This document shows positions 1 to 64,000 of a DNA stretch of 64,000 nucleotides, piece after piece. The stretch comes from an uncultured bacterium (GTDB taxonomy: Bacteria > Desulfobacterota > JADFVX01), in the NCBI GenBank assembly GCA_965372635.1, contig CBDVDA010000001.1, forward strand, positions 2,860-66,859, given 5' to 3'. The notes under the pieces were generated by a model. That model did not search any database and was not told the DNA's origin. It saw only the letters and a program-made list of their open reading frames with translations. A program made the position numbers and the translations under genes. Numbering within the stretch: position 1 is the first letter of the stretch; each line of letters begins with the position of its first letter.

Positions 1-405
1 TCGGCTGTTGAAATAGACCCCTTCCCGGGCGCGGCTCTCAGCAAAGGGATAATAGCGGTCGCCCCGGTTGTGAAAAACCCGGAAGATGAGCGTGTTCACG
101 CCTGCCACTTTCATCTCTACGATCTGTTCCTCCAGTTCATCGATGGTACGGCAGTCGAAGAGCAGCGCCTGCACGGCGATCATATTCTCTCCCCGGTTTC
201 CCTTCGTCAGTTTGTAGAGGGGGAGTTCGGTTTCTTCCTTCGTCGGTCTGTAGATGGGGAGTTCAGGCACCTCGTCTAACTCTTGCTGCACATTGCTTCG
301 GCTGCCAATCACCGCCGCTGGTCTTTCCAGTTCTACGGGAGGAGAAGAACATCCGGCCAAAGCGAGAATAACGATGATGAGGCCGACAGGCCTAAAAGAG
401 TTCAT
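1..405 (-). CDS. Putative lipoprotein, partial. The N-terminus is in the window and the gene continues beyond position 1.
   Basis: Reverse-strand ATG at 405 gives MNSFRPVGLIIVILALAGCSS..., a signal peptide with a LAGC lipobox. The frame stays open to the window edge and overlaps the radA stop by 14 nt. It is not in the ORF track because it is truncated. Confidence 0.5.
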   Translation of the reverse strand, partial: MNSFRPVGLIIVILALAGCSSPPVELERPAAVIGSRSNVQQELDEVPELPIYRPTKEETELPLYKLTKGNRGENMIAVQALLFDCRTIDELEEQIVEMKVAGVNTLIFRVFHNRGDRYYPFAESRAREGVYFNSR

Positions 406-1762
406 CGAGGGCCTCCCTGATGGATGAAACGCCGATAAGCGTCATCCCCTTGACCTTCAACCGACTTGTATTATTGGCGGGAAGCAGTGCCCGTTTGAAC
501 CCCATTTTCATCGCCTCTTTCAGTCTCAACTCCGCCTGACCGATCCCCCGCACCTCGCCTGCCAAGCCGATCTCGCCGAAGATCACCATGTCGGATGGGA
601 CCGGCTTGTCGAAAAAACTCGACGCGAGAGAAATGGCGAGGGGCAGATCGACGGCGGGTTCCTCCATCCTGATGCCGCTTATGATGTTGACAAAGATATC
701 CATATCGATAAAACGGATGCCCGCCTTTTTCTCCATCACTGCCGCCATAAGGGAAACGCGGTTATGGTCCACCCCCATCGATGTCCGCCTGGGCGCCCCG
801 AAATTACAGGGGGAGACGAGCGATTGCAGTTCGAGGAGAACAGGCCGCGTCCCCTCCAGGCTCGGCACCACCACGGTGCCGGAAACGTCTTTGGGTCGTT
901 CGGAGATGAAAAGCATGGAGGGGTTCTCCACTTCTTCGAGGCCGCTCTCCTTCATCTCGAAGACGCCGATTTCGTTAGTGGAACCGAAGCGGTTTTTCAC
1001 CGCCCGGAGGATGCGGAAGGGATGCCCCTTGTCCCCCTCGAAATATAAAACCGTATCCACCATATGTTCGAGCACTCTCGGTCCTGCAATGGCGCCATCT
1101 TTGGTTACGTGACCAATCAGGAAGGTGGCCATGCCGCTCTTTTTCGAGGCGTAGATAAGCCTCCCGGCAACCTCTCTCACCTGGCTGATACTGCCGGGGG
1201 CTGCCGCCAACTCTTCCGTAAAGATGGTTTGGACGGAATCGACGACGAGGGCCGTCGGTTTCAGCCGCTCTACTTCGGATAAAATGACTTCGAGCGAAGT
1301 CTCGGCAAGAACGAGCAGGTCTTTCGATGTCGCGCCGAGCCTCTCTCCCCGCATTTTCGTTTGCGATGCCGATTCTTCGCCGGAAAGATAGAGAACGCTC
1401 TTTCCCTGCCGGGCGAGCGCCTCCATCCCCTGGAGGAGGAGCGTCGATTTCCCGATGCCGGGGTCTCCGCCGATAAGGACGGCAGAGCCGTTTACAATCC
1501 CGCCGCCGAGTACGCGGTCCAGCTCCCCAAGTCCGCTTTTAAGGCGACCTTCCTCCTGTTTTTCGATCTCGGAGATGGGGCATGGCGGAATCTCGGCAGA
1601 CCGTTTTACCGGCACCGGTCTGGTCGGTGCTGTGGAAAAGGTCTCCTCCACAAGCGAGTTCCATTGGCCGCAGTCAGGGCATTTCCCCATCCATTTCGGC
1701 GTTTGCCCGCCGCAATTCTGGCAGGTATAGACAGAGCGCGATTTTGCCTTTGCCATTTTCAT
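392..1762 (-). CDS. radA: DNA repair protein RadA/Sms
   Basis: N-terminal C4 zinc finger (YTCQNCGGQTPKWMGKCPDCGQWNS), Walker A GDPGIGKST, KNRFG motif and a Lon-like C-terminal domain. The longer ORF-track model (to 2917) is read-through overlapping the protease on the opposite strand. The true start is the MKMAKAK methionine at 1762 or 1756. Confidence 0.9.
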   Translation of the reverse strand: MKMAKAKSRSVYTCQNCGGQTPKWMGKCPDCGQWNSLVEETFSTAPTRPVPVKRSAEIPPCPISEIEKQEEGRLKSGLGELDRVLGGGIVNGSAVLIGGDPGIGKSTLLLQGMEALARQGKSVLYLSGEESASQTKMRGERLGATSKDLLVLAETSLEVILSEVERLKPTALVVDSVQTIFTEELAAAPGSISQVREVAGRLIYASKKSGMATFLIGHVTKDGAIAGPRVLEHMVDTVLYFEGDKGHPFRILRAVKNRFGSTNEIGVFEMKESGLEEVENPSMLFISERPKDVSGTVVVPSLEGTRPVLLELQSLVSPCNFGAPRRTSMGVDHNRVSLMAAVMEKKAGIRFIDMDIFVNIISGIRMEEPAVDLPLAISLASSFFDKPVPSDMVIFGEIGLAGEVRGIGQAELRLKEAMKMGFKRALLPANNTSRLKVKGMTLIGVSSIREALDELF

Positions 1763-1939
1763 GCCGTTAATAATAGGCGCTATTCCGCCTATTGTCAACA
1801 AAAGAGGCGGCTTCAACGCTCCCCTTTTTTCTATGTTTATCAGGTGTTTTCGTCTATACTTGTTCACCGGCATCGGAGATTCTAATCCTTCTGCTGTTAA
1901 AATAAGAACCTGATTTCTTTCAAGGAGGGCTCCCCAAAA

Positions 1940-3466
<1,527 letters not shown>

Positions 3467-3606
3467 TCTTCAAATGAAAAGGGGCAAAACCTGTCCCAAC
3501 CTTCGGCTGAACTCACGACGAAGCTTTCACTTATCCTTCGGCAGGTTCAGGATGACTCAGGGGACAAGCCTGGTCCGTAAAAGTCCGTGGCAAACGTTTT
3601 TTATGT

Positions 3607-5529
3607 TTATTCTTCCTTGATCCGCCCCTTAACATCTCCGTAGAGATAAACCCGGTTTCGCCCTTCTTCCTTGGCGAGATATAAAGTTGCATCGGCGAGC
3701 CCCACAAGACGCTCTTTGCTCGTCGCATCGGCGGGGAAGGCCGCAACGCCGATGCTCATGGTAATGTTGATTTTTTGCCCCCCGCCAATGTCGAAGGCGG
3801 TCTTTTCCACCGTCTTTCTGATCCTCTCCGATATCTTCAACGCCTCTTTCCTGTCTGCATTGACGAGAATGACGGAAAACTCCTCGCCGCCGTACCTGGC
3901 GGCGAAATCGATATTCCGGATCGAGTCTTTGATTATGCGGCTCACTTCCTTCAGAATTTTATCCCCCGCCGGGTGACCGTAGTTGTCGTTCACCTTCTTG
4001 AAGAAATCGATGTCCGTTAGGAGTTGGGCGAAGTGCTCACCCGTACGGTTCGCCCGTTCGATCTCGGCGGTGAGGGTTTCCTGGAAGTGGCGGTGGTTGA
4101 AAAGCCCTGTCAGACCGTCGGTGATCGCCATCCGTTCCATCCTGTTATAGATGAGAGCATTCGACACGGCCATGGAGAGATGCGCGGCAATCGCTTCGAG
4201 AAGCTTGGTCTCGTAAGCGCTGTAGGCCTTGCTTGCTCTTCGCGCCGTGATAAAGATGCCGGTTACCTCGCCCCCCACCATGAGCGGCATACAGAGAAAA
4301 GAACCCATTCCTTTGAGCGGCTTCGGGAGGTCGGGAAAAACCTTTCCCGCTACTTCGTTACGTGTAAAGTGATAGGTACTTTTCTTTTCCCTCACCCAGC
4401 CGGTGATCCCGCTCTCCAGTCGCCCCTTTTTATCGAAGAGCGATTCCGCTCCCTCCCCTTTCGCCTTCGAGAGGCCACTCGGCTCCTCCTCCCCGTTGAG
4501 GACAACGGCGGAGAGATCGTAATTCACGATCTCTTTGCTGAAATCGAGCACCGTATCGAGGATGACGTCGAGTTTCAGGCTATTGCCGAGCATCTTTGTT
4601 AGCCGGTAGAATCCCTGGAATTCCTCCGCCTCGATGCGGACCTGATCGAAGGTGGCTGAATTCCTGAGGTATTCGGCGGCCACATTTCCCGCCATAAGGG
4701 CCAGTTTTTCCTCGTCTTTGCTGAAGGGGTCTTCCTTCCGGTCGATGCAGAGAATGGCACGAATTTCATCGTCGTTGATCTTTAACGGAACACCGAGAAA
4801 GGCCTCCAGCCCTTCTCTTTTAGCGTAATAACCGAGGCTTAGGTTGTCGAAGGCGGCATCCAGCCGGAGCGTTTTTTCGTGCTCCTCGATCCAGCTAAGA
4901 AGGTTCTTCCCTTTTTCGCAGGGCACTTCGTGGAAAAGGTTGCCGCTGTTCTCGCTTACGGCGGCGCAGAGCTTGAAACGGTCCCCCTCCAGCACGAATA
5001 TGCTACACGTGAAGGCATCGGTGATCTCTTTCAGATCACTCATCGTTTTAGATAAGGCGTTGCTCAGGCGGAAGGCGGAATCGAGGAAAAAATTCTCCTT
5101 CGTTTCTTCCGAGATAACGAGGTTTGAAAAACGGCTTCCCTCAGTCCGGTCCCGGGACAGTTTAGAGGAGAGGGTTTCTATTCCTCCGAGGCGTCCCTCA
5201 GCGGCTTTTTTTGCCCGCCTTTCCGCCTTTATGAAAAAGGCGAAGAGACCTGTCGTGAGAAGAAGAAAGAGGATTTCATAAATCATCGGCGGTTGCCAGA
5301 GTTCCACCTTGCTAAAATACTGAGTAGCTGTATTTATGCCGATGACGGCGGTGAGGTAGGCAAAGACGAACCCGACCGGATGAAAATAGGAGAGAATAAT
5401 CAGCAAAAAGAGATCGAGGGGGAAGGACGCAAGCGCCCTTCCAAAAACAACCAACAACGCGGCTTTTGCAACTGTGATGATAACGAGGCCAAAGATCAGT
5501 TTTTTGATACGGGTTTGTTCCTTTTTCAT
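3607..5529 (-). CDS. Membrane-anchored diguanylate cyclase (N-terminal TM region, GAF-like domains, C-terminal GGDEF domain with GGEEF motif)
   Basis: C-terminus carries DGLTGLFNHRHF...RYGGEEF, typical of an active GGDEF domain. The N-terminus has several hydrophobic helices. Start chosen at MKKEQ (5529). Confidence 0.85.
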   Translation of the reverse strand: MKKEQTRIKKLIFGLVIITVAKAALLVVFGRALASFPLDLFLLIILSYFHPVGFVFAYLTAVIGINTATQYFSKVELWQPPMIYEILFLLLTTGLFAFFIKAERRAKKAAEGRLGGIETLSSKLSRDRTEGSRFSNLVISEETKENFFLDSAFRLSNALSKTMSDLKEITDAFTCSIFVLEGDRFKLCAAVSENSGNLFHEVPCEKGKNLLSWIEEHEKTLRLDAAFDNLSLGYYAKREGLEAFLGVPLKINDDEIRAILCIDRKEDPFSKDEEKLALMAGNVAAEYLRNSATFDQVRIEAEEFQGFYRLTKMLGNSLKLDVILDTVLDFSKEIVNYDLSAVVLNGEEEPSGLSKAKGEGAESLFDKKGRLESGITGWVREKKSTYHFTRNEVAGKVFPDLPKPLKGMGSFLCMPLMVGGEVTGIFITARRASKAYSAYETKLLEAIAAHLSMAVSNALIYNRMERMAITDGLTGLFNHRHFQETLTAEIERANRTGEHFAQLLTDIDFFKKVNDNYGHPAGDKILKEVSRIIKDSIRNIDFAARYGGEEFSVILVNADRKEALKISERIRKTVEKTAFDIGGGQKINITMSIGVAAFPADATSKERLVGLADATLYLAKEEGRNRVYLYGDVKGRIKEE

Positions 5530-5670
5530 AGCTTCAAATAGCACACGTTAATTTGTTTAAAAACAGACGAAGCGCCAACAGATATTACAACGTTTGTTTT
5601 AAACTATCCAGCTTTTTGAAAAAAGGGAACTAAGAGAAGCAAAGAGAAAAGAGATTTTTGATATACAAAT

Positions 5671-5886
5671 TTAATAAGGGTATATTTTGTTATCGAGTTC
5701 GTACGCTTCTATTTTCAGCCTTGAATTTTTCAGATCGGCCATAGCCGCCGCATTGAAGGTCCTGGTTCTATAGTCGCCAAGCATGCCTATGGCAATGGTG
5801 GCGATAATGCCGATAAGGGAAACGACAATGAGAAGTTCTATGAGGGTGAACCCTTTTTCGAATTTTTTAAAGCTGGGGATTATCAT
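5671..5886 (-). CDS. pilA: Short type IVa pilin, Geobacter PilA-N-like. 12-aa leader plus a 59-aa mature peptide with no globular C-terminal domain.
   Basis: MIIPSFKKFEKG|FTLIELLIVVSLIGIIATIAIGMLGDYRTRTFNAAAMADLKN...YPY. Prepilin cleavage site G|F, Glu5, and an alignment of about 45% identity by eye to the G. sulfurreducens PilA mature peptide (FTLIELLIVVAIIGILAAIAIPQFSAYRVKAYNSAASSDLRN...TYPP). Confidence 0.75.
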   Translation of the reverse strand: MIIPSFKKFEKGFTLIELLIVVSLIGIIATIAIGMLGDYRTRTFNAAAMADLKNSRLKIEAYELDNKIYPY

Positions 5887-5986
5887 GTCGATGCAAATGA
5901 TAGAAAATGTTAATGGAGAGTTTCTTAACTATATTAAAAATTTATATGCGTCGTCAATCTAATTAACTTGTCTGGTTTCTCCATTT

Positions 5987-6069
5987 TAATCCCTAGCGGG
6001 TGCAATTCCCCGTAGCTTGCTACGACACAAAATAAATTACTCCAGTTCATACCCCGTTAGCTGCAATTG
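5987..6069 (+). repeat. Copy 1 of a roughly 85-nt conserved structured intergenic repeat (TTAATCCCTAGCGGGTGCAATTCCCCGTAGCTTGCTACGAYACAAAATAAATTACTCCAGTTCATACCCCGT...)
   Basis: Over 90% identical to copies at 26781-26868 and 60444-60530. Contains the small hairpins CGGG-TGCAATTC-CCCG and GTAGC-TT-GCTAC. The 3' part of this copy is degenerate. Confidence 0.7.
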
Positions 6070-6115
6070 TTTTTATTGAATTACCGCTCTCCTTTGGCGT
6101 AGAATTCAGGCTATC

Positions 6116-7354
6116 GTGAATATCCATACCAGACGTTTTGTCGCCTCATCACTCGTTTATTTTCTTGCCGGATGCGCACTCGGGGTACTGGCCGCTTTTC
6201 GGCCTGATCTCGTTACCTTTATCCGGCCTATTCATACCCATCTAAACCTGCTCGGATGGGTTTCCATGATGATCATGGGGGTCAGCTATTTTGTCATCCC
6301 TCTCTTCGTTCGGAAATATCCTTTCAGCGATCGGCTCGTTACTCTCCATTTCCTCACCGCCAACGTGGGGCTTCTCGGGATGGTCTTCTCCTTCGCCGTT
6401 GAAAATTATTCCCTCCTTTCGTTCTTTTCACTTATAGAGGTCTTCTCCGTCTACCTCTTCCTCTTTAATATCATTTCCACTGCCGTTAAAGGGGCGGAGG
6501 TGGAACATGACCCGCCGGAGTGGGCCTTCCTGACCATGAAGACCGATGAGGAAACAGACCGGTGGGCGACCAGGTTTACGCAGGCTGCCACCAATTATTT
6601 CATCATCGGCTGCACCTTCGGCGGCTATATCGTGCTTAGCTCGACCGGATGGAGCTACCTGAAAGTTCACTTCCACGTCAACCTCCTCGGTTGGGTGACG
6701 ATGATGATCTATGGTGTGGCCTACCACATCTTCCCCCGCTTTTCAGGTCGGCTCGTGAAGAGTGTGCCGTTAGTGAAAACAAACTTCATCATCGCCAATA
6801 CCGGTCTTCTCCTGATGATAGCCGCTCTGATTTACGCGGAAAAGGGGAATTCGGCAATTCTCACCTCTTATCTGACGGCCCTGGCGGGAGCAATAGAAGG
6901 GATCGCAGGGATTATCTTCGTCTATAATATCCTCCCCGTCGTCTCTACAGCCGCCGGTACGATGGGACGCGCCTCCGTCCGCTTTGTCCAGGCGAGTCTC
7001 TCCTATCTCGTCCTCGGTGTTCTCGTGGGAGTTGCCATGGCGCTTAAGCCTGATCTCGTTGACAGCATCATGCCGGTGCATGCCCATCTGAACGTGCTCG
7101 GCTGGATTACAATGATGATCTTCGGCGTCGGTTATTACATCATCCCCTCTTTTGCAGGAAAGAAGCTTTTCAGCCAGCGCCTCGCCTCTCTCCATTTCTG
7201 GCTTGCCAACGTGTCCCTCATCGGTTTTCTCGCCCTCTATCCCTTCCGGGAAGAGGCAGGCATAGTGGTTGGACTTTTTGCCTTGGCCGAACTCTTCGGC
7301 GTGCTCATCTTCATCTACAACATTACCCGCAGCATCCTCTTCGAAGATAGATAG
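6116..7354 (+). CDS. 12-TM integral membrane protein with an internally triplicated His-containing 4-TM module. Possibly an NnrS-like heme/copper membrane protein.
   Basis: Three repeats of HxHLN(L/V)LGW(V/I)(S/T)MMI.GV.Y..IP (HTHLNLLGWVSMMIMGVSYFVIP, HFHVNLLGWVTMMIYGVAYHIFP, HAHLNVLGWITMMIFGVGYYIIP). GTG start. Followed by a SCO1/SenC gene. The family assignment is tentative. Confidence 0.6.
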   Translation: MNIHTRRFVASSLVYFLAGCALGVLAAFRPDLVTFIRPIHTHLNLLGWVSMMIMGVSYFVIPLFVRKYPFSDRLVTLHFLTANVGLLGMVFSFAVENYSLLSFFSLIEVFSVYLFLFNIISTAVKGAEVEHDPPEWAFLTMKTDEETDRWATRFTQAATNYFIIGCTFGGYIVLSSTGWSYLKVHFHVNLLGWVTMMIYGVAYHIFPRFSGRLVKSVPLVKTNFIIANTGLLLMIAALIYAEKGNSAILTSYLTALAGAIEGIAGIIFVYNILPVVSTAAGTMGRASVRFVQASLSYLVLGVLVGVAMALKPDLVDSIMPVHAHLNVLGWITMMIFGVGYYIIPSFAGKKLFSQRLASLHFWLANVSLIGFLALYPFREEAGIVVGLFALAELFGVLIFIYNITRSILFEDR

Positions 7355-7441
7355 CTCCCCTCAAATGCACTTGTTTACTTGAAAGTAACGGGGAGGTTGT
7401 GGTATAAATCATCTTTCAAAAAAAGTACGTAAGAGGGGAAA

Positions 7442-8089
7442 ATGAAGAAAAAATATTCAGCTTTGGCCTTGTTTGTCACCATGACTCTGCTCTTTTATGG
7501 CTGCGCAAAGGAAGAGCAAAACGCTCAAAGCGGACACGTGGAGCACGAAGCAAAGAAGCCGGGCAAGAAGACGGCAGAGATCTATGAAAACGGACGGGTC
7601 GTTATCTTCGATGAAGATGCCCCTGCTATCGACCTCGTTAACCAGGAGGGGAAGAAGGTCACCAATGGTGATTTAAAGGGGAAGGTCGTCCTCATCAACT
7701 TCATCTACACCCACTGCGAAGAGAGTTGCCCCATTATGATGCACAAATTCATGGACATCGAAAAGGAGCTGAAGGCCCATCTCGGCAAAGACATTCAACT
7801 CGTTTCCATCACCATGGACCCGGAACGGGACACGCCTGAGGTCTTAAAGAAGTATGCCGAAAAGATGAAGATCGATACGTCCTACTGGACCTTCCTTACG
7901 GGGAAGAAAGCGGTGGTCGATAAGATACTCAAGGGATTCAAATTCTTTTACGTGAAAAACGAAGACGGGTCCTTCGGCCATTCCAACGCCATTGTCGGTC
8001 TCGACAGGGCAGGGCGTTGGAAGTACAACTTCAACGTTCTCACCGTACCTGTAGACATCCTCGTTGAACGGATTAAAAAAGAGGTCTGA
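7442..8089 (+). CDS. SCO1/SenC family copper chaperone (thioredoxin-fold lipoprotein)
   Basis: Signal peptide with LFYGC lipobox, CEESCP (CxxxC) copper-binding motif and a downstream His (GSFGHSNAI). Confidence 0.85.
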   Translation: MKKKYSALALFVTMTLLFYGCAKEEQNAQSGHVEHEAKKPGKKTAEIYENGRVVIFDEDAPAIDLVNQEGKKVTNGDLKGKVVLINFIYTHCEESCPIMMHKFMDIEKELKAHLGKDIQLVSITMDPERDTPEVLKKYAEKMKIDTSYWTFLTGKKAVVDKILKGFKFFYVKNEDGSFGHSNAIVGLDRAGRWKYNFNVLTVPVDILVERIKKEV

Positions 8090-8094
8090 AAAAA

Positions 8095-9606
8095 TTACTT
8101 GCCTGTTAACAACGACAGTGCCAGATTTCCCGCCGTGCTCGTCGTTCTATCGGGAATTTTTGCCAAGGCAGGCGTTTTCACGCCCTTATTTTTTATCCGC
8201 ACCTTGAACTCTTCCTGAGAGCAGCCGAACTCTTTCAGAAGCTGGCCGAATTCCTCCTTTGCCCGCTCCCGCGCTTCATGAAGCTTCATCTGTATGCGGC
8301 TCTTCACATTTACTTCGCCATCCCCCGATGTCTCAATGGGGATAAAAAGCCCCTCCTTATAATCGGAGAGTACCTTGACCTGCACGCCGTCACTCTGCGT
8401 GCTCGGCATGCAGCCGAAAGGTTTTACGGATATCACGAGGTGGGCCTTCTTCTTTTTTATCATGAGGAGGTTTTTGGCAATTTCAATGTGTCCCTCCCCT
8501 CCTGCTATGCGGGTATTATAATAGACGCCTCCAAGCTTCGCCAACTCAGACTGTGAGGGGAGCCGTTTCGGGACAAATCCGAGAGCGCCGCGGTAGCAAG
8601 TATGATAGAAATGAAAAATCAGGTTTACCGACCGGAGACGCAGGAAGCCGGAAAGATACCACCATCGTTTTTTTATTCCCCTGGCAGTCCCCATTCTCTC
8701 TTTAAGATATTCCTCCCACCACCAGATCGTATAGTCTATCCAGCTGCTCACCGGCGCCACCATCACCTCGCATCCCTCCTTCTCCAGCCAGGATGCAAGA
8801 TTATAATTGCCGTCCCCTTCCGTCGTCTGCGCCCAGAACTCGCCGATCATCTTCACCCTGGGCCTTACCTCTGAATAATCGACCTTCACCCGGCCCATTA
8901 TCTGCCTGGCCTGCCTTAGCGCCATGAAAATGGAGCGCCCTTCCCTAAAGGCGATATAGAGACAATCGAATGCCTCTTTCACAGCCGCTTCCGTTGCCCC
9001 TGTCTCTATCTCGTAGGGACGTATTTTATATTTTATCTCATTTATCAGGTCGGCGGCGATGATCCCTTTTCCCAAGGCAACGTAGAAGTCTTTATCCTGC
9101 TTCAACCCCGATTTTTCATCCTTATTCACGTCACCCGATTGGTTGATAATAAGGACCCGAAAACGCCCGAAGCCGGCATCTATAAGGGCTTTGCGATATT
9201 CCGCCTCATACATTCCCATACGACAAGGTCCACAGGCGCCGATGGTGAGAAAGAGATAGCGGTCTTCAATATCTTTTTCGCCGGATGCCTTCAGGCGCTG
9301 GAGATAGCGGATAAGGTTGCCCACTGTATAGTAGGTGGGGTTGCACTGCCCCCGGTTTCCGTATTCCTTTCCGATGGCGAGTGCTTCGTTATCGGGCGTA
9401 GGGAGGTAGTCCGCCTTATGTCCCAGCCCTTCGAGCACGCCTTTGAGAATGATCTCGTGGCCCGGCGTTAGGCCGCCGAAAAGGATGGTGACCTTCTCTT
9501 TTTCATGGGCAAGAAAGGGGCGTTCCTCCGCTTTCCTGTAATGGGTGATTTCGGCCCCTTTTAAGGCTTGCGAGTTCTTAATTCCTGATGGGAGTCTCTT
9601 CTCCAT
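8095..9606 (-). CDS. Acyl-CoA dehydratase-related protein (HgdB/DUF2229-like), partner of the upstream fused activase
   Basis: 503 aa with a cysteine-containing dehydratase-component-like layout. Its start codon is 1 nt from the stop of the 1110-aa activase fusion. Confidence 0.6.
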   Translation of the reverse strand: MEKRLPSGIKNSQALKGAEITHYRKAEERPFLAHEKEKVTILFGGLTPGHEIILKGVLEGLGHKADYLPTPDNEALAIGKEYGNRGQCNPTYYTVGNLIRYLQRLKASGEKDIEDRYLFLTIGACGPCRMGMYEAEYRKALIDAGFGRFRVLIINQSGDVNKDEKSGLKQDKDFYVALGKGIIAADLINEIKYKIRPYEIETGATEAAVKEAFDCLYIAFREGRSIFMALRQARQIMGRVKVDYSEVRPRVKMIGEFWAQTTEGDGNYNLASWLEKEGCEVMVAPVSSWIDYTIWWWEEYLKERMGTARGIKKRWWYLSGFLRLRSVNLIFHFYHTCYRGALGFVPKRLPSQSELAKLGGVYYNTRIAGGEGHIEIAKNLLMIKKKKAHLVISVKPFGCMPSTQSDGVQVKVLSDYKEGLFIPIETSGDGEVNVKSRIQMKLHEARERAKEEFGQLLKEFGCSQEEFKVRIKNKGVKTPALAKIPDRTTSTAGNLALSLLTGK

Positions 9607-9607
9607 G

Positions 9608-12600
9608 TCAGGCTCCTTGCTCCAGCGGCTGAGGAGAGGCCGTCCGGCATATGACAGGATCTCTCTCTTCCGGTTTGTCCCTGTCTTTCAGCGTTTCTTC
9701 ATACTGTTTGAGGAAATAATCAATGGTCTCCACGCGGATTTTGATCGACCCGGAAGGTTTATTCTCATCGATATCGTGGAAGGTAAAATAGGGAGTTTGC
9801 GAGGCGTGGATGATCTTCTCCATAACGGAATAGATGGGGGCGTCGTGCCCGCACTTGAAGTTGGAGAGGTCGAGGGCTGCCAGGTTCGGGTGGCGCGCCA
9901 CATATTTTGCGGCCCAGAGTTTCCTGCTGCTGTTTTCACTGAAGGCGTTCAGCCAGACATCGCCGATCGATAGGGGCGAAGAGAGCAGACCCGCCCTCAT
10001 CTCTTCGCCGAAAAGCCGGTCCAGTATCGCCTCGTCTCTCGGGAGAGAATCGATAGTAAAAACGGGATAGCCCTTCTTTTGTATCTCCTCGACGATGCCG
10101 TGGTTCAGTCCCGGGTCGTTGTGATAGGGACGGCCGAGGAGAACGACGCCGGTGCGACCCTCCCTTTCCAATGTATGGAGAAGCTCCCGCCCCTTCGCGT
10201 TAAGGGAACCCTCGTAAGATTCAAGGGCGTTCCATCCGGCGAGGATGGCCCGCCTGTTATCCTTCCTTCCTATCTTGAGAATCGGTCCGAAGGCATTTAT
10301 CAATTGGTGTTCGAAGATGTCCGGTTCGGCCATGTTCAAAACGGGGGCAAGATAGCGGACGCCCTCTTTTAGAAAGAGGTCTTCATCTTTTGTAAAGGCG
10401 GCCCGGCAGACCTCGGGCGTGGCCTGAACGGTGGGGCAGGCGAGGCTGTCGAGGGTTCCTTCGAGCGGGCTCGGCAGGCTGATCAGAATGGGAAAAAAGA
10501 TAATATCCACTTCTTTTTCATAGAGCAGGTTGTGGATATGCGCCATGGCCGCCTTGCTCGGAAAACACTGGTCGATCGCCCCGCGCCGTGAGCCCTCTTT
10601 GAACATTTCCTCCTCTGTGAGGTCGGAAAAAAGGATGTCTTTGCTATCTATCCCGAGTGATTCCAGGTAGCCGATGAAGAAAGGGGCAACGGAAAAGAGG
10701 TTGAGCACCCTCGGGATGCCGATCTTGAGAGTTCGCTTCTCTCTTTTGAAAAGAGAAGGAAGAAAGCGTTTTTCTTCGGGCAGTGCCCGCCCCGTTTTAA
10801 AGACCTCCTCCGTCGCATGTAAAGAAAGGTTGGGATTGGCTTTTTTGACTTCATCGAGTTCCCTTTTCAGCACCAGCATTTCCGATTTTTCAACGGCATT
10901 CCCCTTCTCGCAGGGGGCGATAATATAACGCCGGTCCGGTTCTGTCTCCGTACCCAGGGAAAGATCGACAAAGGTGCGGAGACATTTGTTTTTGCAAAAA
11001 TAGCAGCGCGTCGTTTCGTCCCGCAGGGTGGAAAAACTGAGAGAATGAAGGGCATCGAAACCGATGAAGGAGGAGGTCGCTCCCCTCGCTTCCAGTGCCG
11101 CCCCGATGGCGCCGCTCTCGCCCGTGTGTGGGTGGATGAAAATTTCCGCATCGGGGACCCGTTCACGGATAAAATCGTGCTGGGCCTTGACGGCGGCCAG
11201 GTTCTTCTGCGTTCCCCCCTGGAGGACAAAACGCCGTCCCAGCTTTTTGAGGTTCGGCTCCTGTACGACGTAGAGCCAGATGTTTCGCGGCAGCACATTC
11301 GCCAGTCCCGCCAGTATCTCCTCCCGCCGCCAGCCGAGTTGCTGGAAATTGACGATGTCCGACTCCAGGAAAACGGCGCAGCCGAAGTTAAATTCGGGAA
11401 GCCTCCCCGCCTGGAAGGCTATTTTGGCGTAGTCCTCCACGTCATAGCCGAACTGTCTTGCCGTGCTTTGCAGGAAGTAGCCGTTCCCCGCTGAGCACTG
11501 CGTATTCAACCTGAAGTCGGTTACCCGCCCGTGGTTGAGAAGGATCACCTTGATGTCCTGCCCCCCCACGTCGCAGATGACGTCGATATCATCGAAATAG
11601 CGGAGCGCTGATTTCGTATGGGCCACTGTCTCTACGATTGCCACATCGGCTTGAAGCGCTTCTTTCAACATGTCTTTGGCATATCCCGTCGTTCCCACCC
11701 CACCAACTTCCAGATCGATGTTGGAGGCACGAAGATCGTCGCGGAGCATCTGCATTACCTGCTTCGTATCTTCTATGGGGTTCCCGGCAGAGAGGCGGTA
11801 GGCGCGGGCAATCACCTCCCCCTTGTCGTCAAGTACCACCCCTTTGGTGGAGGTGGACCCCCCGTCGATACCGATATAACCCCGAAGCCGCCCCTTCGAC
11901 CCCTTCGGGGCCTTTTTTCTGTCGAAGTCGGGTAGTTGGTAGCGGGCGGTGAAGGCCGCCTCTTCCTCTTTGTTTTGGAAAAATCCCTCGCTGCCCGAAT
12001 GTTTGAGCCTACTCCCTTCCTCGACGAAATGCTTCAGCTTCCCGCTTCCCTCGTAGCGTCCCTCCTCTTCCGTCGCCTCCCCGAAGATAACGGAGCCTAT
12101 TGCGGCGAAAAACTCGGCGTCGGCAGGAATCCGGATCAACTCTTCCGGATCATCCTCTCCAAAGTCGAACTCTCTTTCTTTCCAGAGTTTCGGAATATTG
12201 CGCCGCCAGGCCGCAGCCAACGCAGGGATAAAGGTGTGTGGGCCGCCGAGAAGGAGCACATTGGGCAGGAGCACGTTGCCCCGAACGAGAACGCTCAGGT
12301 TTTGTTGCACAATCGCCTCGAAGAGAGAGTTCATCAATTCTCCGGCGGGAACGCCCTGCTTCTGGAGCGAGTTGATGTCCGTTTCGGCAAAAACGCCGCA
12401 GCGGGCGGCAACGGGGTGGAGCCGCTTTCCGTCGGAGGTGAGTTTTCCGATCTCTTCGGAGGTCATTCCAAGCTTCGCCCCGATTTTGTCGATTACCGCT
12501 CCTGTTCCACCGGCGCACTTGTCGTTCATGGTGGGAAGCTTGATCTTCTTCCCGCTCTTTTCGTTATAGATCCAGAAGATGATCTTCGAATCCTGTCCGC

Positions 12601-12937
12601 CGATCTCGATGATCGATCCCGTTTCGGGGTAAAACCGCTCCACGGCAAGAGCGATGGCGTTTACTTCCTGTACAAAGCGCGCACCGATGAGCGGCGCGAG
12701 AATACCACCGCCGCTGCCTGTGATGAAGGCTTTTGTTTTGTTCGGAGTGAGGTCGAACCGGTCTTCGATTTCCCGGAGGAAGGCGAGGAGGGTTTCCGGC
12801 TGGCGCGTCTCATGGCGGCGGTAGGCCCGCCAGAGCACCTCGTCTGTTTCGGGGTTCATGACGACCGCCTTAACCGTCGTCGATCCCACGTCGAGGCCGA
12901 GGATCAATTCGCTATAATCGGATTGTTTGTTTTTCAT
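9608..12937 (-). CDS. Giant fused CoA-substrate-specific enzyme activase (two BadF/BadG/BcrA/BcrD-type ATPase modules plus dehydratase-like region)
   Basis: N-terminus LILGLDVGSTTVKAVVMN and a second IGIDGGSTSTKGVVLD acetate/sugar-kinase-fold ATPase motif. A cysteine motif CYFCKNKC is present. Start chosen at MKNKQSDY. Confidence 0.75.
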   Translation of the reverse strand: MKNKQSDYSELILGLDVGSTTVKAVVMNPETDEVLWRAYRRHETRQPETLLAFLREIEDRFDLTPNKTKAFITGSGGGILAPLIGARFVQEVNAIALAVERFYPETGSIIEIGGQDSKIIFWIYNEKSGKKIKLPTMNDKCAGGTGAVIDKIGAKLGMTSEEIGKLTSDGKRLHPVAARCGVFAETDINSLQKQGVPAGELMNSLFEAIVQQNLSVLVRGNVLLPNVLLLGGPHTFIPALAAAWRRNIPKLWKEREFDFGEDDPEELIRIPADAEFFAAIGSVIFGEATEEEGRYEGSGKLKHFVEEGSRLKHSGSEGFFQNKEEEAAFTARYQLPDFDRKKAPKGSKGRLRGYIGIDGGSTSTKGVVLDDKGEVIARAYRLSAGNPIEDTKQVMQMLRDDLRASNIDLEVGGVGTTGYAKDMLKEALQADVAIVETVAHTKSALRYFDDIDVICDVGGQDIKVILLNHGRVTDFRLNTQCSAGNGYFLQSTARQFGYDVEDYAKIAFQAGRLPEFNFGCAVFLESDIVNFQQLGWRREEILAGLANVLPRNIWLYVVQEPNLKKLGRRFVLQGGTQKNLAAVKAQHDFIRERVPDAEIFIHPHTGESGAIGAALEARGATSSFIGFDALHSLSFSTLRDETTRCYFCKNKCLRTFVDLSLGTETEPDRRYIIAPCEKGNAVEKSEMLVLKRELDEVKKANPNLSLHATEEVFKTGRALPEEKRFLPSLFKREKRTLKIGIPRVLNLFSVAPFFIGYLESLGIDSKDILFSDLTEEEMFKEGSRRGAIDQCFPSKAAMAHIHNLLYEKEVDIIFFPILISLPSPLEGTLDSLACPTVQATPEVCRAAFTKDEDLFLKEGVRYLAPVLNMAEPDIFEHQLINAFGPILKIGRKDNRRAILAGWNALESYEGSLNAKGRELLHTLEREGRTGVVLLGRPYHNDPGLNHGIVEEIQKKGYPVFTIDSLPRDEAILDRLFGEEMRAGLLSSPLSIGDVWLNAFSENSSRKLWAAKYVARHPNLAALDLSNFKCGHDAPIYSVMEKIIHASQTPYFTFHDIDENKPSGSIKIRVETIDYFLKQYEETLKDRDKPEERDPVICRTASPQPLEQGA

Positions 12938-13076
12938 CGGGATGATTGCTAAATATGAAAAATTAGAGGCCCTACCCAAACTCCATGATTTTTGTTACGC
13001 AATTATAGAGTAGAGGGCATGAGATGGCAAACAAGTTTTGAGGTCTAACGGTTTGCGTCATTGTAAAGTACACTAT

Positions 13077-13103
13077 ATAAAAAAGCGCACCGTTGCGGCG
13101 CGC
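13077..13103 (-). terminator. Rho-independent terminator after the spy-like/small membrane protein operon
   Basis: GC-rich hairpin GCGC(A)CCG-TTG-CGG(C)GCGC. On the minus strand it is followed by a run of six T's. Confidence 0.5.
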
Positions 13104-13156
13104 AATTAATAGGAGAGAGGTGTTACCCTCTCGTTTGGAGGCTGTTTTTAGGGGCC

Positions 13157-13399
13157 TTAGTCTTCTTTCGTTTTCGAATCGGCAATCTTCTCGACCGCCT
13201 TTGCGATCCTGAAAAGAAGCCAGAAGAAAAGCACGATCACTCCGATGCAGATAAGCCCGGAGAGGGCGCATGCCAGCCACCCGCCTGCTGCGACGGGACA
13301 GGCGCTGCCGCCGATTCTCCCGAAAGCGAAGGCTGCCGGGGCGCTTAGCAGCACGCCCGCAAGGCCTGCCGTTATTCCATAGAGCTTTTTCATTTTCAT
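13157..13399 (-). CDS. Small secreted/membrane protein (80 aa, signal peptide plus C-terminal TM)
   Basis: MKMKKLYGITAGLAGVLLSAPAAFA..., then a hydrophobic helix. Starts 7 nt after the upstream gene's stop. Confidence 0.45.
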   Translation of the reverse strand: MKMKKLYGITAGLAGVLLSAPAAFAFGRIGGSACPVAAGGWLACALSGLICIGVIVLFFWLLFRIAKAVEKIADSKTKED

Positions 13400-13405
13400 T
13401 CTCCT

Positions 13406-13858
13406 TTAGTGGGGCCTTAAATCTTTGACCCTCTCTTTTTGCCTGTCATTGAGAACCATCATCGCCTCGGCCTTGGTCCTGATATGCCGGATGCGAAGCT
13501 TGTTCTGCAGTTCCGATATCTCCTTTATCTTCACCTCCGCCGCCTTTTGGTCAAAGGACTCGCTCTTCATGATCTGGTCCAGATCCATCTTGGCGACTCT
13601 CAGTCTCGCCTTTTCCACTACGCAGAACTTGTCGCAGTCCCCCTTGATGTTTCTCAGCTTTTCGACCTGCGCCTTGGTGAGGCCTAGCTTTTCGGCGTTC
13701 ATCAGGTAGAGGTGGTTTTCGCGTGTTTTGTCATCGCATTCGAGAAGCAATCCGTGGGTGTTGACGTCGCGCGTGTCGTCGATGGCCAGTGCGGTTAAAG
13801 GCGAAAGACCGATAACTCCCGAAAAGAGAAGTAATAAACTGAGCTTTTTGATCATCAT
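13406..13858 (-). CDS. Periplasmic Spy/CpxP-family (LTXXQ motif) protein
   Basis: Signal peptide and LTXXQ-like motifs (LGLTKAQVEKL, LNDRQKERV) in a helical periplasmic protein of 150 aa. Confidence 0.65.
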   Translation of the reverse strand: MMIKKLSLLLLFSGVIGLSPLTALAIDDTRDVNTHGLLLECDDKTRENHLYLMNAEKLGLTKAQVEKLRNIKGDCDKFCVVEKARLRVAKMDLDQIMKSESFDQKAAEVKIKEISELQNKLRIRHIRTKAEAMMVLNDRQKERVKDLRPH

Positions 13859-14073
13859 GTCCTCCGATTCGAAGTCTTTTTTAAGCGGGCCGACACATCG
13901 GCCTGATTTTTAGATGCTCAAACGCTGCTCAAGGTGCAGTTTTTTCTTACTTTTAAAGTATAGCAGCAGATCGAAGCATTGCAAGTTTGCCGGGCCGATT
14001 TTTTAAAATGGTTTCAGAGGAAATCCTGTGCTATTATTGGCGCGCAGGAGAGGAAAAAACAGGGACGGAAGCC

Positions 14074-15789
14074 ATGAAAGAACAAGAAGAGGACAAGAGG
14101 GAAGGCAGCGAAGCTGCGCCGTCTAACTTTATCCGGCAGGTTATCGACAAAGACCTGGAAACGGGAAAGAATGATGGGCGCGTAGTCACCCGCTTCCCCC
14201 CCGAGCCGAACGGCTACCTCCACATCGGCCACGCCAAATCGATCTGCCTCAACTTCGGCCTTGCAGGCCGCTACGGCGGCGTCTGCCATCTCCGCTTTGA
14301 CGACACCAACCCGACGAAGGAAGAGGCGGAGTACGTCTACGCCATTATTGAGGATGTAAAGTGGCTCGGTTTCGACTGGGAGAATCATCTCTACTACGCC
14401 TCCGATTATTTTGAAAAGATGTACGACTTTGCCGTTACGCTTATAAAAAAGGGGAAGGCTTACGTCTGTAGCTTAAGCGCCGACGAGATGCGGGAATACC
14501 GGGGCACCCTCACCGAACCGGGACGGGAAAGCCCACACCGGAACCGGAGCGTGGAGGAAAACCTCACCCTCTTCAAGCAGATGAGGAAGGGGGAATTCCC
14601 CGACGGCTCGCATGTGCTTCGCGCGAAGATCGACATGGCGTCGCCCAACCTGAATATGCGCGACCCTGTCCTCTACCGCATCCAGAAGGCGAACCACCAC
14701 CGAACGGGCGATACGTGGTGCATCTACCCCATGTACGACTTCGCCCACTGCCTCGAAGACGCCATCGAGGGGATTACCCATTCCATCTGCACCCTCGAAT
14801 TCGAAGACCACCGCCCTCTCTACGACTGGGTACTCGACGAGGTAGGCACGAAGTGCCACCCACAACAGATCGAATTTGCACGGCTGAATTTGAGCTATAC
14901 CGTTATGAGCAAGCGGAAGCTGCTCCAGCTTGTGAATGAAGGGCATGTGAGCGGCTGGGACGACCCCCGCATGCCGACACTGGCGGGCTTAAGAAGGCGG
15001 GGTTTTCCACCCTCTGCGGTGAGGGATTTTTGCGAGCGCATCGGCGTGGCGAAGGCGAACAGCACCGTCGATATCGCTCTGCTGGAGCACTGCGTTCGTG
15101 AGGAGTTGAACGAATCGGCGCCCCGCGCCATGGGGGTTTTGAACCCGCTCAAGGTGATTATCACCAACTACCCGGAAGGAAAGATGGAGGAGATGGAGGT
15201 GCCGAACCACCCGGCCAGTCCGGAGATGGGGACGCGTAAGGTCTCTTTTTCGAAGACGATCTACATTGAGGCCGATGACTTCATGGAGGAACCGGCGAAG
15301 AAATTCTTTCGCCTCGCGCCGGGGAAAGAGGTTCGGCTTCGGTCCGCCTATTTCATCAAGTGCGAAGAGGTGGTAAAGGATGAAACAACGGGGGAGATAA
15401 AAGAGCTTTTATGCACCTACGACCCTGCGTCGCGCGGCGGCGCCTCACCCGACGGCAGGAAGGTGAAGGGGACGCTCCACTGGGTTTCGGTCGACCACTC
15501 AGTCGAGGCGACGGTACGGCTCTACGACCGGCTTTTTCTGACGGAAAATCCGGGAAGTGATAAGAAGACCGATTTCAGGGAAGAGGTCAATCCCGATGCT
15601 CTGGTAACGCTCGCGAATTGTCGCATCGAGCCGGGCCTCAAGGATGCCGCGCCCGGTTCGCGCTTCCAGTTCGAACGGCAGGGCTACTTTTCAGTCGATA
15701 GTGATTCAAAGAGTGACAAGCCGGTTTTTAACCGGATCGTGCCGCTTCGCGATACTTGGGGAAAGGTGAGCGGGGCACCTGCCAGGTAG
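14074..15789 (+). CDS. glnS: Glutaminyl-tRNA synthetase
   Basis: HIGH motif ([14 protein letters not shown]), VMSKR (KMSKS), and an N-terminus [12 protein letters not shown] matching GlnS. Start set at MKEQ (14074), which has an AGGGA RBS. Confidence 0.9.
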
Positions 15790-15804
15790 CCCAACGTAGC
15801 AACA

Positions 15805-15893
15805 ATTTTTATTGTAGGGGCGGCCCTTGTGTCCGCCCTTTTTGCCAGCATTTAAAGGGCAACCACGAGGGTTTGCCCCTACGCAGACATTCC
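15805..15893. repeat. REP-like composite palindromic element, copy A. GTAGGGGC...GCCC-TTTTT terminator-like hairpin, then GGGCAAC..TTGCCC hairpin, then CTACG.
   Basis: Same family as 17069-17212 and 19147-19365. The ORF-track start at 15827 falls inside this repeat. Confidence 0.7.
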
Positions 15894-15955
15894 ATCAAAT
15901 AAGCGAGGGGGCAACCTATTTCATTCCATTACATCTTATCTCAAAAGATAAAATT

Positions 15956-17026
15956 ATGATTGATGGCAAAAACAGAGACATAAAAAGAAAGGCTTTTTTC
16001 TGCAAAAAAATATTAACCCAGGCGATGTTTGTTACTTTTATTGCCTTACTTCACCTGTCTCTGTCGCCGCTAATAGCTTTTTCATTTGAAACAAATCCTT
16101 CAAAACAAAATCAACCTCTTGAAATAAACCGGGAGGAAAAGAAACAGGGAGTCTTTAAAAGAACCTTTGGTTTGATAGAAACCTTTCAGGAAAATTTTTC
16201 GAAAGGCATAACGTCTACGGGTGATAAAATAGACACATTTTTTGGAGGTGAGAGGGTTATCCAGGAGTCAAACGGGAGTTTTGTTCGGTTGAGACTGGGC
16301 ACTGTTTACGCCAGGGGAGGAGAAGTTTTTTTTGAAAGAGACATAAAGCTGAAAATTGCAATCCCGAAGACTAAGGACAGACTTAAGCTGATGATAGGAG
16401 ATGAACCTGAAGATGAAAACAGGGAGTTTAAAAACTTATCCGACACTTTGGATTCATCTACGGTAAAGGAAGAATCTGTTGGCCTTGGGTACATTCTTAA
16501 GGCTAAAAAAGCTTTGAATATAAGCGTCAGTGCCGGGGCAAGATATCATAACGGGGTAGACTACTATTCAAAGGTGAGGAGCAGAAAATCTTTTTATCCT
16601 GGAAAGTGGGAACTCAGGATATCAGAAATACCATTTTGGACACGGTTCAGAGGATACGGGGCAACAACGGGAATCGATTTTGAGCGGAAGCTGGGTGAAA
16701 ACCTGTTTTTCAGGGCTTCCAGCAGCGCTACCTGGCATGACGATACGGAGGCCTACGAGCTTGCTCAAAACCTTACTCTGTTTCAGCAGTTAAGCAACCG
16801 GAACATGATGGCTTACAACGTCGGCGCCTTCGGGGGAAGAAGCGGCGGCGTGACTTACGTCACGGAATATGCCGCTTCGATTATTTTCAGGAGAAACATC
16901 TATAAGAACTGGCTTTTTGGGGAAATTCAGCCAAGGGCTCTGTTCCAGAAGAGTGATGGCTTTGATCTTTACCCCTCCATAACGGCAAGACTGGAAGTGG
17001 TTTTCGGAAAACCATCAGGGAAATAA
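15956..17026 (+). CDS. Hypothetical secreted beta-rich protein (possible outer-membrane beta-barrel), low GC
   Basis: Start moved downstream of the REP element to MIDGKNRD or to the signal-peptide-like MFVTFIALLHLSLSPLIAFS. Alternating hydrophobic pattern and AT-rich composition. Flanked by REP-like repeats on both sides. Confidence 0.55.
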   Translation: MIDGKNRDIKRKAFFCKKILTQAMFVTFIALLHLSLSPLIAFSFETNPSKQNQPLEINREEKKQGVFKRTFGLIETFQENFSKGITSTGDKIDTFFGGERVIQESNGSFVRLRLGTVYARGGEVFFERDIKLKIAIPKTKDRLKLMIGDEPEDENREFKNLSDTLDSSTVKEESVGLGYILKAKKALNISVSAGARYHNGVDYYSKVRSRKSFYPGKWELRISEIPFWTRFRGYGATTGIDFERKLGENLFFRASSSATWHDDTEAYELAQNLTLFQQLSNRNMMAYNVGAFGGRSGGVTYVTEYAASIIFRRNIYKNWLFGEIQPRALFQKSDGFDLYPSITARLEVVFGKPSGK

Positions 17027-17068
17027 TCTGTCGAACGGTTCGATAGCCAGCCCGACGGATCAACAAAG

Positions 17069-17212
17069 ATTTATTGTAGGGGCGCACCCATGTGTGCGCC
17101 CTTTTTTGCCAGTATTTGGGCAGACACGCGGGTCTGCCCCTACGCAAGATTTTTTGTGTAGAGGCGGCCCTTTTCGATACTTAACAGGGCAACCACAAGG
17201 GATTGCCCCTAC
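17069..17212. repeat. REP-like palindromic elements, copy B (about 1.5-2 units) between convergent genes
   Basis: GTAGGGGCGCACCCATGTGTGCGCCCTTTTTTGCCAGTATTTGGGCAGACACGCGGGTCTGCCCCTACG plus a second partial unit. The first hairpin followed by T6 looks like a bidirectional terminator. Confidence 0.7.
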
Positions 17213-17228
17213 ACCTGCTGGAGCATCC

Positions 17229-18545
17229 CTATAGAAAGAAACTGAAAAACCCCGCATAAACCAGACTCACCACAATCAGGCTGACCAGCATTGTGGGAAG
17301 CCCGATTCTAAGCCACTGCATCGGGGTAATCCGCGCATCAGGCATACCGCATTCTTCTGATTCTGTTACCGCAATAATATTGGCCGTTGCGCCGATATGG
17401 GTGCCGTTCCCACCTACACCGACGCCTATGGCAAGCGCCCACCAGAGCGGCGTTATATTTACGCCCTGGCTTTCCAGACCGACGATAATCGGTATCATGG
17501 TTACTGTGAAAGGGATGTTGTCTATGACGGCGCTAAGCAGCGCCGACGTCCAGATAATAAAAAGGGATGTGGCAAGCAGCATCCCCGGTTGTCCCGCCAT
17601 AAGGGCCACTTTTTTTCCTATCAGGTTAAGGAGTCCCGAACCTTCAACTCCGCCTACCATGACGAAGAGGCCTGCAAAGAAAAAAAGCACCGACCAGTTT
17701 ACCTCTCCAAACATACTGTCCGGTTTCGGCCTTAACAGGATCAGAGCCAGTGAAAGTCCTATAAAGGTAACAAAGGCGGGGTAGAGGTGCAGCTTATGGT
17801 GTATAAAGAAAAGAAGCACTATGAGGCCTAGAGAAAGGAGCGCCCTAAACAGGGCGGACGGGTCTTTTATGGCCTTGCTTTCATCCAGGTCTATTGACCG
17901 ATCAGTTTTTACAGCGAGTTCCTTTCGAAACATGAAAAGAATGAGGCCTATCGTCGTCAGCCAGAGGAGCAGCATAGGAGGCGCCATGTGTATCAAAAAG
18001 GGGGTAAAATCTATGCCTCCTGCGCTGCCGATCATGAGGTTTGGCGGGTCTCCAACCAGTGTGGCTGCACCGCCGATGTTGGAAAGCATCGCCTCTGCCA
18101 ACAGGTAGGGCATGGGATTAAGATTCAGGATTCGGGTTATGAGGACTGTAAGGGGAGCGAATATTATTATGGTAGTCACATTATCAATCACCATGCTTAT
18201 CAAGCTGACGGCGAGACAGAGATAAACAAGCAGTAATCTGCTGTTCCCTTTTGCCAGCCTGGCAATGCGTATGGCAGCGTATTCGAAGGCCCCCGTTGGA
18301 CGCAACATGGATACAACCATCATCATCCCCGTCAGGAGCAGCAGCGTATTGGCGTCTATCGCCCTGATAGCCGCCTCCTGGGAGTAAAAACCGGCTTTCA
18401 TTCCAACAATAATCATGACTACAGAACCTATAATGGCAGCGCTTGTCCGGTGGATGATTTCGCTGAAGATCACAATATAGGAGACAAGAAGTATGGCTAC
18501 GGCCAGGAGCATGTTGCTTGTGAGGGCAGGCTGGAGGGTTTCCAT
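17229..18545 (-). CDS. ArsB/NhaD-superfamily ion transporter (SLC13/citrate-transporter-like permease)
   Basis: About 12 TM helices and an IDNVTTIIIFAP-type motif. 438 aa. Confidence 0.75.
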   Translation of the reverse strand: METLQPALTSNMLLAVAILLVSYIVIFSEIIHRTSAAIIGSVVMIIVGMKAGFYSQEAAIRAIDANTLLLLTGMMMVVSMLRPTGAFEYAAIRIARLAKGNSRLLLVYLCLAVSLISMVIDNVTTIIIFAPLTVLITRILNLNPMPYLLAEAMLSNIGGAATLVGDPPNLMIGSAGGIDFTPFLIHMAPPMLLLWLTTIGLILFMFRKELAVKTDRSIDLDESKAIKDPSALFRALLSLGLIVLLFFIHHKLHLYPAFVTFIGLSLALILLRPKPDSMFGEVNWSVLFFFAGLFVMVGGVEGSGLLNLIGKKVALMAGQPGMLLATSLFIIWTSALLSAVIDNIPFTVTMIPIIVGLESQGVNITPLWWALAIGVGVGGNGTHIGATANIIAVTESEECGMPDARITPMQWLRIGLPTMLVSLIVVSLVYAGFFSFFL

Positions 18546-18548
18546 TGG

Positions 18549-19001
18549 TCAGAGTTCCCTGTTTTTAAGCATAAGACTGGCGATGCCCATGCGGGTGACT
18601 ATCCCTTCATAAACGCCTTCGTCTATAAGAAAGACATAGCCGGAATTATACTTTTCCATGATAGAGAGTGCCTTGACTAGGGGAGATGAGGCGCTTACGG
18701 TGGCGATGTTTTCGAGTACGAAGGATTCGACAGGCATATCGAGTAATTTTTTAACCTCAATTTTCGAGGTGGAAAGATGCCAGATATCATCGCCGAGAAG
18801 ATGGGCGGCCTTGACCATATAGCCGGGCGTAGCTGAAACCTTGAATGCATGGCGCATGGAGACCCGCCCTACAACCTTGTTGTTTTCATCGCAAAAGGGT
18901 ATGCCGGGTACGTTCTGTTTTACGCACTCTTCAAAGACCTCACCTATGGTCATGCCGGTCTTTGCCACAGCTGTTGGGATGACAATATCGAGCAGTTCCA
19001 T
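18549..19001 (-). CDS. CBS-domain pair protein
   Basis: 150 aa with two CBS-like modules. Its stop abuts the transporter start, so it is likely an operon regulatory subunit. Confidence 0.7.
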   Translation of the reverse strand: MELLDIVIPTAVAKTGMTIGEVFEECVKQNVPGIPFCDENNKVVGRVSMRHAFKVSATPGYMVKAAHLLGDDIWHLSTSKIEVKKLLDMPVESFVLENIATVSASSPLVKALSIMEKYNSGYVFLIDEGVYEGIVTRMGIASLMLKNREL

Positions 19002-19146
19002 TCCTTCTCCTTTCTCATTAAACGATATAGATTAATTCTACTAGAGAATGTGCAGATAAGCAAAAAAGGAGAAGAGAGGGGATGGAGGAGGATATGTAGA
19101 GGCTTGGCCTGCCAAGCCCTCAACGTAGATGCCATCAGACAATCAT

Positions 19147-19365
19147 GGGCAAGGCAGGCCATTGCCCCTACGAGTTTATCCGGTTAATATCTCGTTTGTT
19201 TTGTAGGGGCGTCACCCATGTGTGCGCCCATCTTTGCAATATTTCAAGGGCAGATACACGGGTCTGCCCCTACGAGTTCATCCGGTTAACAATACGTTTA
19301 TTTTATTGTAGGGGCGGCCCTTGTGGCCGCCTTTTTCGGTACCTGTCAGGGCAACCACTGTAGCA
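19147..19365. repeat. Tandem REP-like palindromic elements, copy C (about 2.5 units, period about 105 nt)
   Basis: Repeated ...CCCCTACGAGTT(T/C)ATCCGGTTAA...TTGTAGGGGCG..CCC...GGGCA....TGCCCCTAC. The ORF-track peptides in this region are translations of the repeat. Confidence 0.7.
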
Positions 19366-19373
19366 AAAAATGT

Positions 19374-19402
19374 TTGCAAAGGATGATTTCGGGGTATAGA
19401 AT
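19374..19402 (+). promoter_or_regulatory. Strong sigma70-like promoter (TTGCAA-N17-TAGAAT)
   Basis: -35 TTGCAA at 19374-19379, 17-nt spacer, -10 TAGAAT at 19397-19402. About 50 nt upstream of a strong terminator. Confidence 0.5.
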
Positions 19403-19455
19403 GAAGGCCGAATGTCGGGGTGGACCTGCTTTACATCAATGCGTGAATCCTCAAA

Positions 19456-19492
19456 GCCCGCACCGGCAAAACGGTGGCGGGCTTTTTTGTTT
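19456..19492 (+). terminator. Rho-independent terminator (GCCCGCACCG-GCAAAA-CGGTGGCGGGC then TTTTTTGTTTTT)
   Basis: Perfect GC-rich stem of 10-11 bp followed by a T-run. No annotated CDS lies upstream on this strand. Confidence 0.65.
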
Positions 19493-19549
19493 TTATGTTG
19501 ATTCAGATTTGTAATCTGAATCAGAAAGTTTCAGGTTCAAGTTGTAAAC

Positions 19550-20392
19550 TTGAACCAACGAAGAGAGCAGGTCAAATTGGATAACAAGATTCCAGTCAAT
19601 TCACTCGACTACAGCAGCATTCATGCTTGGGGGGAGTTCAAAAGATATTTAGTGACAGAAAACAGGTTTGTCCTTAACAAACAACAGCAGCTATTTGTCA
19701 GTAATGTAATAAAGGCAGTTCAGAATCGAACCACTTGTTTGAAACAGGGCGAAATATGGTATAGGGCAAGACGTTGTTTTGAAGATTATTCCGGCAGCCA
19801 CCCCAAAGTTGAGGGGAATAAAAAAATATATGGGAGATTCCCTGCAAAGAAAGAAGAGATGGACGCTCCTCCTATAAATTCTGCGACCGATGGACGAGCA
19901 AACCCCAGGCAGTTTCCAATGCTATACCTAGCTAAAAAAGAAGAAACTGCAATGACTGAAACTCGTCCTTTCCTGGGTGAGCTAATTACCTTGGCACCAT
20001 TCAAATTAGATTGTGATCTTAAGGTTGTTGATCTAGTATCTACTCAGTTCAATGGGAAAAATGATGATATTTGTCAAATGGAACAAAGAGGCGAAATTAC
20101 AAGTGTAGAAGTAGAAAATTACATATGGGAAATGATAGGGCATGATTTTTCCATACCTACCGATCCAAGTGACTCGGATGGCAAGTATGTACCCACCCAA
20201 TATTTAGCAGGGGTATTTAAAAACGCTGGTTTTGACGGTATTATGTACTCAAGTGCGTTAAAAAAGGGTGGTATCAATTTAGTTCTTTTCGATCCTTGCG
20301 CTGCAAACTCTCAAGTTGGGAAAATATTCTGTACGAGTGCTATTGAATACAATTTTGTTGGATCTGGGCCACAAAAAGAATATCGAAGTTAA
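19550..20392 (+). CDS. RES-domain protein (toxin-like, putative NAD+-targeting RES fold) with N-terminal extension, in a low-GC segment
   Basis: WYRARR (Arg), GRANPRQFPMLYLAKKEETAMTE (Glu region) and GIMYSSALKKGGINLVLF (Ser region) fit the R-E-S motif order. About 40% GC against about 58% in the flanks. No Xre-type partner is evident. Confidence 0.65.
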   Translation: MNQRREQVKLDNKIPVNSLDYSSIHAWGEFKRYLVTENRFVLNKQQQLFVSNVIKAVQNRTTCLKQGEIWYRARRCFEDYSGSHPKVEGNKKIYGRFPAKKEEMDAPPINSATDGRANPRQFPMLYLAKKEETAMTETRPFLGELITLAPFKLDCDLKVVDLVSTQFNGKNDDICQMEQRGEITSVEVENYIWEMIGHDFSIPTDPSDSDGKYVPTQYLAGVFKNAGFDGIMYSSALKKGGINLVLFDPCAANSQVGKIFCTSAIEYNFVGSGPQKEYRS

Positions 20393-20411
20393 CCAAGAAT
20401 AAGTTTGGATT

Positions 20412-20437
20412 GTCGGGTTACGCTTCGCTAACCCGAC
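20412..20437. terminator. Perfect 9-bp inverted repeat hairpin between convergent genes (GTCGGGTTA-cgcttcgc-TAACCCGAC)
   Basis: Seen directly in the sequence. No T-run follows, so it may act as an RNA stability or termination element. Confidence 0.4.
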
Positions 20438-20821
20438 CTACGCTAGGAACTTATTAACGCCTTCCACCAACTCCTTGTGGTTGAGCGGTTTTACGAGATA
20501 ATCGTCGGCCCCCGCCGCCTTTGCCAGTTCGATAAGCTTTTTATCCCCCATGGCGGAAAGCATAACGATGGGTATGTCCTTCAGCTTTTCAATCTCCCTG
20601 ATCCGCTTGCAGACCTCAATGCCGTCCACGTCCGGCATGGCGAGGTCGAGGAGAATGAGGTTCGGCACCTCTTTCTTGGCGAGGTAGACCCCCTCCGTAC
20701 CGTCTTCCGCTTCTATCGTTTCGAAATCCTCCGTTTTCAGGATTTCGGAGGCGAACTTCCGGTTCATCTCGTTATCATCGATAATCAGTATCTTCTTCAA
20801 CTTTAATCCTCTTTCGTCCAC
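20438..20821 (-). CDS. Stand-alone CheY-like response regulator receiver protein
   Basis: ILIIDD...LLDLAMPDVDG...MLSA...K motifs of a REC domain. 127 aa with no output domain. Confidence 0.85.
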   Translation of the reverse strand: MDERGLKLKKILIIDDNEMNRKFASEILKTEDFETIEAEDGTEGVYLAKKEVPNLILLDLAMPDVDGIEVCKRIREIEKLKDIPIVMLSAMGDKKLIELAKAAGADDYLVKPLNHKELVEGVNKFLA

Positions 20822-20902
20822 CTGAGCCTCGGCTCACGGGCCGCCTTCACCTCGTCCATAAAAAGGGGACAACGGGTTCACATTGGGGATGAACGGAATG
20901 CC

Positions 20903-21805
20903 CTAGCGGGTGCCGCTCCACTGGAGCTTGGTTCTCAAAACCTCGTAATAATTTCGGTTGGGCGACTTGACGAGGCGGGTCACGTTTTTTGCCCGTTCAA
21001 TCCTCACCGTGTCGCCCGCCCGGAGCGCGAAGGCGACCTGCCCGTCCAGGGTGAGGAGGTGGTCCACGTTTTCCGTCTTCAGGGTGACCCGGATGATCGA
21101 ATCGTCGGGGATGATGATGGGACGGTTATTCAGGGTGAAGGGGCAGATGGGGGTGATGACAATGGCGTTCAGCGAGGGGTGAACGATCGGTCCCGCTGCA
21201 GCTAAAGAATAACCCGTCGATCCGGTGGGGGTGGAAAAGATAAGCCCGTCCACGCGGTAGAGCGTGAGGTACTCATCGTTAATAGTGGTCTCAAGGTCGA
21301 TAATCCGGGCGATGGAGCCTTTGTTGAGCACCACATCGTTCAGGGCGGAATATTCGGTGATCTTTTCACCCTGCCGGTAGATGGTGCCGACGAGCATCAT
21401 CCTCTCTTCCAGTTCGAAATCCCCCCCTAATATTTTTTCCAGCACCGGGAAGAGCTCGTCTACGGTGATTTCCGTAAGGAAGCCGAGACTGCCGAGGTTG
21501 ACGCCGAGGATGGGGAGCCCTTTGGTGCCGACGAGGCGGGCTACGCTAAGAAGAGTTCCATCGCCGCCGAGGACGATGAACAAATCCACGAGATCGGGCA
21601 TGTCCGACTTCTGGTGCCCCTTCTCAACTCCGAGTTCAGCCACGTTTTCTTTCTCGAAAAAGGGCTCGATATTCCGCTCCTCCAGCCAGGGGAGGAGCTT
21701 CTTTGCCAACTCCAGACCTTCGGGCTTGTTCTGCTTTATGATGATGCCGATTTTATTTATTGGATTTTTCATTGGCGCACTCTTTATTGAAGGGAAAATT
21801 ATCAT
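20903..21805 (-). CDS. nadK: NAD+ kinase
   Basis: GGDGTLL motif, NDE..Y..DGLIFSTPTGSTGYSLAAGGP motif. GGAAGG RBS before the ATG at 21805. Confidence 0.85.
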   Translation of the reverse strand: MIIFPSIKSAPMKNPINKIGIIIKQNKPEGLELAKKLLPWLEERNIEPFFEKENVAELGVEKGHQKSDMPDLVDLFIVLGGDGTLLSVARLVGTKGLPILGVNLGSLGFLTEITVDELFPVLEKILGGDFELEERMMLVGTIYRQGEKITEYSALNDVVLNKGSIARIIDLETTINDEYLTLYRVDGLIFSTPTGSTGYSLAAAGPIVHPSLNAIVITPICPFTLNNRPIIIPDDSIIRVTLKTENVDHLLTLDGQVAFALRAGDTVRIERAKNVTRLVKSPNRNYYEVLRTKLQWSGTR

Positions 21806-21896
21806 AAATGTACCTTCCTGTCCATAAGTAATTTAGAAATTCTTTTGCCCTCGAAAGGGGGTAGGATGAACGGCCCTTTTGTGCTATATTTCTCCC

Positions 21897-23204
21897 ATGT
21901 TCGCAGACGCCGAAAAAAGAGAATCTATCCCGCTCGCCGAAAGGATGCGGCCAGCGGGTTTCGATGAGTTTATCGGGCAGGATGATATCCTCGGCGAGGG
22001 GAAGGCGCTTCGCCTCGCCGTAGCAAAGGGCCACATCCCGTCACTCATCCTCTGGGGGCCTCCGGGATCGGGAAAGACGACGCTCGCCCACCTTATAGCC
22101 GCCCGGATTGAAGCCGAATTCGAATCCGTCTCCGCCGTCCTTTCGGGGGTGAAGGAGGTGCGGGAGATCATGGCAAAGGCGAAAGTGTCGAAGGCAGAGG
22201 GGCGCGAAACGATCCTCTTCGTCGATGAGGTGCACCGCTTCAACAAGGCGCAGCAGGATGCCTTTTTGCACCACGTGGAGGACGGCACCATCACCTTCAT
22301 CGGCGCGACGACGGAAAACCCCTCCTTCGAGGTGGTCTCACCGCTCCTTTCGCGCTGCAAGGTAGTGGTGCTCAAATCACTTGACCAGGAGGCGCTCACC
22401 GCCATCCTTGAGCGCGCCCTCTCCGATAAAGAAAGAGGGCTCGGAGAAATGAAGCTGGAGGCGACGGACGAGGCGCTCGCCTTTGTGGCCGATACGTCCC
22501 ACGGCGATGCGCGGGTGGCGCTCGGCACGCTGGAAGAGTTGGCCCGCTTCAAAGGGGAGGGGGAAAAGGGAAAGATAAAGCTGGAGCTGAAAGATGCCGA
22601 AGAGGTGCTCAGCCGAAAGGCTCTCCTCTATGACAAGGGAGGAGAAGAGCATTACAATGTCATCTCCGCCTTCATCAAAAGCATGAGAGGGAGCGATGCC
22701 GATGGGGCGCTCTACTGGCTGGCACGAATGCTGGAAGCGGGGGAAGACCCCCTCTTTATAGCACGGCGGATGGTGATCTTCGCCTCCGAGGATGTGGGCA
22801 ACGCCGACCCGCGCGCCATCAGCGTGGCGATGGCGGCGAAGGATGCCTTCCATTTCGTCGGCCTGCCCGAAGGGTGGATACCGCTCGCCCAGGCGGCCAC
22901 CTACCTCGCCACGGCGCCGAAGAGCAACGCCTCCTACATGGGGTACAAAAAGGCGCGGCAAGACGTGGCCGAAAAAGGCGTGCTCCCTGTACCGCTCTCT
23001 ATCCGGAATGCCCCGACGAAGCTGATGAAAGGGCTCGGTTACGGTAAGGGGTACCGCTATCCTCACGACTATGAAGAGGGGTATGCGCCGGGTGAATATC
23101 TCCCGGAAAAGCTTAAAGGAACGGTCTACTACAACCCCACCGACAGGGGGTATGAGCAGCGGATACGGGAGCGGATGGAATTTATAAGAAAGAAAAAAGA
23201 ATAA
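21897..23204 (+). CDS. rarA: Replication-associated recombination protein A (AAA+ ATPase RarA/MgsA)
   Basis: PLAERMRP...LILWGPPGSGKTTLA Walker A, VDEVHRFNKAQQDA. Start at MFADAEKRE by analogy to E. coli RarA; the ORF track extends to a TTG at 21879. Confidence 0.85.
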   Translation: MFADAEKRESIPLAERMRPAGFDEFIGQDDILGEGKALRLAVAKGHIPSLILWGPPGSGKTTLAHLIAARIEAEFESVSAVLSGVKEVREIMAKAKVSKAEGRETILFVDEVHRFNKAQQDAFLHHVEDGTITFIGATTENPSFEVVSPLLSRCKVVVLKSLDQEALTAILERALSDKERGLGEMKLEATDEALAFVADTSHGDARVALGTLEELARFKGEGEKGKIKLELKDAEEVLSRKALLYDKGGEEHYNVISAFIKSMRGSDADGALYWLARMLEAGEDPLFIARRMVIFASEDVGNADPRAISVAMAAKDAFHFVGLPEGWIPLAQAATYLATAPKSNASYMGYKKARQDVAEKGVLPVPLSIRNAPTKLMKGLGYGKGYRYPHDYEEGYAPGEYLPEKLKGTVYYNPTDRGYEQRIRERMEFIRKKKE

Positions 23205-23381
23205 AAAAAGACTTAACCACAGAGGCACGGAGACACAGAGAAGAGATGATCTGTTTATGAATTGGGGCAATAGAGTGATTGATCTGTTTTTCATAGACAT
23301 TCAATCTGGACTTCTTTTGCTTTCAAGGTTAAGCCTTTCTCCGTGTCTCTGTGACTCTGTGGTAAAATAATCAGGAACAAC

Positions 23382-25175
23382 ATGCAAAAGATAAGAATAC
23401 TTTCAGAAAACCTCTCCAACATGATCGCTGCAGGCGAGGTGGTGGAACGGCCCGCCTCGGTGGTGAAGGAAGTAGTAGAAAACGCCATTGACGCGGGGAG
23501 TTCGAAGATCGAGGTCAGCATAAAGGATGGCGGCAAAAAGCTGATTCGCGTGGCCGACAACGGCGACGGCATGGGCAAAGAGGATGCGCTGCTTTCACTG
23601 GAACGCCACGCCACCAGCAAGATCGAGACCCCGGAAGACCTCTTCGGTATCTCCACCATGGGATTCAGAGGAGAGGCGCTCGCCAGTATCGCTTCCGTCT
23701 CGAAACTCACCATCGCAACGAAGGAGCGGGGGGCGATCGAAGGAACGGAGGTGATCGTCGAGAGGGGCGCGGTGAAAGACGTGCGCGCTGCCGGCATCCC
23801 GGACGGCACTATCATCGAGGTGAAGGACCTCTTCTTCAACACCCCTGCGCGGAAGAAATTTCTCAAGACCACCACTACCGAACTGGGACACATCTCCGAT
23901 TACGTGGCGCGAACGGCGCTCGCCTTCCCGGCAATCGCTTTCATTCTCAGGCATGACAATTCCACGCTTTTCAACCTCACACCGGTGCGTGACCCGAAGG
24001 AACGGATCGGCGATCTTCTCGGGCGGGAGGACGCAAAATCACTCATCGAGATCGACCGCGAGGAGGCGGGGTTTCGGCTGACGGGGTTCATCTCTCCCCC
24101 CTCGGTGCAGCGCTCCACCGCGTCGGCACTCTACCTCTACGTGAACGGGCGCTACGTTAAGGACAAGGTGGTGCGCCACGCGCTTTTGCAGGCCTACAGC
24201 AGTTTCCTCATGCGGGGGAAATACCCCATCGCCATCCTCTTCATCGAGATCGATCCCGCCGAGGTGGACGTGAACGTCCATCCCGCGAAAAACGAGGTGC
24301 GCTTCAGGGATTCGAGAGGAGTTCACAATCTCGTTAGTTCCACCCTTGACGGGGCGCTTCGCCGGAAGGAGTGGATGCCCGAGGGAGAGAGCTTGGAGAG
24401 GCGGATTGAAGGAGTCAGGGAGGCGGCATGCGAATATATCTCCACCACCGAGTCTCTCGATCTCAAAGGGGGCTACGCCCGTCTCCCCGGCAGCTTCGAG
24501 GGACGTCCCGTTCCGGCGGTTGCCCCTGCGGGAACGGAGCCACCATTCGCTTCCGGGAATAAACGGGAGGAAGAAGGGCACGAAAGTGCCGGCTACTTTT
24601 CGTCGCTCACGGTGATCGGCCAACTCGGCGAGATGTATCTCCTCTGCCAAGGGGCGGAGGGGCTCGTCGTCATCGACCAGCACGCCGCCTACGAGCGGAT
24701 TGCTTTCGAGACGCTGAAAAAAGGGTACGGGGAAAAGGACTTCCGCGTGCAGGCGCTCCTCATCCCCGAAACGGTCGAACTCCCGCCGAAAGAGGCAGCT
24801 GCGCTGGAGGATAACCTGGAAGAAGTGTGGCGGCTCGGTTTCGACGTAGAGCCTTTCGGCGGCCGGAGTTTCGCCGTGAAAGGGGTTCCCGCCGTGCTCG
24901 GTGCGGCGGGGGTGAAGGCGATCATGGTCGATATGGCTTCCGAGCTTTCCGAACTCTCGGCATCGCGCCGTTTCGGAGACGTGCTCGACGATATCCTGAA
25001 ACGGATCGCCTGCCACGCCGTCGTCAGGGGGCGGCGGCGGATGGATTTTGACGAGATGCGTGACCTCTTAAAAAGGATGGACGCCTCGGGTATCGTTCCC
25101 CATTGCCCCCACGGGCGGCCCGCCCATATCAGCATCCCTCTGTCTGAAATTGAGAAACGCTTCGAGAGGGCCTGA
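23382..25175 (+). CDS. mutL: DNA mismatch repair protein MutL
   Basis: N-terminal GHKL ATPase IAAGEVVERPASVVKEVVENAIDAG. 597 aa. Confidence 0.9.
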   Translation: MQKIRILSENLSNMIAAGEVVERPASVVKEVVENAIDAGSSKIEVSIKDGGKKLIRVADNGDGMGKEDALLSLERHATSKIETPEDLFGISTMGFRGEALASIASVSKLTIATKERGAIEGTEVIVERGAVKDVRAAGIPDGTIIEVKDLFFNTPARKKFLKTTTTELGHISDYVARTALAFPAIAFILRHDNSTLFNLTPVRDPKERIGDLLGREDAKSLIEIDREEAGFRLTGFISPPSVQRSTASALYLYVNGRYVKDKVVRHALLQAYSSFLMRGKYPIAILFIEIDPAEVDVNVHPAKNEVRFRDSRGVHNLVSSTLDGALRRKEWMPEGESLERRIEGVREAACEYISTTESLDLKGGYARLPGSFEGRPVPAVAPAGTEPPFASGNKREEEGHESAGYFSSLTVIGQLGEMYLLCQGAEGLVVIDQHAAYERIAFETLKKGYGEKDFRVQALLIPETVELPPKEAAALEDNLEEVWRLGFDVEPFGGRSFAVKGVPAVLGAAGVKAIMVDMASELSELSASRRFGDVLDDILKRIACHAVVRGRRRMDFDEMRDLLKRMDASGIVPHCPHGRPAHISIPLSEIEKRFERA

Positions 25176-26101
25176 TGGCCCGCCCGCCCCTCCTCTGTAT
25201 CGTCGGTCCCACAGCGTCGGGAAAGAGCGGACTCGCTATTCGCCTTTCCAAAAAACTCAATGCTGAAATCATCAGCGCTGACTCAATGCAGGTCTCCCGG
25301 CAGATGGACATCGGTACGGCGAAGCCGACCGCGAATGAGAGGCGGGAGATCCCTCACCATCTTATCGACATCGCCACTCCGGATGAGGAATTCACCGCCG
25401 CCGATTTTCGTGAAAAGGCCGAGGCCGCCATTTCAGATATTCGAGGGAGAGGGAAAAACATCATCGTCGCCGGGGGGGCAGGGCTGTACCTCCGCGCGCT
25501 GACTAAAGGCCTCGCCGATACGCCCGAAAGGGATCCTATTCTGCGAGAGGAGTTGCAGGAAGAGGCGGCCAACTTCGGCCCGGAATTTCTCCACGAAAAA
25601 CTGAAAAAACTCGATCCCGCCGCCGCCGAAACGATCCACCCCAACAATCAAGTCCGAGTCATACGCGCCATCGAGGTGGCGATGAAGTCGGGCAGGACGC
25701 TCTCGGACCACCAGCAGGCCCACCGCTTCGTCGAATCCCCCTTCGAGGTGATGACGGTCGGCATCGACGTTCCGCGCGACGTTCTCTATTCCCGGATCGA
25801 GGCGCGCGTCGATAAGATGATTGAGGCGGGGCTGAAGGATGAGGTGCAGAGGCTGCGGGATTGAGGGTATAATCGGGAGTTGAAGCCGATGCGGGGCGTG
25901 GGTTACAAGGAGATGTGCGCCCATATCCTGGATGGCCTGCCGCTTGTGGAAACCGTGGAATTAATTAAACGGGATTCGCGCCGCTACGCCAAACGGCAGA
26001 TGACCTGGTTTCGGAAAGAAGAGGTAGCGTGGGGAAGCGCAGAAGATTTTCTAAACCCTGAGTGGCTTGAACGGTTCCGGGCTTTCTTGAAAAGGGAGTA
26101 A
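25175..26101 (+). pseudogene. miaA: tRNA dimethylallyltransferase MiaA interrupted by an in-frame TGA at 25862-25864. The N-terminal part is 25175-25864 and the C-terminal part (GYKE...RRYAKRQMTWFRK) is 25880-26101, in the same frame.
   Basis: P-loop IVGPTASGKSGLAI at the N-terminus. The C-terminal conserved MiaA segment continues in frame after the TGA. The start overlaps the mutL stop (TGATG). Confidence 0.7.
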
Positions 26102-26587
26102 TTACAATGTGGGATGCTTCTTGGCGTCTACGAACTTTTCGTTGGCAACTCGCAGTCGCTCCGAGAGCGTTTCGGCAATTACCCGGTAGAGGATATACAT
26201 GAAATTCACCTTTTCCTGCTTTTCCAGCATCTCCGTGTAGGAGGAATCGACGGCAAGACAAAGGGTCTGCTGGAGCGAATTTACCGATGCGGAGCGCACC
26301 TTATTTTCCAGCATGGCCATCTCCCCGAAGATATCTCCCGCAGTTCCCACACGGTAAAGCTCGATGCCGTCGCGGAAGACAGCCACCTTCCCCGAGAGGA
26401 GGAAGTAGATATGCTTGTCGGTGCTGTCCCCCTCGTGGATAATCGTCTCGCCTTCTTCGTATTCCCGCATCTTGCTGAAGGGAAGAATCCCCCGGATGTC
26501 GTTTTCATCGAAGGACCGGAAGATGGGGAGCTCTTTCAGCCTTTGAACAACGGGTGCATTTTCGTCGAGATAATCCGATTCTTTCAT
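26102..26587 (-). CDS. Cyclic-nucleotide-binding domain protein (stand-alone cNMP-binding, Crp-like sensor module)
   Basis: GDIFGEMAMLEN...RSASV motif of the cNMP-binding fold. 161 aa. Confidence 0.8.
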   Translation of the reverse strand: MKESDYLDENAPVVQRLKELPIFRSFDENDIRGILPFSKMREYEEGETIIHEGDSTDKHIYFLLSGKVAVFRDGIELYRVGTAGDIFGEMAMLENKVRSASVNSLQQTLCLAVDSSYTEMLEKQEKVNFMYILYRVIAETLSERLRVANEKFVDAKKHPTL

Positions 26588-26780
26588 TTGAACCGCCTCT
26601 TATTCTTTTGCATTCACCTGAAATATAATCCAAAAGACTAATTAATAAAAGAACTTTATTAATTAGTTCGGAATTCTACTAAATGATAAATGACGGGTCA
26701 ACTATAAACTGGAGCCGGGTGCCTTGGATGGGAGGGGGGACGATAACGCCTTTCCACTCGCGACAATAATCCGAAACAGA

Positions 26781-26868
26781 TTAAATCCCTAGCGGGTGCA
26801 ATTCCCCGTAGCTTGCTACGATACAAAATAAATTACTCCAGTTCATACCCCGTCAGCTTGCTGCGGGG
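26781..26868 (+). repeat. Copy 2 of the roughly 85-nt conserved structured intergenic repeat
   Basis: TTAAATCCCTAGCGGGTGCAATTCCCCGTAGCTTGCTACGATACAAAATAAATTACTCCAGTTCATACCCCGTCAGCTTGCTGCGGGG. The 3' hairpin is CCCCG-TCAGCTTGCTG-CGGGG. Confidence 0.7.
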
Positions 26869-26960
26869 TGGTTGATCGCGGGACACGTCCCACAATCCCC
26901 CTTTGTAAAGAGGCTCATAACGCCCCCGCCCCCTCTTAATTCTTGAGAGGGGGAAACAAA

Positions 26961-29783
26961 TCACCCCTTCTCCAGCACCCCTCTTAGATACTCCCCCGTG
27001 TAAGAACGCTTGTTCTTCGCCACCTCTTCGGGTGTCCCCTCGGCGACTATCTCGCCTCCCCGGTCGCCCCCCTCGGGACCGAGATCGACGATATGGTCGG
27101 AGGTCTTGATTACGTCCAGGTTATGCTCGATGATGATGATGGTGTTGCCGCCGTCGGCGAGCCGGTTCAGTACGTCGAGGAGCTTTTGTATGTCGGCGAA
27201 GTGGAGGCCCGTCGTCGGTTCGTCGAGGATGTAGAGCGTCTTCCCCGTGCTCCGTTTGGAGAGTTCTTTAGAGAGCTTGATCCGCTGCGCCTCGCCGCCC
27301 GATAAGGTCGTCGCCGCCTGACCGAGCTGGATATAGCCGAGGCCCACCTCGTTCAGCGTTTCCAGCTTTTTAAAGACCACGGGGATGTTCCTGAAGAATT
27401 CGAGCGCCTCGCTCACGGTCATCTCCAAAACATCAGCGATGTTCTTTCCTTTGTAGCGGATTTCCAGCGTCTCCCGGTTGTAGCGGTGTCCCCTACAGAT
27501 TTCGCACTGTACGTAAATGTCGGGGAGGAAGTGCATCTCGATCTTGATGATGCCGTCGCCCGAGCAGGCCTCGCAGCGCCCTCCCTTTACGTTGAAGGAA
27601 AAACGGCCCGGCTTGTAGCCCCGCGCCTTCGCTTCGGGCACCTGTGCGTAGAGTTCGCGGATGGGGGTGAAGAGCCCCGTGTAGGTGGCCGGGTTGGAAC
27701 GGGGGGTCCGCCCGATGGGGGACTGGTCGATGTCGATCACCTTATCCACCTCTTCGAGACCTTTGATTTCCTTCACCGGCTCCGCCTTTTCCCGTGAGCG
27801 GTAGAGTTTTTGGGCCAACGCCTTGTAGAGGGTGTCGATGACGAGCGTCGATTTTCCCGACCCGGAAACGCCGGTGACGGAGGTGATTTTCCCGAGGGGA
27901 AAGGAGACGGTCACCTCTTTCAGATTGTGCCCCGTCGCCTTGCTGAGTGTGAGTACGCCGCCCGTTCCTGTCCGCCGCGTCTTCGGCACAGCGATCCTTT
28001 TTTTCCCCGTCATATACTGTCCCGTGAGTGACGCTTCAGAGGCCATGATCTCTTCCGGCGTCCCTTCGGCCACTATCTCGCCGCCGTGAACCCCTGCCCC
28101 CGGCCCCATGTCTATTACGTGGTCCGCTTCCAGGATCGTCTCCTCGTCGTGCTCCACGACGAGCACCGTGTTGCCGATATCCCGGAGCCGCTTCAGCGTC
28201 TCGATGAGGCGGGCGTTGTCCCGCTGGTGGAGGCCGATGGAGGGCTCGTCCAGGATGTAGAGGACGCCAACAAGCGACGAACCGATCTGCGTGGCGAGGC
28301 GTATCCGTTGCCCCTCGCCGCCGGAAAGCGTGGCCGAGGTTCGATCCATTGTCAAATAATCGAGCCCCACGTTGATGAGGAAGGCGAGCCGTTCGGCGAT
28401 CTCCTTGAGGATGCGCCGTGCAATCTCCCCCTCTTTTTCGGTGAGGTTCAGGTCATGGAAAAAATGGGACGCCTCGGTGATGGAAAAGCGGGTCACGTCG
28501 TAAATGGTGAGGCCGGAGATGGTAATGCTCAGGCTCTCCTTTTTGAGGCGTGCGCCATCACACTCGGGGCAGGGCTGGATGTTCATGAAGCGCTCCATCT
28601 CTTCCCGCGCCGCGTCGGACTCCGTTTCGAGATAGCGCCGGTTGAGGTTGGCGATCACCCCTTCGAAGGGGCGCTTGTAGAAATGACGCCGGTCATCCTT
28701 TTCGTAAAAGAAGTTGATATCCTCACCATCGGAGCCGTTCATGAGAATATCCTTGGTTTTGCCTGAGAGCTTTTTATAAGGGGTATAGATGTCGAAACCG
28801 TAGTGGTTCGAGAGCGCCTCCAGCATCTGGTGGTAGTATAGGGAACTCTTTCTTTCCCAAGGGGCGATGGCCCCTTCGCGGATGGAGAGGGTGTCGTTCG
28901 GTACGATGAGGGCAGGGTCTAAAAAGCGCTTCGTGCCGAGGCCGTCGCAGATGGGGCAGGCGCCGTAAGGGTTGTTGAAGGAAAACATGCGGGGCGTGAT
29001 CTCGGGGTAGCTGATGTTGCAATCAATGCAGGCGAAGCGCTCGGAGAATGTCTCACTTTTACCGTCTATCTCGTCTATCTGGATGAGGCCGTCGGCAAGT
29101 TTGAGCGCTGTCTCGATGGAGTCGGCGAGGCGCGTCTTTATATCTTTTTTAATTACCAGCCGGTCTACGACGATCTCTATGGTATGCTTCTTCTTCTTGT
29201 CGAGATTATGCTCGTCGGCCAGTTCCACCATTTCGCCGTCGATGCGGGCACGGACAAACCCCTCCTTCCGGAAGCGGTCCAGTTCCTTTTTATACTCTCC
29301 CTTCCTCCCCCTTACAACGGGGGCGAGCACCATGATCTTCGTTTTTTCCGGTCGTTCCATGATGTGGTCCACCATCTGCGAAATCGTCTGGGAGACGATC
29401 TCGTTGCCGCATTTGTAGCAGTGGGGGTGGCCCACGCGGGCGAAGAGGAGGCGGAGATAGTCGTATATCTCCGTAACGGTCCCCACTGTGGAGCGGGGGT
29501 TCCGCGAGGTCGTCTTCTGCTCGATGGAGATGGCGGGTGAGAGGCCGTCGATGGAATCGACATCGGGTTTCTCCATCTGCTCCAAAAACTGCCGCGCATA
29601 GGCGGAGAGGGACTCCACGTAGCGCCGCTGCCCCTCAGCGTAGATGGTGTCGAAGGCAAGAGACGATTTGCCCGATCCCGACAGGCCGGTGATGACCACC
29701 AGCTTGTCCCTCGGGATTTCGAGGGTGATCTCCTTCAGGTTGTGTTCCCGGGCGCCCCGGACGATGATGTTTTTTTCAGCCAA
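26961..29783 (-). CDS. uvrA: Excinuclease ABC subunit A
   Basis: Two ABC ATPase modules ([18 protein letters not shown]), zinc-finger cysteines and LSGGE signatures. Probable TTG start at 29783 ([17 protein letters not shown]) with an AGGGG RBS. The ORF-track ATG at 29960 would add an atypical 59-aa extension. Confidence 0.88.
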
Positions 29784-30060
29784 TTTAAAACCCCTTTTTT
29801 GGAGCGGAAAATAGAGTAGAATAGCAGTTTTTTGCCCAAAAAGTAAAGCGGGATGGAGAAACCGGACAGGCTTTTTTGTCAAACCTCGCCGCGCGTAAAG
29901 ACGGAAAATGCCGCCAAAAGGCCGGGAAATTGAAAAGAGTGCGCTTTGCCGATTGTTCATGCCTAAATCCCGATAAAGCTCTGATATGATTTGGATTTCC
30001 TTCGGCAGGGTGGTATGTTATGATGAAATGCATGAAATTGGGACCAGTGGGAAAATCAGA

Positions 30061-31143
30061 ATGATAGGCCGGAAAAAAACGAGACAGATAAAGGTGGGAA
30101 AAGTGCCCGTCGGGGGCGGTGCATCCATATCCGTCCAGTCGATGACAAACACCAAAACGGTGGATACGGTCGGGACCCTGGCCCAGATCAAGGCGCTGGA
30201 GGAAGCGGGCTGCGAGATCGTCCGGCTTGCCGTGCTCGACATGGAGGACGCCCGTGCAATCGGCGAAGTGATGGAAGGGGTGAAAATCCCGGTAATCGCC
30301 GACATCCATTTTAACCACGTTTTTGCCCTGGAAGCGGTAAAGCAGGGAATTAGCGGACTCCGGTTGAACCCCGGCAACATCGGCGACAGGAAAAAGGTGG
30401 CCAAGGTGGTGGAAGCGGCCGGGGCGGCAAATGTCCCGATCCGGATCGGCGTCAACGCCGGGTCGCTCGAAAAAAAGATCCTCGAAAAGTACGGCTACCC
30501 TACGGCGGAGGGTATGGTGGAGAGCGCCCTGAACCATGTGGCGATTCTCGAAGAATTCGGTTTTCATAATATCAAGATATCGCTCAAGGCCTCCGATGTA
30601 CCGCGAACGGTGGCAGCTTACAGGCTGCTGTCGGAGAGGGTCGATTATCCCCTTCACGTAGGGGTTACCGAGGCGGGAACCCTCTTTGCCGGGACGATCA
30701 AGTCGGCCGTGGGGATCGGGACGCTGCTTGCCGGCGGCATCGGCGATACGATCCGCGTTTCCCTCTCTGCCGACCCCGTGGAAGAGGTGAAAGTGGGCTA
30801 TGAAATCCTGAAATCGCTCCAGATCCGCTCGAAGGGGGTCAACATCATCTCCTGCCCTACCTGCGGGCGGATGCAGGTCGACCTGATTCGCCTCGCCGAA
30901 GAGGTTGAGCAGCGCCTGGCGCATATCAAGCAGGGGCTGAATGTTTCCGTTCTTGGCTGCGTGGTCAACGGCATCGGCGAGGCGTTGGAGGCCGATGCGG
31001 GTATTGCGGGAGGAAAGGGAGAGGGCCTTCTCTTTGTAAAGGGGGCGGTGGTGGGCAAGGTGCAGGAAGAGAAGCTGGTCGATGCCCTGGTAACGGAAGT
31101 GGAAAAGATAGCCGGAGAAGCTTCCTCCGGAGAAGCGAAATGA
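30061..31143 (+). CDS. ispG: 4-hydroxy-3-methylbut-2-en-1-yl diphosphate synthase (IspG/GcpE)
   Basis: KTRQIKVGKVPVGGGASISVQSMTNTKT matches the IspG N-terminus. C-terminal CPTCGR 4Fe-4S motif. Confidence 0.88.
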   Translation: MIGRKKTRQIKVGKVPVGGGASISVQSMTNTKTVDTVGTLAQIKALEEAGCEIVRLAVLDMEDARAIGEVMEGVKIPVIADIHFNHVFALEAVKQGISGLRLNPGNIGDRKKVAKVVEAAGAANVPIRIGVNAGSLEKKILEKYGYPTAEGMVESALNHVAILEEFGFHNIKISLKASDVPRTVAAYRLLSERVDYPLHVGVTEAGTLFAGTIKSAVGIGTLLAGGIGDTIRVSLSADPVEEVKVGYEILKSLQIRSKGVNIISCPTCGRMQVDLIRLAEEVEQRLAHIKQGLNVSVLGCVVNGIGEALEADAGIAGGKGEGLLFVKGAVVGKVQEEKLVDALVTEVEKIAGEASSGEAK

Positions 31144-32768
31144 ACAATTACAACCTTCTTTCCCTCATAAGCGCACTTTTTCTCCTCCTTTACGGAGTGA
31201 AGATAGCGGGTGAGGGATTTCAGCGCGCAGCAGGCGGACGGCTTCGAAACATTCTCTATTCTGTGACGAGCAACCGTATCCTCGGCCTCGGCATCGGCGC
31301 GCTGGTAACGGCCATTGTCCAGAGCAGCAGCGCCACGACGGTGATGCTCGTCGGCTTCGTCAGTTCCGGTCTTATCACCCTCGGCCAAGCGGTGGGGGTT
31401 ATCCTCGGCGCTAATATCGGCACCACCGTAACGGTCCAGCTCATCGCCTTCAAGGTCTACGACTACGCCATACTCATGATCGGGGTCGGTACGGCACTCA
31501 TCCTTCTCGGCAAGAAAAGGAACGTTGTTTTTGCCGGCCAGGGAATCCTCGGCTTCGCCCTCATCTTCCTCGCCATGAAGATCATGTCCGATACGATGGC
31601 CCCTCTCAAGGAGAGTCCGCTCTTCAGAGAAATCCTCCTCGCATCGGAAGGTAATACGCTGGGACTTTTTTTAGCGGCTGCCCTTTTTACAGGTTTAATA
31701 CAGAGCAGTGCTGCAACGATCGGGATCGCCCTGGCATTGTCGCTCCAGGGGCTGATCAGTCTCGAAGGCGCTATTCCCGTTATTCTCGGAGCGAACGTGG
31801 GTACCTGCATTACCGCTTTTCTCGCCAGCCTGAATGCAACGGGTGAGGCGAAAAGGGTTGCCGTCGTTCATATCCTCGTAAAAATCATAGGCGCTCTGGT
31901 CGTTTTGCCTCTTGTTACACCCTTCAGGGATTTGATGCTCATGACCGCCGGCGATCTGCCGAGGCAGATCGCCAATGCACATTCTGTTTTCAACATTGCA
32001 ACGAGCCTGCTTTTTCTTCCTTTAACCACCTCCCTTGCACGCATGGCTGAAAAGATTATCCCCGAGAGGGAAGAAGAGACAACCCGTTTTGGCCCCAAAT
32101 ACCTCAATCCCCAGGTTCTGGACAGCCCCGACGTTGCCTTCGGGCTCGCCACGCGGGAGGCGCTCAGGATGGCCGACATTGCGCAGGATATGTATGGCAA
32201 GTGCATCAAGGTGATTATCAACAACGACCCGGACCTGCTCGAAATGGTGGAGGATATGGACGACCAACTCGATATCCTGGACCGGGAGATCAAACTCTAC
32301 ATTACGAAATTGTCGCAAAAGATACTGACGGAGAATGAATCTAAACGGGAGGTGGCTATCCTTACTCTCGTGAACGACCTGGAGAATATCGGCGACATTA
32401 TCGATAAAAACATCATGGAACTCGGGAAAAAAAAGATATCCAATGGGCTTCATTTCTCCGATGAAGGACAAAAAGAGATTACCGATTTTTATTCGAAGGT
32501 GGGCGATAATTTCGAGATGGCCATCTCGGCTTTTGCCACCGGCGATTCCGATCTCGCCTGGAAAGTGTTGAAAAACAAGGAGAAGCTGGGCACCATGGAG
32601 CGGGAGCTTAAATCGGAGCATATCAAGCGGCTTCAAAAAGGATTGAAGGAGTCTATCGACACCAGTTCCATCCATCTCGACCTCTTGTCCAACCTGAAAC
32701 GGATCAATCATCACATCACGAATATTTCCTATCCCATCATCGGCAGGCAGGAGGATGGGAATGAATAG
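31140..32768 (+). CDS. Na+/phosphate cotransporter family protein (NptA-like) with C-terminal PhoU-like domains
   Basis: Duplicated membrane motif QSSSATTV.../QSSAATIGIAL and a helical PhoU-like C-terminal half. 542 aa. Confidence 0.8.
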   Translation: MNNYNLLSLISALFLLLYGVKIAGEGFQRAAGGRLRNILYSVTSNRILGLGIGALVTAIVQSSSATTVMLVGFVSSGLITLGQAVGVILGANIGTTVTVQLIAFKVYDYAILMIGVGTALILLGKKRNVVFAGQGILGFALIFLAMKIMSDTMAPLKESPLFREILLASEGNTLGLFLAAALFTGLIQSSAATIGIALALSLQGLISLEGAIPVILGANVGTCITAFLASLNATGEAKRVAVVHILVKIIGALVVLPLVTPFRDLMLMTAGDLPRQIANAHSVFNIATSLLFLPLTTSLARMAEKIIPEREEETTRFGPKYLNPQVLDSPDVAFGLATREALRMADIAQDMYGKCIKVIINNDPDLLEMVEDMDDQLDILDREIKLYITKLSQKILTENESKREVAILTLVNDLENIGDIIDKNIMELGKKKISNGLHFSDEGQKEITDFYSKVGDNFEMAISAFATGDSDLAWKVLKNKEKLGTMERELKSEHIKRLQKGLKESIDTSSIHLDLLSNLKRINHHITNISYPIIGRQEDGNE

Positions 32769-32926
32769 GTATATATTTTGCATAAATATAGGGATAAATA
32801 AGCATTTTTCAAGGTAATATGCTTGACACAATTTGTCCGGAGCAATAAAATAACTCTTTTGGTGAAAAGGCGACTTCCATCCGGAGGGAGTCTTTTATTA
32901 CTTAAGCCTGACGGGGAAATTCAGAT

Positions 32927-33676
32927 TTGAAAGCAATGGTCGTTATCCCGACCTATAACGAGCGGGAAAACATAGAAAAATTGGTAAATGAAATCCTGGC
33001 TCTCGGGCAGGACATACATATCCTTATTGTGGATGACAATTCTCCTGATGGTACGGGAAGTATTATCGATGAACTGGTTGAAAAGCACGAAGAGGTTCAT
33101 GTTAAGCACCGGCAGGGGAAGCTCGGGCTCGGAACCGCCTACAGGGAAGGCTTCAGGTATGCCCTCGATGCGGGGGCGGAATTCATCGTCCAGATGGATG
33201 CCGATTTTTCACATAACCCCGCACGGATACCGGAATTTCTTGAAAAGGCGAAGAAGGCGGACGTTGTTGTTGGCTCACGCTACCTGAACGGCGTGAGCGT
33301 TGTGAACTGGCCCATCAGGCGGCTCATGCTGAGTTATGGCGCAAATGTCTACACCCGGCTCATAACGGGCCTTAAAATTACCGATTGTACGGGTGGTTTT
33401 AAATGTTTTAAAAGAGAGGTACTGGAGGCTATCGATCTCGACAGCATAAAATCAGACGGCTATTCTTTCCAGATAGAAATGAACTATCGTAGCGTGGAGA
33501 GAGGCTTTCGCCTTGAGGAAATACCCATCATTTTTATCGACAGGCATGCGGGCTCGTCCAAGATGTCGAAGAAAATTGTCCGCGAGGCGGTAATTATGGT
33601 CTGGCGGCTGAGGCTCGGGGCCGTTTGCAGGAAGTTTTTCCGCCGAAAAAAGTTGAAAGAAGGGATGATAACATGA
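32927..33676 (+). CDS. GT2-family polyprenyl-phosphate glycosyltransferase (dolichol-phosphate mannosyltransferase-like)
   Basis: VVIPTYNEREN...LIVDDNSPDGTG...DAD motifs. Confidence 0.8.
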   Translation: MKAMVVIPTYNERENIEKLVNEILALGQDIHILIVDDNSPDGTGSIIDELVEKHEEVHVKHRQGKLGLGTAYREGFRYALDAGAEFIVQMDADFSHNPARIPEFLEKAKKADVVVGSRYLNGVSVVNWPIRRLMLSYGANVYTRLITGLKITDCTGGFKCFKREVLEAIDLDSIKSDGYSFQIEMNYRSVERGFRLEEIPIIFIDRHAGSSKMSKKIVREAVIMVWRLRLGAVCRKFFRRKKLKEGMIT

Positions 33677-33858
33677 TCAATCAAGGCTGGGCCGTTGTCT
33701 GCGAGATCGGATTTATCGGCTGGGTGGGGTGCGCCATCGGGTTTATTTTCAGAGCCTTCGGTGAAGATGATACCTTTTACGGCTCACGGGCGCTCTTTTG
33801 GGGAGGGCTTGTCGTTCTCTTTTATGGGCTCTGGGTAGCAGGTCTGGTCAGCGCCTAG
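33673..33858 (+). CDS. Small 2-TM membrane protein, of the kind commonly coupled to GT2 polyprenyl-phosphate glycosyltransferases
   Basis: MINQGWAVVCEIGFIGWVGCAIGFIF...LVVLFYGLWVAGLVSA. Its start overlaps the glycosyltransferase stop (ATGA). Confidence 0.45.
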   Translation: MINQGWAVVCEIGFIGWVGCAIGFIFRAFGEDDTFYGSRALFWGGLVVLFYGLWVAGLVSA

Positions 33859-34934
33859 TTTCTTTGCTGAACTTTTGGGAAATAAAGGGTTCTAAGTTTG
33901 GAATCCGCTTTTTTCTGTTCTTTTTCATGGCCTGTTTTTTACCGGGGGGTTGCGCGGGAACGGTAGAGCAAGAGAGCTCTGTTCTACCGGGAAAAACGAT
34001 TTCCTGGCCACCATCGCCGCTTAGGGCGCGGATCAAATATATCCGAAGCATAGGAGCGCCCTCATCGATTGCACTCAAAAAGGAAAAGGGGTGGCTGGGA
34101 AAGCTTTTTGATTTCATTACCGGTGGCGAGGGCGTGGGGGGAAAGGCTATCGATACCCCCTATGGTCTTTTTTACGACAGCGATGCCGATTTGCTCTTTG
34201 TTGCCGACAGGGCTCTACAGGGGGTGCATCGATACGACCTGAAGGCGGGGGAGGCCTCCTTTATGACAGAAGCGGGAGAAACCCGCCTGGAAATGCCGGT
34301 CATGGTGGTTGGCGGGGGAGGCAGGTATTACGTTTCAGATACGGTCCTCAATAAGGTTTTTGTATTTGACTCGAAGGGCCGGGTGACCAGGGAAATCGAA
34401 GAGTGGGGGCGTCCGGGAGGGATGGCCTATAGCGCCGCACAGGAAAGGCTTTATGTCGTCGATGTTACAGAGGGTCGTATTAAGGCCTTCGATGCCGAGG
34501 GAAACTTTCAGTTTTTCTTTGGAAACATCGGCGTCGGCAAGGGAGAATTTAACCTCCCTTCCAATATCTGGGTTGATAGGGCCGGTAAGGTTTATGTTAC
34601 CGATTCGATGAATTTCAGGATCCAGATTTTCGATGAATTTGGAAACCATGTGGGAAATATCGGAAAACTGGGGGATTCTCCTGGCGCCTTTGCCCGGCCG
34701 AGAGGCGTTGCCGTCGATAGCGATGGAAACGTCTATGTTGTGGACGCGAATTTCGATAATATCCAGATATTTAACCAGGAGGGAGAATTGCTTCTCGTCT
34801 TTGGCACGCCGGGAACGAAGGCCGGTGAGTTTACATTGCCGAGCGGTATCTTTATAGACCGGAATGACAGGATATATATCTCCGATTCGTACAACAAAAG
34901 AATTCAGGTATTTCAGTATTTTAAAGAGCAATAA
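33798..34934 (+). CDS. NHL-repeat (six-bladed beta-propeller) protein, probably a lipoprotein
   Basis: Repeated GxFxxPxGIAVDxxGNIYVxDxxNxRIQxF modules. Possible lipobox LPGGC after a hydrophobic stretch. The 5' end overlaps the previous small gene, so the start is uncertain. Confidence 0.7.
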   Translation: MGRACRSLLWALGSRSGQRLVSLLNFWEIKGSKFGIRFFLFFFMACFLPGGCAGTVEQESSVLPGKTISWPPSPLRARIKYIRSIGAPSSIALKKEKGWLGKLFDFITGGEGVGGKAIDTPYGLFYDSDADLLFVADRALQGVHRYDLKAGEASFMTEAGETRLEMPVMVVGGGGRYYVSDTVLNKVFVFDSKGRVTREIEEWGRPGGMAYSAAQERLYVVDVTEGRIKAFDAEGNFQFFFGNIGVGKGEFNLPSNIWVDRAGKVYVTDSMNFRIQIFDEFGNHVGNIGKLGDSPGAFARPRGVAVDSDGNVYVVDANFDNIQIFNQEGELLLVFGTPGTKAGEFTLPSGIFIDRNDRIYISDSYNKRIQVFQYFKEQ

Positions 34935-34937
34935 GCG

Positions 34938-35732
34938 ATGTTTTTTTATAACAAAAGAGTAGTTCCGGCTTTATTGGCGGCCCTGGTTTTAACCGGGCTC
35001 ACCCCATCCCTTTTTGCCGGTGTTGCGGACACGAAGCACAACCTTGCCTACTGGAGCGGCAATACGGTCCGCTCGGAAGAAGAGACGCAGATCTGCAAGT
35101 TCTGCCATACGCCGCACAATGCAAACCCGGCCGTCCCCCTCTGGGGGCATGATCTATCGTCGGAAGGGCCTTTCCAGATGTATTCCTCGGCCACGCTGGT
35201 TATCGACAATTCCACTGTCCTTGCCGACAGTAAATATAAAACCGGTTTGACTGGGGCATCCAAACTCTGCATGGGCTGCCACGACGGGGTGACGAGCCTC
35301 GGTGCGCTGGTAAACGCCAACATTACCATGAATACCTATGATACCTTGGCGGGAAGGCCGTCGGCCTATTCGGACCTCCGGAACAAGCACCCCGTTTCTT
35401 TTGTGTATAATGATGCTGTCAGGACGGCGATCAATAGTGTGAAGACTGGTTTTTACGACCTGCCGGATGAAACAACAAATGGGTCCATCATTAATCCACA
35501 AGTAGAAAAAAAGTGGCTTCAGGAAGGAAAGCGGGTGGAGTGCAATATCTGCCATGATCCCCATGACGATAAGGATGGGGACGCGTCGAAAAATCCCTTC
35601 TGGATAAGCACGAGTGTCGGTTCATTTTCTGCTCACGATTCAGTTTGTGTTACCTGTCACAGCCCTACGGCCGCTTTTGTAGAATATACGGGTTTTGGCG
35701 AATATACTAGCTTTAGCAAGGTGTACCCATAA
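34938..35732 (+). CDS. Periplasmic tetraheme c-type cytochrome
   Basis: Signal peptide and four CXXCH motifs (CKFCH, CMGCH, CNICH, CVTCH). Confidence 0.8.
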   Translation: MFFYNKRVVPALLAALVLTGLTPSLFAGVADTKHNLAYWSGNTVRSEEETQICKFCHTPHNANPAVPLWGHDLSSEGPFQMYSSATLVIDNSTVLADSKYKTGLTGASKLCMGCHDGVTSLGALVNANITMNTYDTLAGRPSAYSDLRNKHPVSFVYNDAVRTAINSVKTGFYDLPDETTNGSIINPQVEKKWLQEGKRVECNICHDPHDDKDGDASKNPFWISTSVGSFSAHDSVCVTCHSPTAAFVEYTGFGEYTSFSKVYP

Positions 35733-35769
35733 GAAAAATGAAGTGTAGTGTTATGGCAGAGCCTGGCCA

Positions 35770-36891
35770 ATGATGAAACTTTTGATTTCGAAAGCGCAAA
35801 TATTGCTTCTTGTTTTGGTGTGCTTTGCTTGCAACGCCGAGGCCGCACCCAAAGAAAAGCTTCGTTTTCCCGACCTTCACCGGGCATCGAATATGGTTAC
35901 GGGCGGGTGCGAATCATGCCACGCGGGGAGCAAGATGAACCGTGCCGTTAAGGAGACCTGCCTCCAGTGTCACGGGTCCATCGGCGACCTTAAGGGCGCC
36001 GAAAAGAAAAAACTGCTCAACCCTTTCTACCGGGGAGGACGGCAAATCAGGAAGATTGACATGAGAAGCCTGCTTGAAAAAGAATACAGGCATCCTCTCG
36101 GCGAGGAAGGAAACTGGCACAGTGCTCACGAGGAACTTCCGGAACGTGTGATGGATGCGCCCCGGCATGTGGAGTGCGTCGATTGTCACAATGCGCATTA
36201 TCTGAAAACTGCCAACAAACTGGCCGGTTTAAGAGGCGTCAGCAAGACGGGCATCTATGGCGTTCGGGCACGTTATGAGTATGAAATCTGTTTCAATTGT
36301 CATTCCGACAGCTTTAATCTTCCCGTCTGGCAAACAAACAAAAGATTGGAATTCGATGAAAACAACCCTTCCTACCATCCTGTCGTAGCGGAAGGGCAAA
36401 GCGGGATTGTTCCAAGCCTGAAAACCCCCTATAAGGAGACCTACGAGGAACCGGGCGATATTTCAATAATCAAATGCACCGATTGTCACGGAAACGATGA
36501 TGACCGGGGACCACAGGGGCCCCATGCTTCGATTTATCCTTTTATTTTGAAAAAGAAATATTCCATGCAGGATGGCCTCGATGAACGACCGAAAGAGTAC
36601 GATCTTTGCTATAGCTGCCACAAGAGAAGCAGTATCCTCGGCAACATTTCTTTTCGTTGGCATTCTTTACATATTCAGGGTGATATTATCAAGGGGGTAA
36701 AGGGAACGAGCTGCTTTACCTGCCATGACGCACATGGCAGCAGGGAGTATACCCACCTCATAAAATTTAATGAAGAAGTTGTGTTTATAAATACTTCTTC
36801 ATTGGAACTGAAATTTGTGGATAAAGGAGAATTTACCGGAGAATGTTATTTGAATTGCCATGGCGTTAACCATAGTCCGAAGGGTTACTAA
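35770..36891 (+). CDS. Multiheme c-type cytochrome (7 canonical CXXCH plus one CX3CH)
   Basis: Signal peptide. CESCH, CLQCH, CVDCH, CFNCH, CTDCH, CYSCH, CFTCH, CYLNCH. Confidence 0.8.
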   Translation: MMKLLISKAQILLLVLVCFACNAEAAPKEKLRFPDLHRASNMVTGGCESCHAGSKMNRAVKETCLQCHGSIGDLKGAEKKKLLNPFYRGGRQIRKIDMRSLLEKEYRHPLGEEGNWHSAHEELPERVMDAPRHVECVDCHNAHYLKTANKLAGLRGVSKTGIYGVRARYEYEICFNCHSDSFNLPVWQTNKRLEFDENNPSYHPVVAEGQSGIVPSLKTPYKETYEEPGDISIIKCTDCHGNDDDRGPQGPHASIYPFILKKKYSMQDGLDERPKEYDLCYSCHKRSSILGNISFRWHSLHIQGDIIKGVKGTSCFTCHDAHGSREYTHLIKFNEEVVFINTSSLELKFVDKGEFTGECYLNCHGVNHSPKGY

Positions 36892-37388
36892 TGCAGCCTA
36901 TAACAAGGCAGGGTATTTTGACTTTGATGGTATGTTCAGTTATTTTTTTTGGTTGCTCCGGAGGAGACCATAAATTCGGAAATGTTCATCGAGAGAGCAG
37001 TCTCTCTCCCGGAACGGATGGACTAAGAGAAAAGATAAATCCGCATCGTGGAAAACATTGCCTGAAATGTCATGTCACAGATGGAAATGAATTGTTTGAC
37101 CTGAGAAAAAAGAAAGGGCGTCAGGATTTTTCACCAGAAACTAACTTTCTCAAGGCAAACTTAAATAAATTATGCGCTTCCTGTCATGATAAGAAAAAAG
37201 GCGACCACCCGGTGGGTGCCGCTCCGGGAATAAACAGGCTCGATCTTCCACTGGATGAAAAAGGTAAAATAAACTGCGCTGCAACCTGTCACGATGTACA
37301 TATAAGCAATGAAAATATTTCAGGGGTAAAGAAAGGCTTGCTCCGGGCGCCCGCAGAAAAGTTATGTTTATCATGTCATGATGTTTGA
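36891..37388 (+). CDS. Small multiheme c-type cytochrome (3 CXXCH plus one CX3CH)
   Basis: CLKCH, CASCH, CAATCH, CLSCH. Signal peptide with a possible lipobox (FFGCS). Confidence 0.75.
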   Translation: MQPITRQGILTLMVCSVIFFGCSGGDHKFGNVHRESSLSPGTDGLREKINPHRGKHCLKCHVTDGNELFDLRKKKGRQDFSPETNFLKANLNKLCASCHDKKKGDHPVGAAPGINRLDLPLDEKGKINCAATCHDVHISNENISGVKKGLLRAPAEKLCLSCHDV

Positions 37389-37430
37389 TGTTTTATATTT
37401 ATTATGTTGGAACTATAAGGATGGTGTTTT

Positions 37431-38642
37431 ATGCCGGTGTTCAGATGTAAGGTGGGAGATGAAAGCGGAAAACTCGATGAGAAGGAAATAGAGGCAAGCG
37501 ATAGCAAACAGTTGCGGGAAAGGCTTGAGCAGGAAGGGTTATATGTTTATGAAATAAAGCAAAAGGGCACTTTTCAATTCGCCGTACCGAGTTTTTCGGG
37601 GCTCAAAAAAATCAGTACCGACGAATTTCTTGTCTTCAACCAGCAATTAATGGCTTTGCTTAAAGCCGGTCTGCCCCTGCTTTCATCCCTCGAAACGCTA
37701 GCCAGCCAGGAAGAAACCCCCCACTTTCAAAAAATACTAACTTCCGTTGCTAAAGAGGTTAAAGAAGGGGCTCCTTTTTCAAGTGCCGTTGAAGACTATC
37801 CCAGGGTTTTTTCAAAACTTTATGTTTCTTCACTCCGTGCGGGGGAAAAAAGCGGAGATCTCGTTTTAAATATCTCGAGATACATCGCTTACACAAAAAG
37901 GGTGGAAGAGCTAAAAAAAAAGGTCATTACAGCATCCGTCTATCCATTAATTCTTCTTACCGTTGCAACCTTTGTCATCCTTTTTCTTCTCCTCTATGTG
38001 GTGCCGTCATTCAGCCAGGTTTTTCTTGATGCAGGTACCTCTCTTCCTACGCCGACCCGTATTCTTATTGCCTTTACGGGGTTGGTAAAAAACAATGTAA
38101 TCTTTCTCTCAATACTGTTTATGGCGCTTTATCCTGTGTTTATGTTTGCCAGAAAAAATCAAAACCTTCGCCGGAAGATGGACAAGTTGAAATTGAATAT
38201 TCCCTGGGTCGGGAAAATCATTCATCGTTATGCGGTAGCGAAATTTTGCAGGACCCTTTCAACGATTCTTAAAAGTGGAGATCCCCTTGTTTCCGCTATT
38301 CCCCTGGCAGCAGGCACCCTGGAAAACAGTTATATGGAGGAGAGTGTTGTGGACGCCTCTAAGCGTGTTCGGGAGGGGGTCGGCCTGTCTCAGGCAATGG
38401 CAGACGCGAAATTGATGCCGGCCATGGCGCTGAAGATGATCAACGTCGGTGAATCGAGCGGCTCACTGGAAGAGATGTTTGACAACGTTGCCGATCTTTT
38501 TGAAGAGGAGGTGGATCGGAAATTAAATATTCTCACGTCAACCATCGAGCCCCTGCTTATGCTCAGCATGGGATTGATAGTTGCATTTATTGTTGTAGCC
38601 ATGTATCTTCCTATATTCAAACTTGCCGAGACGGTTAGATAG
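37431..38642 (+). CDS. gspF: Type II secretion / type IV pilus platform protein (GspF/PilC family)
   Basis: 403 aa, with the duplicated GspF cytoplasmic domain and 3 TM layout. Confidence 0.8.
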   Translation: MPVFRCKVGDESGKLDEKEIEASDSKQLRERLEQEGLYVYEIKQKGTFQFAVPSFSGLKKISTDEFLVFNQQLMALLKAGLPLLSSLETLASQEETPHFQKILTSVAKEVKEGAPFSSAVEDYPRVFSKLYVSSLRAGEKSGDLVLNISRYIAYTKRVEELKKKVITASVYPLILLTVATFVILFLLLYVVPSFSQVFLDAGTSLPTPTRILIAFTGLVKNNVIFLSILFMALYPVFMFARKNQNLRRKMDKLKLNIPWVGKIIHRYAVAKFCRTLSTILKSGDPLVSAIPLAAGTLENSYMEESVVDASKRVREGVGLSQAMADAKLMPAMALKMINVGESSGSLEEMFDNVADLFEEEVDRKLNILTSTIEPLLMLSMGLIVAFIVVAMYLPIFKLAETVR

Positions 38643-38653
38643 CAGAGTAGATA

Positions 38654-40366
38654 ATGGCAGAGAGAAAAAAAATAGGTGAAATTCTGGTTGAAATGGGATT
38701 TCTGTCGGATGAGCAACGCCGGGAAGTCCTTTCTCAGGAAATTACGGATGGGAAAAGATTCGGAGAGAGATGTATCGAAGGAGAGCTTCTTGATGATGAA
38801 CAACTCGCCAGAGCTCTCGCAAGGCAAAGTGGGAACGAATTTATCGACTTGTCTGACTTTGAACCTTCTGAAGAGCTTGTAGACGCAGTTCCTCTCGAAC
38901 TTATTCATCGCTATCTTTTCGTTCCTTACCAAAAGGAGGGAAAGAGGCTAACCATTGCCGTTTCCGACCCTACTGACGTTTTGTTAATTGATGAGTTGGA
39001 ACTTCTCCTCGATTTGACCATTGTTGCCGGGGTTTCACCGTCCCAGGCGATTGCGAAAGCGATTAAGGTCTTTGAACGTTCGGGAAGGCTTGTCAAGGAT
39101 GTATCCGCCGGGATGGAGTTGCAGTTGGTTAAAGAGACTGACGACGGCGATGAAGTCCTCTCCATGGAGAAAATATCGGAGGAGATGAGCCCTGTTGTCA
39201 AGCTCGTCGATTCGACAATTCTCGATGCATTAAGCAAGCGAGCTAGTGACATTCATATTGAGAGCACTCGCAAAGGGCTGGAAATCAAATACCGGATAGA
39301 TGGCGTTCTTTACAGCGCTGCCGTCCCTCTCGATACCCAGTTTCAATCTCCCATCATTTCGAGGATTAAGGTAATGTCCGAACTGGACATCTCGGAAAAA
39401 CGGATTCCTCAGGATGGCCGTTTCAAGCTGAGAATCGGAGGGAAGGCGATTGATTTCAGGGTCTCCATCATGCCGAGTATTCACGGTGAAGATGCCGTTA
39501 TCAGGATTCTGGACAAAGAGTCGATCGGTGCTGAAATTCAAAAGCTGAGCCTCGAATCTGTCGGATTTCACGAGGATGAAATTGTTCGATTCCGTAAAAT
39601 GATTCGGGAACCCTACGGTATGGTGCTTGTGACGGGGCCGACGGGAAGCGGAAAAACGACGACTCTTTATGCGGCCCTGACGGAGATCAACAGCGTTGAG
39701 GAAAAAATCATTACCATTGAAGACCCTGTCGAATATAATCTTGACGGCATCGTACAGATACCGGTTAATGAAAAAAAAGGCCTTACCTTTGCAAAGGGCC
39801 TCCGGTCGATTTTACGTCATGACCCGGATAAGATTATGGTAGGAGAGATAAGGGATGTGGAAACTGCGCAAATAGCGATCCAGTCCGCCCTGACGGGCCA
39901 TCTGGTCTTTACTACTGTTCATGCCAACAACGCCTTTGACGTTATCGGACGCTTCCTGCATATGAACATGGAGCCCTATAATTTCGTATCGTCCCTGAAT
40001 TGTATCCTGGCTCAAAGACTGGTTAGAAAGCTCTGCGAAAAGTGCAAGCAGGAAGTCAAACTATCACGGGAAGAGATGGAAGAATCCCACTTCGACTACG
40101 AAAAATATAAAGATCATACCTTTTTTGATGCAAAAGGGTGCGGTGACTGTAATTATACAGGCTACAGGGGGAGGTCGGCAATCGTTGAACTGCTCGACCT
40201 TACGGAGGAAATTCGGGAACTGATTCTGGAAAAAGCCTCAACGGCAAAATTGAAAGCGGCGGCTGCCAAGTCAGGCACCACTTTTTTAAGGGGCGCCGCC
40301 GTCAGAAAAGTGTTGAGTGGCGAGACGACTCTGAAAGAAATAAATCGCGTCACCTTTGTTGACTGA
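38654..40366 (+). CDS. gspE: Type II secretion / type IV pilus assembly ATPase (GspE/PilB family) with an MshEN-like N-terminal domain
   Basis: Walker A GPTGSGKTTTLYAAL and tetracysteine CEKCKQ...CGDCNYTGYRGR. The N-terminus has two RxGE(I/L)LV..G.(L/I)...QL..AL..Q-type motifs (KIGEILVEMGFLSDEQRREVLSQ, RFGERCIEGELLDDEQLARALARQ), as in c-di-GMP-binding MshEN domains. Confidence 0.85.
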   Translation: MAERKKIGEILVEMGFLSDEQRREVLSQEITDGKRFGERCIEGELLDDEQLARALARQSGNEFIDLSDFEPSEELVDAVPLELIHRYLFVPYQKEGKRLTIAVSDPTDVLLIDELELLLDLTIVAGVSPSQAIAKAIKVFERSGRLVKDVSAGMELQLVKETDDGDEVLSMEKISEEMSPVVKLVDSTILDALSKRASDIHIESTRKGLEIKYRIDGVLYSAAVPLDTQFQSPIISRIKVMSELDISEKRIPQDGRFKLRIGGKAIDFRVSIMPSIHGEDAVIRILDKESIGAEIQKLSLESVGFHEDEIVRFRKMIREPYGMVLVTGPTGSGKTTTLYAALTEINSVEEKIITIEDPVEYNLDGIVQIPVNEKKGLTFAKGLRSILRHDPDKIMVGEIRDVETAQIAIQSALTGHLVFTTVHANNAFDVIGRFLHMNMEPYNFVSSLNCILAQRLVRKLCEKCKQEVKLSREEMEESHFDYEKYKDHTFFDAKGCGDCNYTGYRGRSAIVELLDLTEEIRELILEKASTAKLKAAAAKSGTTFLRGAAVRKVLSGETTLKEINRVTFVD

Positions 40367-40377
40367 AGATAATATCC

Positions 40378-41268
40378 ATGTTCTTTAACCGTACTCACAA
40401 AACTATCGACATCACATCCGATTCTGTACGTTTCGTGGAAATTGAAGGTTCCGGATCCATGCCGCGACTCATTCATGCCGCTACAGATGACCTTCCCGAC
40501 GGACTTGTTGTCCCCTCCTTTGCCAAATCAAATATTAGCGACCGGGAATTGCTGAAGGAAAAAATCTCCGCGCTTATTCCGGATAAAAAAAGAGGTGGAG
40601 ACATTGCGCTTTGCCTCCCTGACTCTCTCGTGAAAATCACGTCTCTCAGCTTTGAGGATTTGCCGGCCAAAAAAGACGAAGCGACAAAATTGATTCTCTG
40701 GCGCTTAAAAAAAACAGTGCCTCTCCCAACGGAACTCATAAAAATCGATTATGCAATCCTTTCGCAGGAAGAGGCCGGGGTACAAGTACTGACGGCTGCC
40801 GCCTCCAAAACAGTAATCAGGGAGTATGAAGATGTTTTGCGGGAGCTCGGTTTTCGACCCCGTCTGGTGGATATAGCCACCCTGAGCGCCCTTTTTCTTT
40901 ACAAAAAAACGATTGATGATAATTCACTCTTTATCAACTTTAAAGATAACATCATGAGCTTTGCCTTTCTGGTCGAAGGCAAAGTAGAATTTTTCCGGAG
41001 TAAAGAAATGGACTCTACGCCTGCTACTGTTGAGAAGGAATTTGCGTCTACTTATCGGTACTATCAAGCAAATTTTCGGGAACAGGGCGTCGATAATATT
41101 TGTGTCCATTTGGCCGGTGAAAATTCAGATGAGATTCTGAGCGCTTTAAAGAACAGTTTTGAAGGGGAAATTGCAGTTCTCCGGTTATTGGATTTTGCAT
41201 CCTGCCCTGCATCTTTAACAACCGATGAAAACTACTCGTCGGCAATCGGCCTTGCTCTCACGCTTTAA
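40378..41268 (+). CDS. PilM-like actin-fold assembly protein (GspL cytoplasmic-domain analogue)
   Basis: 296 aa. Sits in the pilM position ahead of single-TM PilN/PilO-like genes. Confidence 0.6.
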   Translation: MFFNRTHKTIDITSDSVRFVEIEGSGSMPRLIHAATDDLPDGLVVPSFAKSNISDRELLKEKISALIPDKKRGGDIALCLPDSLVKITSLSFEDLPAKKDEATKLILWRLKKTVPLPTELIKIDYAILSQEEAGVQVLTAAASKTVIREYEDVLRELGFRPRLVDIATLSALFLYKKTIDDNSLFINFKDNIMSFAFLVEGKVEFFRSKEMDSTPATVEKEFASTYRYYQANFREQGVDNICVHLAGENSDEILSALKNSFEGEIAVLRLLDFASCPASLTTDENYSSAIGLALTL

Positions 41269-41302
41269 TGTTCTACTTGAATTTTTAACATAAATATTTG
41301 GA

Positions 41303-41869
41303 ATGATTTCTTTTAACCTGGCCACATACGAATATACAGACAAGAGGGTAGCCCTCCTGATAGCGGTTTTTATTTCTTGCACCTTGGTTTTATTTGCCGG
41401 CTACAATTACATAGTTTACGAAAAATCAAAGGTGCAATCTGATCGTGCCCTGAAAGAGGTAAAAAAAATACAAAAAGATATCTCTCTTATTAAAAAACAA
41501 ATCGAGGAAAGCAAAAAAGGGAAAGACAGCGCCATCGGAGGACGTTATGAAGAGAAGCTTTCGGATAAGATACTCTGGCTAAATGAAATTATAGGAAGAA
41601 AAGCATTTTCCTGGAGTCAATTGTTGTATTCTCTGGAGAAGGCGTCCCCTCCTCGTATCGCAATTAAAACAATAAGACCAAATTTTTCCGGAAAAAAGAT
41701 TAGAATCATCGGCCAAGCGAAAGATGTGGCTGCTATTACAACCTTTGTAGATAGTCTTCAGGGGACTAAATATATTACGAAAAGTTTTCTCTTGAAAGAG
41801 AATATTGTCATTGTAGAAAAAAAATATGAAGCCGTTGATTTTGAAATTGAATGTGAAGGAAATTTTTGA
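41303..41869 (+). CDS. PilN-like bitopic inner-membrane protein
   Basis: N-terminal TM (LLIAVFISCTLVLFAGYNYIVY) followed by a coiled-coil. 188 aa. Confidence 0.55.
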   Translation: MISFNLATYEYTDKRVALLIAVFISCTLVLFAGYNYIVYEKSKVQSDRALKEVKKIQKDISLIKKQIEESKKGKDSAIGGRYEEKLSDKILWLNEIIGRKAFSWSQLLYSLEKASPPRIAIKTIRPNFSGKKIRIIGQAKDVAAITTFVDSLQGTKYITKSFLLKENIVIVEKKYEAVDFEIECEGNF

Positions 41870-42429
41870 GAATGTTACAGTCGGCACAAAAATATTTTAA
41901 TGAAAACAGGGGAGGATACAGCACAGCGCTATTACTTCTTCTTGCCAATATAATTTTTTATTTTGCCATTGTTGCACCCAACTCGACGAGAATAGAACAG
42001 TCAAAGCTGGAATATTTTAACCTCAGAAAATCGCACGCGAAAATAGAAAACGAACTTCTGGAAACGAAAGCGCGTATAATCAATATCGGCGCTATGGAAA
42101 CCGATATAAAGCAATTTCTGGGAGAACTGCCCACACCCTCGGCCATGACCGGACTCGGGCGGGCGATTCACAAGCTAGCGAAAAAAAACAGGTTGGAAAT
42201 GAGATCGGTCAAGTATTCACTCCCTCAAAAGAAGAAGGAGGACATTCTTGTCTATGCCGTTTCACTCCCTGTAACCGGCAGCTATAAACAGGTCAGGCGT
42301 TTCATCTACCACCTTGAGAAAATGCCTTATCTTATGACCATAGACAACCTCAATCTGTCTGCCAGTAAAGGCAATAAAGTTTCTTTGAACCTGAATATTT
42401 CCTTTTATTTCAAGGCGGCAAAAGGATGA
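41866..42429 (+). CDS. PilO/GspM-like bitopic inner-membrane protein
   Basis: TM (ALLLLLANIIFYFAIVAP), then coiled-coil and a ferredoxin-like C-terminus. Overlaps the previous stop. Confidence 0.55.
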   Translation: MRMLQSAQKYFNENRGGYSTALLLLLANIIFYFAIVAPNSTRIEQSKLEYFNLRKSHAKIENELLETKARIINIGAMETDIKQFLGELPTPSAMTGLGRAIHKLAKKNRLEMRSVKYSLPQKKKEDILVYAVSLPVTGSYKQVRRFIYHLEKMPYLMTIDNLNLSASKGNKVSLNLNISFYFKAAKG

Positions 42430-43214
42430 AAAAGGAACCGGTTATTCTTGCGGCACTTTTGATCATTTTAGTTGCAGTTTTTATGAGCAATATACAGGGC
42501 TCGAAAGAAAGACGGATTGGAGAACTTACATTCAAAACGGGCACGCAAACTTTGGAAAGCGAAAATATAAAAAAAAGTGAGGGCGAAGGTTCCCTCCGCA
42601 TCGATAAGAAAAATTTTCCACCCAAACGAGCGTCTTTTAAACTTGGGAATCAAAATATATTTCGACCGCTTCTTTATGTGACGCGGTCGGCGCCTGCCCC
42701 GGCAATTACACAATCCGTGCCCCCTATCATGGTATCAACCCCTAATCTCACAGTTTTTGTAGGAATAGACGCCGAGGTTCCCGTAACAAATGCACAGGGA
42801 ACTCTAAGTGTTGTTTTCAATCCCGACGGAATAGGCGCAGCCAGCGGCACATCATCTCCCCTCACTTTTTCCTGTCTTGTAACGGGTCGTACCGTGGCGA
42901 CTATATCCGATGGAAATAGTTCGGTTACTCTTAATCTGGACTGCGACCTCAGGCCTCCGGAAAAGAAACTGGCCAGCTTTATCTTTCTTGGTTTTTTGGA
43001 GTCGGAGAAGGAAAAGACGATCTTTTTGTCGAAGGATGGAGAGATATTTGTTGTCAAGAGAGGGGATACCCTCGTGAAAAAGAGTGCTACTATTCCGCAG
43101 GATTATGTGGTAAAAATAATAACCGATGAAAAAGTAGTCATTTCATCGTCTGACGGGTCTGATTTAATGGAAATCAGCCTTATTGAAAATGAGCCTCTTC
43201 TCAGGAACAAATAG
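42426..43214 (+). CDS. PilP/GspC-like periplasmic secretin-interacting protein
   Basis: N-terminal TM/signal. C-terminal beta-domain with a SFIFLGFL...IFVVKRGDTLV...YVVKII pattern reminiscent of PilP. Confidence 0.5.
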   Translation: MKKEPVILAALLIILVAVFMSNIQGSKERRIGELTFKTGTQTLESENIKKSEGEGSLRIDKKNFPPKRASFKLGNQNIFRPLLYVTRSAPAPAITQSVPPIMVSTPNLTVFVGIDAEVPVTNAQGTLSVVFNPDGIGAASGTSSPLTFSCLVTGRTVATISDGNSSVTLNLDCDLRPPEKKLASFIFLGFLESEKEKTIFLSKDGEIFVVKRGDTLVKKSATIPQDYVVKIITDEKVVISSSDGSDLMEISLIENEPLLRNK

Positions 43215-43230
43215 GAAGGAGATATTTCAG

Positions 43231-45573
43231 ATGTTTTTCAGAACAGATAGTGCAAAGAAAATAACACTATTTTTAATTATTGCTCTCACGTTGGCCGGGT
43301 GCTCTACGATGAAGATAAAGACGGCAATGAGAGATGGGGATACGCTGGCATTGCAGGAACGGTGGGACGAGGCTCTGGACAGATACCTGGAGGTTGCGGA
43401 ACAAATGCCGCAAGACAAAGAATACCGACTCAAGGTGGAAAAAGCCAAGTATGAAGCGTCCCTTATCCATATAAAAAAGGGGGAGGACCTGCTAGGCAAA
43501 AAAGATTATGACAGGGCGCTGCTGGAATTTCAGGTGGCAGCAATGCTTAATCCATCGCTCAGAAAGGCGAAAGATCTCGGAGCCAGGGCAAAAAAGCAAA
43601 AAGACGCTGATTATTATTACAGAACGGGACTCACCTTTATTGAATCGAACAAAAAAAATGAGGCGCGGGCGGCCTTTAAAAAGGTGCTCTTTCTCGACCC
43701 CAAACGTGATGATGCGGCAACGGCGCTTGAAAAACTGAAAAAAGAGAGAAAAACGGTTGTCGGCGGCTATGAATTAAACCTGAAAAGTGATAAGCCGATT
43801 ACGTTAAAATTCAAAAGTACGGCCATTACGGATGTTTTTGACATTATTTCCAAACTCTCGGGCATCAACTTTATTCTCGATGAGGGGGTCAAAAGGAAGA
43901 AAGCCACCCTCTATATCGAGGATGCAACCTTCGAACAGGCACTCGACCTTGTGCTGATGACGAATCGGCTTTTCAAGAAGGTAGTCAACGAAAATACAAT
44001 CATCATAATTCCTAATACCAAACAAAAACGGCAGCAGTATGAGGATCTTATCATCCATACTTTTTATCTTTCCAGCCTGGATGCAAAAAAAGCGGTCAAC
44101 CTCTTGAGGACATTGCTCCAGATCAAAAGCATCTATGTAAATGAAATGTTGAATACCATCGTTGTCAGGGATACCCCCGAAGTCATTGCCTTGGCGGAAA
44201 AAGTGCTGCAAGCGAATGATCAACCCGATGCGGAGATAATGCTGGAAGTTGAAATCCTCGAAGTGCAAAAGAGTGCTACGGAAAACCTGGGATTGGATTT
44301 GTCACCTGATACTATCACAGCAGGTCTGAGAGAGGGGGGCGTTAGTGGTAGTAAAGAACTCACATATAATACTCTGAAAAAATTTTCAAGGTCGGATATG
44401 CTGTTCAGTATTCCTGATTTTGTAATCAATCTCCAGAAAAGTCAAGGCAAGGCGAACCTTCTCGCCAATCCCAGGATCAGGGTTGCAAACAAGAAAAAGG
44501 CAAAGATACATGTTGGTGACAGGGTACCTACAATTACTTCGACGGTTAATAACAATGTTGTCACTGAAAATGTAACCTATGTGGATGTAGGTGTTAAGCT
44601 CAATATAGAACCGACCATTCACAACGATAATGATGTAACGCTGAAGATAAAAATGGAAATTAGTTCCGTAGGAGAAACCATTAAAACAAGTCAAAGCACG
44701 GTGTTTAGAATAGGAACGCGGAATGCGGAAACAGAACTCCGTTTGCATGATGGTGAGACACAGGTAATCGGGGGGTTGATAAGTGAAACAGAAAGGACTT
44801 CTACTGTTAAAGTACCCTTTTTTGGTGAAATCCCTGTCCTTGGAAGATTATTTTCATCTTCCAATGATACAAAAGAAAAAACAGAGATCGTTCTTACTAT
44901 AACACCTCACATCGTTAGAGAAAGAAAGATTGCCGATCCGGAATTTTTGAATATTTGGTCCGGCAAGGCCCAGGAACTCTCGTCAAAACCGCCCTTCTCC
45001 AGCTTCATCGAAGAAGAGGCGTTTCTTGACTTACCGCCTCCCGGGGCGGGTTTGATTGGTACAGAGCCACTTGGGACGATGGGCGCTATTGCCGTTCCTC
45101 ACAGTCCGGAAGAAGAGAATCAGGAAGCGGAGATCGCACCGGCACCTGTTGGCGACGGGGGGGGCGCATCGCTCATCATTGACGGCCCTGTTTCCGTTAA
45201 CAATAATGATGAATTTAATCTCGTTGTTTCTCTTAGCAGTTCCGAAAATGTAACCAGTGTACCCTTTTATCTCAGATACGATGCGGCGCTTATAAGCTTT
45301 ATTCGGGCCACCGAAGGGGATTTCTTAAAAAGAGACGGTAAATCGACGGCATTCATGTTTAATGATGATAAGAAAAGGGGCAGGGTTATTGTTGGCAGCT
45401 CAAGGCTGGGTGATCAGATCGGAATAAACGGCCAGGGAACGGTTATGACCGTAGCATTCAAGGCAATCAAGGCTGGGAGAGCAAAGTTTCACCTGGAGAA
45501 TTACAGGATTACCGGAACGGAGGGAAAAGTCATCCAGACCACGGTTACTGAAAAAAGCGTCCAAATTTTATGA
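43231..45573 (+). CDS. Outer-membrane secretin (GspD/PilQ family) fused to an N-terminal lipoprotein TPR module and carrying a C-terminal extra beta-domain
   Basis: Lipoprotein signal LTLAGCST. About 150 aa of TPR-like helices. Secretin N-domain (ITDVFDIISKLSGINFILDE), secretin signature (VPFFGEIPVLGRLF), then about 230 aa of beta-rich extension. Start set at MFFRTDSAKK (43231). Confidence 0.8.
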   Translation: MFFRTDSAKKITLFLIIALTLAGCSTMKIKTAMRDGDTLALQERWDEALDRYLEVAEQMPQDKEYRLKVEKAKYEASLIHIKKGEDLLGKKDYDRALLEFQVAAMLNPSLRKAKDLGARAKKQKDADYYYRTGLTFIESNKKNEARAAFKKVLFLDPKRDDAATALEKLKKERKTVVGGYELNLKSDKPITLKFKSTAITDVFDIISKLSGINFILDEGVKRKKATLYIEDATFEQALDLVLMTNRLFKKVVNENTIIIIPNTKQKRQQYEDLIIHTFYLSSLDAKKAVNLLRTLLQIKSIYVNEMLNTIVVRDTPEVIALAEKVLQANDQPDAEIMLEVEILEVQKSATENLGLDLSPDTITAGLREGGVSGSKELTYNTLKKFSRSDMLFSIPDFVINLQKSQGKANLLANPRIRVANKKKAKIHVGDRVPTITSTVNNNVVTENVTYVDVGVKLNIEPTIHNDNDVTLKIKMEISSVGETIKTSQSTVFRIGTRNAETELRLHDGETQVIGGLISETERTSTVKVPFFGEIPVLGRLFSSSNDTKEKTEIVLTITPHIVRERKIADPEFLNIWSGKAQELSSKPPFSSFIEEEAFLDLPPPGAGLIGTEPLGTMGAIAVPHSPEEENQEAEIAPAPVGDGGGASLIIDGPVSVNNNDEFNLVVSLSSSENVTSVPFYLRYDAALISFIRATEGDFLKRDGKSTAFMFNDDKKRGRVIVGSSRLGDQIGINGQGTVMTVAFKAIKAGRAKFHLENYRITGTEGKVIQTTVTEKSVQIL

Positions 45574-45587
45574 AGATAGGGCCAAAA

Positions 45588-46067
45588 ATGGTCTGTCGTA
45601 AGGGAAAAGGGGTCACGTTTATTGAGCTTTTGATCGTTCTTACAATACTTTCTCTTCTTGCCTCAGTTGTTTTACCCCTCGGCCAGATTAGCAAAAAAAG
45701 GGCGAAAGAATATGAGTTGAAGAGCCGCCTTAGAACCATCCGATCTGCCATCGATGCCTATCAGAAAGTCTATGATGAAAAGAGGATAATGAATGTAATC
45801 GGGCGCTCGGGATATCCTGAGACATTGCTGGAACTGGTTGAAGGGATGGAAGATGTAAGAGACCCGGAAGGGAAGATGATCTACTTTTTGAGACGGCTGC
45901 CGCGTGACCCGATGAATAACAATGAATTCCTTGCCCCTGAAGAGACATGGGAAACGAGGGCCTATGAAGGAGAACCCGATGATTTTTCTGGTGGCGACGA
46001 TGTTTTTGATATTCGTTCAATGAGTTATGATATTGCACTGGACGGTACTGAGTACAAGGAGTGGTAA
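45588..46067 (+). CDS. GspG-like pseudopilin (prepilin leader, Glu5, LPRDP motif)
   Basis: MVCRKGKG|VTFIELLIVLTILSLLASVV, later RLPRDPMNN. 160 aa. Confidence 0.7.
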   Translation: MVCRKGKGVTFIELLIVLTILSLLASVVLPLGQISKKRAKEYELKSRLRTIRSAIDAYQKVYDEKRIMNVIGRSGYPETLLELVEGMEDVRDPEGKMIYFLRRLPRDPMNNNEFLAPEETWETRAYEGEPDDFSGGDDVFDIRSMSYDIALDGTEYKEW

Positions 46068-46070
46068 CCG

Positions 46071-46466
46071 GTGGCGAAACTAAAAAAGAAGTCAGGGGAA
46101 GAGAAGGGGTTCACCCTCATAGAGCTACTGATCGTAATGAGCATCGTTGCCATCCTGTTGACAATTGCACAGCCCATGTACAGGGAATCAACGATCAAGG
46201 CGAGGGAAACCGTTTTAATGGAAAACCTCTTTACCCTACGGGATGTTATCGACCAGTTTTACGTCGATAAAAGCCGCTATCCTGACTCTCTAGAGGAACT
46301 GACCGACCTCGGTTATATAAGAACACTTCCCAAAGACCCCTTTACCCGCTCTTCCGAAAGCTGGCAATTAATCCCCCCCTCTGAAGGTTATGAAGGCGGT
46401 GTCTATGATGTACACAGCGGCAGTGATTTGGTTGCACTTAACGGCACCCCTTATAATGAGTGGTAA
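46071..46466 (+). CDS. gspG: Major pseudopilin GspG
   Basis: GTG start. KG|FTLIELLIVMSIVAILLTIAQPMY and TLPKDPF motif. 131 aa. Confidence 0.8.
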   Translation: MAKLKKKSGEEKGFTLIELLIVMSIVAILLTIAQPMYRESTIKARETVLMENLFTLRDVIDQFYVDKSRYPDSLEELTDLGYIRTLPKDPFTRSSESWQLIPPSEGYEGGVYDVHSGSDLVALNGTPYNEW

Positions 46467-46537
46467 AAAATCCCCGGCAGGCATTTTGTGTCGTGAAAAT
46501 AGAATAACTTTCCCTAATATTTTTAGTTGTTCAAGCA

Positions 46538-47026
46538 ATGGCTGGAGTGGTGAAAAGAGCAACGTCTGAAGAAGGTTTTACTTATATACATCTCCTCCTC
46601 ATGGTTGTAGTCATGGGAATATCCCTCTCCGCAATGGGCCGTTACTGGAGCTATCTCGATAAAAAGGACAAGGAGGCGGAATTGCTGTTCAGGGGAGACC
46701 AGTATATGAGGGCCATAGACTCCTATTTCAAACGCTCACACGGCAAAGTCAATATCTACCCGAAAAAATTGGAAGACCTGTTAAAAGACCCGAGGAGCCT
46801 TGCGCCGAGGCGACATCTTCGCAAGATTTATAAAGATCCCATGACGGGAGAGGCTGACTGGGTTCCCATTCTTGACCCGGCAAGCAAGCGGATAAAAGGC
46901 GTCAAAAGCCGCAGTGAAGAGATGCCGCTGAAAACAGACGGGTTTCCAAAAATCTATCAAGCCTTTAAAGATAAAGGGAGTTATAGTGACTGGGTCTTTG
47001 TCCACAAGCCCGGGATGAAATGGTAG
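46538..47026 (+). CDS. Minor pseudopilin-like protein that lacks Glu5
   Basis: EEG|FTYIHLLLMVVVMGISLSAMG. Prepilin-type N-terminus with His at +5. 162 aa. Confidence 0.55.
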   Translation: MAGVVKRATSEEGFTYIHLLLMVVVMGISLSAMGRYWSYLDKKDKEAELLFRGDQYMRAIDSYFKRSHGKVNIYPKKLEDLLKDPRSLAPRRHLRKIYKDPMTGEADWVPILDPASKRIKGVKSRSEEMPLKTDGFPKIYQAFKDKGSYSDWVFVHKPGMKW

Positions 47027-47065
47027 TATTTAGCCCTTCCAATTCCTTGAAAGCAACCATCCTTA

Positions 47066-48547
47066 TTGAAAATGATTCTAAAGAGTCTTATAACTAAGAT
47101 CATTGCTTCGACGACACTAATCCTTTTCATTGCCATAGGTATCTCCTGGTGGGTACACATGCGTATCTACGAAGAGCAGTTGATGGACGAGGTGAGAGAC
47201 AGGGTTGAGACGGTTCTCGATACAGCCGAGACGAGTATTTCCAAGTCGATGCGTATCGGTAAAACCGACGACACCCAAAATATACTCGAACTCGTCAATA
47301 GCCACATGAAGGAAAAGTCCGTAGTAAGAATCATTCACCCTGACGGCATCATCATTAAATCTACAAACCTGAAAGAAACGGGCAAGAGGATACCTAACAT
47401 CTTCATTAATGCCTATCGTGCGGGAAAGAAGGAGATCATTGTAGCGCACCTCGGAGAGTCGAGGGCGCTCAGCATGACTATGCCGATTAAAAATATACGC
47501 GAATGTCATCTCTGCCATGGTGAGAGCAGCAGCAGTATCGGGATTCTCAACGTCGAGCTTTCTCTTGAAGAGACCGATATCAAGCTCGGCGAGGCGAGGC
47601 GACGATCCAATATTTCGGCCATTTTCATAAGCCTGATCATTTCGCTCTTTATTTTTTTGCTGCTCTTTTGGATTGTGATCAAGCCTATTTCAAAGTTGAG
47701 TAAAAAAATGGCCTTTGCCGAAGAGGGAGACCTGACAGTTCGAAGCGGGCTGAAGAAAAGTGATGAAATTGGTCGGCTTGGGCGGAGTTTCGATTCAATG
47801 ATTGAAAAACTTCAGGATACCAGGACGGAACTGGAAAAATACCATTTCCAGCAGATGGAGCGAGCCGACAGACTCGCCTCGGTGGGAGAGTTGGCCTCGG
47901 GCATTGCCCATGAGATAAAAAACCCGCTGGCCGGGATAGCCGGCGCCGTCCAGATCCTGGCGCGCGACTTTAAGGGAGATGAGAAAAAGAGCTTTGTCGT
48001 AAAGGAGATTTTGCAGCAGATCGGCAGGCTGGACAAGTCCGTCAAGGACCTGCTAAACTATGCCAGTCCGTCAATGTCCGAATTTGTCAGGGGGGACGTG
48101 AATGCCATCATTGAGAAGGCGCTCTTCTTTGTTACCCAGCAGCCGAATGCCAAGGGAATAAAGTTTGTAAGAGAACTGGACACCGCCCTTCCCGGCGTCA
48201 GGCTGGATGACAAGCAGATTCAACAAGTTCTTTTGAACCTCTTTTTGAATGCCCTCAATGCCATGGAAAGAAAGGGCAGCCTCAGGATTTCAACCTCCGG
48301 GCAGGAAGATTCGTTCATCAATATCCGGGTGGAAGACAACGGAAAAGGTATTTCGAAGAAAAATATGCCCAAGCTTTTTATCCCATTTTATACGTCGAGG
48401 GAGGAAGGGACCGGGCTTGGTCTCTCTATCAGTAAGCGGATTGTGGAACAGCACGGCGGCAGCCTGAAAATAGAGAGCAAGGTCGGCAAAGGAACCGTCG
48501 TCGTCTTGTCACTGCCTATAGACGGGCCGGAAAAGGCACAGGATTAG
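47066..48547 (+). CDS. Sensor histidine kinase with a periplasmic c-type-heme (CXXCH) sensor domain
   Basis: TM1, a periplasmic domain of about 150 aa containing RECHLCHGESS, TM2, HAMP, HisKA (ELASGIAHEIKNPLAGI) and HATPase_c (GTGLGLSI). Confidence 0.85.
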   Translation: MKMILKSLITKIIASTTLILFIAIGISWWVHMRIYEEQLMDEVRDRVETVLDTAETSISKSMRIGKTDDTQNILELVNSHMKEKSVVRIIHPDGIIIKSTNLKETGKRIPNIFINAYRAGKKEIIVAHLGESRALSMTMPIKNIRECHLCHGESSSSIGILNVELSLEETDIKLGEARRRSNISAIFISLIISLFIFLLLFWIVIKPISKLSKKMAFAEEGDLTVRSGLKKSDEIGRLGRSFDSMIEKLQDTRTELEKYHFQQMERADRLASVGELASGIAHEIKNPLAGIAGAVQILARDFKGDEKKSFVVKEILQQIGRLDKSVKDLLNYASPSMSEFVRGDVNAIIEKALFFVTQQPNAKGIKFVRELDTALPGVRLDDKQIQQVLLNLFLNALNAMERKGSLRISTSGQEDSFINIRVEDNGKGISKKNMPKLFIPFYTSREEGTGLGLSISKRIVEQHGGSLKIESKVGKGTVVVLSLPIDGPEKAQD

Positions 48548-48551
48548 ACCG

Positions 48552-49928
48552 ATGAAAAAATTTAAGATACTTGTTGTTGATGATGAAGAATTGATCCGGT
48601 GGTCTCTGGAACAGAATCTGAAGGAAGAGGGGTACGCGACGCTCACTGCGGCAACGGGGGAAGAAGCGCTAAAGCTTGTCCGCGACGAGCTTCCCGATCT
48701 GGTTTTTCTCGATCTCCAACTCCCGGGGATCGGCGGCATGGAAGTCCTTCCGAAGATCAAGGAAATCAACAAAGATATTATTGTTATAATCATCACGGCC
48801 CTCGGTGTGGTCGAGATGGTTGTAAGGGCGATGAAGCTCGGAGCATACGACTATATCAACAAGCCCTTCAATCTCGATGAAGTCTCCATCATTGTAGAAA
48901 AGGCGATGGAAACGGTTAAGTTGAGGAAGGAGGTTGCCACCCTCCGGGCCGAACAGAGCAAGCAGTTCAACCCCGTGAACATCATCGGCATCGATCCGAG
49001 GATGAAGCAGGTCATGACTATGGTGGAAAAGGTGGCCAAGAGCGATTCCACCACCGTTCTCATTACGGGTGAGAGCGGCACGGGGAAAGAGTTGATCGCC
49101 AAGTCGATCCACAATCACAGCGCACGCGCCAGCGAACCTTTTATGGCGGTAAACTGTGCCGCACTGCCGGAAAACCTCCTGGAGAGTGAACTCCTGGGTC
49201 ATGAGCGAGGGGCCTTCACCGACGCGAAGAGCATGAAAAAAGGACTCTTCGAGATGGCCGACGGCGGGACGCTCTTCCTGGACGAAATCGGTGATATGCC
49301 GCTTGGTATGCAGGCAAAGATTTTGCGGGTTTTGGAAGATAAAATAATAAGGCGACTCGGGGGAGTGAAGGACATTCTCGTCGATGTGAGGATTATTTCG
49401 GCGACGAACAAGGACATCCTGGCTGCCATTGAAGAAGGCGCCTTCAGGAGCGACCTTTATTACCGTCTTCAGGTTATTCCTATAAAGCTGGCGCCTCTAA
49501 GAGAACGTCCGGGCGATATAATGCCGCTGGTGCTGCACTTCATTGAACAGTTTAACGCCGAATTCAACAAGGGGGTTAAAGGGGTTTCCAAGATGGCGGA
49601 GAGGTTTCTCGGGGACTATTCCTGGCCCGGCAACGTGAGAGAACTCAGAAACGTCATAGAGAGGGCGATTATCCTCGAAAACGAGGATACCCTTCTCGTT
49701 GAACACCTGCCTCTCGAAATTGTCGCCATGGGAAAGAAGCGTGTCCCCCAGAGCTCTCTCGAAATCACCCTTCCCGCCGGTGGAATCTCCATGGAGGCTG
49801 TTGAGAAGAATCTCATTCAGCAGGCCCTTTCCATCACAGGCGGGAACCAGTCCAAAGCCGCGAGAAAAGTGGGGCTCGGCATCGATGCCTTCAGGTACCG
49901 GATGAAAAAATTCGGTTTGCTCCAATAA
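48552..49928 (+). CDS. Sigma54-dependent response regulator (NtrC/PilR family: REC, AAA+ sigma54-activator, HTH)
   Basis: REC domain, GESGTGKE Walker A, GAFTDA, ESELFGHE-like motif and a C-terminal Fis-type HTH. Confidence 0.88.
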   Translation: MKKFKILVVDDEELIRWSLEQNLKEEGYATLTAATGEEALKLVRDELPDLVFLDLQLPGIGGMEVLPKIKEINKDIIVIIITALGVVEMVVRAMKLGAYDYINKPFNLDEVSIIVEKAMETVKLRKEVATLRAEQSKQFNPVNIIGIDPRMKQVMTMVEKVAKSDSTTVLITGESGTGKELIAKSIHNHSARASEPFMAVNCAALPENLLESELLGHERGAFTDAKSMKKGLFEMADGGTLFLDEIGDMPLGMQAKILRVLEDKIIRRLGGVKDILVDVRIISATNKDILAAIEEGAFRSDLYYRLQVIPIKLAPLRERPGDIMPLVLHFIEQFNAEFNKGVKGVSKMAERFLGDYSWPGNVRELRNVIERAIILENEDTLLVEHLPLEIVAMGKKRVPQSSLEITLPAGGISMEAVEKNLIQQALSITGGNQSKAARKVGLGIDAFRYRMKKFGLLQ

Positions 49929-50004
49929 CCTGTAACCCGATCTGACTCCACTTCATACTTTTCTCCACCAGGAAGCCTATTTTTTAGGCATTTACTTCTT
50001 CTGA

Positions 50005-50046
50005 CGACACATATTGCTCTTTTTGCGACACATATTGCTCTTTTTG
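50005..50046 (+). promoter_or_regulatory. Perfect 21-bp tandem direct repeat (CGACACATATTGCTCTTTTTG x2) upstream of the cytochrome genes. Candidate regulator binding site.
   Basis: Exact duplication read directly in the sequence, 115 nt upstream of the 50161 ATG and 77 nt downstream of the sigma54 regulator gene. A sigma70-like TTGCAA-N17-TATATT lies at 50057-50085. Confidence 0.45.
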
Positions 50047-50160
50047 CTTGAAGTTGTTGCAATTTATTTCGTAATATATATATTATGTGAGAGTCAGGGG
50101 TCTACTTTATCACCTATAGATAATTTCAATAATTCCAAATGAATGTGAGGAGTCATTATT

Positions 50161-50742
50161 ATGAGGAGTCGATTGATAGTATTGCTGGGTGCGTTACAGG
50201 TTTATTTGTTTGCAGGCACTCTCTATGCAGCGCCGGGCTACGTAGGCGCGGAGGGGTGCAAATGCCATAAGGCAGAAATTGCCGACTGGGAGCGAAGCGG
50301 TCACGGAAAGGCATTTAATCTGCTGAAACCGGGTAAAAAGAAATCGAAAAAGAAAAAGGCGGGGCTCGACCCCAAAAAGGATTATACGCGCGATGAAAAA
50401 TGTCTAAAATGCCATGTTACCGGCAAGGGCGAGGAGGGAGGGTTCAGGGATTTTGCCTCCACGCCCGGAATGGCCGGCGTGGGGTGCGAATCGTGCCACG
50501 GCCCCGGCAGTGAATACAGGTCTCTCCATAAGGAAAAAACGACGGCATTTTCCCGCGATGAAGCGAAGGCACTCGGCGAAACCTACGGCTCGCTCGACGC
50601 GGGGGTCTGTGAAACTTGCCACGTAAATAAGGACAACCCCTTTAAGCCGGAGATGAACAAGAAATATAAATTCGACCACGGGGCGGCGCTCAAAAAGAAT
50701 CGGGAGTTTCACGATTATTACGAACTGGAGGGGCAGCATTGA
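50161..50742 (+). CDS. Periplasmic tetraheme c-type cytochrome (NrfA/c554-superfamily-like first heme with W..SGH)
   Basis: Signal peptide. CKCHK, CLKCH, CESCH, CETCH. GCKCHKAEIADWERSGH motif. Confidence 0.8.
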   Translation: MRSRLIVLLGALQVYLFAGTLYAAPGYVGAEGCKCHKAEIADWERSGHGKAFNLLKPGKKKSKKKKAGLDPKKDYTRDEKCLKCHVTGKGEEGGFRDFASTPGMAGVGCESCHGPGSEYRSLHKEKTTAFSRDEAKALGETYGSLDAGVCETCHVNKDNPFKPEMNKKYKFDHGAALKKNREFHDYYELEGQH

Positions 50743-50805
50743 TGGCGCTTTTCCCGTCGGGCTGCCCAGTTAGACAGTTTCTCTTAGGCGCCCCGAAATA
50801 ATATA

Positions 50806-51396
50806 ATGACTCTTTCGGACATTGGCGCAGGAACCTTTGCCTTGAGTACGCTCTTATTATTTTTCGCCGGAGAGGGGTTGACGTCGGAAGCGAAATACGT
50901 TGGCGCCGAAGGATGCCAGTGCCATAGATCTGAAATCTCCGACTGGAAACGGAGTAAACACGCCAAGGCCTTCGATCTCCTCTTGCCCGGCAAGAGGAAG
51001 CTGGCGAAGAAGAGAGTTGGGCTGAAACCGGATAAGGATTACTCCCGCGACAGGAAGTGCATAAAATGCCATGTCGTTGGTTATCGGAAGGGAGGGTTTG
51101 TCAACATCAATTTCACACCCCAGTTTGCAGGGGTGGGGTGTGAGTCGTGTCACGGACCGGGAAGCAAGTACCGGGTCCTGCACGGGAAAAGGCCGCGCAC
51201 ATTTAAAAAGGCGGAAGTGAAGGCGCTCGGCCAGCACTACGGTTCCCTCGACGAGGCGGTTTGCAGGCGTTGCCACGAAAACGGGGAGAGCCCCTTTAAA
51301 CGCAGCATTGATGAAAAATACCGTTTCCATCTTAAGACGGAACTTTCGAAGACGAAGGCCTTTCATCGATACTATCCTTTGAAAGCGAAACATTAA
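50806..51396 (+). CDS. Periplasmic tetraheme c-type cytochrome, paralog of the 50161 gene
   Basis: CQCHR, CIKCH, CESCH, CRRCH. Collinear with the 50161 product at about 55% identity by eye. Confidence 0.8.
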   Translation: MTLSDIGAGTFALSTLLLFFAGEGLTSEAKYVGAEGCQCHRSEISDWKRSKHAKAFDLLLPGKRKLAKKRVGLKPDKDYSRDRKCIKCHVVGYRKGGFVNINFTPQFAGVGCESCHGPGSKYRVLHGKRPRTFKKAEVKALGQHYGSLDEAVCRRCHENGESPFKRSIDEKYRFHLKTELSKTKAFHRYYPLKAKH

Positions 51397-51453
51397 CAAT
51401 TTATTAACCCACCTTCCTGATAACGAGAAAGAAAGTTTGACAAATATTAGCCT

Positions 51454-53760
51454 ATGAAACTGAGCACAAAATTTATGAGCGCTGTCGGCCTCATTCTCCT
51501 CCTTCTCTCCATCGGCGATGTCTGGCTGAATATGAGAAAAGAGAGGGCCATCGTCACCAAAGACATCAAAAAGTGGACCTTCATCTTTGCGGAAAATGTG
51601 CGGGTTTCTCTGAACACCCTCATGCGGGAAGGGAAGATGGACATCCGTTTTGCCATGTTCGACGGCATGAAATCGGAGATCAAGGGGCTAGAAAACGTCC
51701 GGGTCATCCGGTCTCCCAAGGTGAATGAACTTTTCATGCTTGCCAACGAAAAGGACGTTATCCCCAGGGAAGAAAGCCGGATCGAGAGTATGGCGGAAGA
51801 GATTGCTGAACTGAAGGATGAGTTGCAGGACGCCCGTGACGCCGACGAGAGAAGCGACCTGAAGGAGGAGATTTCGGACCTTCTCCGCGACGTGGAAAAG
51901 AGCAAAAAAATTATCGAGGCGGCGAAGACGCCAAAGGAGATCGATAAAAGGGAACGCCCGCTGGACAACCTGGACAGGCAGGCACTCAAAACCGGCGAGA
52001 TTCTGTATGACATAGATTTTGAGGGAGACAAGGCCCGGGTTATCGTTCCCTACAAAATCCAGAAAAAGGGGTGCTCCGAGACGAGCGGCTGCCACCGCTA
52101 CGGAAAGGAAGGGGACGTGCTCGGCGGCATCAACATCGAGTTCTCCCTCACCGAAGTGAACGAAGAAATAATGAATAACAACATTACCGCTTCGCTCATC
52201 GGGGTTTTGAAGCTCGTCATTATTCTGGTGACGCTCCTCGTTATTCTCACCGTTTCCATTACGCGACCCGTAAAGAAGGTTGGCAAAATGGTCAAGGCGA
52301 TTGCCGCCGGGAAGGGGGATCTCACCCAGCGCGTCACTGTCACTTCCGAAGATGAAGTGGGAATGCTCAGCCGATGGTTCAATCTTTTCATGGACGGCTT
52401 GCAGGACATCATCAAGGATGTTTTTGCCACCAGCCAGGATATTTCTACCGTATCGAAAAAAGTAAATCAGGCGTCGGTAACGCTCAAAAATTCAAGCCAT
52501 GCACAGCGTGAAGCGATGGACGAGACTTCGTCTTCTATCCAGGAAATGAGTTCATCCATCCAGTCTATCGCCCATGAGACGGGAAACCAGTTAAAATCGA
52601 CGGAAGATGCCTCTGCCTCGGTACTGGAAATGCTGTCGTCCATTTCTGAAGTGGCCGAGCATGTGGACCAGCTTGTGAACTCGGCCGATAAAACCGCCTC
52701 ATCGGTCCACCAGATTGTTGCCTCCCTGCAACAGGTCGGCTCCCACGTGGACGACCTTTTTGGTGAGACGGCGGACGTCGTTTCCGCCGCCACCGAGATC
52801 GAAGCGGCGGTAAAAGAGGTGACCATCCACGCGAAGGAAAAGGCGCGTTTGGCCGAAAAGGTGCGGGAAAATGCCTCGTCCTTCGGCATGGCGGCCATCA
52901 AGCAGACGGCACGCGGCATGGAGAAGATCAAGAAAGAGGTAACGGCTACGGCGAGCGTCATCGACCGGCTGGAAGAGCGATCCGACGAAATCGGCCGGAT
53001 TATCAACGTCATCGAGGAGGTGGCGGAGACGACCAACCTCCTCTCGCTGAATGCCGCTATCATCGCCGCCCAGGCGGGAGAGCAGGGCAGGGGCTTTGCC
53101 GTCGTAGCCGACGAGGTGAAGGAGTTGGCGCGGAAAACGGCCTCTTCCACCAAAGAGATCACACGCCTCATCAGCCAGGTTCAGCTGGAAGTTGGGGATG
53201 CCAAGAAATCGATGGCAAATAGCTCTGCCAGTGTCGATGACGGGGTCAAGTTCTCCAAAGAGGCGAGCGGGGCTCTCTCCAAGATAATCGAAAGCGCCGA
53301 ATCATCGCTGGAGATGGCGAAGAAGGTGGAGGTGGCAACAGGTGAGCAGGCACGGGTCCTTGGCCATGTGATGGCGTCTATCCAGAAGATCAACGATATG
53401 GTAGAGGAGATCAAGCGCGCTACGGACGAACAGAAGACCGCCTCCGGTCATATACTGGAAGCTACGGAGGAAATGCGAGATTCCACACAGATGGTGCGCC
53501 GCTCCACGCAGGAGCAGTCGAGGGAGAGCGATTACATAACCAAAATCATTGCCGACGTTACGAACAAGATGCACTCCATTGCAAAGGCGACGTCGGAACA
53601 GCAGAGCGCCTCGGAAATCATCGTCAAGGCCGTCGAGACGATGCGCGACGAGATCGAAAAAAACGTAGAACTCTCCGTGCATCTGGAAGGCGTGGTGAAG
53701 GAACTGGACGAGCATCAGGAGCATCTCACCGACAAGGTAGGCTCTTTTAAGGTTGAATAA
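51454..53760 (+). CDS. Methyl-accepting chemotaxis protein with a periplasmic sensor domain homologous to the kinase sensor (variant heme motif GCSETSGCH)
   Basis: TM, a periplasmic domain of about 200 aa, TM2, HAMP and an MCP signalling domain ([26 protein letters not shown]). The sensor segment C...[19 protein letters not shown] aligns with the kinase segment CHLCHGESSSSIGILNVELSL. Confidence 0.85.
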
Positions 53761-53853
53761 CCCCGGTCACCGGTCGGGGATGGTACTGAAGGTGAACCAA
53801 TGAAACATGTTTTTTCAACTAGGGTGGAATACATCTTGAGGAGGAAAGAGAGA

Positions 53854-54759
53854 ATGAAGGGAGTAATGAGTGCGCTGTTGCTGGCGGCTGTTTTTCTGAT
53901 TATGCCGGCATCGGTGCAGGCAGAGGCTAACTATCTCGGCGAAAAGGAGTGTTATGCCTGCCACAAAGACATAAAAAAGGTTTATCTCGAAAACAGACAC
54001 GGGAAGGTATTCACCCGAAATCCAAAAAATGATTTACAGGCGCGGGGCTGCGAGGCGTGTCACGGCGCGGGCGGAGAACATAAGGCTGCGGCGGACCGCC
54101 TCGATAAGGGAGAAAAGGTTCCCCTCGAAATAGAAGGTTTTAAAAGAGGTGCTGAAAATGTCTCCGGCATGAACGGACGGTGTCTCACTTGCCACGAGAA
54201 GGGTGCGCGGACACACTGGCGGGGAAGCAGTCATGAGCGCGAGGAACTTGGTTGTGTTGATTGCCACACCATCCACGCAGAGGGGCGCATAGACGGTACA
54301 GAAGTCTGCCTCCGCTGCCACGTAGAACGCCGCGCGCAACTCCAGCGTTCATCTCATCTCCCATTACGGGAGGGAAAGGTGAAATGTTCGAGTTGCCATA
54401 ACCCCCACGGGAGCCTCGGTCCGTCACTCCTCAAGACCGCCTCTATAAACGAAAACTGCTACAGTTGCCACCAGGAAAAACGGGGGCCGCTGCTCTGGGA
54501 GCACGCCCCGGTACGGGAAAACTGCACCAACTGCCACAATCCCCACGGCTCCAACTACGAGGCCCTTCTCAAGATGAAGGTTCCCTATCTCTGTAAAAGC
54601 TGCCATATGGAGCAGTACCATCCAAGCTCTCTCTACGACGGTTCACAGGTCATCGCAGGCGGCGGAAATGACCGCCACACTATCGGCAGGGGATGTCTCA
54701 ATTGTCATCCCCAGGTCCACGGGTCGAACCACCCGTCGGGCGCCAGGATGCAGAGGTGA
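53854..54759 (+). CDS. Periplasmic decaheme c-type cytochrome of the MtrA/MtoA/PioA family
   Basis: Signal peptide. Ten CXXCH motifs, including CHNPHG-type motifs characteristic of the MtrA family. GGAGG RBS before the ATG at 53854. Confidence 0.85.
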   Translation: MKGVMSALLLAAVFLIMPASVQAEANYLGEKECYACHKDIKKVYLENRHGKVFTRNPKNDLQARGCEACHGAGGEHKAAADRLDKGEKVPLEIEGFKRGAENVSGMNGRCLTCHEKGARTHWRGSSHEREELGCVDCHTIHAEGRIDGTEVCLRCHVERRAQLQRSSHLPLREGKVKCSSCHNPHGSLGPSLLKTASINENCYSCHQEKRGPLLWEHAPVRENCTNCHNPHGSNYEALLKMKVPYLCKSCHMEQYHPSSLYDGSQVIAGGGNDRHTIGRGCLNCHPQVHGSNHPSGARMQR

Positions 54760-54800
54760 TCGCCATGAAAAGTATGAGAGAGAGTTTTGAGGAGGCGAAA

Positions 54801-57008
54801 ATGAACAGCAAATCATTACTTATGGTGGGATTGGTTCTGGCGATACTGATCGCTGCGCCGGGCGTTTCACTAGCGAAGGACGGCTATTCGGGCAGCGTCA
54901 CGGTAGGGGTCGAACGGACCGATCAGGACAAACCGTCGTTCAAGTCGGGGGAATACGACGGCGTCGATGACGACAGCACCCATTTTCTCGGCGCCGCCGA
55001 AGTGACCTACGAGAAAGAAAGCTACTATATGGATTTCGTAGCCGAAGAGGTGGGCCACGACAGCCGGTCACTCGGCGTTGAGAGTGGTCGCTATGGCACC
55101 TACCGCTTTTACATCGAATACGATCAGCTCCCCCACCTGGTAAACGACACAGGGGTGACCCCCTTTTTAGGGGCAGGGAGCGGCAACCTGACGCTGCCCG
55201 CTTTCTTCAACGCCACCGCGTTGACGACGAACATGAACCTGACTAACTTGAACCGCGTCGATCTGGAGACGGAGCGGAAGACCCTCACCGTCGGCTACGG
55301 GCGGGCATTGAGGGAAGGACTCGATTTTTCCATCCAGTTCAAGCGGGAAGAAAAAGAGGGGATCAAGGAAATCTCAGGCGTCGTTGGATACCACGGTGGG
55401 AATGGCCGCTCGGCCATCATGCCCGAACCGGTGGATTACAAAACGGATGAACTGAGAGTTTCCTTCGAGTATAACACGGAAAAGGGGAGTGCCAGGCTGG
55501 AGTATTTCCTATCCCGCTTCGAGAACAAGGTACCGACTCTTACTTGGGAGAATATTTATGGCACAGTCATTGGTGGTGGCCCGCCTTATCAGACGGGCGC
55601 CAATTCGCTCATTTCGCTGCCGCCGGACAATGAGCACCAGAAGCTGAGCCTGTCGGGCGCTTATAACCTGACCGATGTGACCCGTCTTTCCATGATCGCC
55701 GAACTCGGCAGGATGGAGCAGGATGAGGACCTCCTCCCCTACTCCACTAATTTCTATGCTACAGCGTTACCGAGGGCCAACGCTCAGGCGGAGATCGAAA
55801 CGACCCACTTCGGCCTGAACCTCACGTCCCGGCCCCGGCCCAAATTGAATGTGACGGCAAAATACCGCTATTACGAGACGAAGAACAAGACGCCGGTGGA
55901 CCTTTTCCAATATGTAAAAAATGACAACGCCGCGGCAGCAGGCCTTCAACCAGCCATTGCTGAAGAAACCGCTGTTTATAACAGTCCCTACGATTATAAA
56001 CAGCAGCAGTTGAAACTGGATGGAAACTACCGGCTGGCGAAGACGACGACGGTGAAACTCGGCGTGGAACGTGAGGAGATCGACCGAAGTCACCGTGAGG
56101 TGGAGAAGACGGAGGAAAATACCTATCGGGCGGGCGTCAAGGTGCGGGTGCCACAGGCGCTTACCCTTAACATAAACGCCATGCACGCAAGACGGGAGGC
56201 CGATGGTGGATATGATGTGTTGCGCGTTTATGAAGAGCACCACACATCGGGTTACCTTGCAGGCGTATCCAATCCGCTTGAGTATTTTGACAATCATCCC
56301 GACATGCGCAAATACGATATAGCCGACAGGCAGCGGGACCGTGTTGGGATCAACATGACCGTTTTTGCCGGGCCGGAGACGACCGTCGGCCTCTACCTGA
56401 ACCGGACGGAGGATGATTACGACCGTTCCCTCTTCGGGCTCCAGGAGAGCGACAACGACAGCTACACCGTCGATATGACACGGAGCCTGTCGCGCCACGC
56501 TTCTCTCTACGCCTTCTACACCAACGAGCAGTCGGAGATGCTACAGGCGAGCCGGGATTATGAGGGTGGTGCCCCCGGCACGAAGGCTGCCCAGGCATGG
56601 GATGCGACGCGCGACTGGACGGCTAACCATGACGATAAAAACGACACACTCGGTGTGGGCGCCACGCTGAGTTTCCTCAGTGATGACCTGACTGTGGACG
56701 CCAACTATAGCTATTCTTCGGCGGTGACGGATATCAGCTTTACGGCGGGAAGTGCGCTTCCGGTGCCCATCGATTTGCCGCAGCTTCAGACGAGGTTGAA
56801 CACGCTGGACGTGACGGGGCGCTACCGCTTCGACAAGCAGTTGACCCTCGGGGTCGGCTACAACTACGAGCGCTATCGGGCCGACAACTGGTCCACCGAC
56901 GGTTTCGATCCCGGAACGGCGACCATCCCGCTCGTGCTGACCATGACGGGAGGGGTGCCGGATTACGATGCACACCTCTTCAGGTTATTTGCGAGTTACG
57001 ATTTTTAG
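54801..57008 (+). CDS. Outer-membrane beta-barrel porin of the MtrB/MtoB/PioB family (partner of the decaheme cytochrome)
   Basis: Signal peptide MNSKSLLMVGLVLAILIAAPGVSLA. About 735 aa, Y/T/N/G-rich with alternating beta-strand pattern and a C-terminal ...YDF. Immediately downstream of the decaheme gene. Confidence 0.75.
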   Translation: MNSKSLLMVGLVLAILIAAPGVSLAKDGYSGSVTVGVERTDQDKPSFKSGEYDGVDDDSTHFLGAAEVTYEKESYYMDFVAEEVGHDSRSLGVESGRYGTYRFYIEYDQLPHLVNDTGVTPFLGAGSGNLTLPAFFNATALTTNMNLTNLNRVDLETERKTLTVGYGRALREGLDFSIQFKREEKEGIKEISGVVGYHGGNGRSAIMPEPVDYKTDELRVSFEYNTEKGSARLEYFLSRFENKVPTLTWENIYGTVIGGGPPYQTGANSLISLPPDNEHQKLSLSGAYNLTDVTRLSMIAELGRMEQDEDLLPYSTNFYATALPRANAQAEIETTHFGLNLTSRPRPKLNVTAKYRYYETKNKTPVDLFQYVKNDNAAAAGLQPAIAEETAVYNSPYDYKQQQLKLDGNYRLAKTTTVKLGVEREEIDRSHREVEKTEENTYRAGVKVRVPQALTLNINAMHARREADGGYDVLRVYEEHHTSGYLAGVSNPLEYFDNHPDMRKYDIADRQRDRVGINMTVFAGPETTVGLYLNRTEDDYDRSLFGLQESDNDSYTVDMTRSLSRHASLYAFYTNEQSEMLQASRDYEGGAPGTKAAQAWDATRDWTANHDDKNDTLGVGATLSFLSDDLTVDANYSYSSAVTDISFTAGSALPVPIDLPQLQTRLNTLDVTGRYRFDKQLTLGVGYNYERYRADNWSTDGFDPGTATIPLVLTMTGGVPDYDAHLFRLFASYDF

Positions 57009-57023
57009 CTAAACACTGCGGAA

Positions 57024-57062
57024 TGAAAAAAAGGCGGCCCCTTAAAAAGGCCGCCTTTTTTA
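57024..57062. terminator. Bidirectional rho-independent terminator (A7-GGCGGCC-ccttaaaaa-GGCCGCC-T7)
   Basis: Perfect 7-bp GC stem flanked by an A-run and a T-run, between the convergent porin and ubiG genes. Confidence 0.75.
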
Positions 57063-57083
57063 TTGCCTGTATGAAAGACGCGC

Positions 57084-57758
57084 CTATTCCTTGATGCCGT
57101 AACCGATGTAGTTGATGTCGGTGGAGTTGGAAATGGAAAACTGCCAGTTGAGGGGGTTGAAGGTCATCCCCTTCACCTCCTTCACCGCAATGCCGTTTTC
57201 CTTTAGGAGTGTGGCGAGCCTGCTCGGTTTGATGAACCGGTCGAAGTTGTGGGTGCCGCGTCCCACGAAATTGAGCACGTTCTCAGCCATGAAGATGGCG
57301 AAAAACCACGCCTTGGCCGTTTTGTTGATTGTCTCGAAGAGGTAGTGGCCGCCTGCCTTCACTTTTGCAGAAGACTCGGAAATCATCCCAGCAAGGTCGT
57401 CTACGTGCTCCAGCATCTCGGCACAGACGACAATATCGAAATCGTTCTCCTCTATCTCTGAAAGGCCACAGTTCCGGTAGTCAATCTCTAACCCGCTTTC
57501 GTCCGCATGTTTTTTAGCCGCCTCGATGGCGACAGGCGAAAGGTCCACGCCGGTAACGACGGCCCCTTTAGCGGCGAAGGCCTCCGAAAGAAGCCCGCCC
57601 CCGCAGCCGATGTCGAGCACCTTTTTCCCTTTCAGGTTGCCGAGCCTGCTGTTGAAATAATCGAACCGGACGGGATTGATCATATGGAGCGCGCCCATCT
57701 TTCCCTCCGGGTTCCACCAGTCCTTGCCCATCTTGTTGAATTTTTCCGTTTCCGCCAT
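57084..57758 (-). CDS. ubiG: Ubiquinone biosynthesis O-methyltransferase UbiG-like (class I SAM-dependent methyltransferase)
   Basis: WWNPEGKMGALHMINPVRFDYF...VLDIGCGGGLLSE...MLEHV, collinear with E. coli UbiG. AGGAA RBS before the ATG at 57758. Confidence 0.75.
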   Translation of the reverse strand: MAETEKFNKMGKDWWNPEGKMGALHMINPVRFDYFNSRLGNLKGKKVLDIGCGGGLLSEAFAAKGAVVTGVDLSPVAIEAAKKHADESGLEIDYRNCGLSEIEENDFDIVVCAEMLEHVDDLAGMISESSAKVKAGGHYLFETINKTAKAWFFAIFMAENVLNFVGRGTHNFDRFIKPSRLATLLKENGIAVKEVKGMTFNPLNWQFSISNSTDINYIGYGIKE

Positions 57759-57933
57759 AGATCGTTCCTGCATTTTGATTTTAAGATGTGCTATAATAAT
57801 GCGCGTCAAGCGAAACTGCAAGTTTTTATCAACCCCTTAGCGTCAGCCCATTTGGCCGCCAATCTTAAAGGGACTTGAAAAGTCGAAAAAACGTTGACAT
57901 ATCAATTGCATTGTTGTAATTTTCAGATTATAT

Positions 57934-58713
57934 ATGTTTAAGCTATCTTGGGCGGTAACGCTCGTTTTTTCACTTTTTTTTATAGCGATGCAGCCCGGCT
58001 GCGGTGGCGTAAAGGAGAAGAGAAAACCCCCTCAGCAACTGTACAAGGAAGGGATGAAGAGCCTCGAAGGGCACAGTTCCCTCTTCTTTTTTCATGTAAC
58101 CGATTACGAAGGGGCCGCGAATGCCTTCGAGGAGATAAAGAACAGGTATTCCTTTACCTCCTTCGCTCCCGAAGCGGAACTGAGACTGGCGGACATTCAC
58201 TTCAAGAAGGAAGAGTATTCGGAAGCGATTGTCGAATATAACGAATTTATAAAGCTTCACCCGCGCCACAAGGAGGTTCACTACGCTACATACCAGGTGG
58301 GGCTCTCCTATTTCGAGCAGATCACAGGGCTCGATCGTGACATGACGGCCCCGGAAAGTGCACTTTCAACCTTCGAAAGGCTGCTCGAAAAATTTCCGGA
58401 GAGTGAGTATGCCGCCGGTGCAGAGGAAAAAGTAGCGGAGTGCAAAAAAATACTGGCGGAGAATGAATTTTATATAGGGAAATTTTATTTCAAAAAAAAG
58501 GTTTACAAGGCCGCCGCGTCGCGGTTTAATTCGGCGCTGGAGCGCTTTCCCGGATTCGGGCCTAAAGAGGACGCCATGCTCTACCTCGGGAAAAGTTATA
58601 TGGCTGAGGAGGCGACCGATGAGGGGAGAGAGATTCTGAAACGGGTCATCAAGGCCTTTCCCGGGAGCAACCAAGCTCTCGAAGCGGAAACAGTACTGAA
58701 TAAATCACTTTAA
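57934..58713 (+). CDS. bamD: Outer membrane protein assembly factor BamD (TPR lipoprotein)
   Basis: Signal peptide with a Cys, and TPR-like repeats of Y..A...FP.S.Y..A pattern (EKFPESEYAAGAEEKVAECKKILAENEFYIGKFYF). Confidence 0.75.
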   Translation: MFKLSWAVTLVFSLFFIAMQPGCGGVKEKRKPPQQLYKEGMKSLEGHSSLFFFHVTDYEGAANAFEEIKNRYSFTSFAPEAELRLADIHFKKEEYSEAIVEYNEFIKLHPRHKEVHYATYQVGLSYFEQITGLDRDMTAPESALSTFERLLEKFPESEYAAGAEEKVAECKKILAENEFYIGKFYFKKKVYKAAASRFNSALERFPGFGPKEDAMLYLGKSYMAEEATDEGREILKRVIKAFPGSNQALEAETVLNKSL

Positions 58714-58733
58714 TCGATATAAGGAGCGTTACC

Positions 58734-59417
58734 ATGAGCAGTGAAATTACCGATCTTTACACGGGCGGCAAGGCGCACTATGAAAAAGGGGAGATGTTCG
58801 ACGCCTTGAGGTGCTTCGAGGAACTCTTTAAGAAAAGCAGCGGCTTTGCCGATGCGCGGAATATGGCAGGGCTCATGTACCATGACCGGGGCGACACTGA
58901 AAAGGCGATCACCTGCTTCGAAAAGGCGCTTGAACTGAACCCCAACTATACGGAGGTTGCACTCAACCTGGCGGTAACCCTTTCGGAAACGGGCCAGTAC
59001 GACCGCGCAAAAGAGGTTGAAAAAGCGGCGCACCGTGAGAAGGAGACGATAGACCCCTTCGTCAAGGGGAAGCTTGCCAACATGCATTCCGAACTGGGGG
59101 ATATTTACGCGAGCCTCAATTTCAGGGAGTCGGCCATCGAGGAATACAGGAAGGCGCTCAATTTGCGGCCCGAATTCGTCGATGTGCGGACAAAGCTTGG
59201 AAATATCTACCGGGACAAAGGGGACATTCATAACGCCATCAGGCAACTCCAGGAGGCGAAACAGCATAATCCCAAGTTCACCCCGGCGGCCCTCAACCTC
59301 GGCATCGTTTACTACTCTCAGGGGGAAACGGACCTTGCCCGCACGGAGTGGGAGTCTGTTCTCGAGATCAAGCCGGGCGACAAGCTCGCCACCATGTATC
59401 TCAACCTGATTAAATAA
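58734..59417 (+). CDS. TPR-repeat protein
   Basis: Several 34-aa TPR units (AL.L.P.Y..A..NLG..Y...G....A). 227 aa. Confidence 0.7.
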   Translation: MSSEITDLYTGGKAHYEKGEMFDALRCFEELFKKSSGFADARNMAGLMYHDRGDTEKAITCFEKALELNPNYTEVALNLAVTLSETGQYDRAKEVEKAAHREKETIDPFVKGKLANMHSELGDIYASLNFRESAIEEYRKALNLRPEFVDVRTKLGNIYRDKGDIHNAIRQLQEAKQHNPKFTPAALNLGIVYYSQGETDLARTEWESVLEIKPGDKLATMYLNLIK

Positions 59418-59443
59418 ACGCTATAAAGCAAGACGTTTATCGA

Positions 59444-60424
59444 TCAGTCTTTCCCGGCTGTGGCGAGGATGATGTCGCGCAGCGCCTCTATGAAGGCAGT
59501 TCCGGAGTTCAGAGACGCCACCCGCTCGAACCGCTCTATTCCGGCACTTTCCGCCAGTTCTTTATAGAGAATATCCATTTCATAGAGCGTCTCCGAGTGG
59601 TCGGAGACGAAGGAGATGGGAACCATAAGTAAATTTTTGGTCCCTTCCCGTCCGAGCGCTTCGATGGAAAGATCCGTCGCAGGTTCTAACCACTTCACAG
59701 GTCCCACCCGGCTTTGGTAGGTGAGAGACCACTCCCCTTTCCACTTCAGCCGTTCAACGATAAGCCTCACCGTTTCTTCCGTCTCGTCCCGGTAGGGGTC
59801 TCCCCGCTCCACCCTTTTTACAGGGATACCGTGGGCCGAGAAGATGAGGTGCGGCGTGTTGTTACCGCAGGATTTCAGCGACTCTTCGATGTTTGCGGTC
59901 CAGGCGTCGATGTAGCCTTTGTGGTCGTGCCAGTCCCTGATATCCAGGATTTCAGTGCCGCTGGCTTCGCCAGTTTTCTTCCAGACCCGGTGGAATTCAT
60001 TGATGCTGGAGCCGCTTGTGGTTGCCGAGTACTGGGGGTAAAGAGGGAGCAGAATCACCCGGTTCGGCTTGGCAGCCAGAACTTTTTTTACCGTTTCCTC
60101 CGTAAAAGGGTGCCAGTAGCGCATTGCCACGTAGGTGCTGAAGTTGCCGGAGTCAGCCAGCGCCCTCTCAAGCGCCGCCGCCTGATCGAGAGTGAGCTTA
60201 AGCAGCGGGGACCCGCCGCCGATCTTTTCGTAGTATCCTCTCACCTTAGCGGACCGCTTTCCTGCAATCTTCCTTGCTATAAAGGGCCTTAGAAATCTTC
60301 CAACGAGAGGGATCTCGATAATGTCGGGGTCCATAAAGAGGTTATAGAGAAAGGGCTCCACATCGTTCAGCGTGGAGGGGCCTCCCATGTTCAAAAGGAC
60401 GACTGCTGTTTTTTTATTACTCAT
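59444..60424 (-). CDS. hemH: Ferrochelatase
   Basis: N-terminus VVLLNMGGPSTLNDVEPFLYNLFMD. 326 aa. Collinear with bacterial HemH. Confidence 0.88.
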   Translation of the reverse strand: MSNKKTAVVLLNMGGPSTLNDVEPFLYNLFMDPDIIEIPLVGRFLRPFIARKIAGKRSAKVRGYYEKIGGGSPLLKLTLDQAAALERALADSGNFSTYVAMRYWHPFTEETVKKVLAAKPNRVILLPLYPQYSATTSGSSINEFHRVWKKTGEASGTEILDIRDWHDHKGYIDAWTANIEESLKSCGNNTPHLIFSAHGIPVKRVERGDPYRDETEETVRLIVERLKWKGEWSLTYQSRVGPVKWLEPATDLSIEALGREGTKNLLMVPISFVSDHSETLYEMDILYKELAESAGIERFERVASLNSGTAFIEALRDIILATAGKD

Positions 60425-60443
60425 CTTAAGTTGTTTGGCTCCG

Positions 60444-60530
60444 TTTAATCCCTGGCGGGTGCAAATCCCCGTAGCTCGCTACGATACAAAATAAATTATC
60501 CCAGTTCATACCCCGTCAGCTTGCTGCGGA
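60444..60530 (+). repeat. Copy 3 of the roughly 85-nt conserved structured intergenic repeat
   Basis: TTTAATCCCTGGCGGGTGCAAATCCCCGTAGCTCGCTACGATACAAAATAAATTATCCCAGTTCATACCCCGTCAGCTTGCTGCGGA. Begins 20 nt from the hemH start codon. Confidence 0.7.
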
Positions 60531-60903
60531 GTAGTTAATTTAATCGTTGAAAATCTTGCCCTATGAACGAGGTTAGAATTAAAAGGCTTTGCCCTGAGAA
60601 TTCATACTTTTCTTTGACGGCCAAAGAAAAAGTATGCAAAAGAAAGGCCGCCCACAACTTTGGCCTTCGGCTTCCCTCGTTCACGCATCTGATTGCGGCG
60701 GGGACAAAAACTCGCTTCGCTCAAACAATTTGTCCCCTTTTTCCGCATTCATTTGCATCACTCGGCTTCATTGAATGGGAAATGAAAAGACTGGTAAACC
60801 CTTTTAGGGCAAAGCAAGGTCACGCCCTCTGGGCGTGACTTCTTTATGATAAATTGCCATTGTCGGCATGTCAATCTAATCGAAGAGGTGTGGAGATAAA
60901 AAG

Positions 60904-63585
60904 TCAGCAGTCGAAGACCCTGCATAGAAGGGTCTGGTCGCAATACTTGCAGGCCGAGGCCTCCTTGCCGAAATCCCGTGGATCGACAGCGGCCTCACCT
61001 TCCGTAAAGGCATCGGCCAGAGCTTCTACCGTTTTTTGCCACACCTCCATGAGGGCGTCCCAATCTCCGATGACTCCGGTTTTTTTAGAAAAATTGTCAT
61101 TCCCGAAGGCCTTGATCCCCGGAAGCATCTCTCCGTCCCGGGCTATGCCGGAAAAAGCGGCGTCTCCCCGCTTCAATCTTGCGAAGGCAACGGCGTCGAA
61201 TTTTTCCACCAGACAATAGAGCATCATCTGCGGGTCGGCAGGGCGCTCCGACAGCCAGTCCGAAGGGCTTGCCGATCCGGTCTTGTAGTCGATAACAATC
61301 TTCTCCCCCGATTCAAGTTCATCCACCCGGTCGATGCGCCCCTGCAGGGTGAGGCTTCCCACGGTAATCTCCTTTTTCTTTTCGGTGCCGCTTGTTTTGA
61401 AAGGGGTCCGCTCCAACTCTATCTCGATCCATTCTAAAAGGAGGGTTCTCAGGCGTTCTCTCTCCAACGCCTTGAAACCGGTTTCCTCCTTATCTTCAGA
61501 CGCCGCAGGGTCCATATTTACGCCGTGGGCTACTGCATCTTCTATCAACTCAACCAACTCATTTTCTTCAGCCAGTTTTGCCAACTGGTTCGAATCACCC
61601 ACGTGCGACCAGAAATAGGCAAGCGCCTCGTGGACCACTTTCCCCCTCTCCATGGCGGTAATCCCCGGTTCTACTGTTTCGGGGCTGCTCGACATGAGGC
61701 GGTGAATAGCAAAAGCTCTAAAAGGACAGGCGGACTGATTTTTCAGGATGGCCGTCCCGCCCTTAATCATTTCACTTTCGGCATCGCCTAAGGGGATGGT
61801 GGGGGCTTCGCCCCTTTTTTCGAGCGCCACCGATCCTGTAAGGGTTGCTGCGTAGCAATTACTCCGGGGTTCAGACGCTTCTTCTAATAGGGGAAAGTCA
61901 CGGAAGAGGGGAGAACCCCTAACTTCCTTGCCGTCGATCTCCTTTGGGGCGCTGATGATGAGAGAAGGTGTGCTCAATATTAGACGCCTTACCAGCAGGC
62001 GGGCAAAGTTCAGTTCTCTCTCCATACTTGAGCGGGGGAGATTGTGCTGCTTTTGAAGCGAGAGGGGGATGAAGGGGTTGGGCGACGGGGCGGCGGGCAG
62101 GGCGTCTTCATGCGCGCCGAGGAGCCATACCCGGTCGAAGTTTCTGCCCGACGCCTCCAGCAGGCCCATCACTTCGATAGGGAGGTCTGCCGATTCTGGC
62201 TGGTGACGTCTCTCTTTTGCAAAACCGGACAGATGTCTTAGCGCCTCTTTTTTTGTAATCTTTCTCGTAATGTCGTCCAGGCTGGTCAGGACGGCCATCA
62301 TCTCTTGCCAGGCAGCGAGGGTCTGGTATTCGGCGCTGCTAAGGCTATTCTCTCCAGAGGTAAATATGCTCTCCTTCAGGAAATCGCTGAACAGTTCCGC
62401 CCACTGTCCGGGAAGTTTGTTCCCCCTGGTATTTGAGAAAAAGAGGTGGACGGCGCCCAGCTTTTTTAGAAAATGTGGCAATGCCTCGGCATAGGGACCG
62501 GACATTTTATGAAGCGCCCGGAGGGAGAGAGAGGCGATATTTTTTCGCCTTATGCCCTGATCGATGCGAGCGAGAATTATCCGCTCCCCTTCGGAAGCCG
62601 CCAGCCAGGGGGAAAGTAATAAGGCACTCAGCCTGTCTGTCTCTATTTTGCCGCCCTCGAGGGCAAGCAGGTCCAGCGCTGCGCGAACGAGCGGCTCTTC
62701 ATAGAGGGTACGGCCAAGGGAGAGGTTAAAGGGGAGTGTAGCAGTATGCCAGGGGAGGAGAGAGGCCGGGTCCAGTTCGGCTGAAAAGGCGCGTTCAATG
62801 AGCGGCCTATAGCGATTCATATCGGGGACAATGATGCCGATCCGCATGCCGGGACGGTAGACCGCTCTCACCCACCGCGCAGCCGCAGCGGTCTCCTTCT
62901 CTTCGTCGGCATACCGCCTCTGTTCGGGTTTCTCTGCCATAGACGGCAATGTGATTGCCTCCCCCGGTTCAGGCGGAGAAAAGGGGTGGAAGCTGACTTT
63001 ACTCCCTCTTTTACGCAGGGCGTCGATCAACTCCGCCGTGGCAGCGGCGATTTCGTCGAACCCCGCCAGTATTATCTCGGAGGGGAGTGAGACCGATTCG
63101 TCACCCATGAGTTCCGGCAGCCCCGCCGTAATGTCGGTTTCATCGATGAACCCGAGTTTTCCCAATTGCTGCCGGTAGGCGGTCATCCATCGTTTCAGCG
63201 CGCGTGATTCCTCGGTGAGATAAAAATCGCTTTTCGGAAGTTCGAGACGGTAGTCTGCCAGGAGCCGGTAGGCCTCGAAGGCGGCATTCACCACCCCCTG
63301 CGGAATTAGAATGGACTGGCCGGAAAAACCCCCGTCCTCCATGATGATTTTTTCGAAAAGCGCCGCCGCCGCTGTTTTCGGTATGAGGGGTCGGTCGGGG
63401 CGATATCGCCCCCAGAGGTTCGCACTCCACGCCGCAAGCGGGAGTATTTCCGGCGTCTGCCATACGGAAATCCCCGCATCTGTCATAGAGTGGGCATACC
63501 CCTCGTTCAGATAGCGGGAAAGCCGCCTGTTTACCGTAAGTACCGCCGCGCCGGACTCGATTTTTTTGAAAAGGGTTGCGTGCAT
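60904..63585 (-). CDS. AddB-like PD-(D/E)XK nuclease-family protein (inactivated-helicase N-terminal region, RecB-type nuclease C-terminus with Cys cluster)
   Basis: C-terminal VIDYKTG RecB nuclease motif III and CKYCDQTLLCRVFDC cysteines. 893 aa. Confidence 0.65.
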   Translation of the reverse strand: MHATLFKKIESGAAVLTVNRRLSRYLNEGYAHSMTDAGISVWQTPEILPLAAWSANLWGRYRPDRPLIPKTAAAALFEKIIMEDGGFSGQSILIPQGVVNAAFEAYRLLADYRLELPKSDFYLTEESRALKRWMTAYRQQLGKLGFIDETDITAGLPELMGDESVSLPSEIILAGFDEIAAATAELIDALRKRGSKVSFHPFSPPEPGEAITLPSMAEKPEQRRYADEEKETAAAARWVRAVYRPGMRIGIIVPDMNRYRPLIERAFSAELDPASLLPWHTATLPFNLSLGRTLYEEPLVRAALDLLALEGGKIETDRLSALLLSPWLAASEGERIILARIDQGIRRKNIASLSLRALHKMSGPYAEALPHFLKKLGAVHLFFSNTRGNKLPGQWAELFSDFLKESIFTSGENSLSSAEYQTLAAWQEMMAVLTSLDDITRKITKKEALRHLSGFAKERRHQPESADLPIEVMGLLEASGRNFDRVWLLGAHEDALPAAPSPNPFIPLSLQKQHNLPRSSMERELNFARLLVRRLILSTPSLIISAPKEIDGKEVRGSPLFRDFPLLEEASEPRSNCYAATLTGSVALEKRGEAPTIPLGDAESEMIKGGTAILKNQSACPFRAFAIHRLMSSSPETVEPGITAMERGKVVHEALAYFWSHVGDSNQLAKLAEENELVELIEDAVAHGVNMDPAASEDKEETGFKALERERLRTLLLEWIEIELERTPFKTSGTEKKKEITVGSLTLQGRIDRVDELESGEKIVIDYKTGSASPSDWLSERPADPQMMLYCLVEKFDAVAFARLKRGDAAFSGIARDGEMLPGIKAFGNDNFSKKTGVIGDWDALMEVWQKTVEALADAFTEGEAAVDPRDFGKEASACKYCDQTLLCRVFDC

Positions 63586-63860
63586 TTTAAAATTCCCGGC
63601 AGAGACCCCAATGCAGTTGCATTGGGTAGGCGTATTCTACCATCCCCGATTTTGAGATCATAGCTTTAAGATAACCAACAAGAGGGCGGGGTGAAATTGT
63701 CGCCGAGGGGACACCCGAAGAGGTGGCAAAGAACAAGCGTTCCTACACGGGGGAGTATATAAGAGGGGTGTTGGAGAAAGGGAGAGTTGTTCCCCCACTT
63801 AATTAAGAGGAGACAGTATTAGAAAAGCAGGTGCTCCGTCTTGCAGTCGAGGTGCATCTC

Positions 63861-64000
63861 TCACCGCTCCAGCACCTGCACCGCCCGGAACTTACTGAAA
63901 AGCCACTTCCCCTCCACCTTGACAAGTTCGACCTCCATCTCGTGGGTCTCCTCGAAGGTCTCCTCCTGTTTGGTAAGGCCCGAGAGCATCCCCGTGAGTC
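63861..64000 (-). CDS. 3' end of a minus-strand gene running off the window (C-terminus ...LTKQEETFEETHEMEVELVKVEGKWLFSKFRAVQVLER)
   Basis: Open reverse frame to the window edge, with a TGA stop at 63861-63863. Too short to appear in the ORF track. Confidence 0.3.
   Translation of the reverse strand, partial: LTGMLSGLTKQEETFEETHEMEVELVKVEGKWLFSKFRAVQVLER

Follow-up and report, generated by a model that had tools for sequence, protein, structure and literature searches.

Three intergenic repeats of an uncultured bacterium as probable ends-only derivatives of an IS200-type element

Three similar intergenic repeats lie in the window, by which we mean the whole 64-kb stretch of DNA from an uncultured bacterium that was analyzed here. 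They are very probably gene-less derivatives of an IS200/IS605-type element, in which a left end (LE) part of about 45 nt has been fused to a right end (RE) part of about 45 nt, and from which the transposase gene tnpA is gone. Ends-only elements of this sort are known as palindrome-associated transposable elements (PATEs) or, more loosely, as MITEs. The left half of the repeat is homologous to the left end, and the right half, including a hairpin with a bulged T, to the right end of elements that encode a Y1/HUH TnpA. Because the same two ends bracket tnpA in two elements on cyanobacterial plasmids (L031 and L030, see below), the repeat can be read as the LE and RE of an IS200-type element minus the gene. 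This identity accounts for the hairpins, for the motif in the flank and for the constant order of the left and right halves. The repeats belong to the junk DNA of bacteria, in a known and fairly ordinary form, rather than to the small RNA genes, and the window itself implies no new biology. The case matters for annotation hygiene, as repeats of this type could wrongly be annotated as the structured small RNAs that they resemble. The lineage to which the repeats belong appears to be new within a well-known kind, since in a literature search we found no paper that names it.

The copies (Table 1) were first noted in a sequence-only reading of the window, which placed them in intergenic DNA on the same strand, and this placement held. 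Repeat search of the window delimits the family to 5985-6080, 26781-26876 and 60444-60539. Two different sub-patterns of 28-31 nt, with up to three mismatches allowed, each match exactly three places in the window (5998/6027, 26794/26823 and 60457/60486, all on the + strand), and neither has a match in dinucleotide-preserving shuffles of the window (n = 100). The high conservation reported earlier is likewise borne out over the shared block of 72 nt, with 70/72 identical positions between copies 1 and 2, 65/72 between copies 1 and 3, and 67/72 between copies 2 and 3 (90-97%); over their full length, copies 2 and 3 agree at 82/90 positions. Inspection of the sequence also confirmed the proposed consensus and its 6-bp hairpin CGTAGC-T(T/C)-GCTACG, with the variable base in the loop, as well as the longer 3' hairpin CCCCG-T-CAGC-TT-GCTG-CGG(G/A)G of copies 2 and 3. 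In copy 1, the likeness to the other copies stops after AGCT, and the 3' arm of the longer hairpin is missing. Motif and hairpin scans found no fourth copy in the 64-kb window.

Table 1. Positions of the three repeat copies and their parts in the window. The exact left and right boundaries of the copies are uncertain by 1-2 nt.
Copy	Feature	Position	Strand	Basis or remark
1	Flank pentamer TTAAT	5986..5990	+	Presumed target / left cleavage motif; fits family motif T-N-A-A-Y
1	Probable ends-only element, right end truncated	5991..6063	+	Sequence; 70/72 identity to copy 2
1	LE linker CCCTAGCGGGTGC	5' part of 5991..6063	+	
1	Guide AATT	6004-6007	+	
1	LE hairpin CGTAGC-TT-GCTACG	6011-6024	+	
1	RE guide CATA	6048-6051	+	
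1	RE 5' arm CCCCG-T-TAGC	6052-6061	+	3' arm and tip missing
2	Flank pentamer TAAAT	26782..26786	+	Departs from T-T-A-A-T
2	Most complete copy, 90 nt	26787..26876	+	Sequence, LE and RE alignments, pair counts
2	LE linker	26787-26799	+	
2	Guide AATT	26800-26803	+	
2	CCC	26804-26806	+	
2	LE hairpin	26807-26820	+	
2	AT-rich spacer	26821-26843	+	
2	RE guide CATA	26844-26847	+	
2	RE hairpin CCCCG-T-CAGC-TT-GCTG-CGGGG	26848-26868	+	Bulged T at 26853
2	RE tip TGGTTGAT	26869-26876	+	
3	Flank pentamer TTAAT	60445..60449	+	Sequence
3	Copy of about 91 nt	60450..60540	+	
3	Guide variant AAAT (in place of AATT)	60463-60466	+	
3	LE hairpin CGTAGC-TC-GCTACG	60470-60483	+	
3	RE guide CATA	60507-60510	+	
3	RE hairpin	60511-60531	+	Bulged T at 60516; C.A mismatch from G->A at 60530
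3	RE tip TAGTTAATT	60532-60540	+	

The minus-strand genes next to the copies encode a prepilin-type N_methyl protein (copy 1), a cNMP_binding protein (copy 2) and ferrochelatase (hemH, copy 3). Both these neighbors and their variable distance had been described correctly: the gaps to the start codons are about 99, 194 and 20 nt for copies 1, 2 and 3, respectively, where the 20-nt gap counts from the family start at 60444, and the left end of copy 3 itself, read on the minus strand, precedes the ferrochelatase ATG by 25 nt. Copy 2 is also located just past the uvrA stop codon, and copy 3 sits between a gene for a PD-(D/E)XK nuclease and hemH. The common orientation of the copies, from which the sequence-only reading had drawn conclusions, is a weak basis for them, since three of three copies fall on one strand by chance with a probability of 0.25.

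The copies have no terminal inverted repeats. When the first 25 nt were compared with the reverse complement of the last 25 nt, 6/25 and 7/25 positions agreed, which is the chance level. A target-site duplication is absent at copy 2 (...ATTAAAT on one side, CGCGGG on the other) and at the related metagenomic copy L018 (...AGGCT on one side, TTTTCG on the other); at copy 3, TAAT occurs on either side (...TTTAAT and TAATCG), which is ambiguous and not so in the others. With a length of about 73-91 nt, the copies have no coding capacity, and none of them is overlapped by an ORF of 60 aa or more. The LE hairpin begins 20 nt from the start of the element, and the RE hairpin stops 8-9 nt before its end. 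Because there are neither terminal inverted repeats nor target duplications, and because the distance to the palindrome is longer at the 5' than at the 3' end, the repeats fall under the definition of PATEs (PMC3119063). Among the three interpretations offered by the sequence-only reading, the mobile miniature element is the one that stands, as the halves are homologous to the ends of Y1-transposase elements, but it is of a specific kind, namely an ends-only element of the IS200/IS605 family without terminal inverted repeats; small RNA and cis-regulatory RNA found no support. A classical MITE, which bears terminal inverted repeats and depends on a DDE transposase, was considered and is ruled out by the lack of inverted repeats and target-site duplications. 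Nezha was rejected as a possible relative, since it has terminal inverted repeats and DRs (PMC3184786).

Homologous ends of a related branch occur in other genomes. When one genome per GTDB species was scanned for an exact pattern with 21 specified bases of the 5' half, 15 loci were returned, in MAGs of Nitrospirota, Thermodesulfobacteriota, 'Deltaproteobacteria' and Ignavibacteriales. At 14 of these, the motif is the left end, TTTAAC followed by (T/A)TGCAATT-CCCCGTAGCTTGCTACGGGG (L010 has TTAAC); the fifteenth (L007) is doubtful, with a TTGAAC flank and a variant hairpin. Nine loci have a second hairpin ...ATACCCCGCAGCTTGCTGCGGGG-AGGTTCATT (also written ...ATACCCCGCAGCTTGCTGCGGGGAGGTTCATT) after 50-150 nt, and this hairpin resembles the repeat of the window in its 3' half. 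This second hairpin was absent from the query pattern, yet it was recovered beside it. At L009, both ends bracket an ORF of 122 aa that belongs to PF01797, Y1_Tnp (E = 3.8e-30), and matches the TnpAs of ISDra2 (2xm3, E = 1e-15) and IS608 (2a6m, E = 2e-8). Three more loci carry the same transposase start, cut off by contig ends.

The closest ends were found on cyanobacterial plasmids. A blastn search with copy 2 against the plasmids of PLSDB led to Acaryochloris marina pREB3, and an unannotated, gene-less family of about 115 nt is present at 33 places on 15 plasmids of Acaryochloris, Kovacikia and Pseudanabaena (L023-L029). Its design is that of the window repeat: a linker that contains GGG, then ATTCCC and an LE stem of 6 bp, a stretch rich in A, (C/T)ATA with an RE stem of 9 bp behind it in which one base is bulged, and finally the tail (C/T)AGTTNATT. 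In Acaryochloris, an annotated 'hypothetical protein' overlaps one related copy. Searching by tblastn with the L009 TnpA identified tnpA-bearing elements on the same plasmids, and two of them have these very ends: L031 on Kovacikia minuta pA (NZ_CP083583), with LE CTTTAATCCCTGGCGGGTCAATTCCTCGCCGCTCTGCGGCGTAAAATGCAGGG-ATG and RE GATACCCCGTCCGCTTGCGGCGGGGTAGTTCATT, and L030 on Acaryochloris marina pREB3 (NC_009928), which is annotated as IS200/IS605 family tnpA. Their TnpAs have 147-148 aa and match PF01797 at about 1e-38. Overall, tnpA lies between the same two ends in L031, L030, L009 and L032, with Pfam Y1_Tnp E-values from 1e-38 to 4e-30.

L031 and L030 share with the window repeat the left end, the linker, the position of the guide and the 6-bp stem, and their right ends have the common form (G/C)ATA-CCCCG-T-CNGC-TT-GNCG-CGGGG-TAGTTNATT. 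The stems differ from those of the window by compensatory changes only. In contrast to the window copies, which encode no TnpA, L031 and L030 carry the PF01797 protein, their tip/guide bases are G-C instead of C-G, and they reside in hosts of another phylum. At the left end of L031, the initial 17 nt, TTTAATCCCTGGCGGGT, agree with copy 3 at 17/17 positions; in copy 3, this 17-mer spans the flank motif and the start of the element. The lineage has been found in Cyanobacteria, Nitrospirota, Thermodesulfobacteriota, Ignavibacteriales, Nitrosomonas and the present host, and because the ends in the window are closest to ends on cyanobacterial plasmids, the data suggest that this IS200 lineage moves between phyla.

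A metagenome scan with the left end of the window-specific subtype gave one true extra copy (L018), located on a 3-kb contig and 97% identical to copy 2, and two chance matches in coding DNA. L018 is the sole copy of this subtype that the scan found outside the window, and the sequence to its left, AGGCT, departs from the target motif. The left-end pattern had 0 matches in a scan of viral contigs. The host UvrA is closest to that of 'Proteobacteria bacterium' MAGs (77-80%), with Desulfuromonas and Geobacter at 71-72%. In the closest relatives (HemH 78%, UvrA 80% identical), no element lies beside hemH or uvrA. The intergenic DNA of these relatives is unalignable, synteny is broken and the gene downstream of uvrA differs, so that the loci do not represent clean empty sites, and no empty site was seen among all the loci gathered for comparison. 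An apparent remnant upstream of hemH in L019, GGGATAAACG, was discarded, as it scores no better than shuffles.

Comparison across the family shows that both hairpins are selected as structures. In the alignment of 12 LE hairpins, 95.8% of the cells pair, and there are double changes at pair 9-19 (CG in eight, UA in three) and at pair 10-18 (UA in five, AU in three, CG in three). In the alignment of 11 RE hairpins, 92.9% of the cells pair, pair 11-18 is UA in five sequences, AU in three and CG in two, and sliding the partners lowers the pairing to 36-68%. The covariation score was reached by 0/500 shuffles for the LE and by 1/500 for the RE, figures that are supportive but not formal probabilities, since the shuffle controls keep relatedness and the sequences were hand-picked. 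The other clade, distinct from the window/cyanobacterial one, has two further compensatory changes in the RE hairpin. Moreover, the inner stems of the LE and RE hairpins change in parallel within each lineage, which is what one TnpA recognizing both ends predicts. The covariation for which the sequence-only reading had proposed a test is present, in the form of compensatory changes in both hairpins. The folding z-scores stand out in just one of the three copies.

A second kind of covariation connects the hairpins with the borders of the element. On the left, the second base of the flank T-N-A-A-Y pairs with the first base of N'ATT, 5' of the LE hairpin, as T-A, C-G or G-C; on the right, the partners are the N that opens the RE guide NATA and the N' within the tip TT-N'-ATT, combined as G-C, C-G, A-T or T-A. 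The lineage offers a series of naturally covarying sequences, in which each of the four Watson-Crick combinations occurs on the right and three occur on the left. Both ends obey the rule in 4/4 of the elements that bear tnpA. In the window, copies 1 and 3 keep the left rule (in copy 1, the N of TTAAT pairs with the LE guide base) and copy 2 keeps the right one; the rule is broken on the left of copy 2, where TAAAT has no Watson-Crick match with the LE guide, and on the right of copy 3. Several gene-less copies in other genomes also break it, which is expected of decaying copies and weakens the statistics. By analogy, the flank/guide and tip/guide covariation is probably the guide/cleavage-site logic of IS608-type elements; it has no rationale at the level of RNA. 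Biochemically, guide/cleavage-site pairing is established only for IS608 and ISDra2; in the window family, it appears as Watson-Crick covariation.

Other features of IS608 can be compared directly. Its site CL (TTAC, outside the element, where the window family has T-N-A-A-Y) lies 19 nt 5' of IPL and its site CR 10 nt 3' of IPR, the sites are recognized through a tetranucleotide located 5' of the foot of each hairpin (AAAG for GL), and TnpA contacts an extra-helical T (PMC3201880). The window repeat matches both this geometry, with 19-20 nt on the left and 8-9 nt on the right, and the extra-helical T, with the bulged T of its RE hairpin. By analogy with IS608, the pentamer at 5986..5990 is presumed to lie outside copy 1. 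IS608 of Helicobacter pylori and ISDra2 of Deinococcus radiodurans, the mechanistic paradigms of the IS200/IS605 family, have their right cleavage site about 9-10 nt 3' of the right hairpin. As in these two, the subterminal hairpins are on one (top) strand, and the TnpAs of both elements are homologous to those of the window repeat's relatives, as judged by the 2xm3 (1e-15) and 2a6m (2e-8) matches. There are also differences. IS608 and ISDra2 carry tnpB as well, whereas the relatives of the window repeat have tnpA only; the motif of ISDra2 is TTGAT; and in the window/cyanobacterial clade, unlike in IS608 and ISDra2, the left hairpin has 6 bp and no bulge, and the small GGG...CCC helix that precedes it encloses the guide.

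Together, these likenesses suggest a model for the movement of the repeats, which builds on homology with IS608 and ISDra2. A dimer of Y1/HUH TnpA, supplied in trans, would bind both subterminal DNA hairpins, which would form on the single-stranded top strand, i.e. the + strand of the window. TnpA would make two cuts. The left cut would fall 3' of the pentamer T-N-A-A-Y in the flank, with about 19-20 nt between it and the left hairpin that follows; the right cut would fall 3' of the tip ...TT-N-ATT, at a distance of 8-9 nt beyond the right hairpin. Each cleavage site would be read via base pairing with the short guide directly 5' of its hairpin. The top strand would then be excised as a single-stranded circle and could re-insert 3' of another T-N-A-A-Y without target duplication. 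By this analogy, we infer 'peel-and-paste' single-strand transposition by a trans-acting TnpA, with the + strand of the window as the active top strand. The three copies would then have arrived by transposition, and a matching TnpA presumably exists or existed in this genome; tblastn with IS200-type TnpA detected no tnpA in the 64-kb window. In the IS200/IS605 family, the top strand is preferentially on the lagging-strand template (PMC5027513). The top strand is + in 3/3 copies, and the positive GC skew over 12-60 kb would place the + strand on the lagging-strand template, although GC skew tracks gene orientation, the window has no origin or terminus marker, and n = 3 with the chance of 0.25 given above.

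No copy conforms to the family rules in full, and the copies may therefore be decaying relics. Copy 1 has lost the 3' arm and the tip of its RE, copy 2 has the flank TAAAT instead of TTAAT, and copy 3 combines a C.A mismatch in the RE stem, a tip/guide mismatch and an LE guide AAAT for AATT. That the copies are old, poorly mobile relics and that they are still mobilizable appear to us about equally probable. Signs of decay were also suspected in the left stem, which is short at 6 bp, and in the bulge of the right stem, but this idea was rejected because the tnpA-bearing cyanobacterial elements share the design. The two features are the native design of the window/cyanobacterial clade.

Elements of the same general type have been described before. 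PATEs are ends-only, transposase-free derivatives of IS200/IS605 elements, known from Haloquadratum walsbyi (PMC3119063), Geobacillus stearothermophilus (PMC10055086) and Halanaerobium hydrogeniformans (PMC7290912), and they include 'terminal-only' versions of about 50-270 bp. Like the window repeat, they lack terminal inverted repeats and target duplications and are too short to code, their near-terminal palindromes are homologous to those of transposase-bearing elements, the distance from the start to the 5' palindrome exceeds that from the 3' palindrome to the end, and there is a conserved motif of 4-5 nt in the 5' flank. However, the PATEs described so far derive mostly from IS605/IS1341-type elements, often contain TnpB remnants or omega-RNA, and stem from archaea and Firmicutes, whereas the window repeat derives from a tnpA-only IS200-type element, has only ~90 nt, resides in an uncultured bacterium and has its nearest sequence relatives on cyanobacterial plasmids.

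Readings other than an ends-only element have to be weighed against these data. The repeats are conserved, intergenic and hairpin-forming, as would be expected if they were small ncRNA genes or a cis-regulatory RNA leader made from one strand, with the hairpins acting as terminator or protein-binding stem-loops. Copy 2 indeed folds better than shuffles, and copy 3, which is placed between a strong promoter-like site on the minus strand (60874-60846) and the hemH start codon, 20 nt ahead of the latter, could be part of the hemH leader. In Salmonella, IS200 ends reportedly give rise to regulatory RNAs. Nevertheless, we consider an RNA gene or leader very unlikely. The Rfam search proposed in the sequence-only reading gave, with Rfam 15, 0 matches at the gathering threshold in the whole window and, around copy 2 at E <= 10, only chance-level ones, none overlapping the element. 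No sigma-70-like promoter or intrinsic-terminator consensus is found inside any copy, and a reading of the element as a sigma-54 or sigma-70 promoter was rejected too, since neither inspection by eye nor a scan revealed a consistent site inside the copies. On the + strand, the folding z-scores are -0.4, -2.8 and -1.0, with copies 1 and 3 no better than shuffles on either strand, and copy 1 does not even have the 3' arm of the second hairpin. The distances to the start codons vary (20, 99 and 194 nt), a promoter-like site lies between element and gene at copies 1 and 2, the neighboring genes are functionally unrelated, and the closest relatives (hemH 78%, uvrA 80% identical) lack the element beside those genes. 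Most importantly, the flank/guide and tip/guide covariation is meaningful for the transposition of single-stranded DNA and not for RNA, and the same ends bracket a transposase gene elsewhere. A bolder variant, according to which the host has co-opted at least one copy as RNA, especially copy 3 at hemH, or small regulatory RNAs have arisen from the family, is improbable, though slightly less so. Improbable too, as a separate matter, is a fairly recent exchange of the transposon lineage between Cyanobacteria and this host, at which the 17/17 identity of the left end hints. If co-option were true, copy 3 would put two stable stem-loops into the hemH leader and tune haem synthesis.

The position of all three copies 5' of minus-strand genes, in one orientation, could also speak for a shared protein-binding DNA site, i.e. 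an operator or promoter module upstream of these genes, but this is the least credible of the alternatives, to be taken as next to impossible. The pilin-like, cNMP-binding and ferrochelatase genes are without evident common regulation, their start codons are 20-194 nt away, promoter scans give nothing at a fixed position in the element, blocks of 90 nt at 90-97% identity are far longer than operators, and blocks homologous to them are found in several phyla, where the contexts are unrelated. A further alternative is that of REP/BIME-type extragenic palindromes, which would have been spread by a RAYT rather than by an IS200-type TnpA. Like the window repeat, REPs are hairpins that are short, intergenic and rich in G+C, with TnpA-related Y1/HUH enzymes as their presumed movers, and REPs and IS200/IS605 hairpins are known to be related (PMC3333891). 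In addition, the LE stem of the window repeat contains GTAG, and L018, the only extra window-type copy, is 2 kb away from a gene for a Y1_Tnp protein of 238 aa, a RAYT-like length. Yet REPs are single palindromes of 20-40 bp with an unpaired GTAG/CGTC tag, they usually form inverted pairs, mostly head-to-head/tail-to-tail dimers with head-to-tail ones rare or absent, and RAYT genes have REP copies in inverted orientation at their sides (PMC3733652, PMC3184786). By contrast, the window repeat is an ordered LE/RE pair of two different hairpins in fixed direct arrangement, with a left linker of 19-20 nt and a right one of 8-9 nt, and its GTAG is inside the stem, not an unpaired tag. The same pair of ends brackets an IS200-type tnpA of 122-148 aa in LE-to-RE order elsewhere, no similar hairpin flanks the RAYT-like gene near L018, and tblastn with its protein found no RAYT-like gene in the window. 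A REP/BIME origin is hence even a shade less probable than an RNA gene, and derivation from the two ends of an IS200-type element remains the reading that we prefer. The window does have a REP-like family of its own, which is unrelated in sequence to the ~90-nt repeats: at 15.8-19.4 kb, there are separate GTAG-tagged hairpins in inverted pairs, and these look like true REPs.

The window contains an inverted duplication of the 3' end of uvrA, whose two members are 36.6 kb apart and 88% complementary over 112 nt; blastn aligns about 125 nt, at 87%. The duplicated unit consists of the final ~100 nt of uvrA, the stop codon and the hairpin immediately 3' of it. In two relatives (UvrA 80% identical), the gene downstream of uvrA codes for a T2SSE ATPase; in the window, it codes for a cNMP-binding protein. 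The segment between 27 and 63.7 kb may have been inverted, with the pair left as a scar. If such an inversion postdates the insertion of the three ~90-nt plus-strand repeats (copies 1 to 3), then copy 3 would originally have been opposite in orientation to copies 1 and 2.

Copies 1 and 3 have weakly similar left flanks (TTAACTTGTCTGGTTTCTCCATTTTAAT and TTAAGTTGTTTGGCTCCGTTTAAT, respectively), with a local score of 19, compared to 14 for unrelated flank pairs. The similar stretch at copy 3 includes the ribosome-binding site and start codon of hemH. The likeness could be due to chance, or the segment common to the two copies could be slightly longer.

A second repeat family in the window, unrelated to copies 1 to 3, consists of G+C-rich hairpins in inverted pairs with GTAG/CTAC tags (TGTAGGGGCG..CGCCC and GGGCA..TGCCCCTAC), which look like classical GTAG-type REP/BIME elements. 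The pairs flank genes for a CitMHS transporter, a CBS-domain protein and a RES-domain protein, as well as a 399-aa ORF, in a stretch of lower G+C content (0.47). Neither this ORF nor a 503-aa ORF elsewhere in the window has a Pfam match at E <= 0.001.

Coordinates of the features in the window and in other genomes
Feature	Location	Strand or orientation	Remarks
uvrA 3'-end duplication	window 26950-27061 and 63685-63810	opposite	
Similar left flanks, copies 1 and 3	window 5956-5985 and 60418-60444		
REP-like repeat family	window 15807-15882, 17070-17212, 19100-19360	inverted hairpin pairs	
503-aa ORF	window 8095-9606	minus	
399-aa ORF	window 15827-17026	plus	
Y1_Tnp protein gene	L018 2250-2966	minus	238 aa, RAYT-like length; PF01797, E = 2e-12
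IS200-type ends-only element	L023 1420-1545 (Acaryochloris marina pREB3, NC_009928 178268-178393)		~115 nt
Longer gene-less element	L003 2654-2787		~135 nt
Shorter gene-less element	L008 5335-5420		~85 nt
Lone right-end-like hairpin	L005 1700-1740		CCCCGCAGTTTGCTTCGGGGAATTTGATT
Gene-less elements with palindromic cargo	L002 3860-3990; L006 6020-6150	L006, minus	other clade

The sole other contig with a window-type copy (L018, from a metagenome) also carries a Y1_Tnp gene; the copy and this gene are ~2 kb apart, with a Fic-domain gene between them. Within the contig, no similar hairpins flank the Y1_Tnp gene.

Gene-less elements, composed of joined left and right ends, also occur in other genomes. 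In one Nitrospirota MAG, the L008 element is a shorter version of the L003 element, and the core that it lacks has CCGCAG(G/C)TTGCT at both its borders. This loss looks like the repeat-mediated core deletion known in PATEs (PMC3119063). At L005, a complete gene-less element is followed, 95 nt downstream, by a lone right-end-like hairpin, which could be either a solo end or what is left of a tandem insertion. In two elements of the other clade (L002 and L006), the cargo is a palindromic repeat of another kind, with many CCCTCCCC/GGGGAGGG motifs (…CCCTCCCCCTTGATGGGGGAGGTTAGGTGGGGGTGA…); these two elements therefore represent one repeat family nested in another.

The ~115-nt ends-only family occurs at the pREB3 site and at 32 further places, in 15 cyanobacterial plasmids, whose records carry no annotation for it. 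The right end of one copy is overlapped by a pREB3 "hypothetical protein" CDS (AM1_RS42625), which may be a spurious call.

Follow-up and report, generated by a model that had tools for sequence, protein, structure and literature searches.

BIMEs of E. coli bind IHF, gyrase, and Pol I. In the REPIN-RAYT system of Pseudomonas fluorescens SBW25, reportedly described by Bertels and Rainey in 2011, the replicating unit is an inverted REP doublet with its linker. Di Nocera et al. (2013, PMC3733652) described GTAG REPs that form head-to-head dimers 20-100 bp apart, occur in clusters, and divide into subfamilies with compensatory stem changes. In TnpA(REP) subclass 2.4, the foot of the REP stem is built of three G-C pairs, REPs have inserted in frame into the stretch from HuH to Y, and members are scattered over many phyla (Quentin et al. 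2018, BMC Genomics 19:475, PMC6006769). Table S1 of that study contains 105 GTAGGGGC REPs, including the 26-nt GTAGGGGCGCCCCTACGTGGGCGCCC (Quentin et al. 2018, PMC6006769).

We analyzed the repeats in a 64 kb stretch of DNA (the window). As a whole, they are best explained as GTAG-superfamily REPs arranged as REPIN dimers, of the GTAGGGGC...GCCC type found with TnpA(REP)/RAYT subclass 2.4, and we consider this explanation very likely. The repeats are an ordinary kind of bacterial palindrome, of an already known type.

Anatomy and arrangement of the repeats

Twelve REP-type hairpins were found in the window. They formed six inverted pairs (d1-d6, Table 1) in three neighboring intergenic regions (15814-15882, 17076-17212, and 19096-19358), and no REP units of the GTAGGGGC family were found in the remaining 60 kb. 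All nine exact GTAGGGGC octamers of the window fell within 15814-19315, whereas 1.2 were expected by chance and 0/100 shuffles reached nine. A covariance model was built from 88 family members and run on the window with filters off. It gave nine full-length matches at E<=2e-5, all inside 15814-19332, and no match below E=0.1 elsewhere in the window; its training alignment took in five of the nine matched window copies and left out four. The window REPs were tightly clustered; high-copy REP families are more typically dispersed.

Each unit started with 5' GTAG, and a G+C-rich hairpin of the layout GGGC-N3-4-[CCnnGT(G)]-N3-4-GCCC came immediately after it. The hairpin units were 24-27 nt in size with the GTAG head unpaired. 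Their stem foot consisted of three G-C pairs and then a C-G pair, and the inner stem differed among copies through compensatory changes. When folded as DNA, single REPs gave hairpins that left GTAG unpaired (-6 to -10 kcal/mol). GTAG with an adjoining G+C-rich hairpin is the defining anatomy of GTAG-tagged REPs. A dimer contained two oppositely oriented units with 16-25 nt spacing, and the doublets were multi-copy and intergenic, spanning 53-76 bp. These inverted pairs are REPIN/BIME-like head-to-head dimers. As RNA, complete doublets folded into one long hairpin (-38 to -43 kcal/mol, z -4.6 to -6.0), which was 5-16 kcal/mol more stable than two local hairpins.

Table 1. Repeats and neighboring genes, with positions in the window, scores, and folds.
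Feature	Position	Strand	Sequence	Score (bits)	Fold (kcal/mol)	Remarks
glnS (glutaminyl-tRNA synthetase)	13987..15789	+				normal GC; upstream of d1; 100% identical to P0001
d1, REP doublet	15814..15882	+		arms 28.5 and 38.9 (covariance model)	-42.9, z -6.0 (long hairpin)	starts 24 nt past glnS stop codon
d1 left REP	15814-15838	+	GTAGGGGCGGCCCTTGTGTCCGCCC			
d1 linker	15839-15856		TTTTTGCCAGCATTTAAA			
d1 right REP	15857-15882	-	GTAGGGGCAAACCCTCGTGGTTGCCC			
Low-GC ORF, 356 aa	15956..17026	+				GC 43%; hydrophobic N-terminus; bracketed by d1 and d2
d2, REP doublet	17076..17143	+		arms 40.5 and 42 (covariance model)	-40.5, z -5.4	starts 49 nt past ORF 15956-17026 stop codon
d2 left REP	17076-17101	+	GTAGGGGCGCACCCATGTGTGCGCCC			
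d2 linker			TTTTTTGCCAGTATTT			
d2 right REP	17118-17143	-	GTAGGGGCAGACCCGCGTGTCTGCCC			
d3, decayed REP doublet	17158..17212	+			weak, z -1.7	ends 16 nt from stop codon of CitMHS gene (minus strand)
d3 left arm			GTAGAGGCGGCCC, head GTAGAGGC			internal deletion, ~11 nt of hairpin lost
d3 right REP	17187-17212	-	GTAGGGGCAATCCCTTGTGGTTGCCC	40		
CitMHS/ArsB-type transporter	17229-18545	-				between d3 and d4
CBS-domain protein	18549-19001	-				between d3 and d4
d4, REP doublet	19096..19171	+			-39.8, z -4.7	variant subtype with CCTG/CAGG loop
d4 left arm	19096-19121		GTAGAGGCTTGGCCTGCCAAGCCCTC			
d4 right arm	19147-19171	-	GTAGGGGCAATGGCCTGCCTTGCCC	23.4		
Array spacers	19172-19202 and 19274-19307 (within 19172..19307)	+				85% identical to each other
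d5, REP doublet	19203..19273	+		arms 27.9 and 37.9 (covariance model)	-37.9, z -4.6	
d5 left REP	19203-19229	+				1-nt insertion
d5 linker			ATCTTTGCAATATTTCAA			
d5 right REP	19248-19273	-	GTAGGGGCAGACCCGTGTATCTGCCC			
d6, REP doublet	19308..19358	+				right arm cut off after GGGCAACCAC at 19358
d6 left REP	19308-19331	+		22.2		followed by T5
RES-domain gene, 271 aa	19577..20392	+				GC 40%; between truncated d6 and 20410-20441 REP; P0241, 100% identical
Different-sequence GTAG-tagged REP	20410..20441	-	GTAGGTCGGGTTAGCGAAGCGTAACCCGAC		-9.7 (DNA hairpin)	between RES and response-regulator genes

An earlier note on this DNA had described at least six clustered units of a REP-like composite palindromic element family. 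The REP anatomy and the head-to-head arrangement bore this out. The folds confirmed its proposal that the outer arms can pair as an alternative. Its division of each unit into a terminator hairpin and a second hairpin did not hold, as these are two REPs of the same kind in opposite orientation and not two different modules. Several signatures ascribed to every unit were also less general. The GTAGGGGC head was present on only four of the six left arms, with GTAGAGGC on the other two. A clean T5-6 followed the stem in d1, d2, and d6 only (TTTT in d3 and ATCTTT in d5), and GCCAG(C/T)ATTT occurred in d1 and d2 only, with a degenerate GCAATATTT in d5.

The block at 19.1-19.4 kb was a BIME-like tandem array with a period of 102-105 nt (repeat families D2 and D3). 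The array and its period had been noticed before, but the left arm of d4 had been missed. The copies were related across the cluster: d6 was 94% identical to 15807-15842 (family D2), 17163-17196 in d3 and 19325-19358 in d6 shared 82% identity (family D4), and the stem pair of d5 (GCAC-type with AGAC) was also that of d2. The low-GC stretch with the RES gene starts at 19358, where d6 is truncated. At the other REP, 20410-20441, the GTAG head overlaps the response-regulator gene, whose stop codon (20438-20440) is the TAG of that head.

The family in other genomes and its proposed spread

The same 26-nt unit was present in genomes whose record titles cover about a dozen phyla. The GTAGGGGCNNNNCCNNGTNNNNGCCC pattern was matched by >120 IMG/VR stretches, and its two unconstrained NNNN quartets were perfectly complementary in 110 of 167 matches, versus ~1/256 by chance. 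The full dimer was found in 90 genome stretches, with record titles including Bacteroidota, Gammaproteobacteria, Planctomycetota, Chloroflexota, Nitrospirota, Acidobacteriota, Omnitrophota, Patescibacteria, and delta-proteobacterial MAGs. In the covariation analysis, paired cells made up 93.9% versus 80.2% in shuffles, and changes on both sides were seen in 118 cells versus 42 +/- 6 (0/500 shuffles reached 118). Slid registers were 29-52% paired. Two different stem subtypes were combined in 49 of 74 dimers, and the GCAC+AGAC combination of the window was also seen in unrelated MAGs. Dimer linkers showed no conservation between genomes. Where the family could be followed genome-wide, as in Rufibacter hautae (seven 8-kb blocks on three contigs), it was dispersed in the manner of ordinary REPs; in other genomes it was mostly located between tandem and convergent genes.

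Y1_Tnp ORFs adjoined or surrounded REPs of this type in six stretches (L124, L142, L182, L184, L207, and L102). The adjoining ORFs matched PF01797 above the cut-off, and their best NCBIfam match was 'REP-associated tyrosine transposase'. L124 contained a full REPtron, in which dimers flanked the RAYT gene on both sides and one lay in frame within it. The same REPs were also found in frame inside IS200-like Y1/HUH transposase genes of other genomes. These homologues were gathered via shared 5-residue words with a query containing the REP peptide, so the fraction with an internal REP is biased upward. No RAYT gene was found within the window. The REP-RAYT arrangement of those other genomes matches TnpA(REP) subclass 2.4.

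In the window, linkers were shared among d1, d2, and d5 and between d3 and d6, which shows that each dimer was copied together with its linker. Dimers also multiplied locally through tandem duplication, and deletions later eroded d3 and d6. REPs of this kind are presumably spread by a dedicated tyrosine transposase. A RAYT encoded elsewhere in the genome, now or formerly, would recognize single-stranded DNA by its hairpin and GTAG guide, cut and rejoin that DNA, and thereby seed intergenic copies. This mechanism is extrapolated from the biochemistry of E. coli TnpA(REP) and from how IS200/IS605 elements move.

Probable terminators, low-GC genes, and the MITE alternative

Terminator-like sites were called in d1 (15818-15834 plus T-run) and d2 (17082-17097 plus T6), on the correct strand and 24 and 49 nt past the stop codons of glnS and ORF 15956-17026, respectively. 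The left hairpins of d1 and d2 with their T5-6 are probably intrinsic terminators or 3' stabilizers, as a side effect. A further-reaching proposal is that the elements are primarily selected cis-regulatory RNA, with a secondary REP likeness, and would work as intrinsic terminators or attenuators whose terminator stem has to compete with GTAGGGGC/GCCCCTAC pairing of the outer arms. The hairpins with T5-6 directly behind two plus-strand genes are consistent with this, as are the two alternative folds and the G-U pairs of d1, which favor the plus-strand transcript (-42.9 vs -38.4 kcal/mol). However, a T-run followed only 19 of 167 REPs (11%) in an unbiased sample, and its orientation relative to genes was at chance (37/69), so the T-run stressed by the earlier note is not a feature of the family. 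d6 has the same T-run yet lies ahead of a divergent gene pair and has no plus-strand gene whose transcription it could end. The linkers are unconserved between genomes, the same REP units also lie within protein-coding RAYT genes, and no Rfam family was matched, the only hit being sub-threshold MicX (25.8 bits vs a gathering score of 75). Primary selection as regulatory RNA is very unlikely.

The elements do bracket two AT-rich genes, as first claimed: GC3 was 0.445 for ORF 15956-17026, for which no Pfam match was found, and 0.342 for the RES gene, versus 0.56-0.73 in their neighbors. In line with the earlier note's reading of a recombination-prone variable region, the REP dimers might be recombination or integration hot spots delimiting these genes as horizontally acquired cassettes; in a stronger form, the RAYT itself would move REP-flanked genes. 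The low-GC stretches start and stop at REPs, with ORF 15956-17026 exactly between the same-orientation d1 and d2 and the RES stretch running from 19358 to the 20410-20441 REP. The nearest relative has wholly different genes past glnS, and some insertion sequences are known to target REPs, which are also known as places where rearrangements occur (Di Nocera et al. 2013, PMC3733652). However, the closest GlnRS among 5.8 billion proteins was only 77% identical, with no shared synteny beyond glnS, and the collections contained no strain or species near enough to compare presence and absence of the genes. Metagenome contigs yielded no relative of ORF 15956-17026, and the nearest RES homologue (L214, 60% identity) had no GTAG REPs around its gene. 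No REPs occur in the window's largest low-GC block (35.7-46.5 kb), the normal-GC transporter and CBS genes are bracketed by REPs equally, and in other genomes the family is dispersed between genes as described above. Such hot spots are unlikely here. The REPs near the two low-GC genes are most simply explained by accumulation in permissive intergenic DNA, and this proximity need not mean that REPs cause or mark gene exchange.

Short (53-76 bp), multi-copy, intergenic elements with inverted ends could also be MITEs, that is, non-autonomous remnants of DDE-type IS with GTAGGGGC...GCCCCTAC as terminal inverted repeats. This is largely refuted and has almost no chance of being correct: no target-site duplication was found at any copy (flanks TTTTATT/GCAGACA, ATTTATT/GCAAGAT, and TTGTTTT/GAGTTCA), every 'terminal repeat' is a complete hairpin also found singly, the arms are often of different stem subtypes, and the sole transposase associated in other genomes is a Y1/HUH enzyme.

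Comparison with known systems

Like Rho-independent terminators, d1, d2, and d6 have a G+C-rich stem and then T5-6. Unlike intrinsic terminators, their T-run belongs to a copied linker, their hairpins are headed by a conserved GTAG and come with an inverted counterpart, and d6 has no gene to terminate. By analogy, the REPs may also be likened to IS200/IS605 ends, with subterminal hairpins recognized single-stranded by Y1/HUH enzymes and a guide 5' of the hairpin; target duplication is lacking in both. Unlike in IS200/IS605, the hairpins do not enclose a transposase gene, and the arms are of the same kind, not distinct left and right ends.

The window REPs share GTAG and an imperfect G+C-rich palindrome with E. 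coli REP/BIME and the GTAG-3 family (Di Nocera et al. 2013). They form inverted pairs of two different REP subtypes, like BIME Y/Z, and regularly spaced tandem clusters, like E. coli BIMEs; the position after genes, with terminator or mRNA-stabilizer side effects, also resembles that of E. coli REPs. However, the window stem is shorter and unbulged, with a 6-9 nt loop and a different sequence, and the cognate RAYT subclass is 2.4 for the window type versus 2.2 for E. coli RayT (YafM, TnpA(REP)). Like SBW25 REPINs, the window dimers share linkers and fold as long hairpins. In contrast to SBW25, two-thirds of the family dimers have non-identical arms, resulting in an internal loop in the long hairpin, and the family occurs across many phyla, whereas SBW25 REPIN-RAYT is vertically inherited within the genus.

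Subclass 2.4 systems differ from the window in that the 64 kb here show no RAYT and the host is an uncultured MAG, probably Desulfobacterota-like. The exact stem/loop variants of the window were not found in the available part of Table S1 of Quentin et al. 2018, which does contain the GTAGGGGC head and 26-nt units of the same layout in Haliscomenobacter. As in subclass 2.4 REPs (Quentin et al. 2018), GTAG is located at the hairpin foot with three consecutive G-C pairs, REPs of other genomes lie on both sides of RAYT genes as well as in frame within them, in the part from HuH to Y, and the family has a patchy spread across phyla.

Inverted REP pairs in the window

GTAG-tagged repetitive extragenic palindromes (REPs) carry a 5' GT[AG]G immediately at the base of a stem-loop. 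They are G+C-rich imperfect palindromes of 20–40 nt, repeated, extragenic, dispersed genome-wide in high copy number, and divided into sub-families with compensatory stems (Nunvar 2010; Di Nocera 2013; Quentin 2018). The window was scanned for GTAG plus a perfect stem, and 15500–20600 was read. Twelve modules were found, all in inverted pairs with their GTAG ends outermost, which gave six dimers (d1–d6; table below). Each module consisted of GTAG, GGGC, 3–4 variable bases, a CCnnGT(G) loop, the complement of the variable bases and GCCC, with a size of 24–27 nt and a GC content of 62–76%. GTAG and the stem headed 11 of the 12 units, the exception being the truncated right arm of d6. All units were intergenic, and four stem types were present: GGC/GCC, GCAC/GTGC, AAC/GTT and AGAC/GTCT. 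The units of d1–d6 thus have the anatomy, the palindrome and the stem sub-families of GTAG-tagged REPs.

REP dimers and neighboring genes (window coordinates)
Feature	Position	Strand	Remarks
glnS	13987–15789	+	d1 begins 24 nt after it
d1	15814–15882		REP dimer
ORF, 356 aa	15956–17026	+	after d1; GC 42.9%, GC3 0.445
d2	17076–17143		REP dimer
d3	17158–17212		REP dimer; head GTAGAGGC; left hairpin partly deleted
CitMHS transporter gene	17229–18545	-	convergent with the 356-aa ORF; d2 and d3 in between
CBS gene	18549–19001	-	next to the CitMHS transporter gene
d4	19096–19171		REP dimer; variant with CCTG loop
d5	19203–19273		REP dimer
d6	19308–19358		REP dimer; right arm ends after GGGCAACCAC
RES-domain gene	19577–20392	+	d4–d6 in the divergent region before it; GC 39.6%, GC3 0.342
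GTAG hairpin of another type, GTAGGTCGGGTTAGCGAAGCGTAACCCGAC	20410–20441	-	between the RES gene and the convergent response-regulator gene; sequence unrelated to d1–d6
Response-regulator gene	20438–20821	-	convergent with the RES gene

The repeat family described in the earlier note is real. The window has nine exact GTAGGGGC octamers, and all of them fell within 3.5 kb; 1.2 were expected, and none of 100 shuffles attained nine. A covariance model trained on 88 distinct family members, including five of the nine window copies, recovered nine copies of full length (E ≤ 2e-5), confined to 3.6 kb at the same place, and gave no match below E = 0.1 in the remaining 60 kb of the window. The note was too general about the units themselves. 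GTAGGGGC begins four left arms but not the other left arms, a clean run of T5–6 follows the stem in three left arms only, and GCCAG(C/T)ATTT is present in only two units.

The inverted arms within a dimer were 16–25 nt apart, the published range for head-to-head dimers being 20–100 bp. The fold of a single module as single-stranded DNA was a hairpin (-6 to -10 kcal/mol) in which GTAG stayed unpaired. Folded as RNA, d1, d2, d4 and d5, which are complete dimers, each formed a single long hairpin with an energy of -38 to -43 kcal/mol and a z-score of -4.6 to -6.0; none of 200 shuffles was as stable. The long hairpin was more stable than the two local hairpins by 5–16 kcal/mol, so the suggestion that the outer arms can pair as an alternative was correct. 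The description as a terminator hairpin plus a second hairpin, two different modules, was not: the same kind of hairpin occurs twice in opposite orientation. With six dimers, the long hairpin and a regularly spaced array, the block is of the REPIN or BIME kind (head-to-head REP dimers and arrays).

The array, at 19096–19358, had a tandem period of 102–105 nt and spacers that were 85% identical. Dimers d1, d2 and d5 had a linker in common, TTTTTGCCAGYATTT, intact or decayed, and TTTTCGRTAC... was common to d3 and d6. The dimers were copied as whole units, amplified locally by tandem duplication and decayed by deletion.

Other identities were considered. A MITE, with terminal inverted repeats inside a target-site duplication, was rejected because target duplications are absent: none of the six dimers is flanked by direct repeats. 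A CRISPR-like array was rejected on two grounds: successive repeats point in opposite directions, and the spacers duplicate one another. No Rfam family reached its gathering score in the window; a sub-threshold match to MicX (25.8 bits; gathering score 75) was rejected as chance. Tandem repeats unrelated to REPs were located at 194–264 (36 nt, two copies, 86% identity) and 50005–50047 (21 nt, two copies, 100%). Translation of the REP array accounts for the ORFs at 19145–19363 (+) and 16983–17231 (+), such as a 72-aa ORF with an ATG start. Identifying the repeats as REPs explains sequences that would otherwise yield such spurious ORF calls (72-aa ORF, 19145–19363). REP-derived peptides such as VGA...APT also caused false protein similarities, seen as weak jackhmmer matches.

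Flanking genes, terminator-like sites and low GC

Terminator-like sites were called at 15818 and 17082. In d1 (15818–15843) and d2 (17080–17107), a G+C hairpin followed by a T-run lies 3' of a same-strand gene, the layout of an intrinsic terminator. Judged by this layout, d1 and d2 probably terminate or stabilize the transcripts of glnS and the 356-aa ORF. As terminators, they would predict transcript ends for glnS and the following gene. The hairpin plus T-run motif was also present in d6, but no same-strand gene lies upstream. Across the family, a T-rich tail was found in 19 of 167 REPs (11%; unbiased sample). In a tail-selected set, 37 of 69 dimers had the tail 3' of a gene on the same strand, as expected for random orientation in the intergenic mix. 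Since tails are rare and their orientation relative to genes is at chance, the terminator role of d1 and d2 looks incidental, and the T-run as a terminator selected family-wide was rejected.

The TAG in the GTAG head of the hairpin at 20410–20441 doubles as the stop codon of the response-regulator gene (20438–20440). Two perfect palindromes of 23 nt that resemble each other, GATTCAGATTTGTAATCTGAATC (19500–19522) and GGTTCAAGTTGTAAACTTGAACC (19534–19556), are located just upstream of, and overlapping, a possible RES-gene start; they look like paired operator sites. A promoter-like site, TTGCAA-17-TAGAAT (19374–19402, +), is followed about 60 nt on by a strong hairpin with T6 (19458–19490). This segment, 19373–19490 (+), had no Rfam match; it might give rise to a short transcript or serve as a leader upstream of the RES gene. 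No Xre-type antitoxin gene adjoins the RES gene.

The earlier note was right that the bracketed genes are low in GC. The GC3 values of the 356-aa ORF and the RES gene are below those of their neighbors (0.56–0.73), the boundaries of both genes coincide with REPs, and the d6 truncation falls exactly at the start of the low-GC RES stretch. These features favor a reading in which the REP block marks a variable region around the two genes. Against it, the nearest RES homologue (60% identity) is on a low-GC contig without REPs. A second low-GC block, at 35.7–46.5 kb of the window, is larger than the ORF and RES stretches. This run (35770–46466, +; about 11 same-strand genes, GC 36–47%, GC3 0.35–0.55) was probably acquired horizontally as a cluster. 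GTAG REPs are absent from it, which speaks against a general association of REPs with low GC in this genome. The variable-region reading is quite unlikely.

The surroundings were compared further. The closest GlnRS among 5.8 billion proteins was 77% identical (GCA_029860075.1); its locus has only glnS in common with the window and no GTAGGGGC REPs. The 356-aa ORF had no Pfam match, and no relatives were detected in the metagenome scan. The window contains no tRNA or tmRNA genes as possible integration-site markers. The REP dimers might also be joints for the capture of foreign low-GC genes, which we regard as very improbable. Capture would proceed either by recombination between REPs or by single-strand excision and insertion of REP-bounded segments mediated by a RAYT (the TnpA(REP) tyrosine transposase). 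In the latter route, d1, the ORF and d2 would form a composite element. By either route, the truncated d6 arm at 19358 would be a scar of RES insertion. REPs bounding mobile cassettes would be new, if true; nothing here shows such cassettes. Clustering is the only slightly unusual feature of the window's REPs.

The family in other genomes

The pattern GTAGGGGCNNNNCCNNGTNNNNGCCC matched at least 120 IMG/VR stretches. Among the 167 IMG/VR matches listed, the unconstrained quartets were perfectly complementary in 110, the chance rate being about 1 in 256. The full dimer with a TTTT tail was searched against 185,579 species genomes, and 90 stretches were found, none of them from the window's own genome. 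Taxa named in the record titles are Rufibacter, Saprospiraceae, Methylobacter, Thiothrix, Sedimenticola, Moraxellaceae, Brocadiales, Phycisphaerae, Pirellulales, Anaerolineae, Nitrospirota, Acidobacteriota, Ignavibacteria, Omnitrophota, Uhrbacteria, Glassbacteria, Tectomicrobia, Geobacteraceae, Desulfobulbaceae/Electrothrix and several 'delta proteobacterium' MAGs. Rufibacter hautae had dispersed copies, found in seven 8-kb blocks from three contigs. An 80-nt dimer had no blastn match in the plasmid collection, and a lineage-specific linker pattern had one match in metagenomes, which was not a REP.

Across 88 distinct units of 26 nt, 93.9% of the cells in the inner stem (four pairs) were paired, compared with 80.2% in shuffles and 29–52% in slid registers. 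Changes on both sides affected 118 cells (shuffles, 42 ± 6), a value attained by none of 500 shuffles. The four inner stem pairs covary strongly. The GGG...CCC stem foot was invariant in the aligned 26-nt units, and the search pattern itself demanded it. Different stem subtypes were joined in 49 of 74 dimers, and the GCAC+AGAC combination of d2 and d5 recurred in unrelated MAGs. In the tail-selected genome sample, 41 dimers were between tandem genes, 19 between convergent genes and 8 between divergent genes. The GTAG superfamily is known for head-to-head dimers 20–100 bp apart, compensatory stem sub-families, clusters and sites mostly after genes (Di Nocera et al. 2013, PMC3733652).

The family was also common on contigs classed as viral: at least 120 stretches matched, some loci, such as L078 and L100, were multi-copy, and L102 carried a RAYT gene. 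Either REPs colonize phages and prophages too, or these contigs are misclassified host fragments. Genomes whose labels cover about a dozen phyla, and many IMG/VR contigs, have a near-identical 26-nt layout, which suggests a far-travelled REP/RAYT lineage, a point already made by Quentin et al. 2018.

RAYT genes and TnpA(Y1) subclass 2.4

Fetched loci were screened for HUH and Y motifs and then searched with jackhmmer. The 64-kb window had no RAYT homologue; the sole jackhmmer match was a translated REP. IS200-like ORFs were beside or around these REPs in two delta-proteobacterial MAGs (L124 and L182), Brocadiales (L142), a Thiothrix plasmid (L184), Anaerolineales (L207) and the IMG/VR contig L102. 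The L124 and L142 ORFs, the only two profile-scanned, were both above the Pfam Y1_Tnp cut-off. For both, the NCBIfam model 'REP-associated tyrosine transposase' outscored IS200, with scores below that model's cut-off. L124 is a REPtron, with REP dimers on both sides of the RAYT gene and a third in frame inside it, directly after the HUH motif (6702–6775); the in-frame dimer of L142 is at 7463–7524.

About 8,000 relatives were retrieved in the RAYT homology search, many of them labelled 'REP element-mobilizing transposase RayT' by JGI. Of the 113 parsable top homologues, nearly all had a REP-dimer-derived peptide after HUH, typically VGAGPRACP...GQPQGVAPT, and some had it in several copies; this set is biased because the query contained the REP-derived peptide. 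The in-frame dimer was sometimes multiplied in RAYT genes of other genomes (P0127, P0153, P0194 and P0222). In-frame REP dimers inside RAYT genes are not new and were already described in Quentin et al. 2018.

TnpA(Y1) subclass 2.4 has canonical REPs with three G-C pairs at the stem foot, frame-keeping REP insertions between HuH and Y, and a distribution scattered over many phyla (Quentin et al. 2018, PMC6006769). Entries in Table S1 of that paper include 105 GTAGGGGC REPs, some of which, from Haliscomenobacter, are 26-nt units with this layout. No relevant paper came up in full-text literature searches with GTAGGGGC, longer REP oligomers and peptides derived from REPs.

The window comes from an uncultured lineage, probably Desulfobacterota-like to judge by its GlnRS neighbors, in which a subclass-2.4 RAYT is probably present or was so in the past. 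By analogy, such an enzyme, encoded outside the window or since lost, would recognize the hairpin and GTAG on single-stranded DNA, and may cut and rejoin the REP strand as E. coli TnpA(REP) and IS200/IS605 transposases do. According to work cited in Quentin et al. 2018, binding and cleavage of REPs as single-stranded DNA are known only for E. coli TnpA(REP).

The window repeats are an ordinary type of element, a new instance of the GTAGGGGC REP family that accompanies subclass-2.4 RAYTs. Their mixed dimers resemble the BIMEs of E. coli, in which Y and Z REPs also pair two subtypes. They match the subclass-2.4 REPs in the three-G-C stem foot and in the in-frame RAYT insertions, the RAYT part being seen in other genomes.

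Follow-up and report, generated by a model that had tools for sequence, protein, structure and literature searches.

Within the 64,000-nt stretch of DNA analyzed here (the window), positions 19365 to 19494 of the forward strand carry a compact promoter-to-terminator unit that, judged from its conservation, probably belongs to a small, undescribed family of short leaders or small RNAs (sRNAs). We consider the window copy to be a self-contained transcription unit in deletion form that would act in cis as a terminator-based attenuator or insulator before a RES-domain gene, and we hold this reading tentatively, at a probability of about 45%. The sequence-only reading had proposed a discrete promoter-to-terminator unit at this place, and both its edges and its anatomy were borne out; its suggestion of a small RNA or an attenuator also remains the best one. 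The unit is not specific to RES, and the readings of it as an RNA antitoxin or as part of a type III toxin-antitoxin system are not supported. As a kind of element the unit is ordinary, whereas the family itself is undescribed and has no Rfam match.

The promoter scanner identified a sigma-70-type promoter at 19374 to 19402, consisting of a -35 element TTGCAA (19374 to 19379), a 17-nt spacer, and a -10 element TAGAAT (19397 to 19402). Position, hexamers, and spacing agree with the original description of this promoter, but the term "near-consensus" does not, as only 9 of the 12 consensus positions are matched. Comparable promoter-like sites were found five times in 4 kb, against 4.9 expected in shuffled sequence, and judged on site frequency the hexamers alone are no better than chance. 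Just 5' of the -35 element lies an A-rich block followed by TGT (AAAAAATGT, 19365 to 19373), which is the left edge of the conserved unit. Transcription would start near positions 19409 to 19411. A conserved 5' block, TGTCGGGGTG (19413 to 19422), corresponds to approximately +3 to +14 of the predicted RNA and occurs only once in the 64-kb window. The remainder of the RNA body (19423 to 19451) is diverged, and the predicted RNA has a length of ~80 to 85 nt.

The right edge of the unit is an intrinsic terminator (19452 to 19494, forward strand), recognized from its hairpin energy and from its identity with a homologous copy described below. The 5' arm of the stem (19453 to 19465) pairs with the 3' arm (19472 to 19485) around a 6-nt loop (19466 to 19471), giving a 10-bp G/C-rich core, one bulged G (19476), and three A-U pairs. 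A simple terminator scanner missed this hairpin because of the bulge in the stem. With a hairpin energy of -22.6 kcal/mol and a T6GT5 tract (19483 to 19494) directly after the hairpin, the earlier description of a strong intrinsic terminator holds. A 33-mer of the terminator has a single occurrence within the window.

The unit had also been described as having no convincing ORF, and we agree with this. Its sole frame comprises 37 codons and a stop from ATG 19401, begins inside the -10 element, and has no Shine-Dalgarno sequence; because this ATG lies 5' of any plausible transcription start, it could not be translated from the TTGCAA/TAGAAT promoter. A leader-peptide attenuator has a translatable short ORF with a ribosome-binding site, and the window copy lacks these. 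In the nascent RNA the 5' block could instead pair with the 5' arm of the terminator as an antiterminator (-15.5 kcal/mol). This pairing (19413 to 19424 with 19458 to 19468) is attractive by eye but was no better than shuffles (P = 0.06), and the antiterminator candidate was rejected as not significant (P = 0.06, 0.36, and 0.86). A scan for tRNA and tmRNA genes found none. When Rfam was searched at permissive E values with the window region and the homologous contig, only weak, terminator-driven matches far below threshold were returned, so that the unit resembles no Rfam leader family above chance. With Rfam 15 at the gathering threshold, the whole window and contigs L019 and L021 gave no match reaching the gathering score, and the same run on contig L023 gave nothing for the unit either. 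An attC-like recombination site was considered and set aside, since no R'/R'' core (GTTRRRY) could be seen by eye.

A homologous unit with the same architecture lies on the minus strand of metagenome contig JGI Ga0316190_10212436 (L010 here), the sole contig obtained when metagenomes were scanned for the 27 nt at the center of the hairpin. Upstream, the two copies have AAAAA.TGTTTGCAA in common, followed by the 17-nt spacing and GTATAGAAT. The alignment begins at the A-rich block, and the alignment of the promoter and 5' block scored 38, against a maximum of 33 in 2,000 dinucleotide shuffles (0/2,000). The sequence-only reading had named promoter-like hexamers not conserved in orthologous loci as evidence that would count against the unit. 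The hexamers are kept in L010 with the same spacing and at the homologous site, all 12 bases being identical while about half of the spacer is conserved, which is the pattern predicted for a functional promoter. The 5' block TGTCGGGGTG is likewise identical between divergent flanks and is located exactly 10 nt past the -10 element in both copies. The terminators share 42 consecutive identical bases (window positions 19452 to 19493). No similarity to L010 was detected 5' of the A-rich block (P = 0.22) or 3' of the T tract (P = 0.40). With similarity ending at either edge, what is conserved coincides exactly with the promoter-to-terminator unit.

The two copies differ in the body of the RNA. The L010 RNA would be ~140 nt long, against ~85 nt in the window, and ~52 nt of L010 are absent from the window, with the junction at ~19427/19428 in a MAFFT alignment. 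In L010, TGTCGGGGTG can form a local hairpin with a downstream CCCCG, a partner that is absent from the window. The missing segment also carries GGGGGAAT-N7-ATGGGGG, a Shine-Dalgarno-like run followed by an AUG, which recurs in the third copy described below. The window copy is most parsimoniously read, from this comparison, as a deletion derivative of an L010-like unit. The promoter region is ~73% identical between the two copies, in contrast to the perfect 42-nt terminator; by our arithmetic, an identity of that length under uniform divergence has a probability of 0.73^42, or ~2e-6. This identity is more than a plain terminator needs, and none of the readings weighed below explains it.

Downstream of the unit, L010 has a small AT-rich ORF and, after it, the gene for a 243-aa response regulator of a widespread family. 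A regulator 81% identical to this one is encoded on contigs L021 and L022, and a related unit is found directly upstream of its gene. Over 42 nt, the L021 terminator has 81% identity (P < 0.0005). It keeps 13 of 13 stem pairs, with one compensatory change from C-G to A-U and the bulge at the same place, and none of the three copies has an incomplete stem; a single compensatory pair is statistically not meaningful (170 of 500 shuffles). L021 and L010 also have GGGGGAAT-N7-ATGGGG.AGA in common, at an equal distance from the terminator (P = 0.0125). In both, the frame opened by this motif runs into or through the terminator hairpin. The L021 frame has 24 codons with a stop just past the U tract, and the peptide and the frame within the hairpin differ between L010 and L021. 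The family is thus known from three distinct copies (the window, L010, and L021/L022). A marginal candidate in L019 (P = 0.05) was left out of this count, and an nhmmer profile of the three copies detected no further copy in all DNA retrieved in the analysis. Scans of viral contigs for the unit gave nothing or a chance match, and a genome contig scan with the CBS protein encoded next to the locus gave nothing.

Three considerations favor a role in cis: (i) in the window, L010, and L021 alike, the unit is followed at a short distance by a gene on the same strand; (ii) in the relatives, an upstream ORF extends into the terminator, as is typical of attenuators; and (iii) a strong terminator before a toxin-like gene with no antitoxin gene next to it makes biological sense. 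The spacing between unit and gene is 85 nt for RES in the window and ~50 nt for the response regulator in L021, and the probability of finding co-orientation in three of three contexts by chance is ~1 in 8. Terminator-based attenuators and 5' leaders include those of Escherichia coli pyrBI and the thr and trp operons. The units resemble them in having a promoter, a short leader, a strong terminator, and a gene on the same strand within 50 to 90 nt, and the Shine-Dalgarno sequence and AUG frame of L010 and L021, running into or through the hairpin, recall ribosome-mediated antitermination of the pyrBI type. They differ in that the window transcript has no Shine-Dalgarno sequence or AUG, no runs of regulatory codons are present, the L010/L021 peptide is not conserved, no significant antiterminator was found, and the downstream genes differ between copies.

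Under the cis reading, RNA polymerase would start near 19409 and most transcripts (~80 to 85 nt) would end in the U tract near 19490, so that the RES leader would be reached by rare read-through only. Some RES transcription may be added by a weak promoter-like site downstream, which was recognized by eye and matches 8 of 12 consensus positions (TTGTTT at 19487 to 19492, N17, and TGTAAT at 19510 to 19515). The expected outcome would be low expression of RES, a laterally acquired gene next to which no antitoxin gene is found. As the window copy is without the central segment, it may be locked off or decaying.

A free-standing, trans-acting sRNA gene, with the 5' block and/or the 3' hairpin serving as a seed or protein-binding site and the adjacency to RES being incidental, is an unlikely but credible alternative. 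The units resemble sRNA genes in size, in having their own promoter, in the terminal hairpin with its U tract, in the conserved 5' block, and in that homology is confined to the RNA gene, spanning from just before the -35 element to the U tract and not the downstream leader. The predicted sigma-70 promoter and intrinsic terminator are both conserved among the homologues, and the invariance of 42 nt, including the loop and the bulge, would suggest a sequence-specific role. A -10-like hexamer is found 3' of the terminator in both L021 and the window, so that the downstream genes may have their own promoters, and this fits a free-standing sRNA equally well. Against this reading, TGTCGGGGTG and its complement are not matched in excess within the 64-kb window (5 matches against 3.6 expected), a third of the RNA has been lost from the window copy, and, unlike sRNA genes of described families, the unit has no Rfam 15 family and a large deletion or insertion inside the RNA distinguishes its copies. 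A cis role accounts no less well for the consistent co-orientation of the unit with the next gene and for the short distance between them.

We regard it as rather improbable that the window copy is a nonfunctional relic, that is, a decayed leader of the L010 type that has lost its central Shine-Dalgarno sequence and AUG and in which the terminator is merely left over. The 52-nt gap relative to L010 removes exactly the motif common to L010 and L021, the window copy is unable to fold the 5' hairpin that L010 can form, and the spacer around the unit is rearranged, filled with REPs, and lineage specific. Nevertheless, the 12 hexamer bases, the 10-nt block, and the 42-nt terminator have stayed intact in spite of divergence in the spacer and body, as selection, but not decay, would predict. 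Less probable still is a portable promoter-terminator dock, in which the invariant hairpin, with 42 nt the same in two unrelated genomes and its bulged base kept, would mark the capture site of near-silent single-gene cargo placed after the U tract. The cargo could be RES in the window and the AT-rich small ORF between the unit and the response regulator in L010, and the G-rich 5' block might provide conditional antitermination. The perfect terminator with foreign genes right after it in two genomes hints at such a cargo insertion site, in a sample too small for the claim to be made. Returning to the cis-acting unit, if it is transcribed as predicted, it would represent a candidate new sRNA or leader family of uncultured Deltaproteobacteria-like sediment bacteria and an example of how a toxin-like RES gene without an antitoxin gene next to it can be tolerated behind a strong terminator.

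The gene following the unit encodes a RES-domain protein (19577 to 20392, forward strand; Pfam RES, E = 5.7e-17). The first in-frame TTG (19550) would give a longer frame, but a database protein (P0001; 271 aa, 100% identity) corresponds to TTG 19577, and this start is more likely. The gap of 58 nt reported earlier between the terminator and the gene is therefore correct for TTG 19550 and becomes 85 nt for the more likely start. The gene has a GC content of 0.38 to 0.42, against 0.5 to 0.6 in its flanks, as a low-GC single-gene insert. An alignment showed that the invariant residues R107, E128, and S226 are kept, and the AlphaFold model (mean pLDDT, 78) matches Pseudomonas putida RES, ParT, and diphtheria-toxin-type ADP-ribosyltransferases. 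The protein is a member of a rare long subfamily, and a search of 5.8 billion proteins yielded only seven homologues. The protein has an extra N-terminal helical part; the N-terminal 110 aa have no Pfam match, and we thus have no evidence of a fused antitoxin domain. PADLOC and NCBIfam searches with the RES protein returned no match.

The remaining proposal, that the mini-RNA is an RNA antitoxin or part of a type III-like arrangement controlling the RES toxin, is very improbable. In its favor, RES has no adjacent protein antitoxin gene, and the order of promoter, terminator, and toxin gene superficially resembles that of type III loci. However, a specific link to RES, which the sequence-only reading had implied, is not supported: blastn and profile searches showed that none of the retrievable RES homologues (L001 to L005) is preceded by the unit, among them the closest (60% identity) and a 38% homologue, whose upstream regions are unrelated to that of the window, and the other copies of the unit precede unrelated genes. 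Neither with the RES leader nor with the complete RES mRNA did the best duplex of the mini-RNA body exceed dinucleotide shuffles (P = 0.18 and 0.68), so that the extended complementarity to the toxin mRNA that characterizes type I and other antisense systems is not seen and the suggested antitoxin function finds no basis in pairing. The analogy to type III loci (ToxIN, CptIN, and TenpIN) had been drawn from the layout of repeats, terminator, and toxin. The locus does share with them a promoter, a noncoding RNA, and a read-through-limiting intrinsic terminator between the RNA and the toxin gene, here 85 nt before RES. The analogy breaks down elsewhere, because tandem direct repeats of ~34 to 40 nt are not present inside the transcript (TRF found no tandem repeats in 19000 to 19700), the REP repeats lie 5' of the promoter, the unit does not travel with the toxin, and the toxin is a RES/ART-fold enzyme and not an endoribonuclease of the ToxN/AbiQ/CptN/TenpN type.

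The locus also differs from the RES-Xre type II systems (MbcTA, ParST, P. putida Xre-RES, and NatRT). It has the RES domain with its Arg, Glu, and Ser residues in common with them, but the protein is longer (271 aa), no Xre/DUF2384 gene is adjacent or nearby, the flanks of RES encoding a CBS protein and a response regulator, and the neighbors of the homologues are variable. ORFs in 19001 to 19577 gave no Pfam match at E ≤ 1, and none is antitoxin-like. Next to the plasmid homologues of RES (~30% identity) the partners vary, among them a serine protease and a ~320-aa hypothetical protein, and no annotated Xre neighbor of the long plasmid RES proteins was found in the PLSDB gene tables, which are incomplete; these observations also speak against an RNA antitoxin. 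The same is true of the characterized RES toxins in the literature search, all of which pair with Xre proteins (e.g., PMC6436930). The absence of linkage to RES, of complementarity, and of tandem repeats, together with the RES/ART fold, is why the RNA antitoxin and type III readings are not supported, and the main message for RES biology is accordingly negative.

The weakest reading, chance promoter-like hexamers beside an orphan terminator with no unit at all, draws on the frequency of 9/12 hexamer matches in shuffles and on the convergent origin of GC-rich terminators, but it is largely refuted by the comparison with L010, in which hexamers, spacing, 5' block, and terminator are kept together in the same order, indicating more than chance. 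Such convergence was indeed encountered. A blastn search against plasmids and phages gave a single match, a terminator on a Niveispirillum plasmid with 86% identity over 44 nt that follows an ordinary gene; it was rejected as a convergent ordinary terminator and no homologue. The 23-mer of the hairpin core, CCGCACCGGCAAAACGGTGGCGG, had six matches in six unrelated genomes (L011 to L016), all inside coding sequence and rejected as coincidental; five of the six encode RTGKTVAV in genes that we take to be gltD-like. These two cases show that similarity of the terminator alone is no evidence of homology, and the case for homology lies in the joint conservation of the promoter, the 5' block, and the terminator in the same order.

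Between the T tract and the RES coding region, outside the conserved unit, the AT-rich RES leader contains two perfect palindromes on the forward strand. Palindrome 1 (19499 to 19523; 11-bp arms, 3-nt spacer) overlaps the weak promoter-like site mentioned above, and palindrome 2 (19534 to 19556; 10-bp arms, 3-nt spacer) has the half-site RTTCARRTT in common with it. Their centers are 34 nt apart, and they are the only two matches in 64 kb. The palindromes are absent from the RES homologue loci examined. The leader (19493 to 19600) folds with a z score of -4.3, and a third small hairpin extends over the TTG 19577 start. The two palindromes could be repressor operators or hairpins of the RES 5' untranslated region.

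Upstream of the unit, a CBS-domain gene (18549 to 19001, minus strand; Pfam CBS) is followed by a REP-type array of GTAGGGGCR inverted pairs (19100 to 19345), which is 5' of the promoter and outside the transcript. The window holds nine REP elements, against 0.7 expected by chance, in clusters at 15814 to 15882, 17076 to 17212, and 19163 to 19316 (~15.8, 17.1, and 19.2 kb); they are confined to ~3.5 kb of the 64-kb window. Their earlier assignment to a generic family was right: they recur at other places in the window and represent a generic repeat of the genome. A search with the CBS protein led to L009 as the closest relative (83% identity). In L009, a spacer of 178 nt, compared with 1,436 nt in the window, separates the CBS gene from a co-oriented gene upstream, and the shared part is limited to the 64 nt adjoining the CBS gene. 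The final 13 codons of this upstream gene of L009 (KEELIERLEKFLE) are read as resembling the C terminus of the window response regulator. The REPs, the unit, and RES are all absent from the CBS orthologue contigs, including the response-regulator/CBS spacer of L009, and the other CBS relatives have wholly different neighbors.

A REP-like hairpin, GTCGGGTTA...TAACCCGAC (20412 to 20437), was also observed between the convergent RES and response-regulator genes of the window (20399 to 20459). On either side of it are the arms of an 8-nt inverted repeat, AATAAGTT/AACTTATT, and one of these arms falls in the final codons of the response-regulator gene.

The gene for the 243-aa response regulator has a conserved ribosome-binding site, AAAAGGGGGGAAACC-ATG, and the cargo upstream of it differs in each contig: only the RNA unit in L021, a small ORF in L010, three unknown genes in L019, an LRR protein in L020, and a GNAT acetyltransferase with membrane proteins in L023. 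The region 5' of this gene (in L010, L019, L020, L021/L022, and L023) looks like an insertion hotspot. Repeated CTTTGCGCG-type motifs, e.g., ctctgcgttcttggcgcctttgcgcgaa, are found 5' of the RNA units in L021 (3680 to 3790) and L019 (40 to 85) and may be another repeat family or a regulator-binding site. At the start of L023, positions 47 to 141 match the 3' terminus of a group II intron (RF00029 of Rfam) with 43.6 bits, which is over the gathering score.

Follow-up and report, generated by a model that had tools for sequence, protein, structure and literature searches.

A solitary, compositionally foreign RES-domain gene encoding a short-form relative of the antiphage aRES proteins

The stretch of DNA considered here, which we call the window, covers 64 kb and carries on its + strand an intact open reading frame (19550..20392) for a RES-domain protein. 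Read from its first TTG (19550), this frame encodes 280 aa, and the public database copy of the protein (P0001), 100% identical to the product of the window, is called from the TTG at 19577, resulting in 271 aa. The latter is the more likely start on sequence grounds, since the N-termini of the homologues agree with it and a Shine-Dalgarno-like stretch precedes it. The gene is preceded by 575 nt of non-coding DNA and followed by a convergent gene. Its two flanking genes, of which one encodes a CBS-domain protein and the other a response regulator, lie on the opposite strand. All the neighbors are housekeeping genes, with no defense island at the locus. The features referred to in the text are the following:

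13987..15789, + strand: class I Glu/Gln tRNA synthetase
17229..18545, - strand: CitMHS-type transporter
18549..19001, - strand: CBS-domain protein
19147..19332, no strand assigned: two tandem BIME-like units (102-105 nt) of GTAG-headed REP hairpins
19373..19402, + strand: promoter-like hexamers TTGCAA-17-TAGAAT, not above chance
19453..19495, + strand: strong intrinsic terminator, whose 13-bp G+C-rich stem contains one bulge and is followed by TTTTTTGTTTTT
19499..19523, no strand assigned: perfect palindrome TGATTCAGATT-TGT-AATCTGAATCA, with a -10-like TGTAAT at its center
19534..19556, no strand assigned: second perfect palindrome GGTTCAAGTT-GTA-AACTTGAACC, whose center TGTAAA resembles a -10 box
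19563..19571, + strand: putative weak Shine-Dalgarno-like stretch GAGAGCAGG, containing AGG, 5-6 nt before TTG 19577
19577..20392, + strand: RES-domain gene as read from TTG 19577 (271 aa; 280 aa when the open reading frame is taken from TTG 19550)
20412..20441, - strand: REP-like hairpin headed by GTAG but of another kind, located between the RES gene and the response-regulator gene convergent with it and overlapping the stop codon of the latter
20438..20821, - strand: single-domain response regulator, facing the RES gene in convergent orientation
20903..21805, - strand: NAD kinase
21879..23204, + strand: MgsA/RarA

The initial annotation of this DNA had pointed to REP-like tandem repeats upstream of the gene, and these were recovered as two units of 102-105 nt. 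The motif GTAGGGGCR occurs 9 times, with 0.68 occurrences expected, and the same repeats are also found between genes at 15.8 kb and at 17.07-17.21 kb. They are host intergenic repeats, located outside the low-GC insert that contains the RES gene. The same annotation had proposed a short transcript, running from a promoter to a terminator, as a possible non-protein partner of the RES protein. The terminator half of this proposal is well founded, with a strong hairpin (19453-19485) and a T-run after it, which would either shield the RES gene from + strand transcription arriving from upstream or terminate a small transcript. The promoter half is not, as promoter-like matches stand at chance level (4 observed against 3.0 +/- 1.9 expected). 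The candidate small RNA has no match in Rfam and shows no complementarity to the 5' region of the RES gene beyond that of shuffled sequences (z +1.2), and neither the window nor the loci of relatives examined contain a second copy of it. Because the promoter is at chance level and both the Rfam match and the complementarity are missing, we do not hold this mini-transcript to be a supported RNA partner.

The two perfect palindromes, which follow the terminator and precede the start codon, share the half-site GRTTCARRTT, and their centers are 34 nt apart. Their pattern has these 2 matches in the window, where 0.02 would be expected by chance, and no further copies there. The first of them is a possible operator or 5'-UTR hairpin. 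Together with the strong orphan terminator directly upstream, this pair speaks for a reading in which the RES protein is an effector relying on a non-adjacent partner, be it a palindrome-binding regulator, an upstream RNA antitoxin, or a distant sensor protein. The complementarity and Rfam results for the small RNA argue against it, as does the family as a whole, in which upstream palindromes show no enrichment and are not a family-wide feature. Even with the points in its favor taken from the protein and from the loci of relatives, given below, we consider a non-adjacent partner unlikely.

The RES gene has a GC content of 0.395, and with a GC3 of 0.335 it ranks last among the 38 open reading frames of the window, the other 37 having a mean GC3 of 0.626 (sd 0.093) and a minimum of 0.422. 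The low-GC stretch extends from ~19493 to 20410, which bears out the earlier description of an insert of about 40% GC. That description had taken the low GC and the flanking repeats together as signs of horizontal acquisition. Judged by its composition, the RES gene is foreign to its host and was horizontally acquired. Its closest relative, 60% identical, comes from an unrelated metagenome contig, where its neighbors are a DUF2971 protein and a protein of 253 aa that lacks annotation, and the second closest, 38% identical, comes from an Omnitrophota MAG. Three relatives of the NAD kinase (L017, L018, and L019, with 76%, 74%, and 56% identity), from the genomes nearest to the host, do not keep the same gene order downstream of the NAD kinase, and the CBS protein, used as a second query for an empty site, retrieved zero metagenome relatives. 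As this search recovered no empty site, the boundaries of the insert are defined by composition alone. No direct or terminal inverted repeats occur at the borders of the low-GC segment, and no tRNA genes are found within the window.

A gene with so atypical a GC3, suggestive of recent arrival, could also be silent or decaying, and have no function in its present host. Its TTG start, weak ribosome-binding site, lack of a promoter above chance level, and isolated position among housekeeping genes are all in line with this. However, the reading frame is intact from end to end and full length with respect to the 60%-identical homologue, with neither frameshift nor truncation, all the invariant residues of the family are kept, and the structural model described below is confident throughout, so that we regard a silent gene as quite unlikely.

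That the product is a RES-domain protein, as first proposed, was settled by the profile search: Pfam PF08808 (RES) matches residues 111-256 with 62.6 bits, well over its cut-off of 23.2, and an E-value of 5.7e-17. An AlphaFold2 model of the window protein, built from 60 relatives, has a mean pLDDT of 90.3 and a pTM of 0.87, and its best PDB matches in Foldseek are the RES toxins MbcT (6fkg), NatT (8qnl), Res from Pseudomonas putida (6gw6/9r35), and ParT (6d0i), with probabilities of 0.97-1.00 and target-normalized TM scores of 0.44-0.56. According to this model, the protein has the RES/ART-like fold. Its predicted layout, in the numbering of the 280-aa form, is the following:

residues ~26-57: N-terminal helices
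residues ~66-265: RES core
residues R72/R74, R116, Y126, E137, and S235: conserved active-site candidates

In the family-profile alignment, R116, Y126, and E137 fall on MbcT R47, Y58, and E69, respectively, and in the alignment to NatT, S235 falls on the RES serine, the counterpart of MbcT S126. All four of these positions (Arg, Tyr, Glu, and Ser) vary hardly or not at all across 60 diverse relatives. R72/R74, belonging to the YRARR motif, are probably the counterparts of MbcT R27, as suggested by their position in the first strand. In MbcT, R27, R47, and Y58 are essential to toxicity, whereas E69A is still active to a limited degree and S126 is not required (PMC6436930).

The N-terminal extension ahead of the RES core had been estimated at about 100 aa. 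This estimate has to be revised to ~55 aa, comprising two helices (~26-57) modeled at a pLDDT of 92-98, with YRARR lying within the first RES strand; in the protein P0007, the Pfam RES profile begins at the position equivalent to YRARR. Behind this strand there is an insertion of ~17 aa, confined to the window protein and its 60%-identical relative and modeled with less confidence (pLDDT 64-74). No N-terminal trafficking or secretion domain was detected in the window protein.

RES toxins of the classical type II modules (MbcTA/ParST-like) act with an Xre-type antitoxin, and the gene could be the orphaned toxin of such a RES-Xre module, whose antitoxin gene has disappeared or is located in another part of the genome. 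Both the fold and the active-site residues are common to MbcT, NatT, and ParT, and the antitoxin search covered 64 kb of the genome. However, the protein scores 12.1 bits with the NCBIfam profile for Res_ParT_toxin (NF049844), whose cut-off is 110, and with its 271 aa and family-specific N-terminal helices it departs from Res, ParT, and MbcT, of 145-190 aa. The absence of an Xre-type partner, already claimed in the initial annotation, also held: when 18990-19600 was compared with Pfam in six frames at E<=10, there were zero matches, with no remnant of Xre, DUF2384, or HTH domains and no frameshifted antitoxin in any frame, and one DUF2384 antitoxin compared by phmmer with all six-frame open reading frames of the window found no match, this being a weak test of low sensitivity.

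The relatives of the gene are equally devoid of a recurrent neighbor. Nine looked-up loci and 80 metagenome loci gave 65 dereplicated groups, in which the largest family of neighboring open reading frames within 2.5 kb, a phage-type integrase, appears in 6 of the 65 and the second, generic HTH_3 regulators at variable distance and orientation, in 4. A Pfam scan of the 107 nearest-neighbor open reading frames found every family at most three times, and the antitoxin family PF09722 is absent among the best 25 of the 77 Pfam families obtained, single occurrences being possible. The comparison of adjacent open reading frames on the same strand was noisy, with sizes from 50 to 1,294 aa and no consistent partner, and the relatives stand alone in isolates too. 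Taking all this together, an orphaned toxin is highly improbable, and we conclude from the sequences against a canonical RES-Xre toxin bereft of its partner. The absence of a conserved neighbor family also weighs against a non-adjacent partner, in spite of the many relatives located a few nt downstream of varied genes (methyltransferases, a serine protease, sce7725/7726), which would be in its favor.

A hidden antitoxin family among small open reading frames adjoining the relatives (L002, 72 aa; L009, 69 aa; L008, 88 aa; L011, 63 aa) was considered and rejected, as these are mutually unrelated.

The neighbors of the relatives include SIR2_2, AbiH, type ISP restriction-modification, ResIII, DNA methylase, OLD-type ATPase, and AAA_15/AAA_21 proteins, and further DUF2971, DUF5677, and integrases. 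This list has a flavor of defense and mobile elements, and several relatives are found among such genes.

RES proteins without an antitoxin have recently been described as aRES, stand-alone proteins encoded in defense islands that combine a RES domain with PF18870 (Osterman et al., January 2026, bioRxiv 10.64898/2026.01.28.702374). According to the same work, three enterobacterial aRES members protect Escherichia coli from phages; upon infection, and with no need of an antitoxin, aRES converts NAD+ into nicotinamide and ADPR-1''-phosphate, and active-site mutants lose the defense. The members were searched for as proteins of 300-600 aa having both RES and PF18870 (bioRxiv 10.64898/2026.01.28.702374). 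The architecture of PF18870 plus RES had already been described by Anantharaman et al. in 2013 (PMC3710099).

The window protein belongs to the family that contains these proteins. A profile search retrieved 8,271 representative clusters (50% identity) at E<=1e-3, 1,776 of these also passing E<=1e-30, with matches running over nearly the full length, N-terminal helices included. The family has two length classes, of ~225-290 aa and ~340-430 aa, and members of the long class carry PF18870 (HEPN/RES-NTD1) and RES, some of them with a Zn ribbon; profile E-values against two-domain members are 1e-44 to 1e-50. When P0001 is aligned with a 341-aa two-domain protein from Salmonella and E. coli (28% identity, E 7e-30), its residues 14-257 pair with 115-334 of the latter, whose PF18870 domain occupies residues 28-137 in the Salmonella protein. 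Among 5,426 complete genomes of E. coli, 18 have a gene 98% identical to that of the 341-aa protein, located in a defense island. Relatives are found on 59 plasmids, short forms included (e.g., a 284-aa Agrobacterium protein), and phage records are nearly devoid of them: tblastn against 50,697 phage-collection records gave two matches, one of which is actually a Salmonella chromosome contig. Viral contigs yielded neither relatives nor copies of the palindromes.

In the window protein, PF18870 itself gives no match at E<=1 with hmmscan. Residues ~14-36 of P0001 align with the last ~23 residues of this domain in the two-domain relatives, that is, with the helix bearing the W..F...L....NRF motif. 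By this alignment, the N-terminal extension is the C-terminal remnant of HEPN/RES-NTD1 plus one more helix. The missing region is not encoded separately, since an HMM of it had zero matches in the whole window. Among 1,659 neighbor open reading frames of the relatives, just one, in L104, is an NTD1-like split gene, which probably derives from a long form by a frameshift. The lack of the NTD1 domain of aRES is a further point that would favor dependence on a partner encoded elsewhere. Among 199 relatives pulled with the short-form profile, 153 are short and 46 long. In a neighbor-joining tree of these proteins, which is rough and has no support values, short and long forms are interleaved with at least nine switches of state, so that PF18870 was evidently lost or gained repeatedly.

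Placed within this family, the absence of an antitoxin is the rule for the aRES-type stand-alone subfamily and no anomaly of the window locus, and the "missing antitoxin" needs no special explanation, because the solitary state is the normal one. PADLOC-DB v2 (2023) has no match for the gene, a result that is uninformative, as this release predates the description of aRES. The earlier suggestion of a solitary, horizontally acquired RES effector with a possible role in defense or abortive infection is consistent with every test run, and nothing found contradicts it. By analogy with its relatives, it is plausible that the RES gene is a defense gene, and a fairly ordinary one.

Regarding its activity, NAD+ is the expected substrate, which the window protein would degrade by analogy with its characterized homologues. 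Other roles of the RES domain would be those of a ParT-like ADP-ribosyltransferase acting on a protein or nucleic acid, or of a toxin domain within a secreted polymorphic toxin. ParT (6d0i) is indeed among the structural matches, and RES domains are known in polymorphic toxins (PMC3710099). On the other side, the top matches, MbcT and NatT, consume NAD+, the tested long-form aRES, which have the architecture of the long relatives, yield ADPR-1P, and the gene has no adjacent immunity gene, nor its product a domain for trafficking or secretion. Either of these roles is therefore very unlikely in our view.

The explanation we favor, and hold to be fairly probable, is that the window gene encodes a stand-alone RES-fold enzyme acting on NAD+, a short-form member of the family to which the antiphage aRES proteins belong. 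By homology with aRES and MbcT, the protein would be kept inactive or scarce in healthy cells. The TTG start, the weak ribosome-binding site, the upstream terminator, and the two palindromes over the likely promoter would fit a low and controlled expression. Upon phage infection, the enzyme would, like MbcT and aRES, most likely split NAD+ by phosphorolysis into nicotinamide and ADP-ribose-1''-phosphate, and the resulting NAD+ depletion would stop growth and abort phage replication. ParT, which is also a RES protein, ADP-ribosylates a protein instead of performing NAD+ phosphorolysis (PDB 6d0i title), so that this chemistry is a probable one only. Since only the last helix of PF18870 is kept, whatever this domain contributes in aRES would be dispensable, supplied differently, or absent here, and a short form lacking NTD1 may behave differently if this domain serves sensing or autoinhibition. 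The TTG start, the lack of a promoter above chance level, and the location outside an island were counted against this explanation.

A broader proposal, which we put forward only tentatively and as the less probable outcome, is that the short forms of ~230-290 aa, made of the RES core and two N-terminal helices and lacking NTD1, are widespread minimal single-domain antiphage NAD+ phosphorylases. If so, sensing and autoinhibition would lie in the RES module or in the control of expression rather than in NTD1, and at the window locus this control would be exerted by the terminator together with the pair of palindromes.

In bacterial immunity, the depletion of NAD+ is a prominent theme. Within it, aRES represents the newest route, with a product, ADPR-1''-phosphate, that evades the NARP1 repair pathway of phages. 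Many aRES relatives are much shorter (153 of the 199 pulled with the short-form profile), with nearly the whole N-terminal domain gone, and are skipped by the published criteria. Should these short forms be active in defense, the prevalence of RES-based NAD+ depletion in bacteria would be underestimated, and the N-terminal domain could not be a universal sensor; should they be inactive, they would mark a repeated loss of the domain, with the at least nine switches seen on the rough tree. What is new here is the short form outside the published aRES definition, the solitary RES protein without antitoxin being an already described state of the family. For the window itself the practical result is modest: a correctly recognized, horizontally acquired, solitary RES gene.

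Among known systems, aRES is the closest to the window protein. Both belong to the same protein family, stand alone without an antitoxin, and conserve the RES active-site residues, and the relatives of the window protein are often encoded among defense and mobile-element genes. They differ in that the window protein, of 271 aa (280 from the upstream TTG), is below the 300-600 aa filter and has no PF18870 domain, only its last ~23 residues, and its gene is located among housekeeping genes, outside a defense island. Thus, it falls outside the published aRES criteria for both length and domains.

The type II RES-Xre toxins (MbcT Rv1989c, P. putida Res, NatT, and ParT) have the RES/ART-like fold in common with the window protein, in which MbcT R47, Y58, E69, and S126 all have counterparts, with NAD+ as the expected substrate. 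Contrary to these toxins, the window locus has no adjacent upstream gene for an Xre-HTH/DUF2384 (PF09722) protein, and the window protein is far under the Res_ParT_toxin cut-off, has two extra N-terminal helices, and carries the ~17-aa insertion behind the first strand as well as a helical insertion before the Ser motif. The similarity of the solved RES toxins to it is marginal, with E-values of 1e-4 to 0.3 with the family profile.

Finally, the SIR2 effectors DSR1/DSR2 and the TIR and SEFIR effectors have an unrelated catalytic fold, release ADPR, in contrast to the ADPR-1''-phosphate of aRES, and carry large sensor domains, whereas the window protein has essentially none. The logic would nevertheless be alike in all of them, with one gene that depletes NAD+ upon infection and arrests growth.

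Several sequence features lie near the RES gene (window 19577-20392, + strand, 271 aa). Within window 19403-19495, a strong intrinsic terminator on the + strand, which has no + strand gene upstream of it, could, together with a promoter match at chance level, delimit a small RNA of about 85 nt. This candidate has no match in Rfam and no second copy, and it is not complementary to the 5' region of RES. Two palindromes separate the terminator from the start of the RES gene; they are listed here with the other repeats and the low-GC ORF of this part of the window:

15814-15882, 17076-17212 and 19163-19316: GTAG-headed REP/BIME-like hairpins (GTAGGGGCR)
15827-17026, + strand: ORF of 399 aa, GC 0.43, GC3 0.445
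19499-19523: perfect AT-rich palindrome, 11-nt arms, 3-nt spacer
19534-19556: perfect AT-rich palindrome, 10-nt arms, 3-nt spacer
20412-20441, - strand: distinct GTAG-headed hairpin (GTAGGTCGGGTTAGCGAAGCGTAACCCGAC)

The palindromes share the half-site GRTTCARRTT, are spaced 34 nt centre to centre, and have no further copy within the window. Such a pair could act as an operator pair over a promoter, or else form hairpins in the 5'-UTR; palindromes of this type are not typical among RES family members.

The GTAGGGGCR motif occurs nine times against 0.68 expected, with all copies confined to three intergenic regions at 15.8-19.3 kb and none in the remainder of the 64 kb. The hairpin downstream of the RES gene, present once in the window, separates this gene from a convergent response-regulator gene, the stop codon of which it overlaps. 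REP clusters also stand on both sides of the 399-aa ORF, which has no Pfam match; like the RES gene it could be of foreign origin, or else it could be evolving fast. Elsewhere in the window, GC drops to 0.42-0.47 over 12 kb (~36000-48000), and six ORFs at 35.8-45.6 kb have GC3 values of 0.42-0.52.

Some RES genes have NAD-related neighbours, namely an NAD kinase gene in the window (20903-21805), a NadA gene in the Omnitrophota locus L002 (13281-14318), and a NUDIX gene in locus L013 (5266-5580). So few cases do not set this proximity apart from coincidence. In Bradyrhizobium sp. LMG 9283 (L008), a gene with Xre-like-HTH and Xre_MbcA_ParS_C (DUF2384) domains (8298-8780) adjoins BilD_N/ThiF and JAB genes and has no RES toxin gene beside it; the short-form RES gene lies 2.4 kb away.

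Among the relatives, locus L104 has an ORF (3315-3647) matching the NTD1 profile (E 5e-4) directly 5' of a partial match to RES; the two are probably pieces of one long-form gene that has been split or frameshifted. In E. coli MS 115-1 (L114, 4158-7026) and Salmonella houtenae (L113, 1816-4684), an sce7726-family gene is followed by an sce7725-family gene and then by a PF18870+RES gene, which starts 1-2 nt past its predecessor; the surroundings include a KwaB-like gene and the remnant of a type I R-M system. This arrangement looks like a three-gene operon. Whereas the antiphage PF18870+RES proteins (aRES) have been described as stand-alone (bioRxiv 10.64898/2026.01.28.702374), the two-domain gene of these two loci is apparently operonic.
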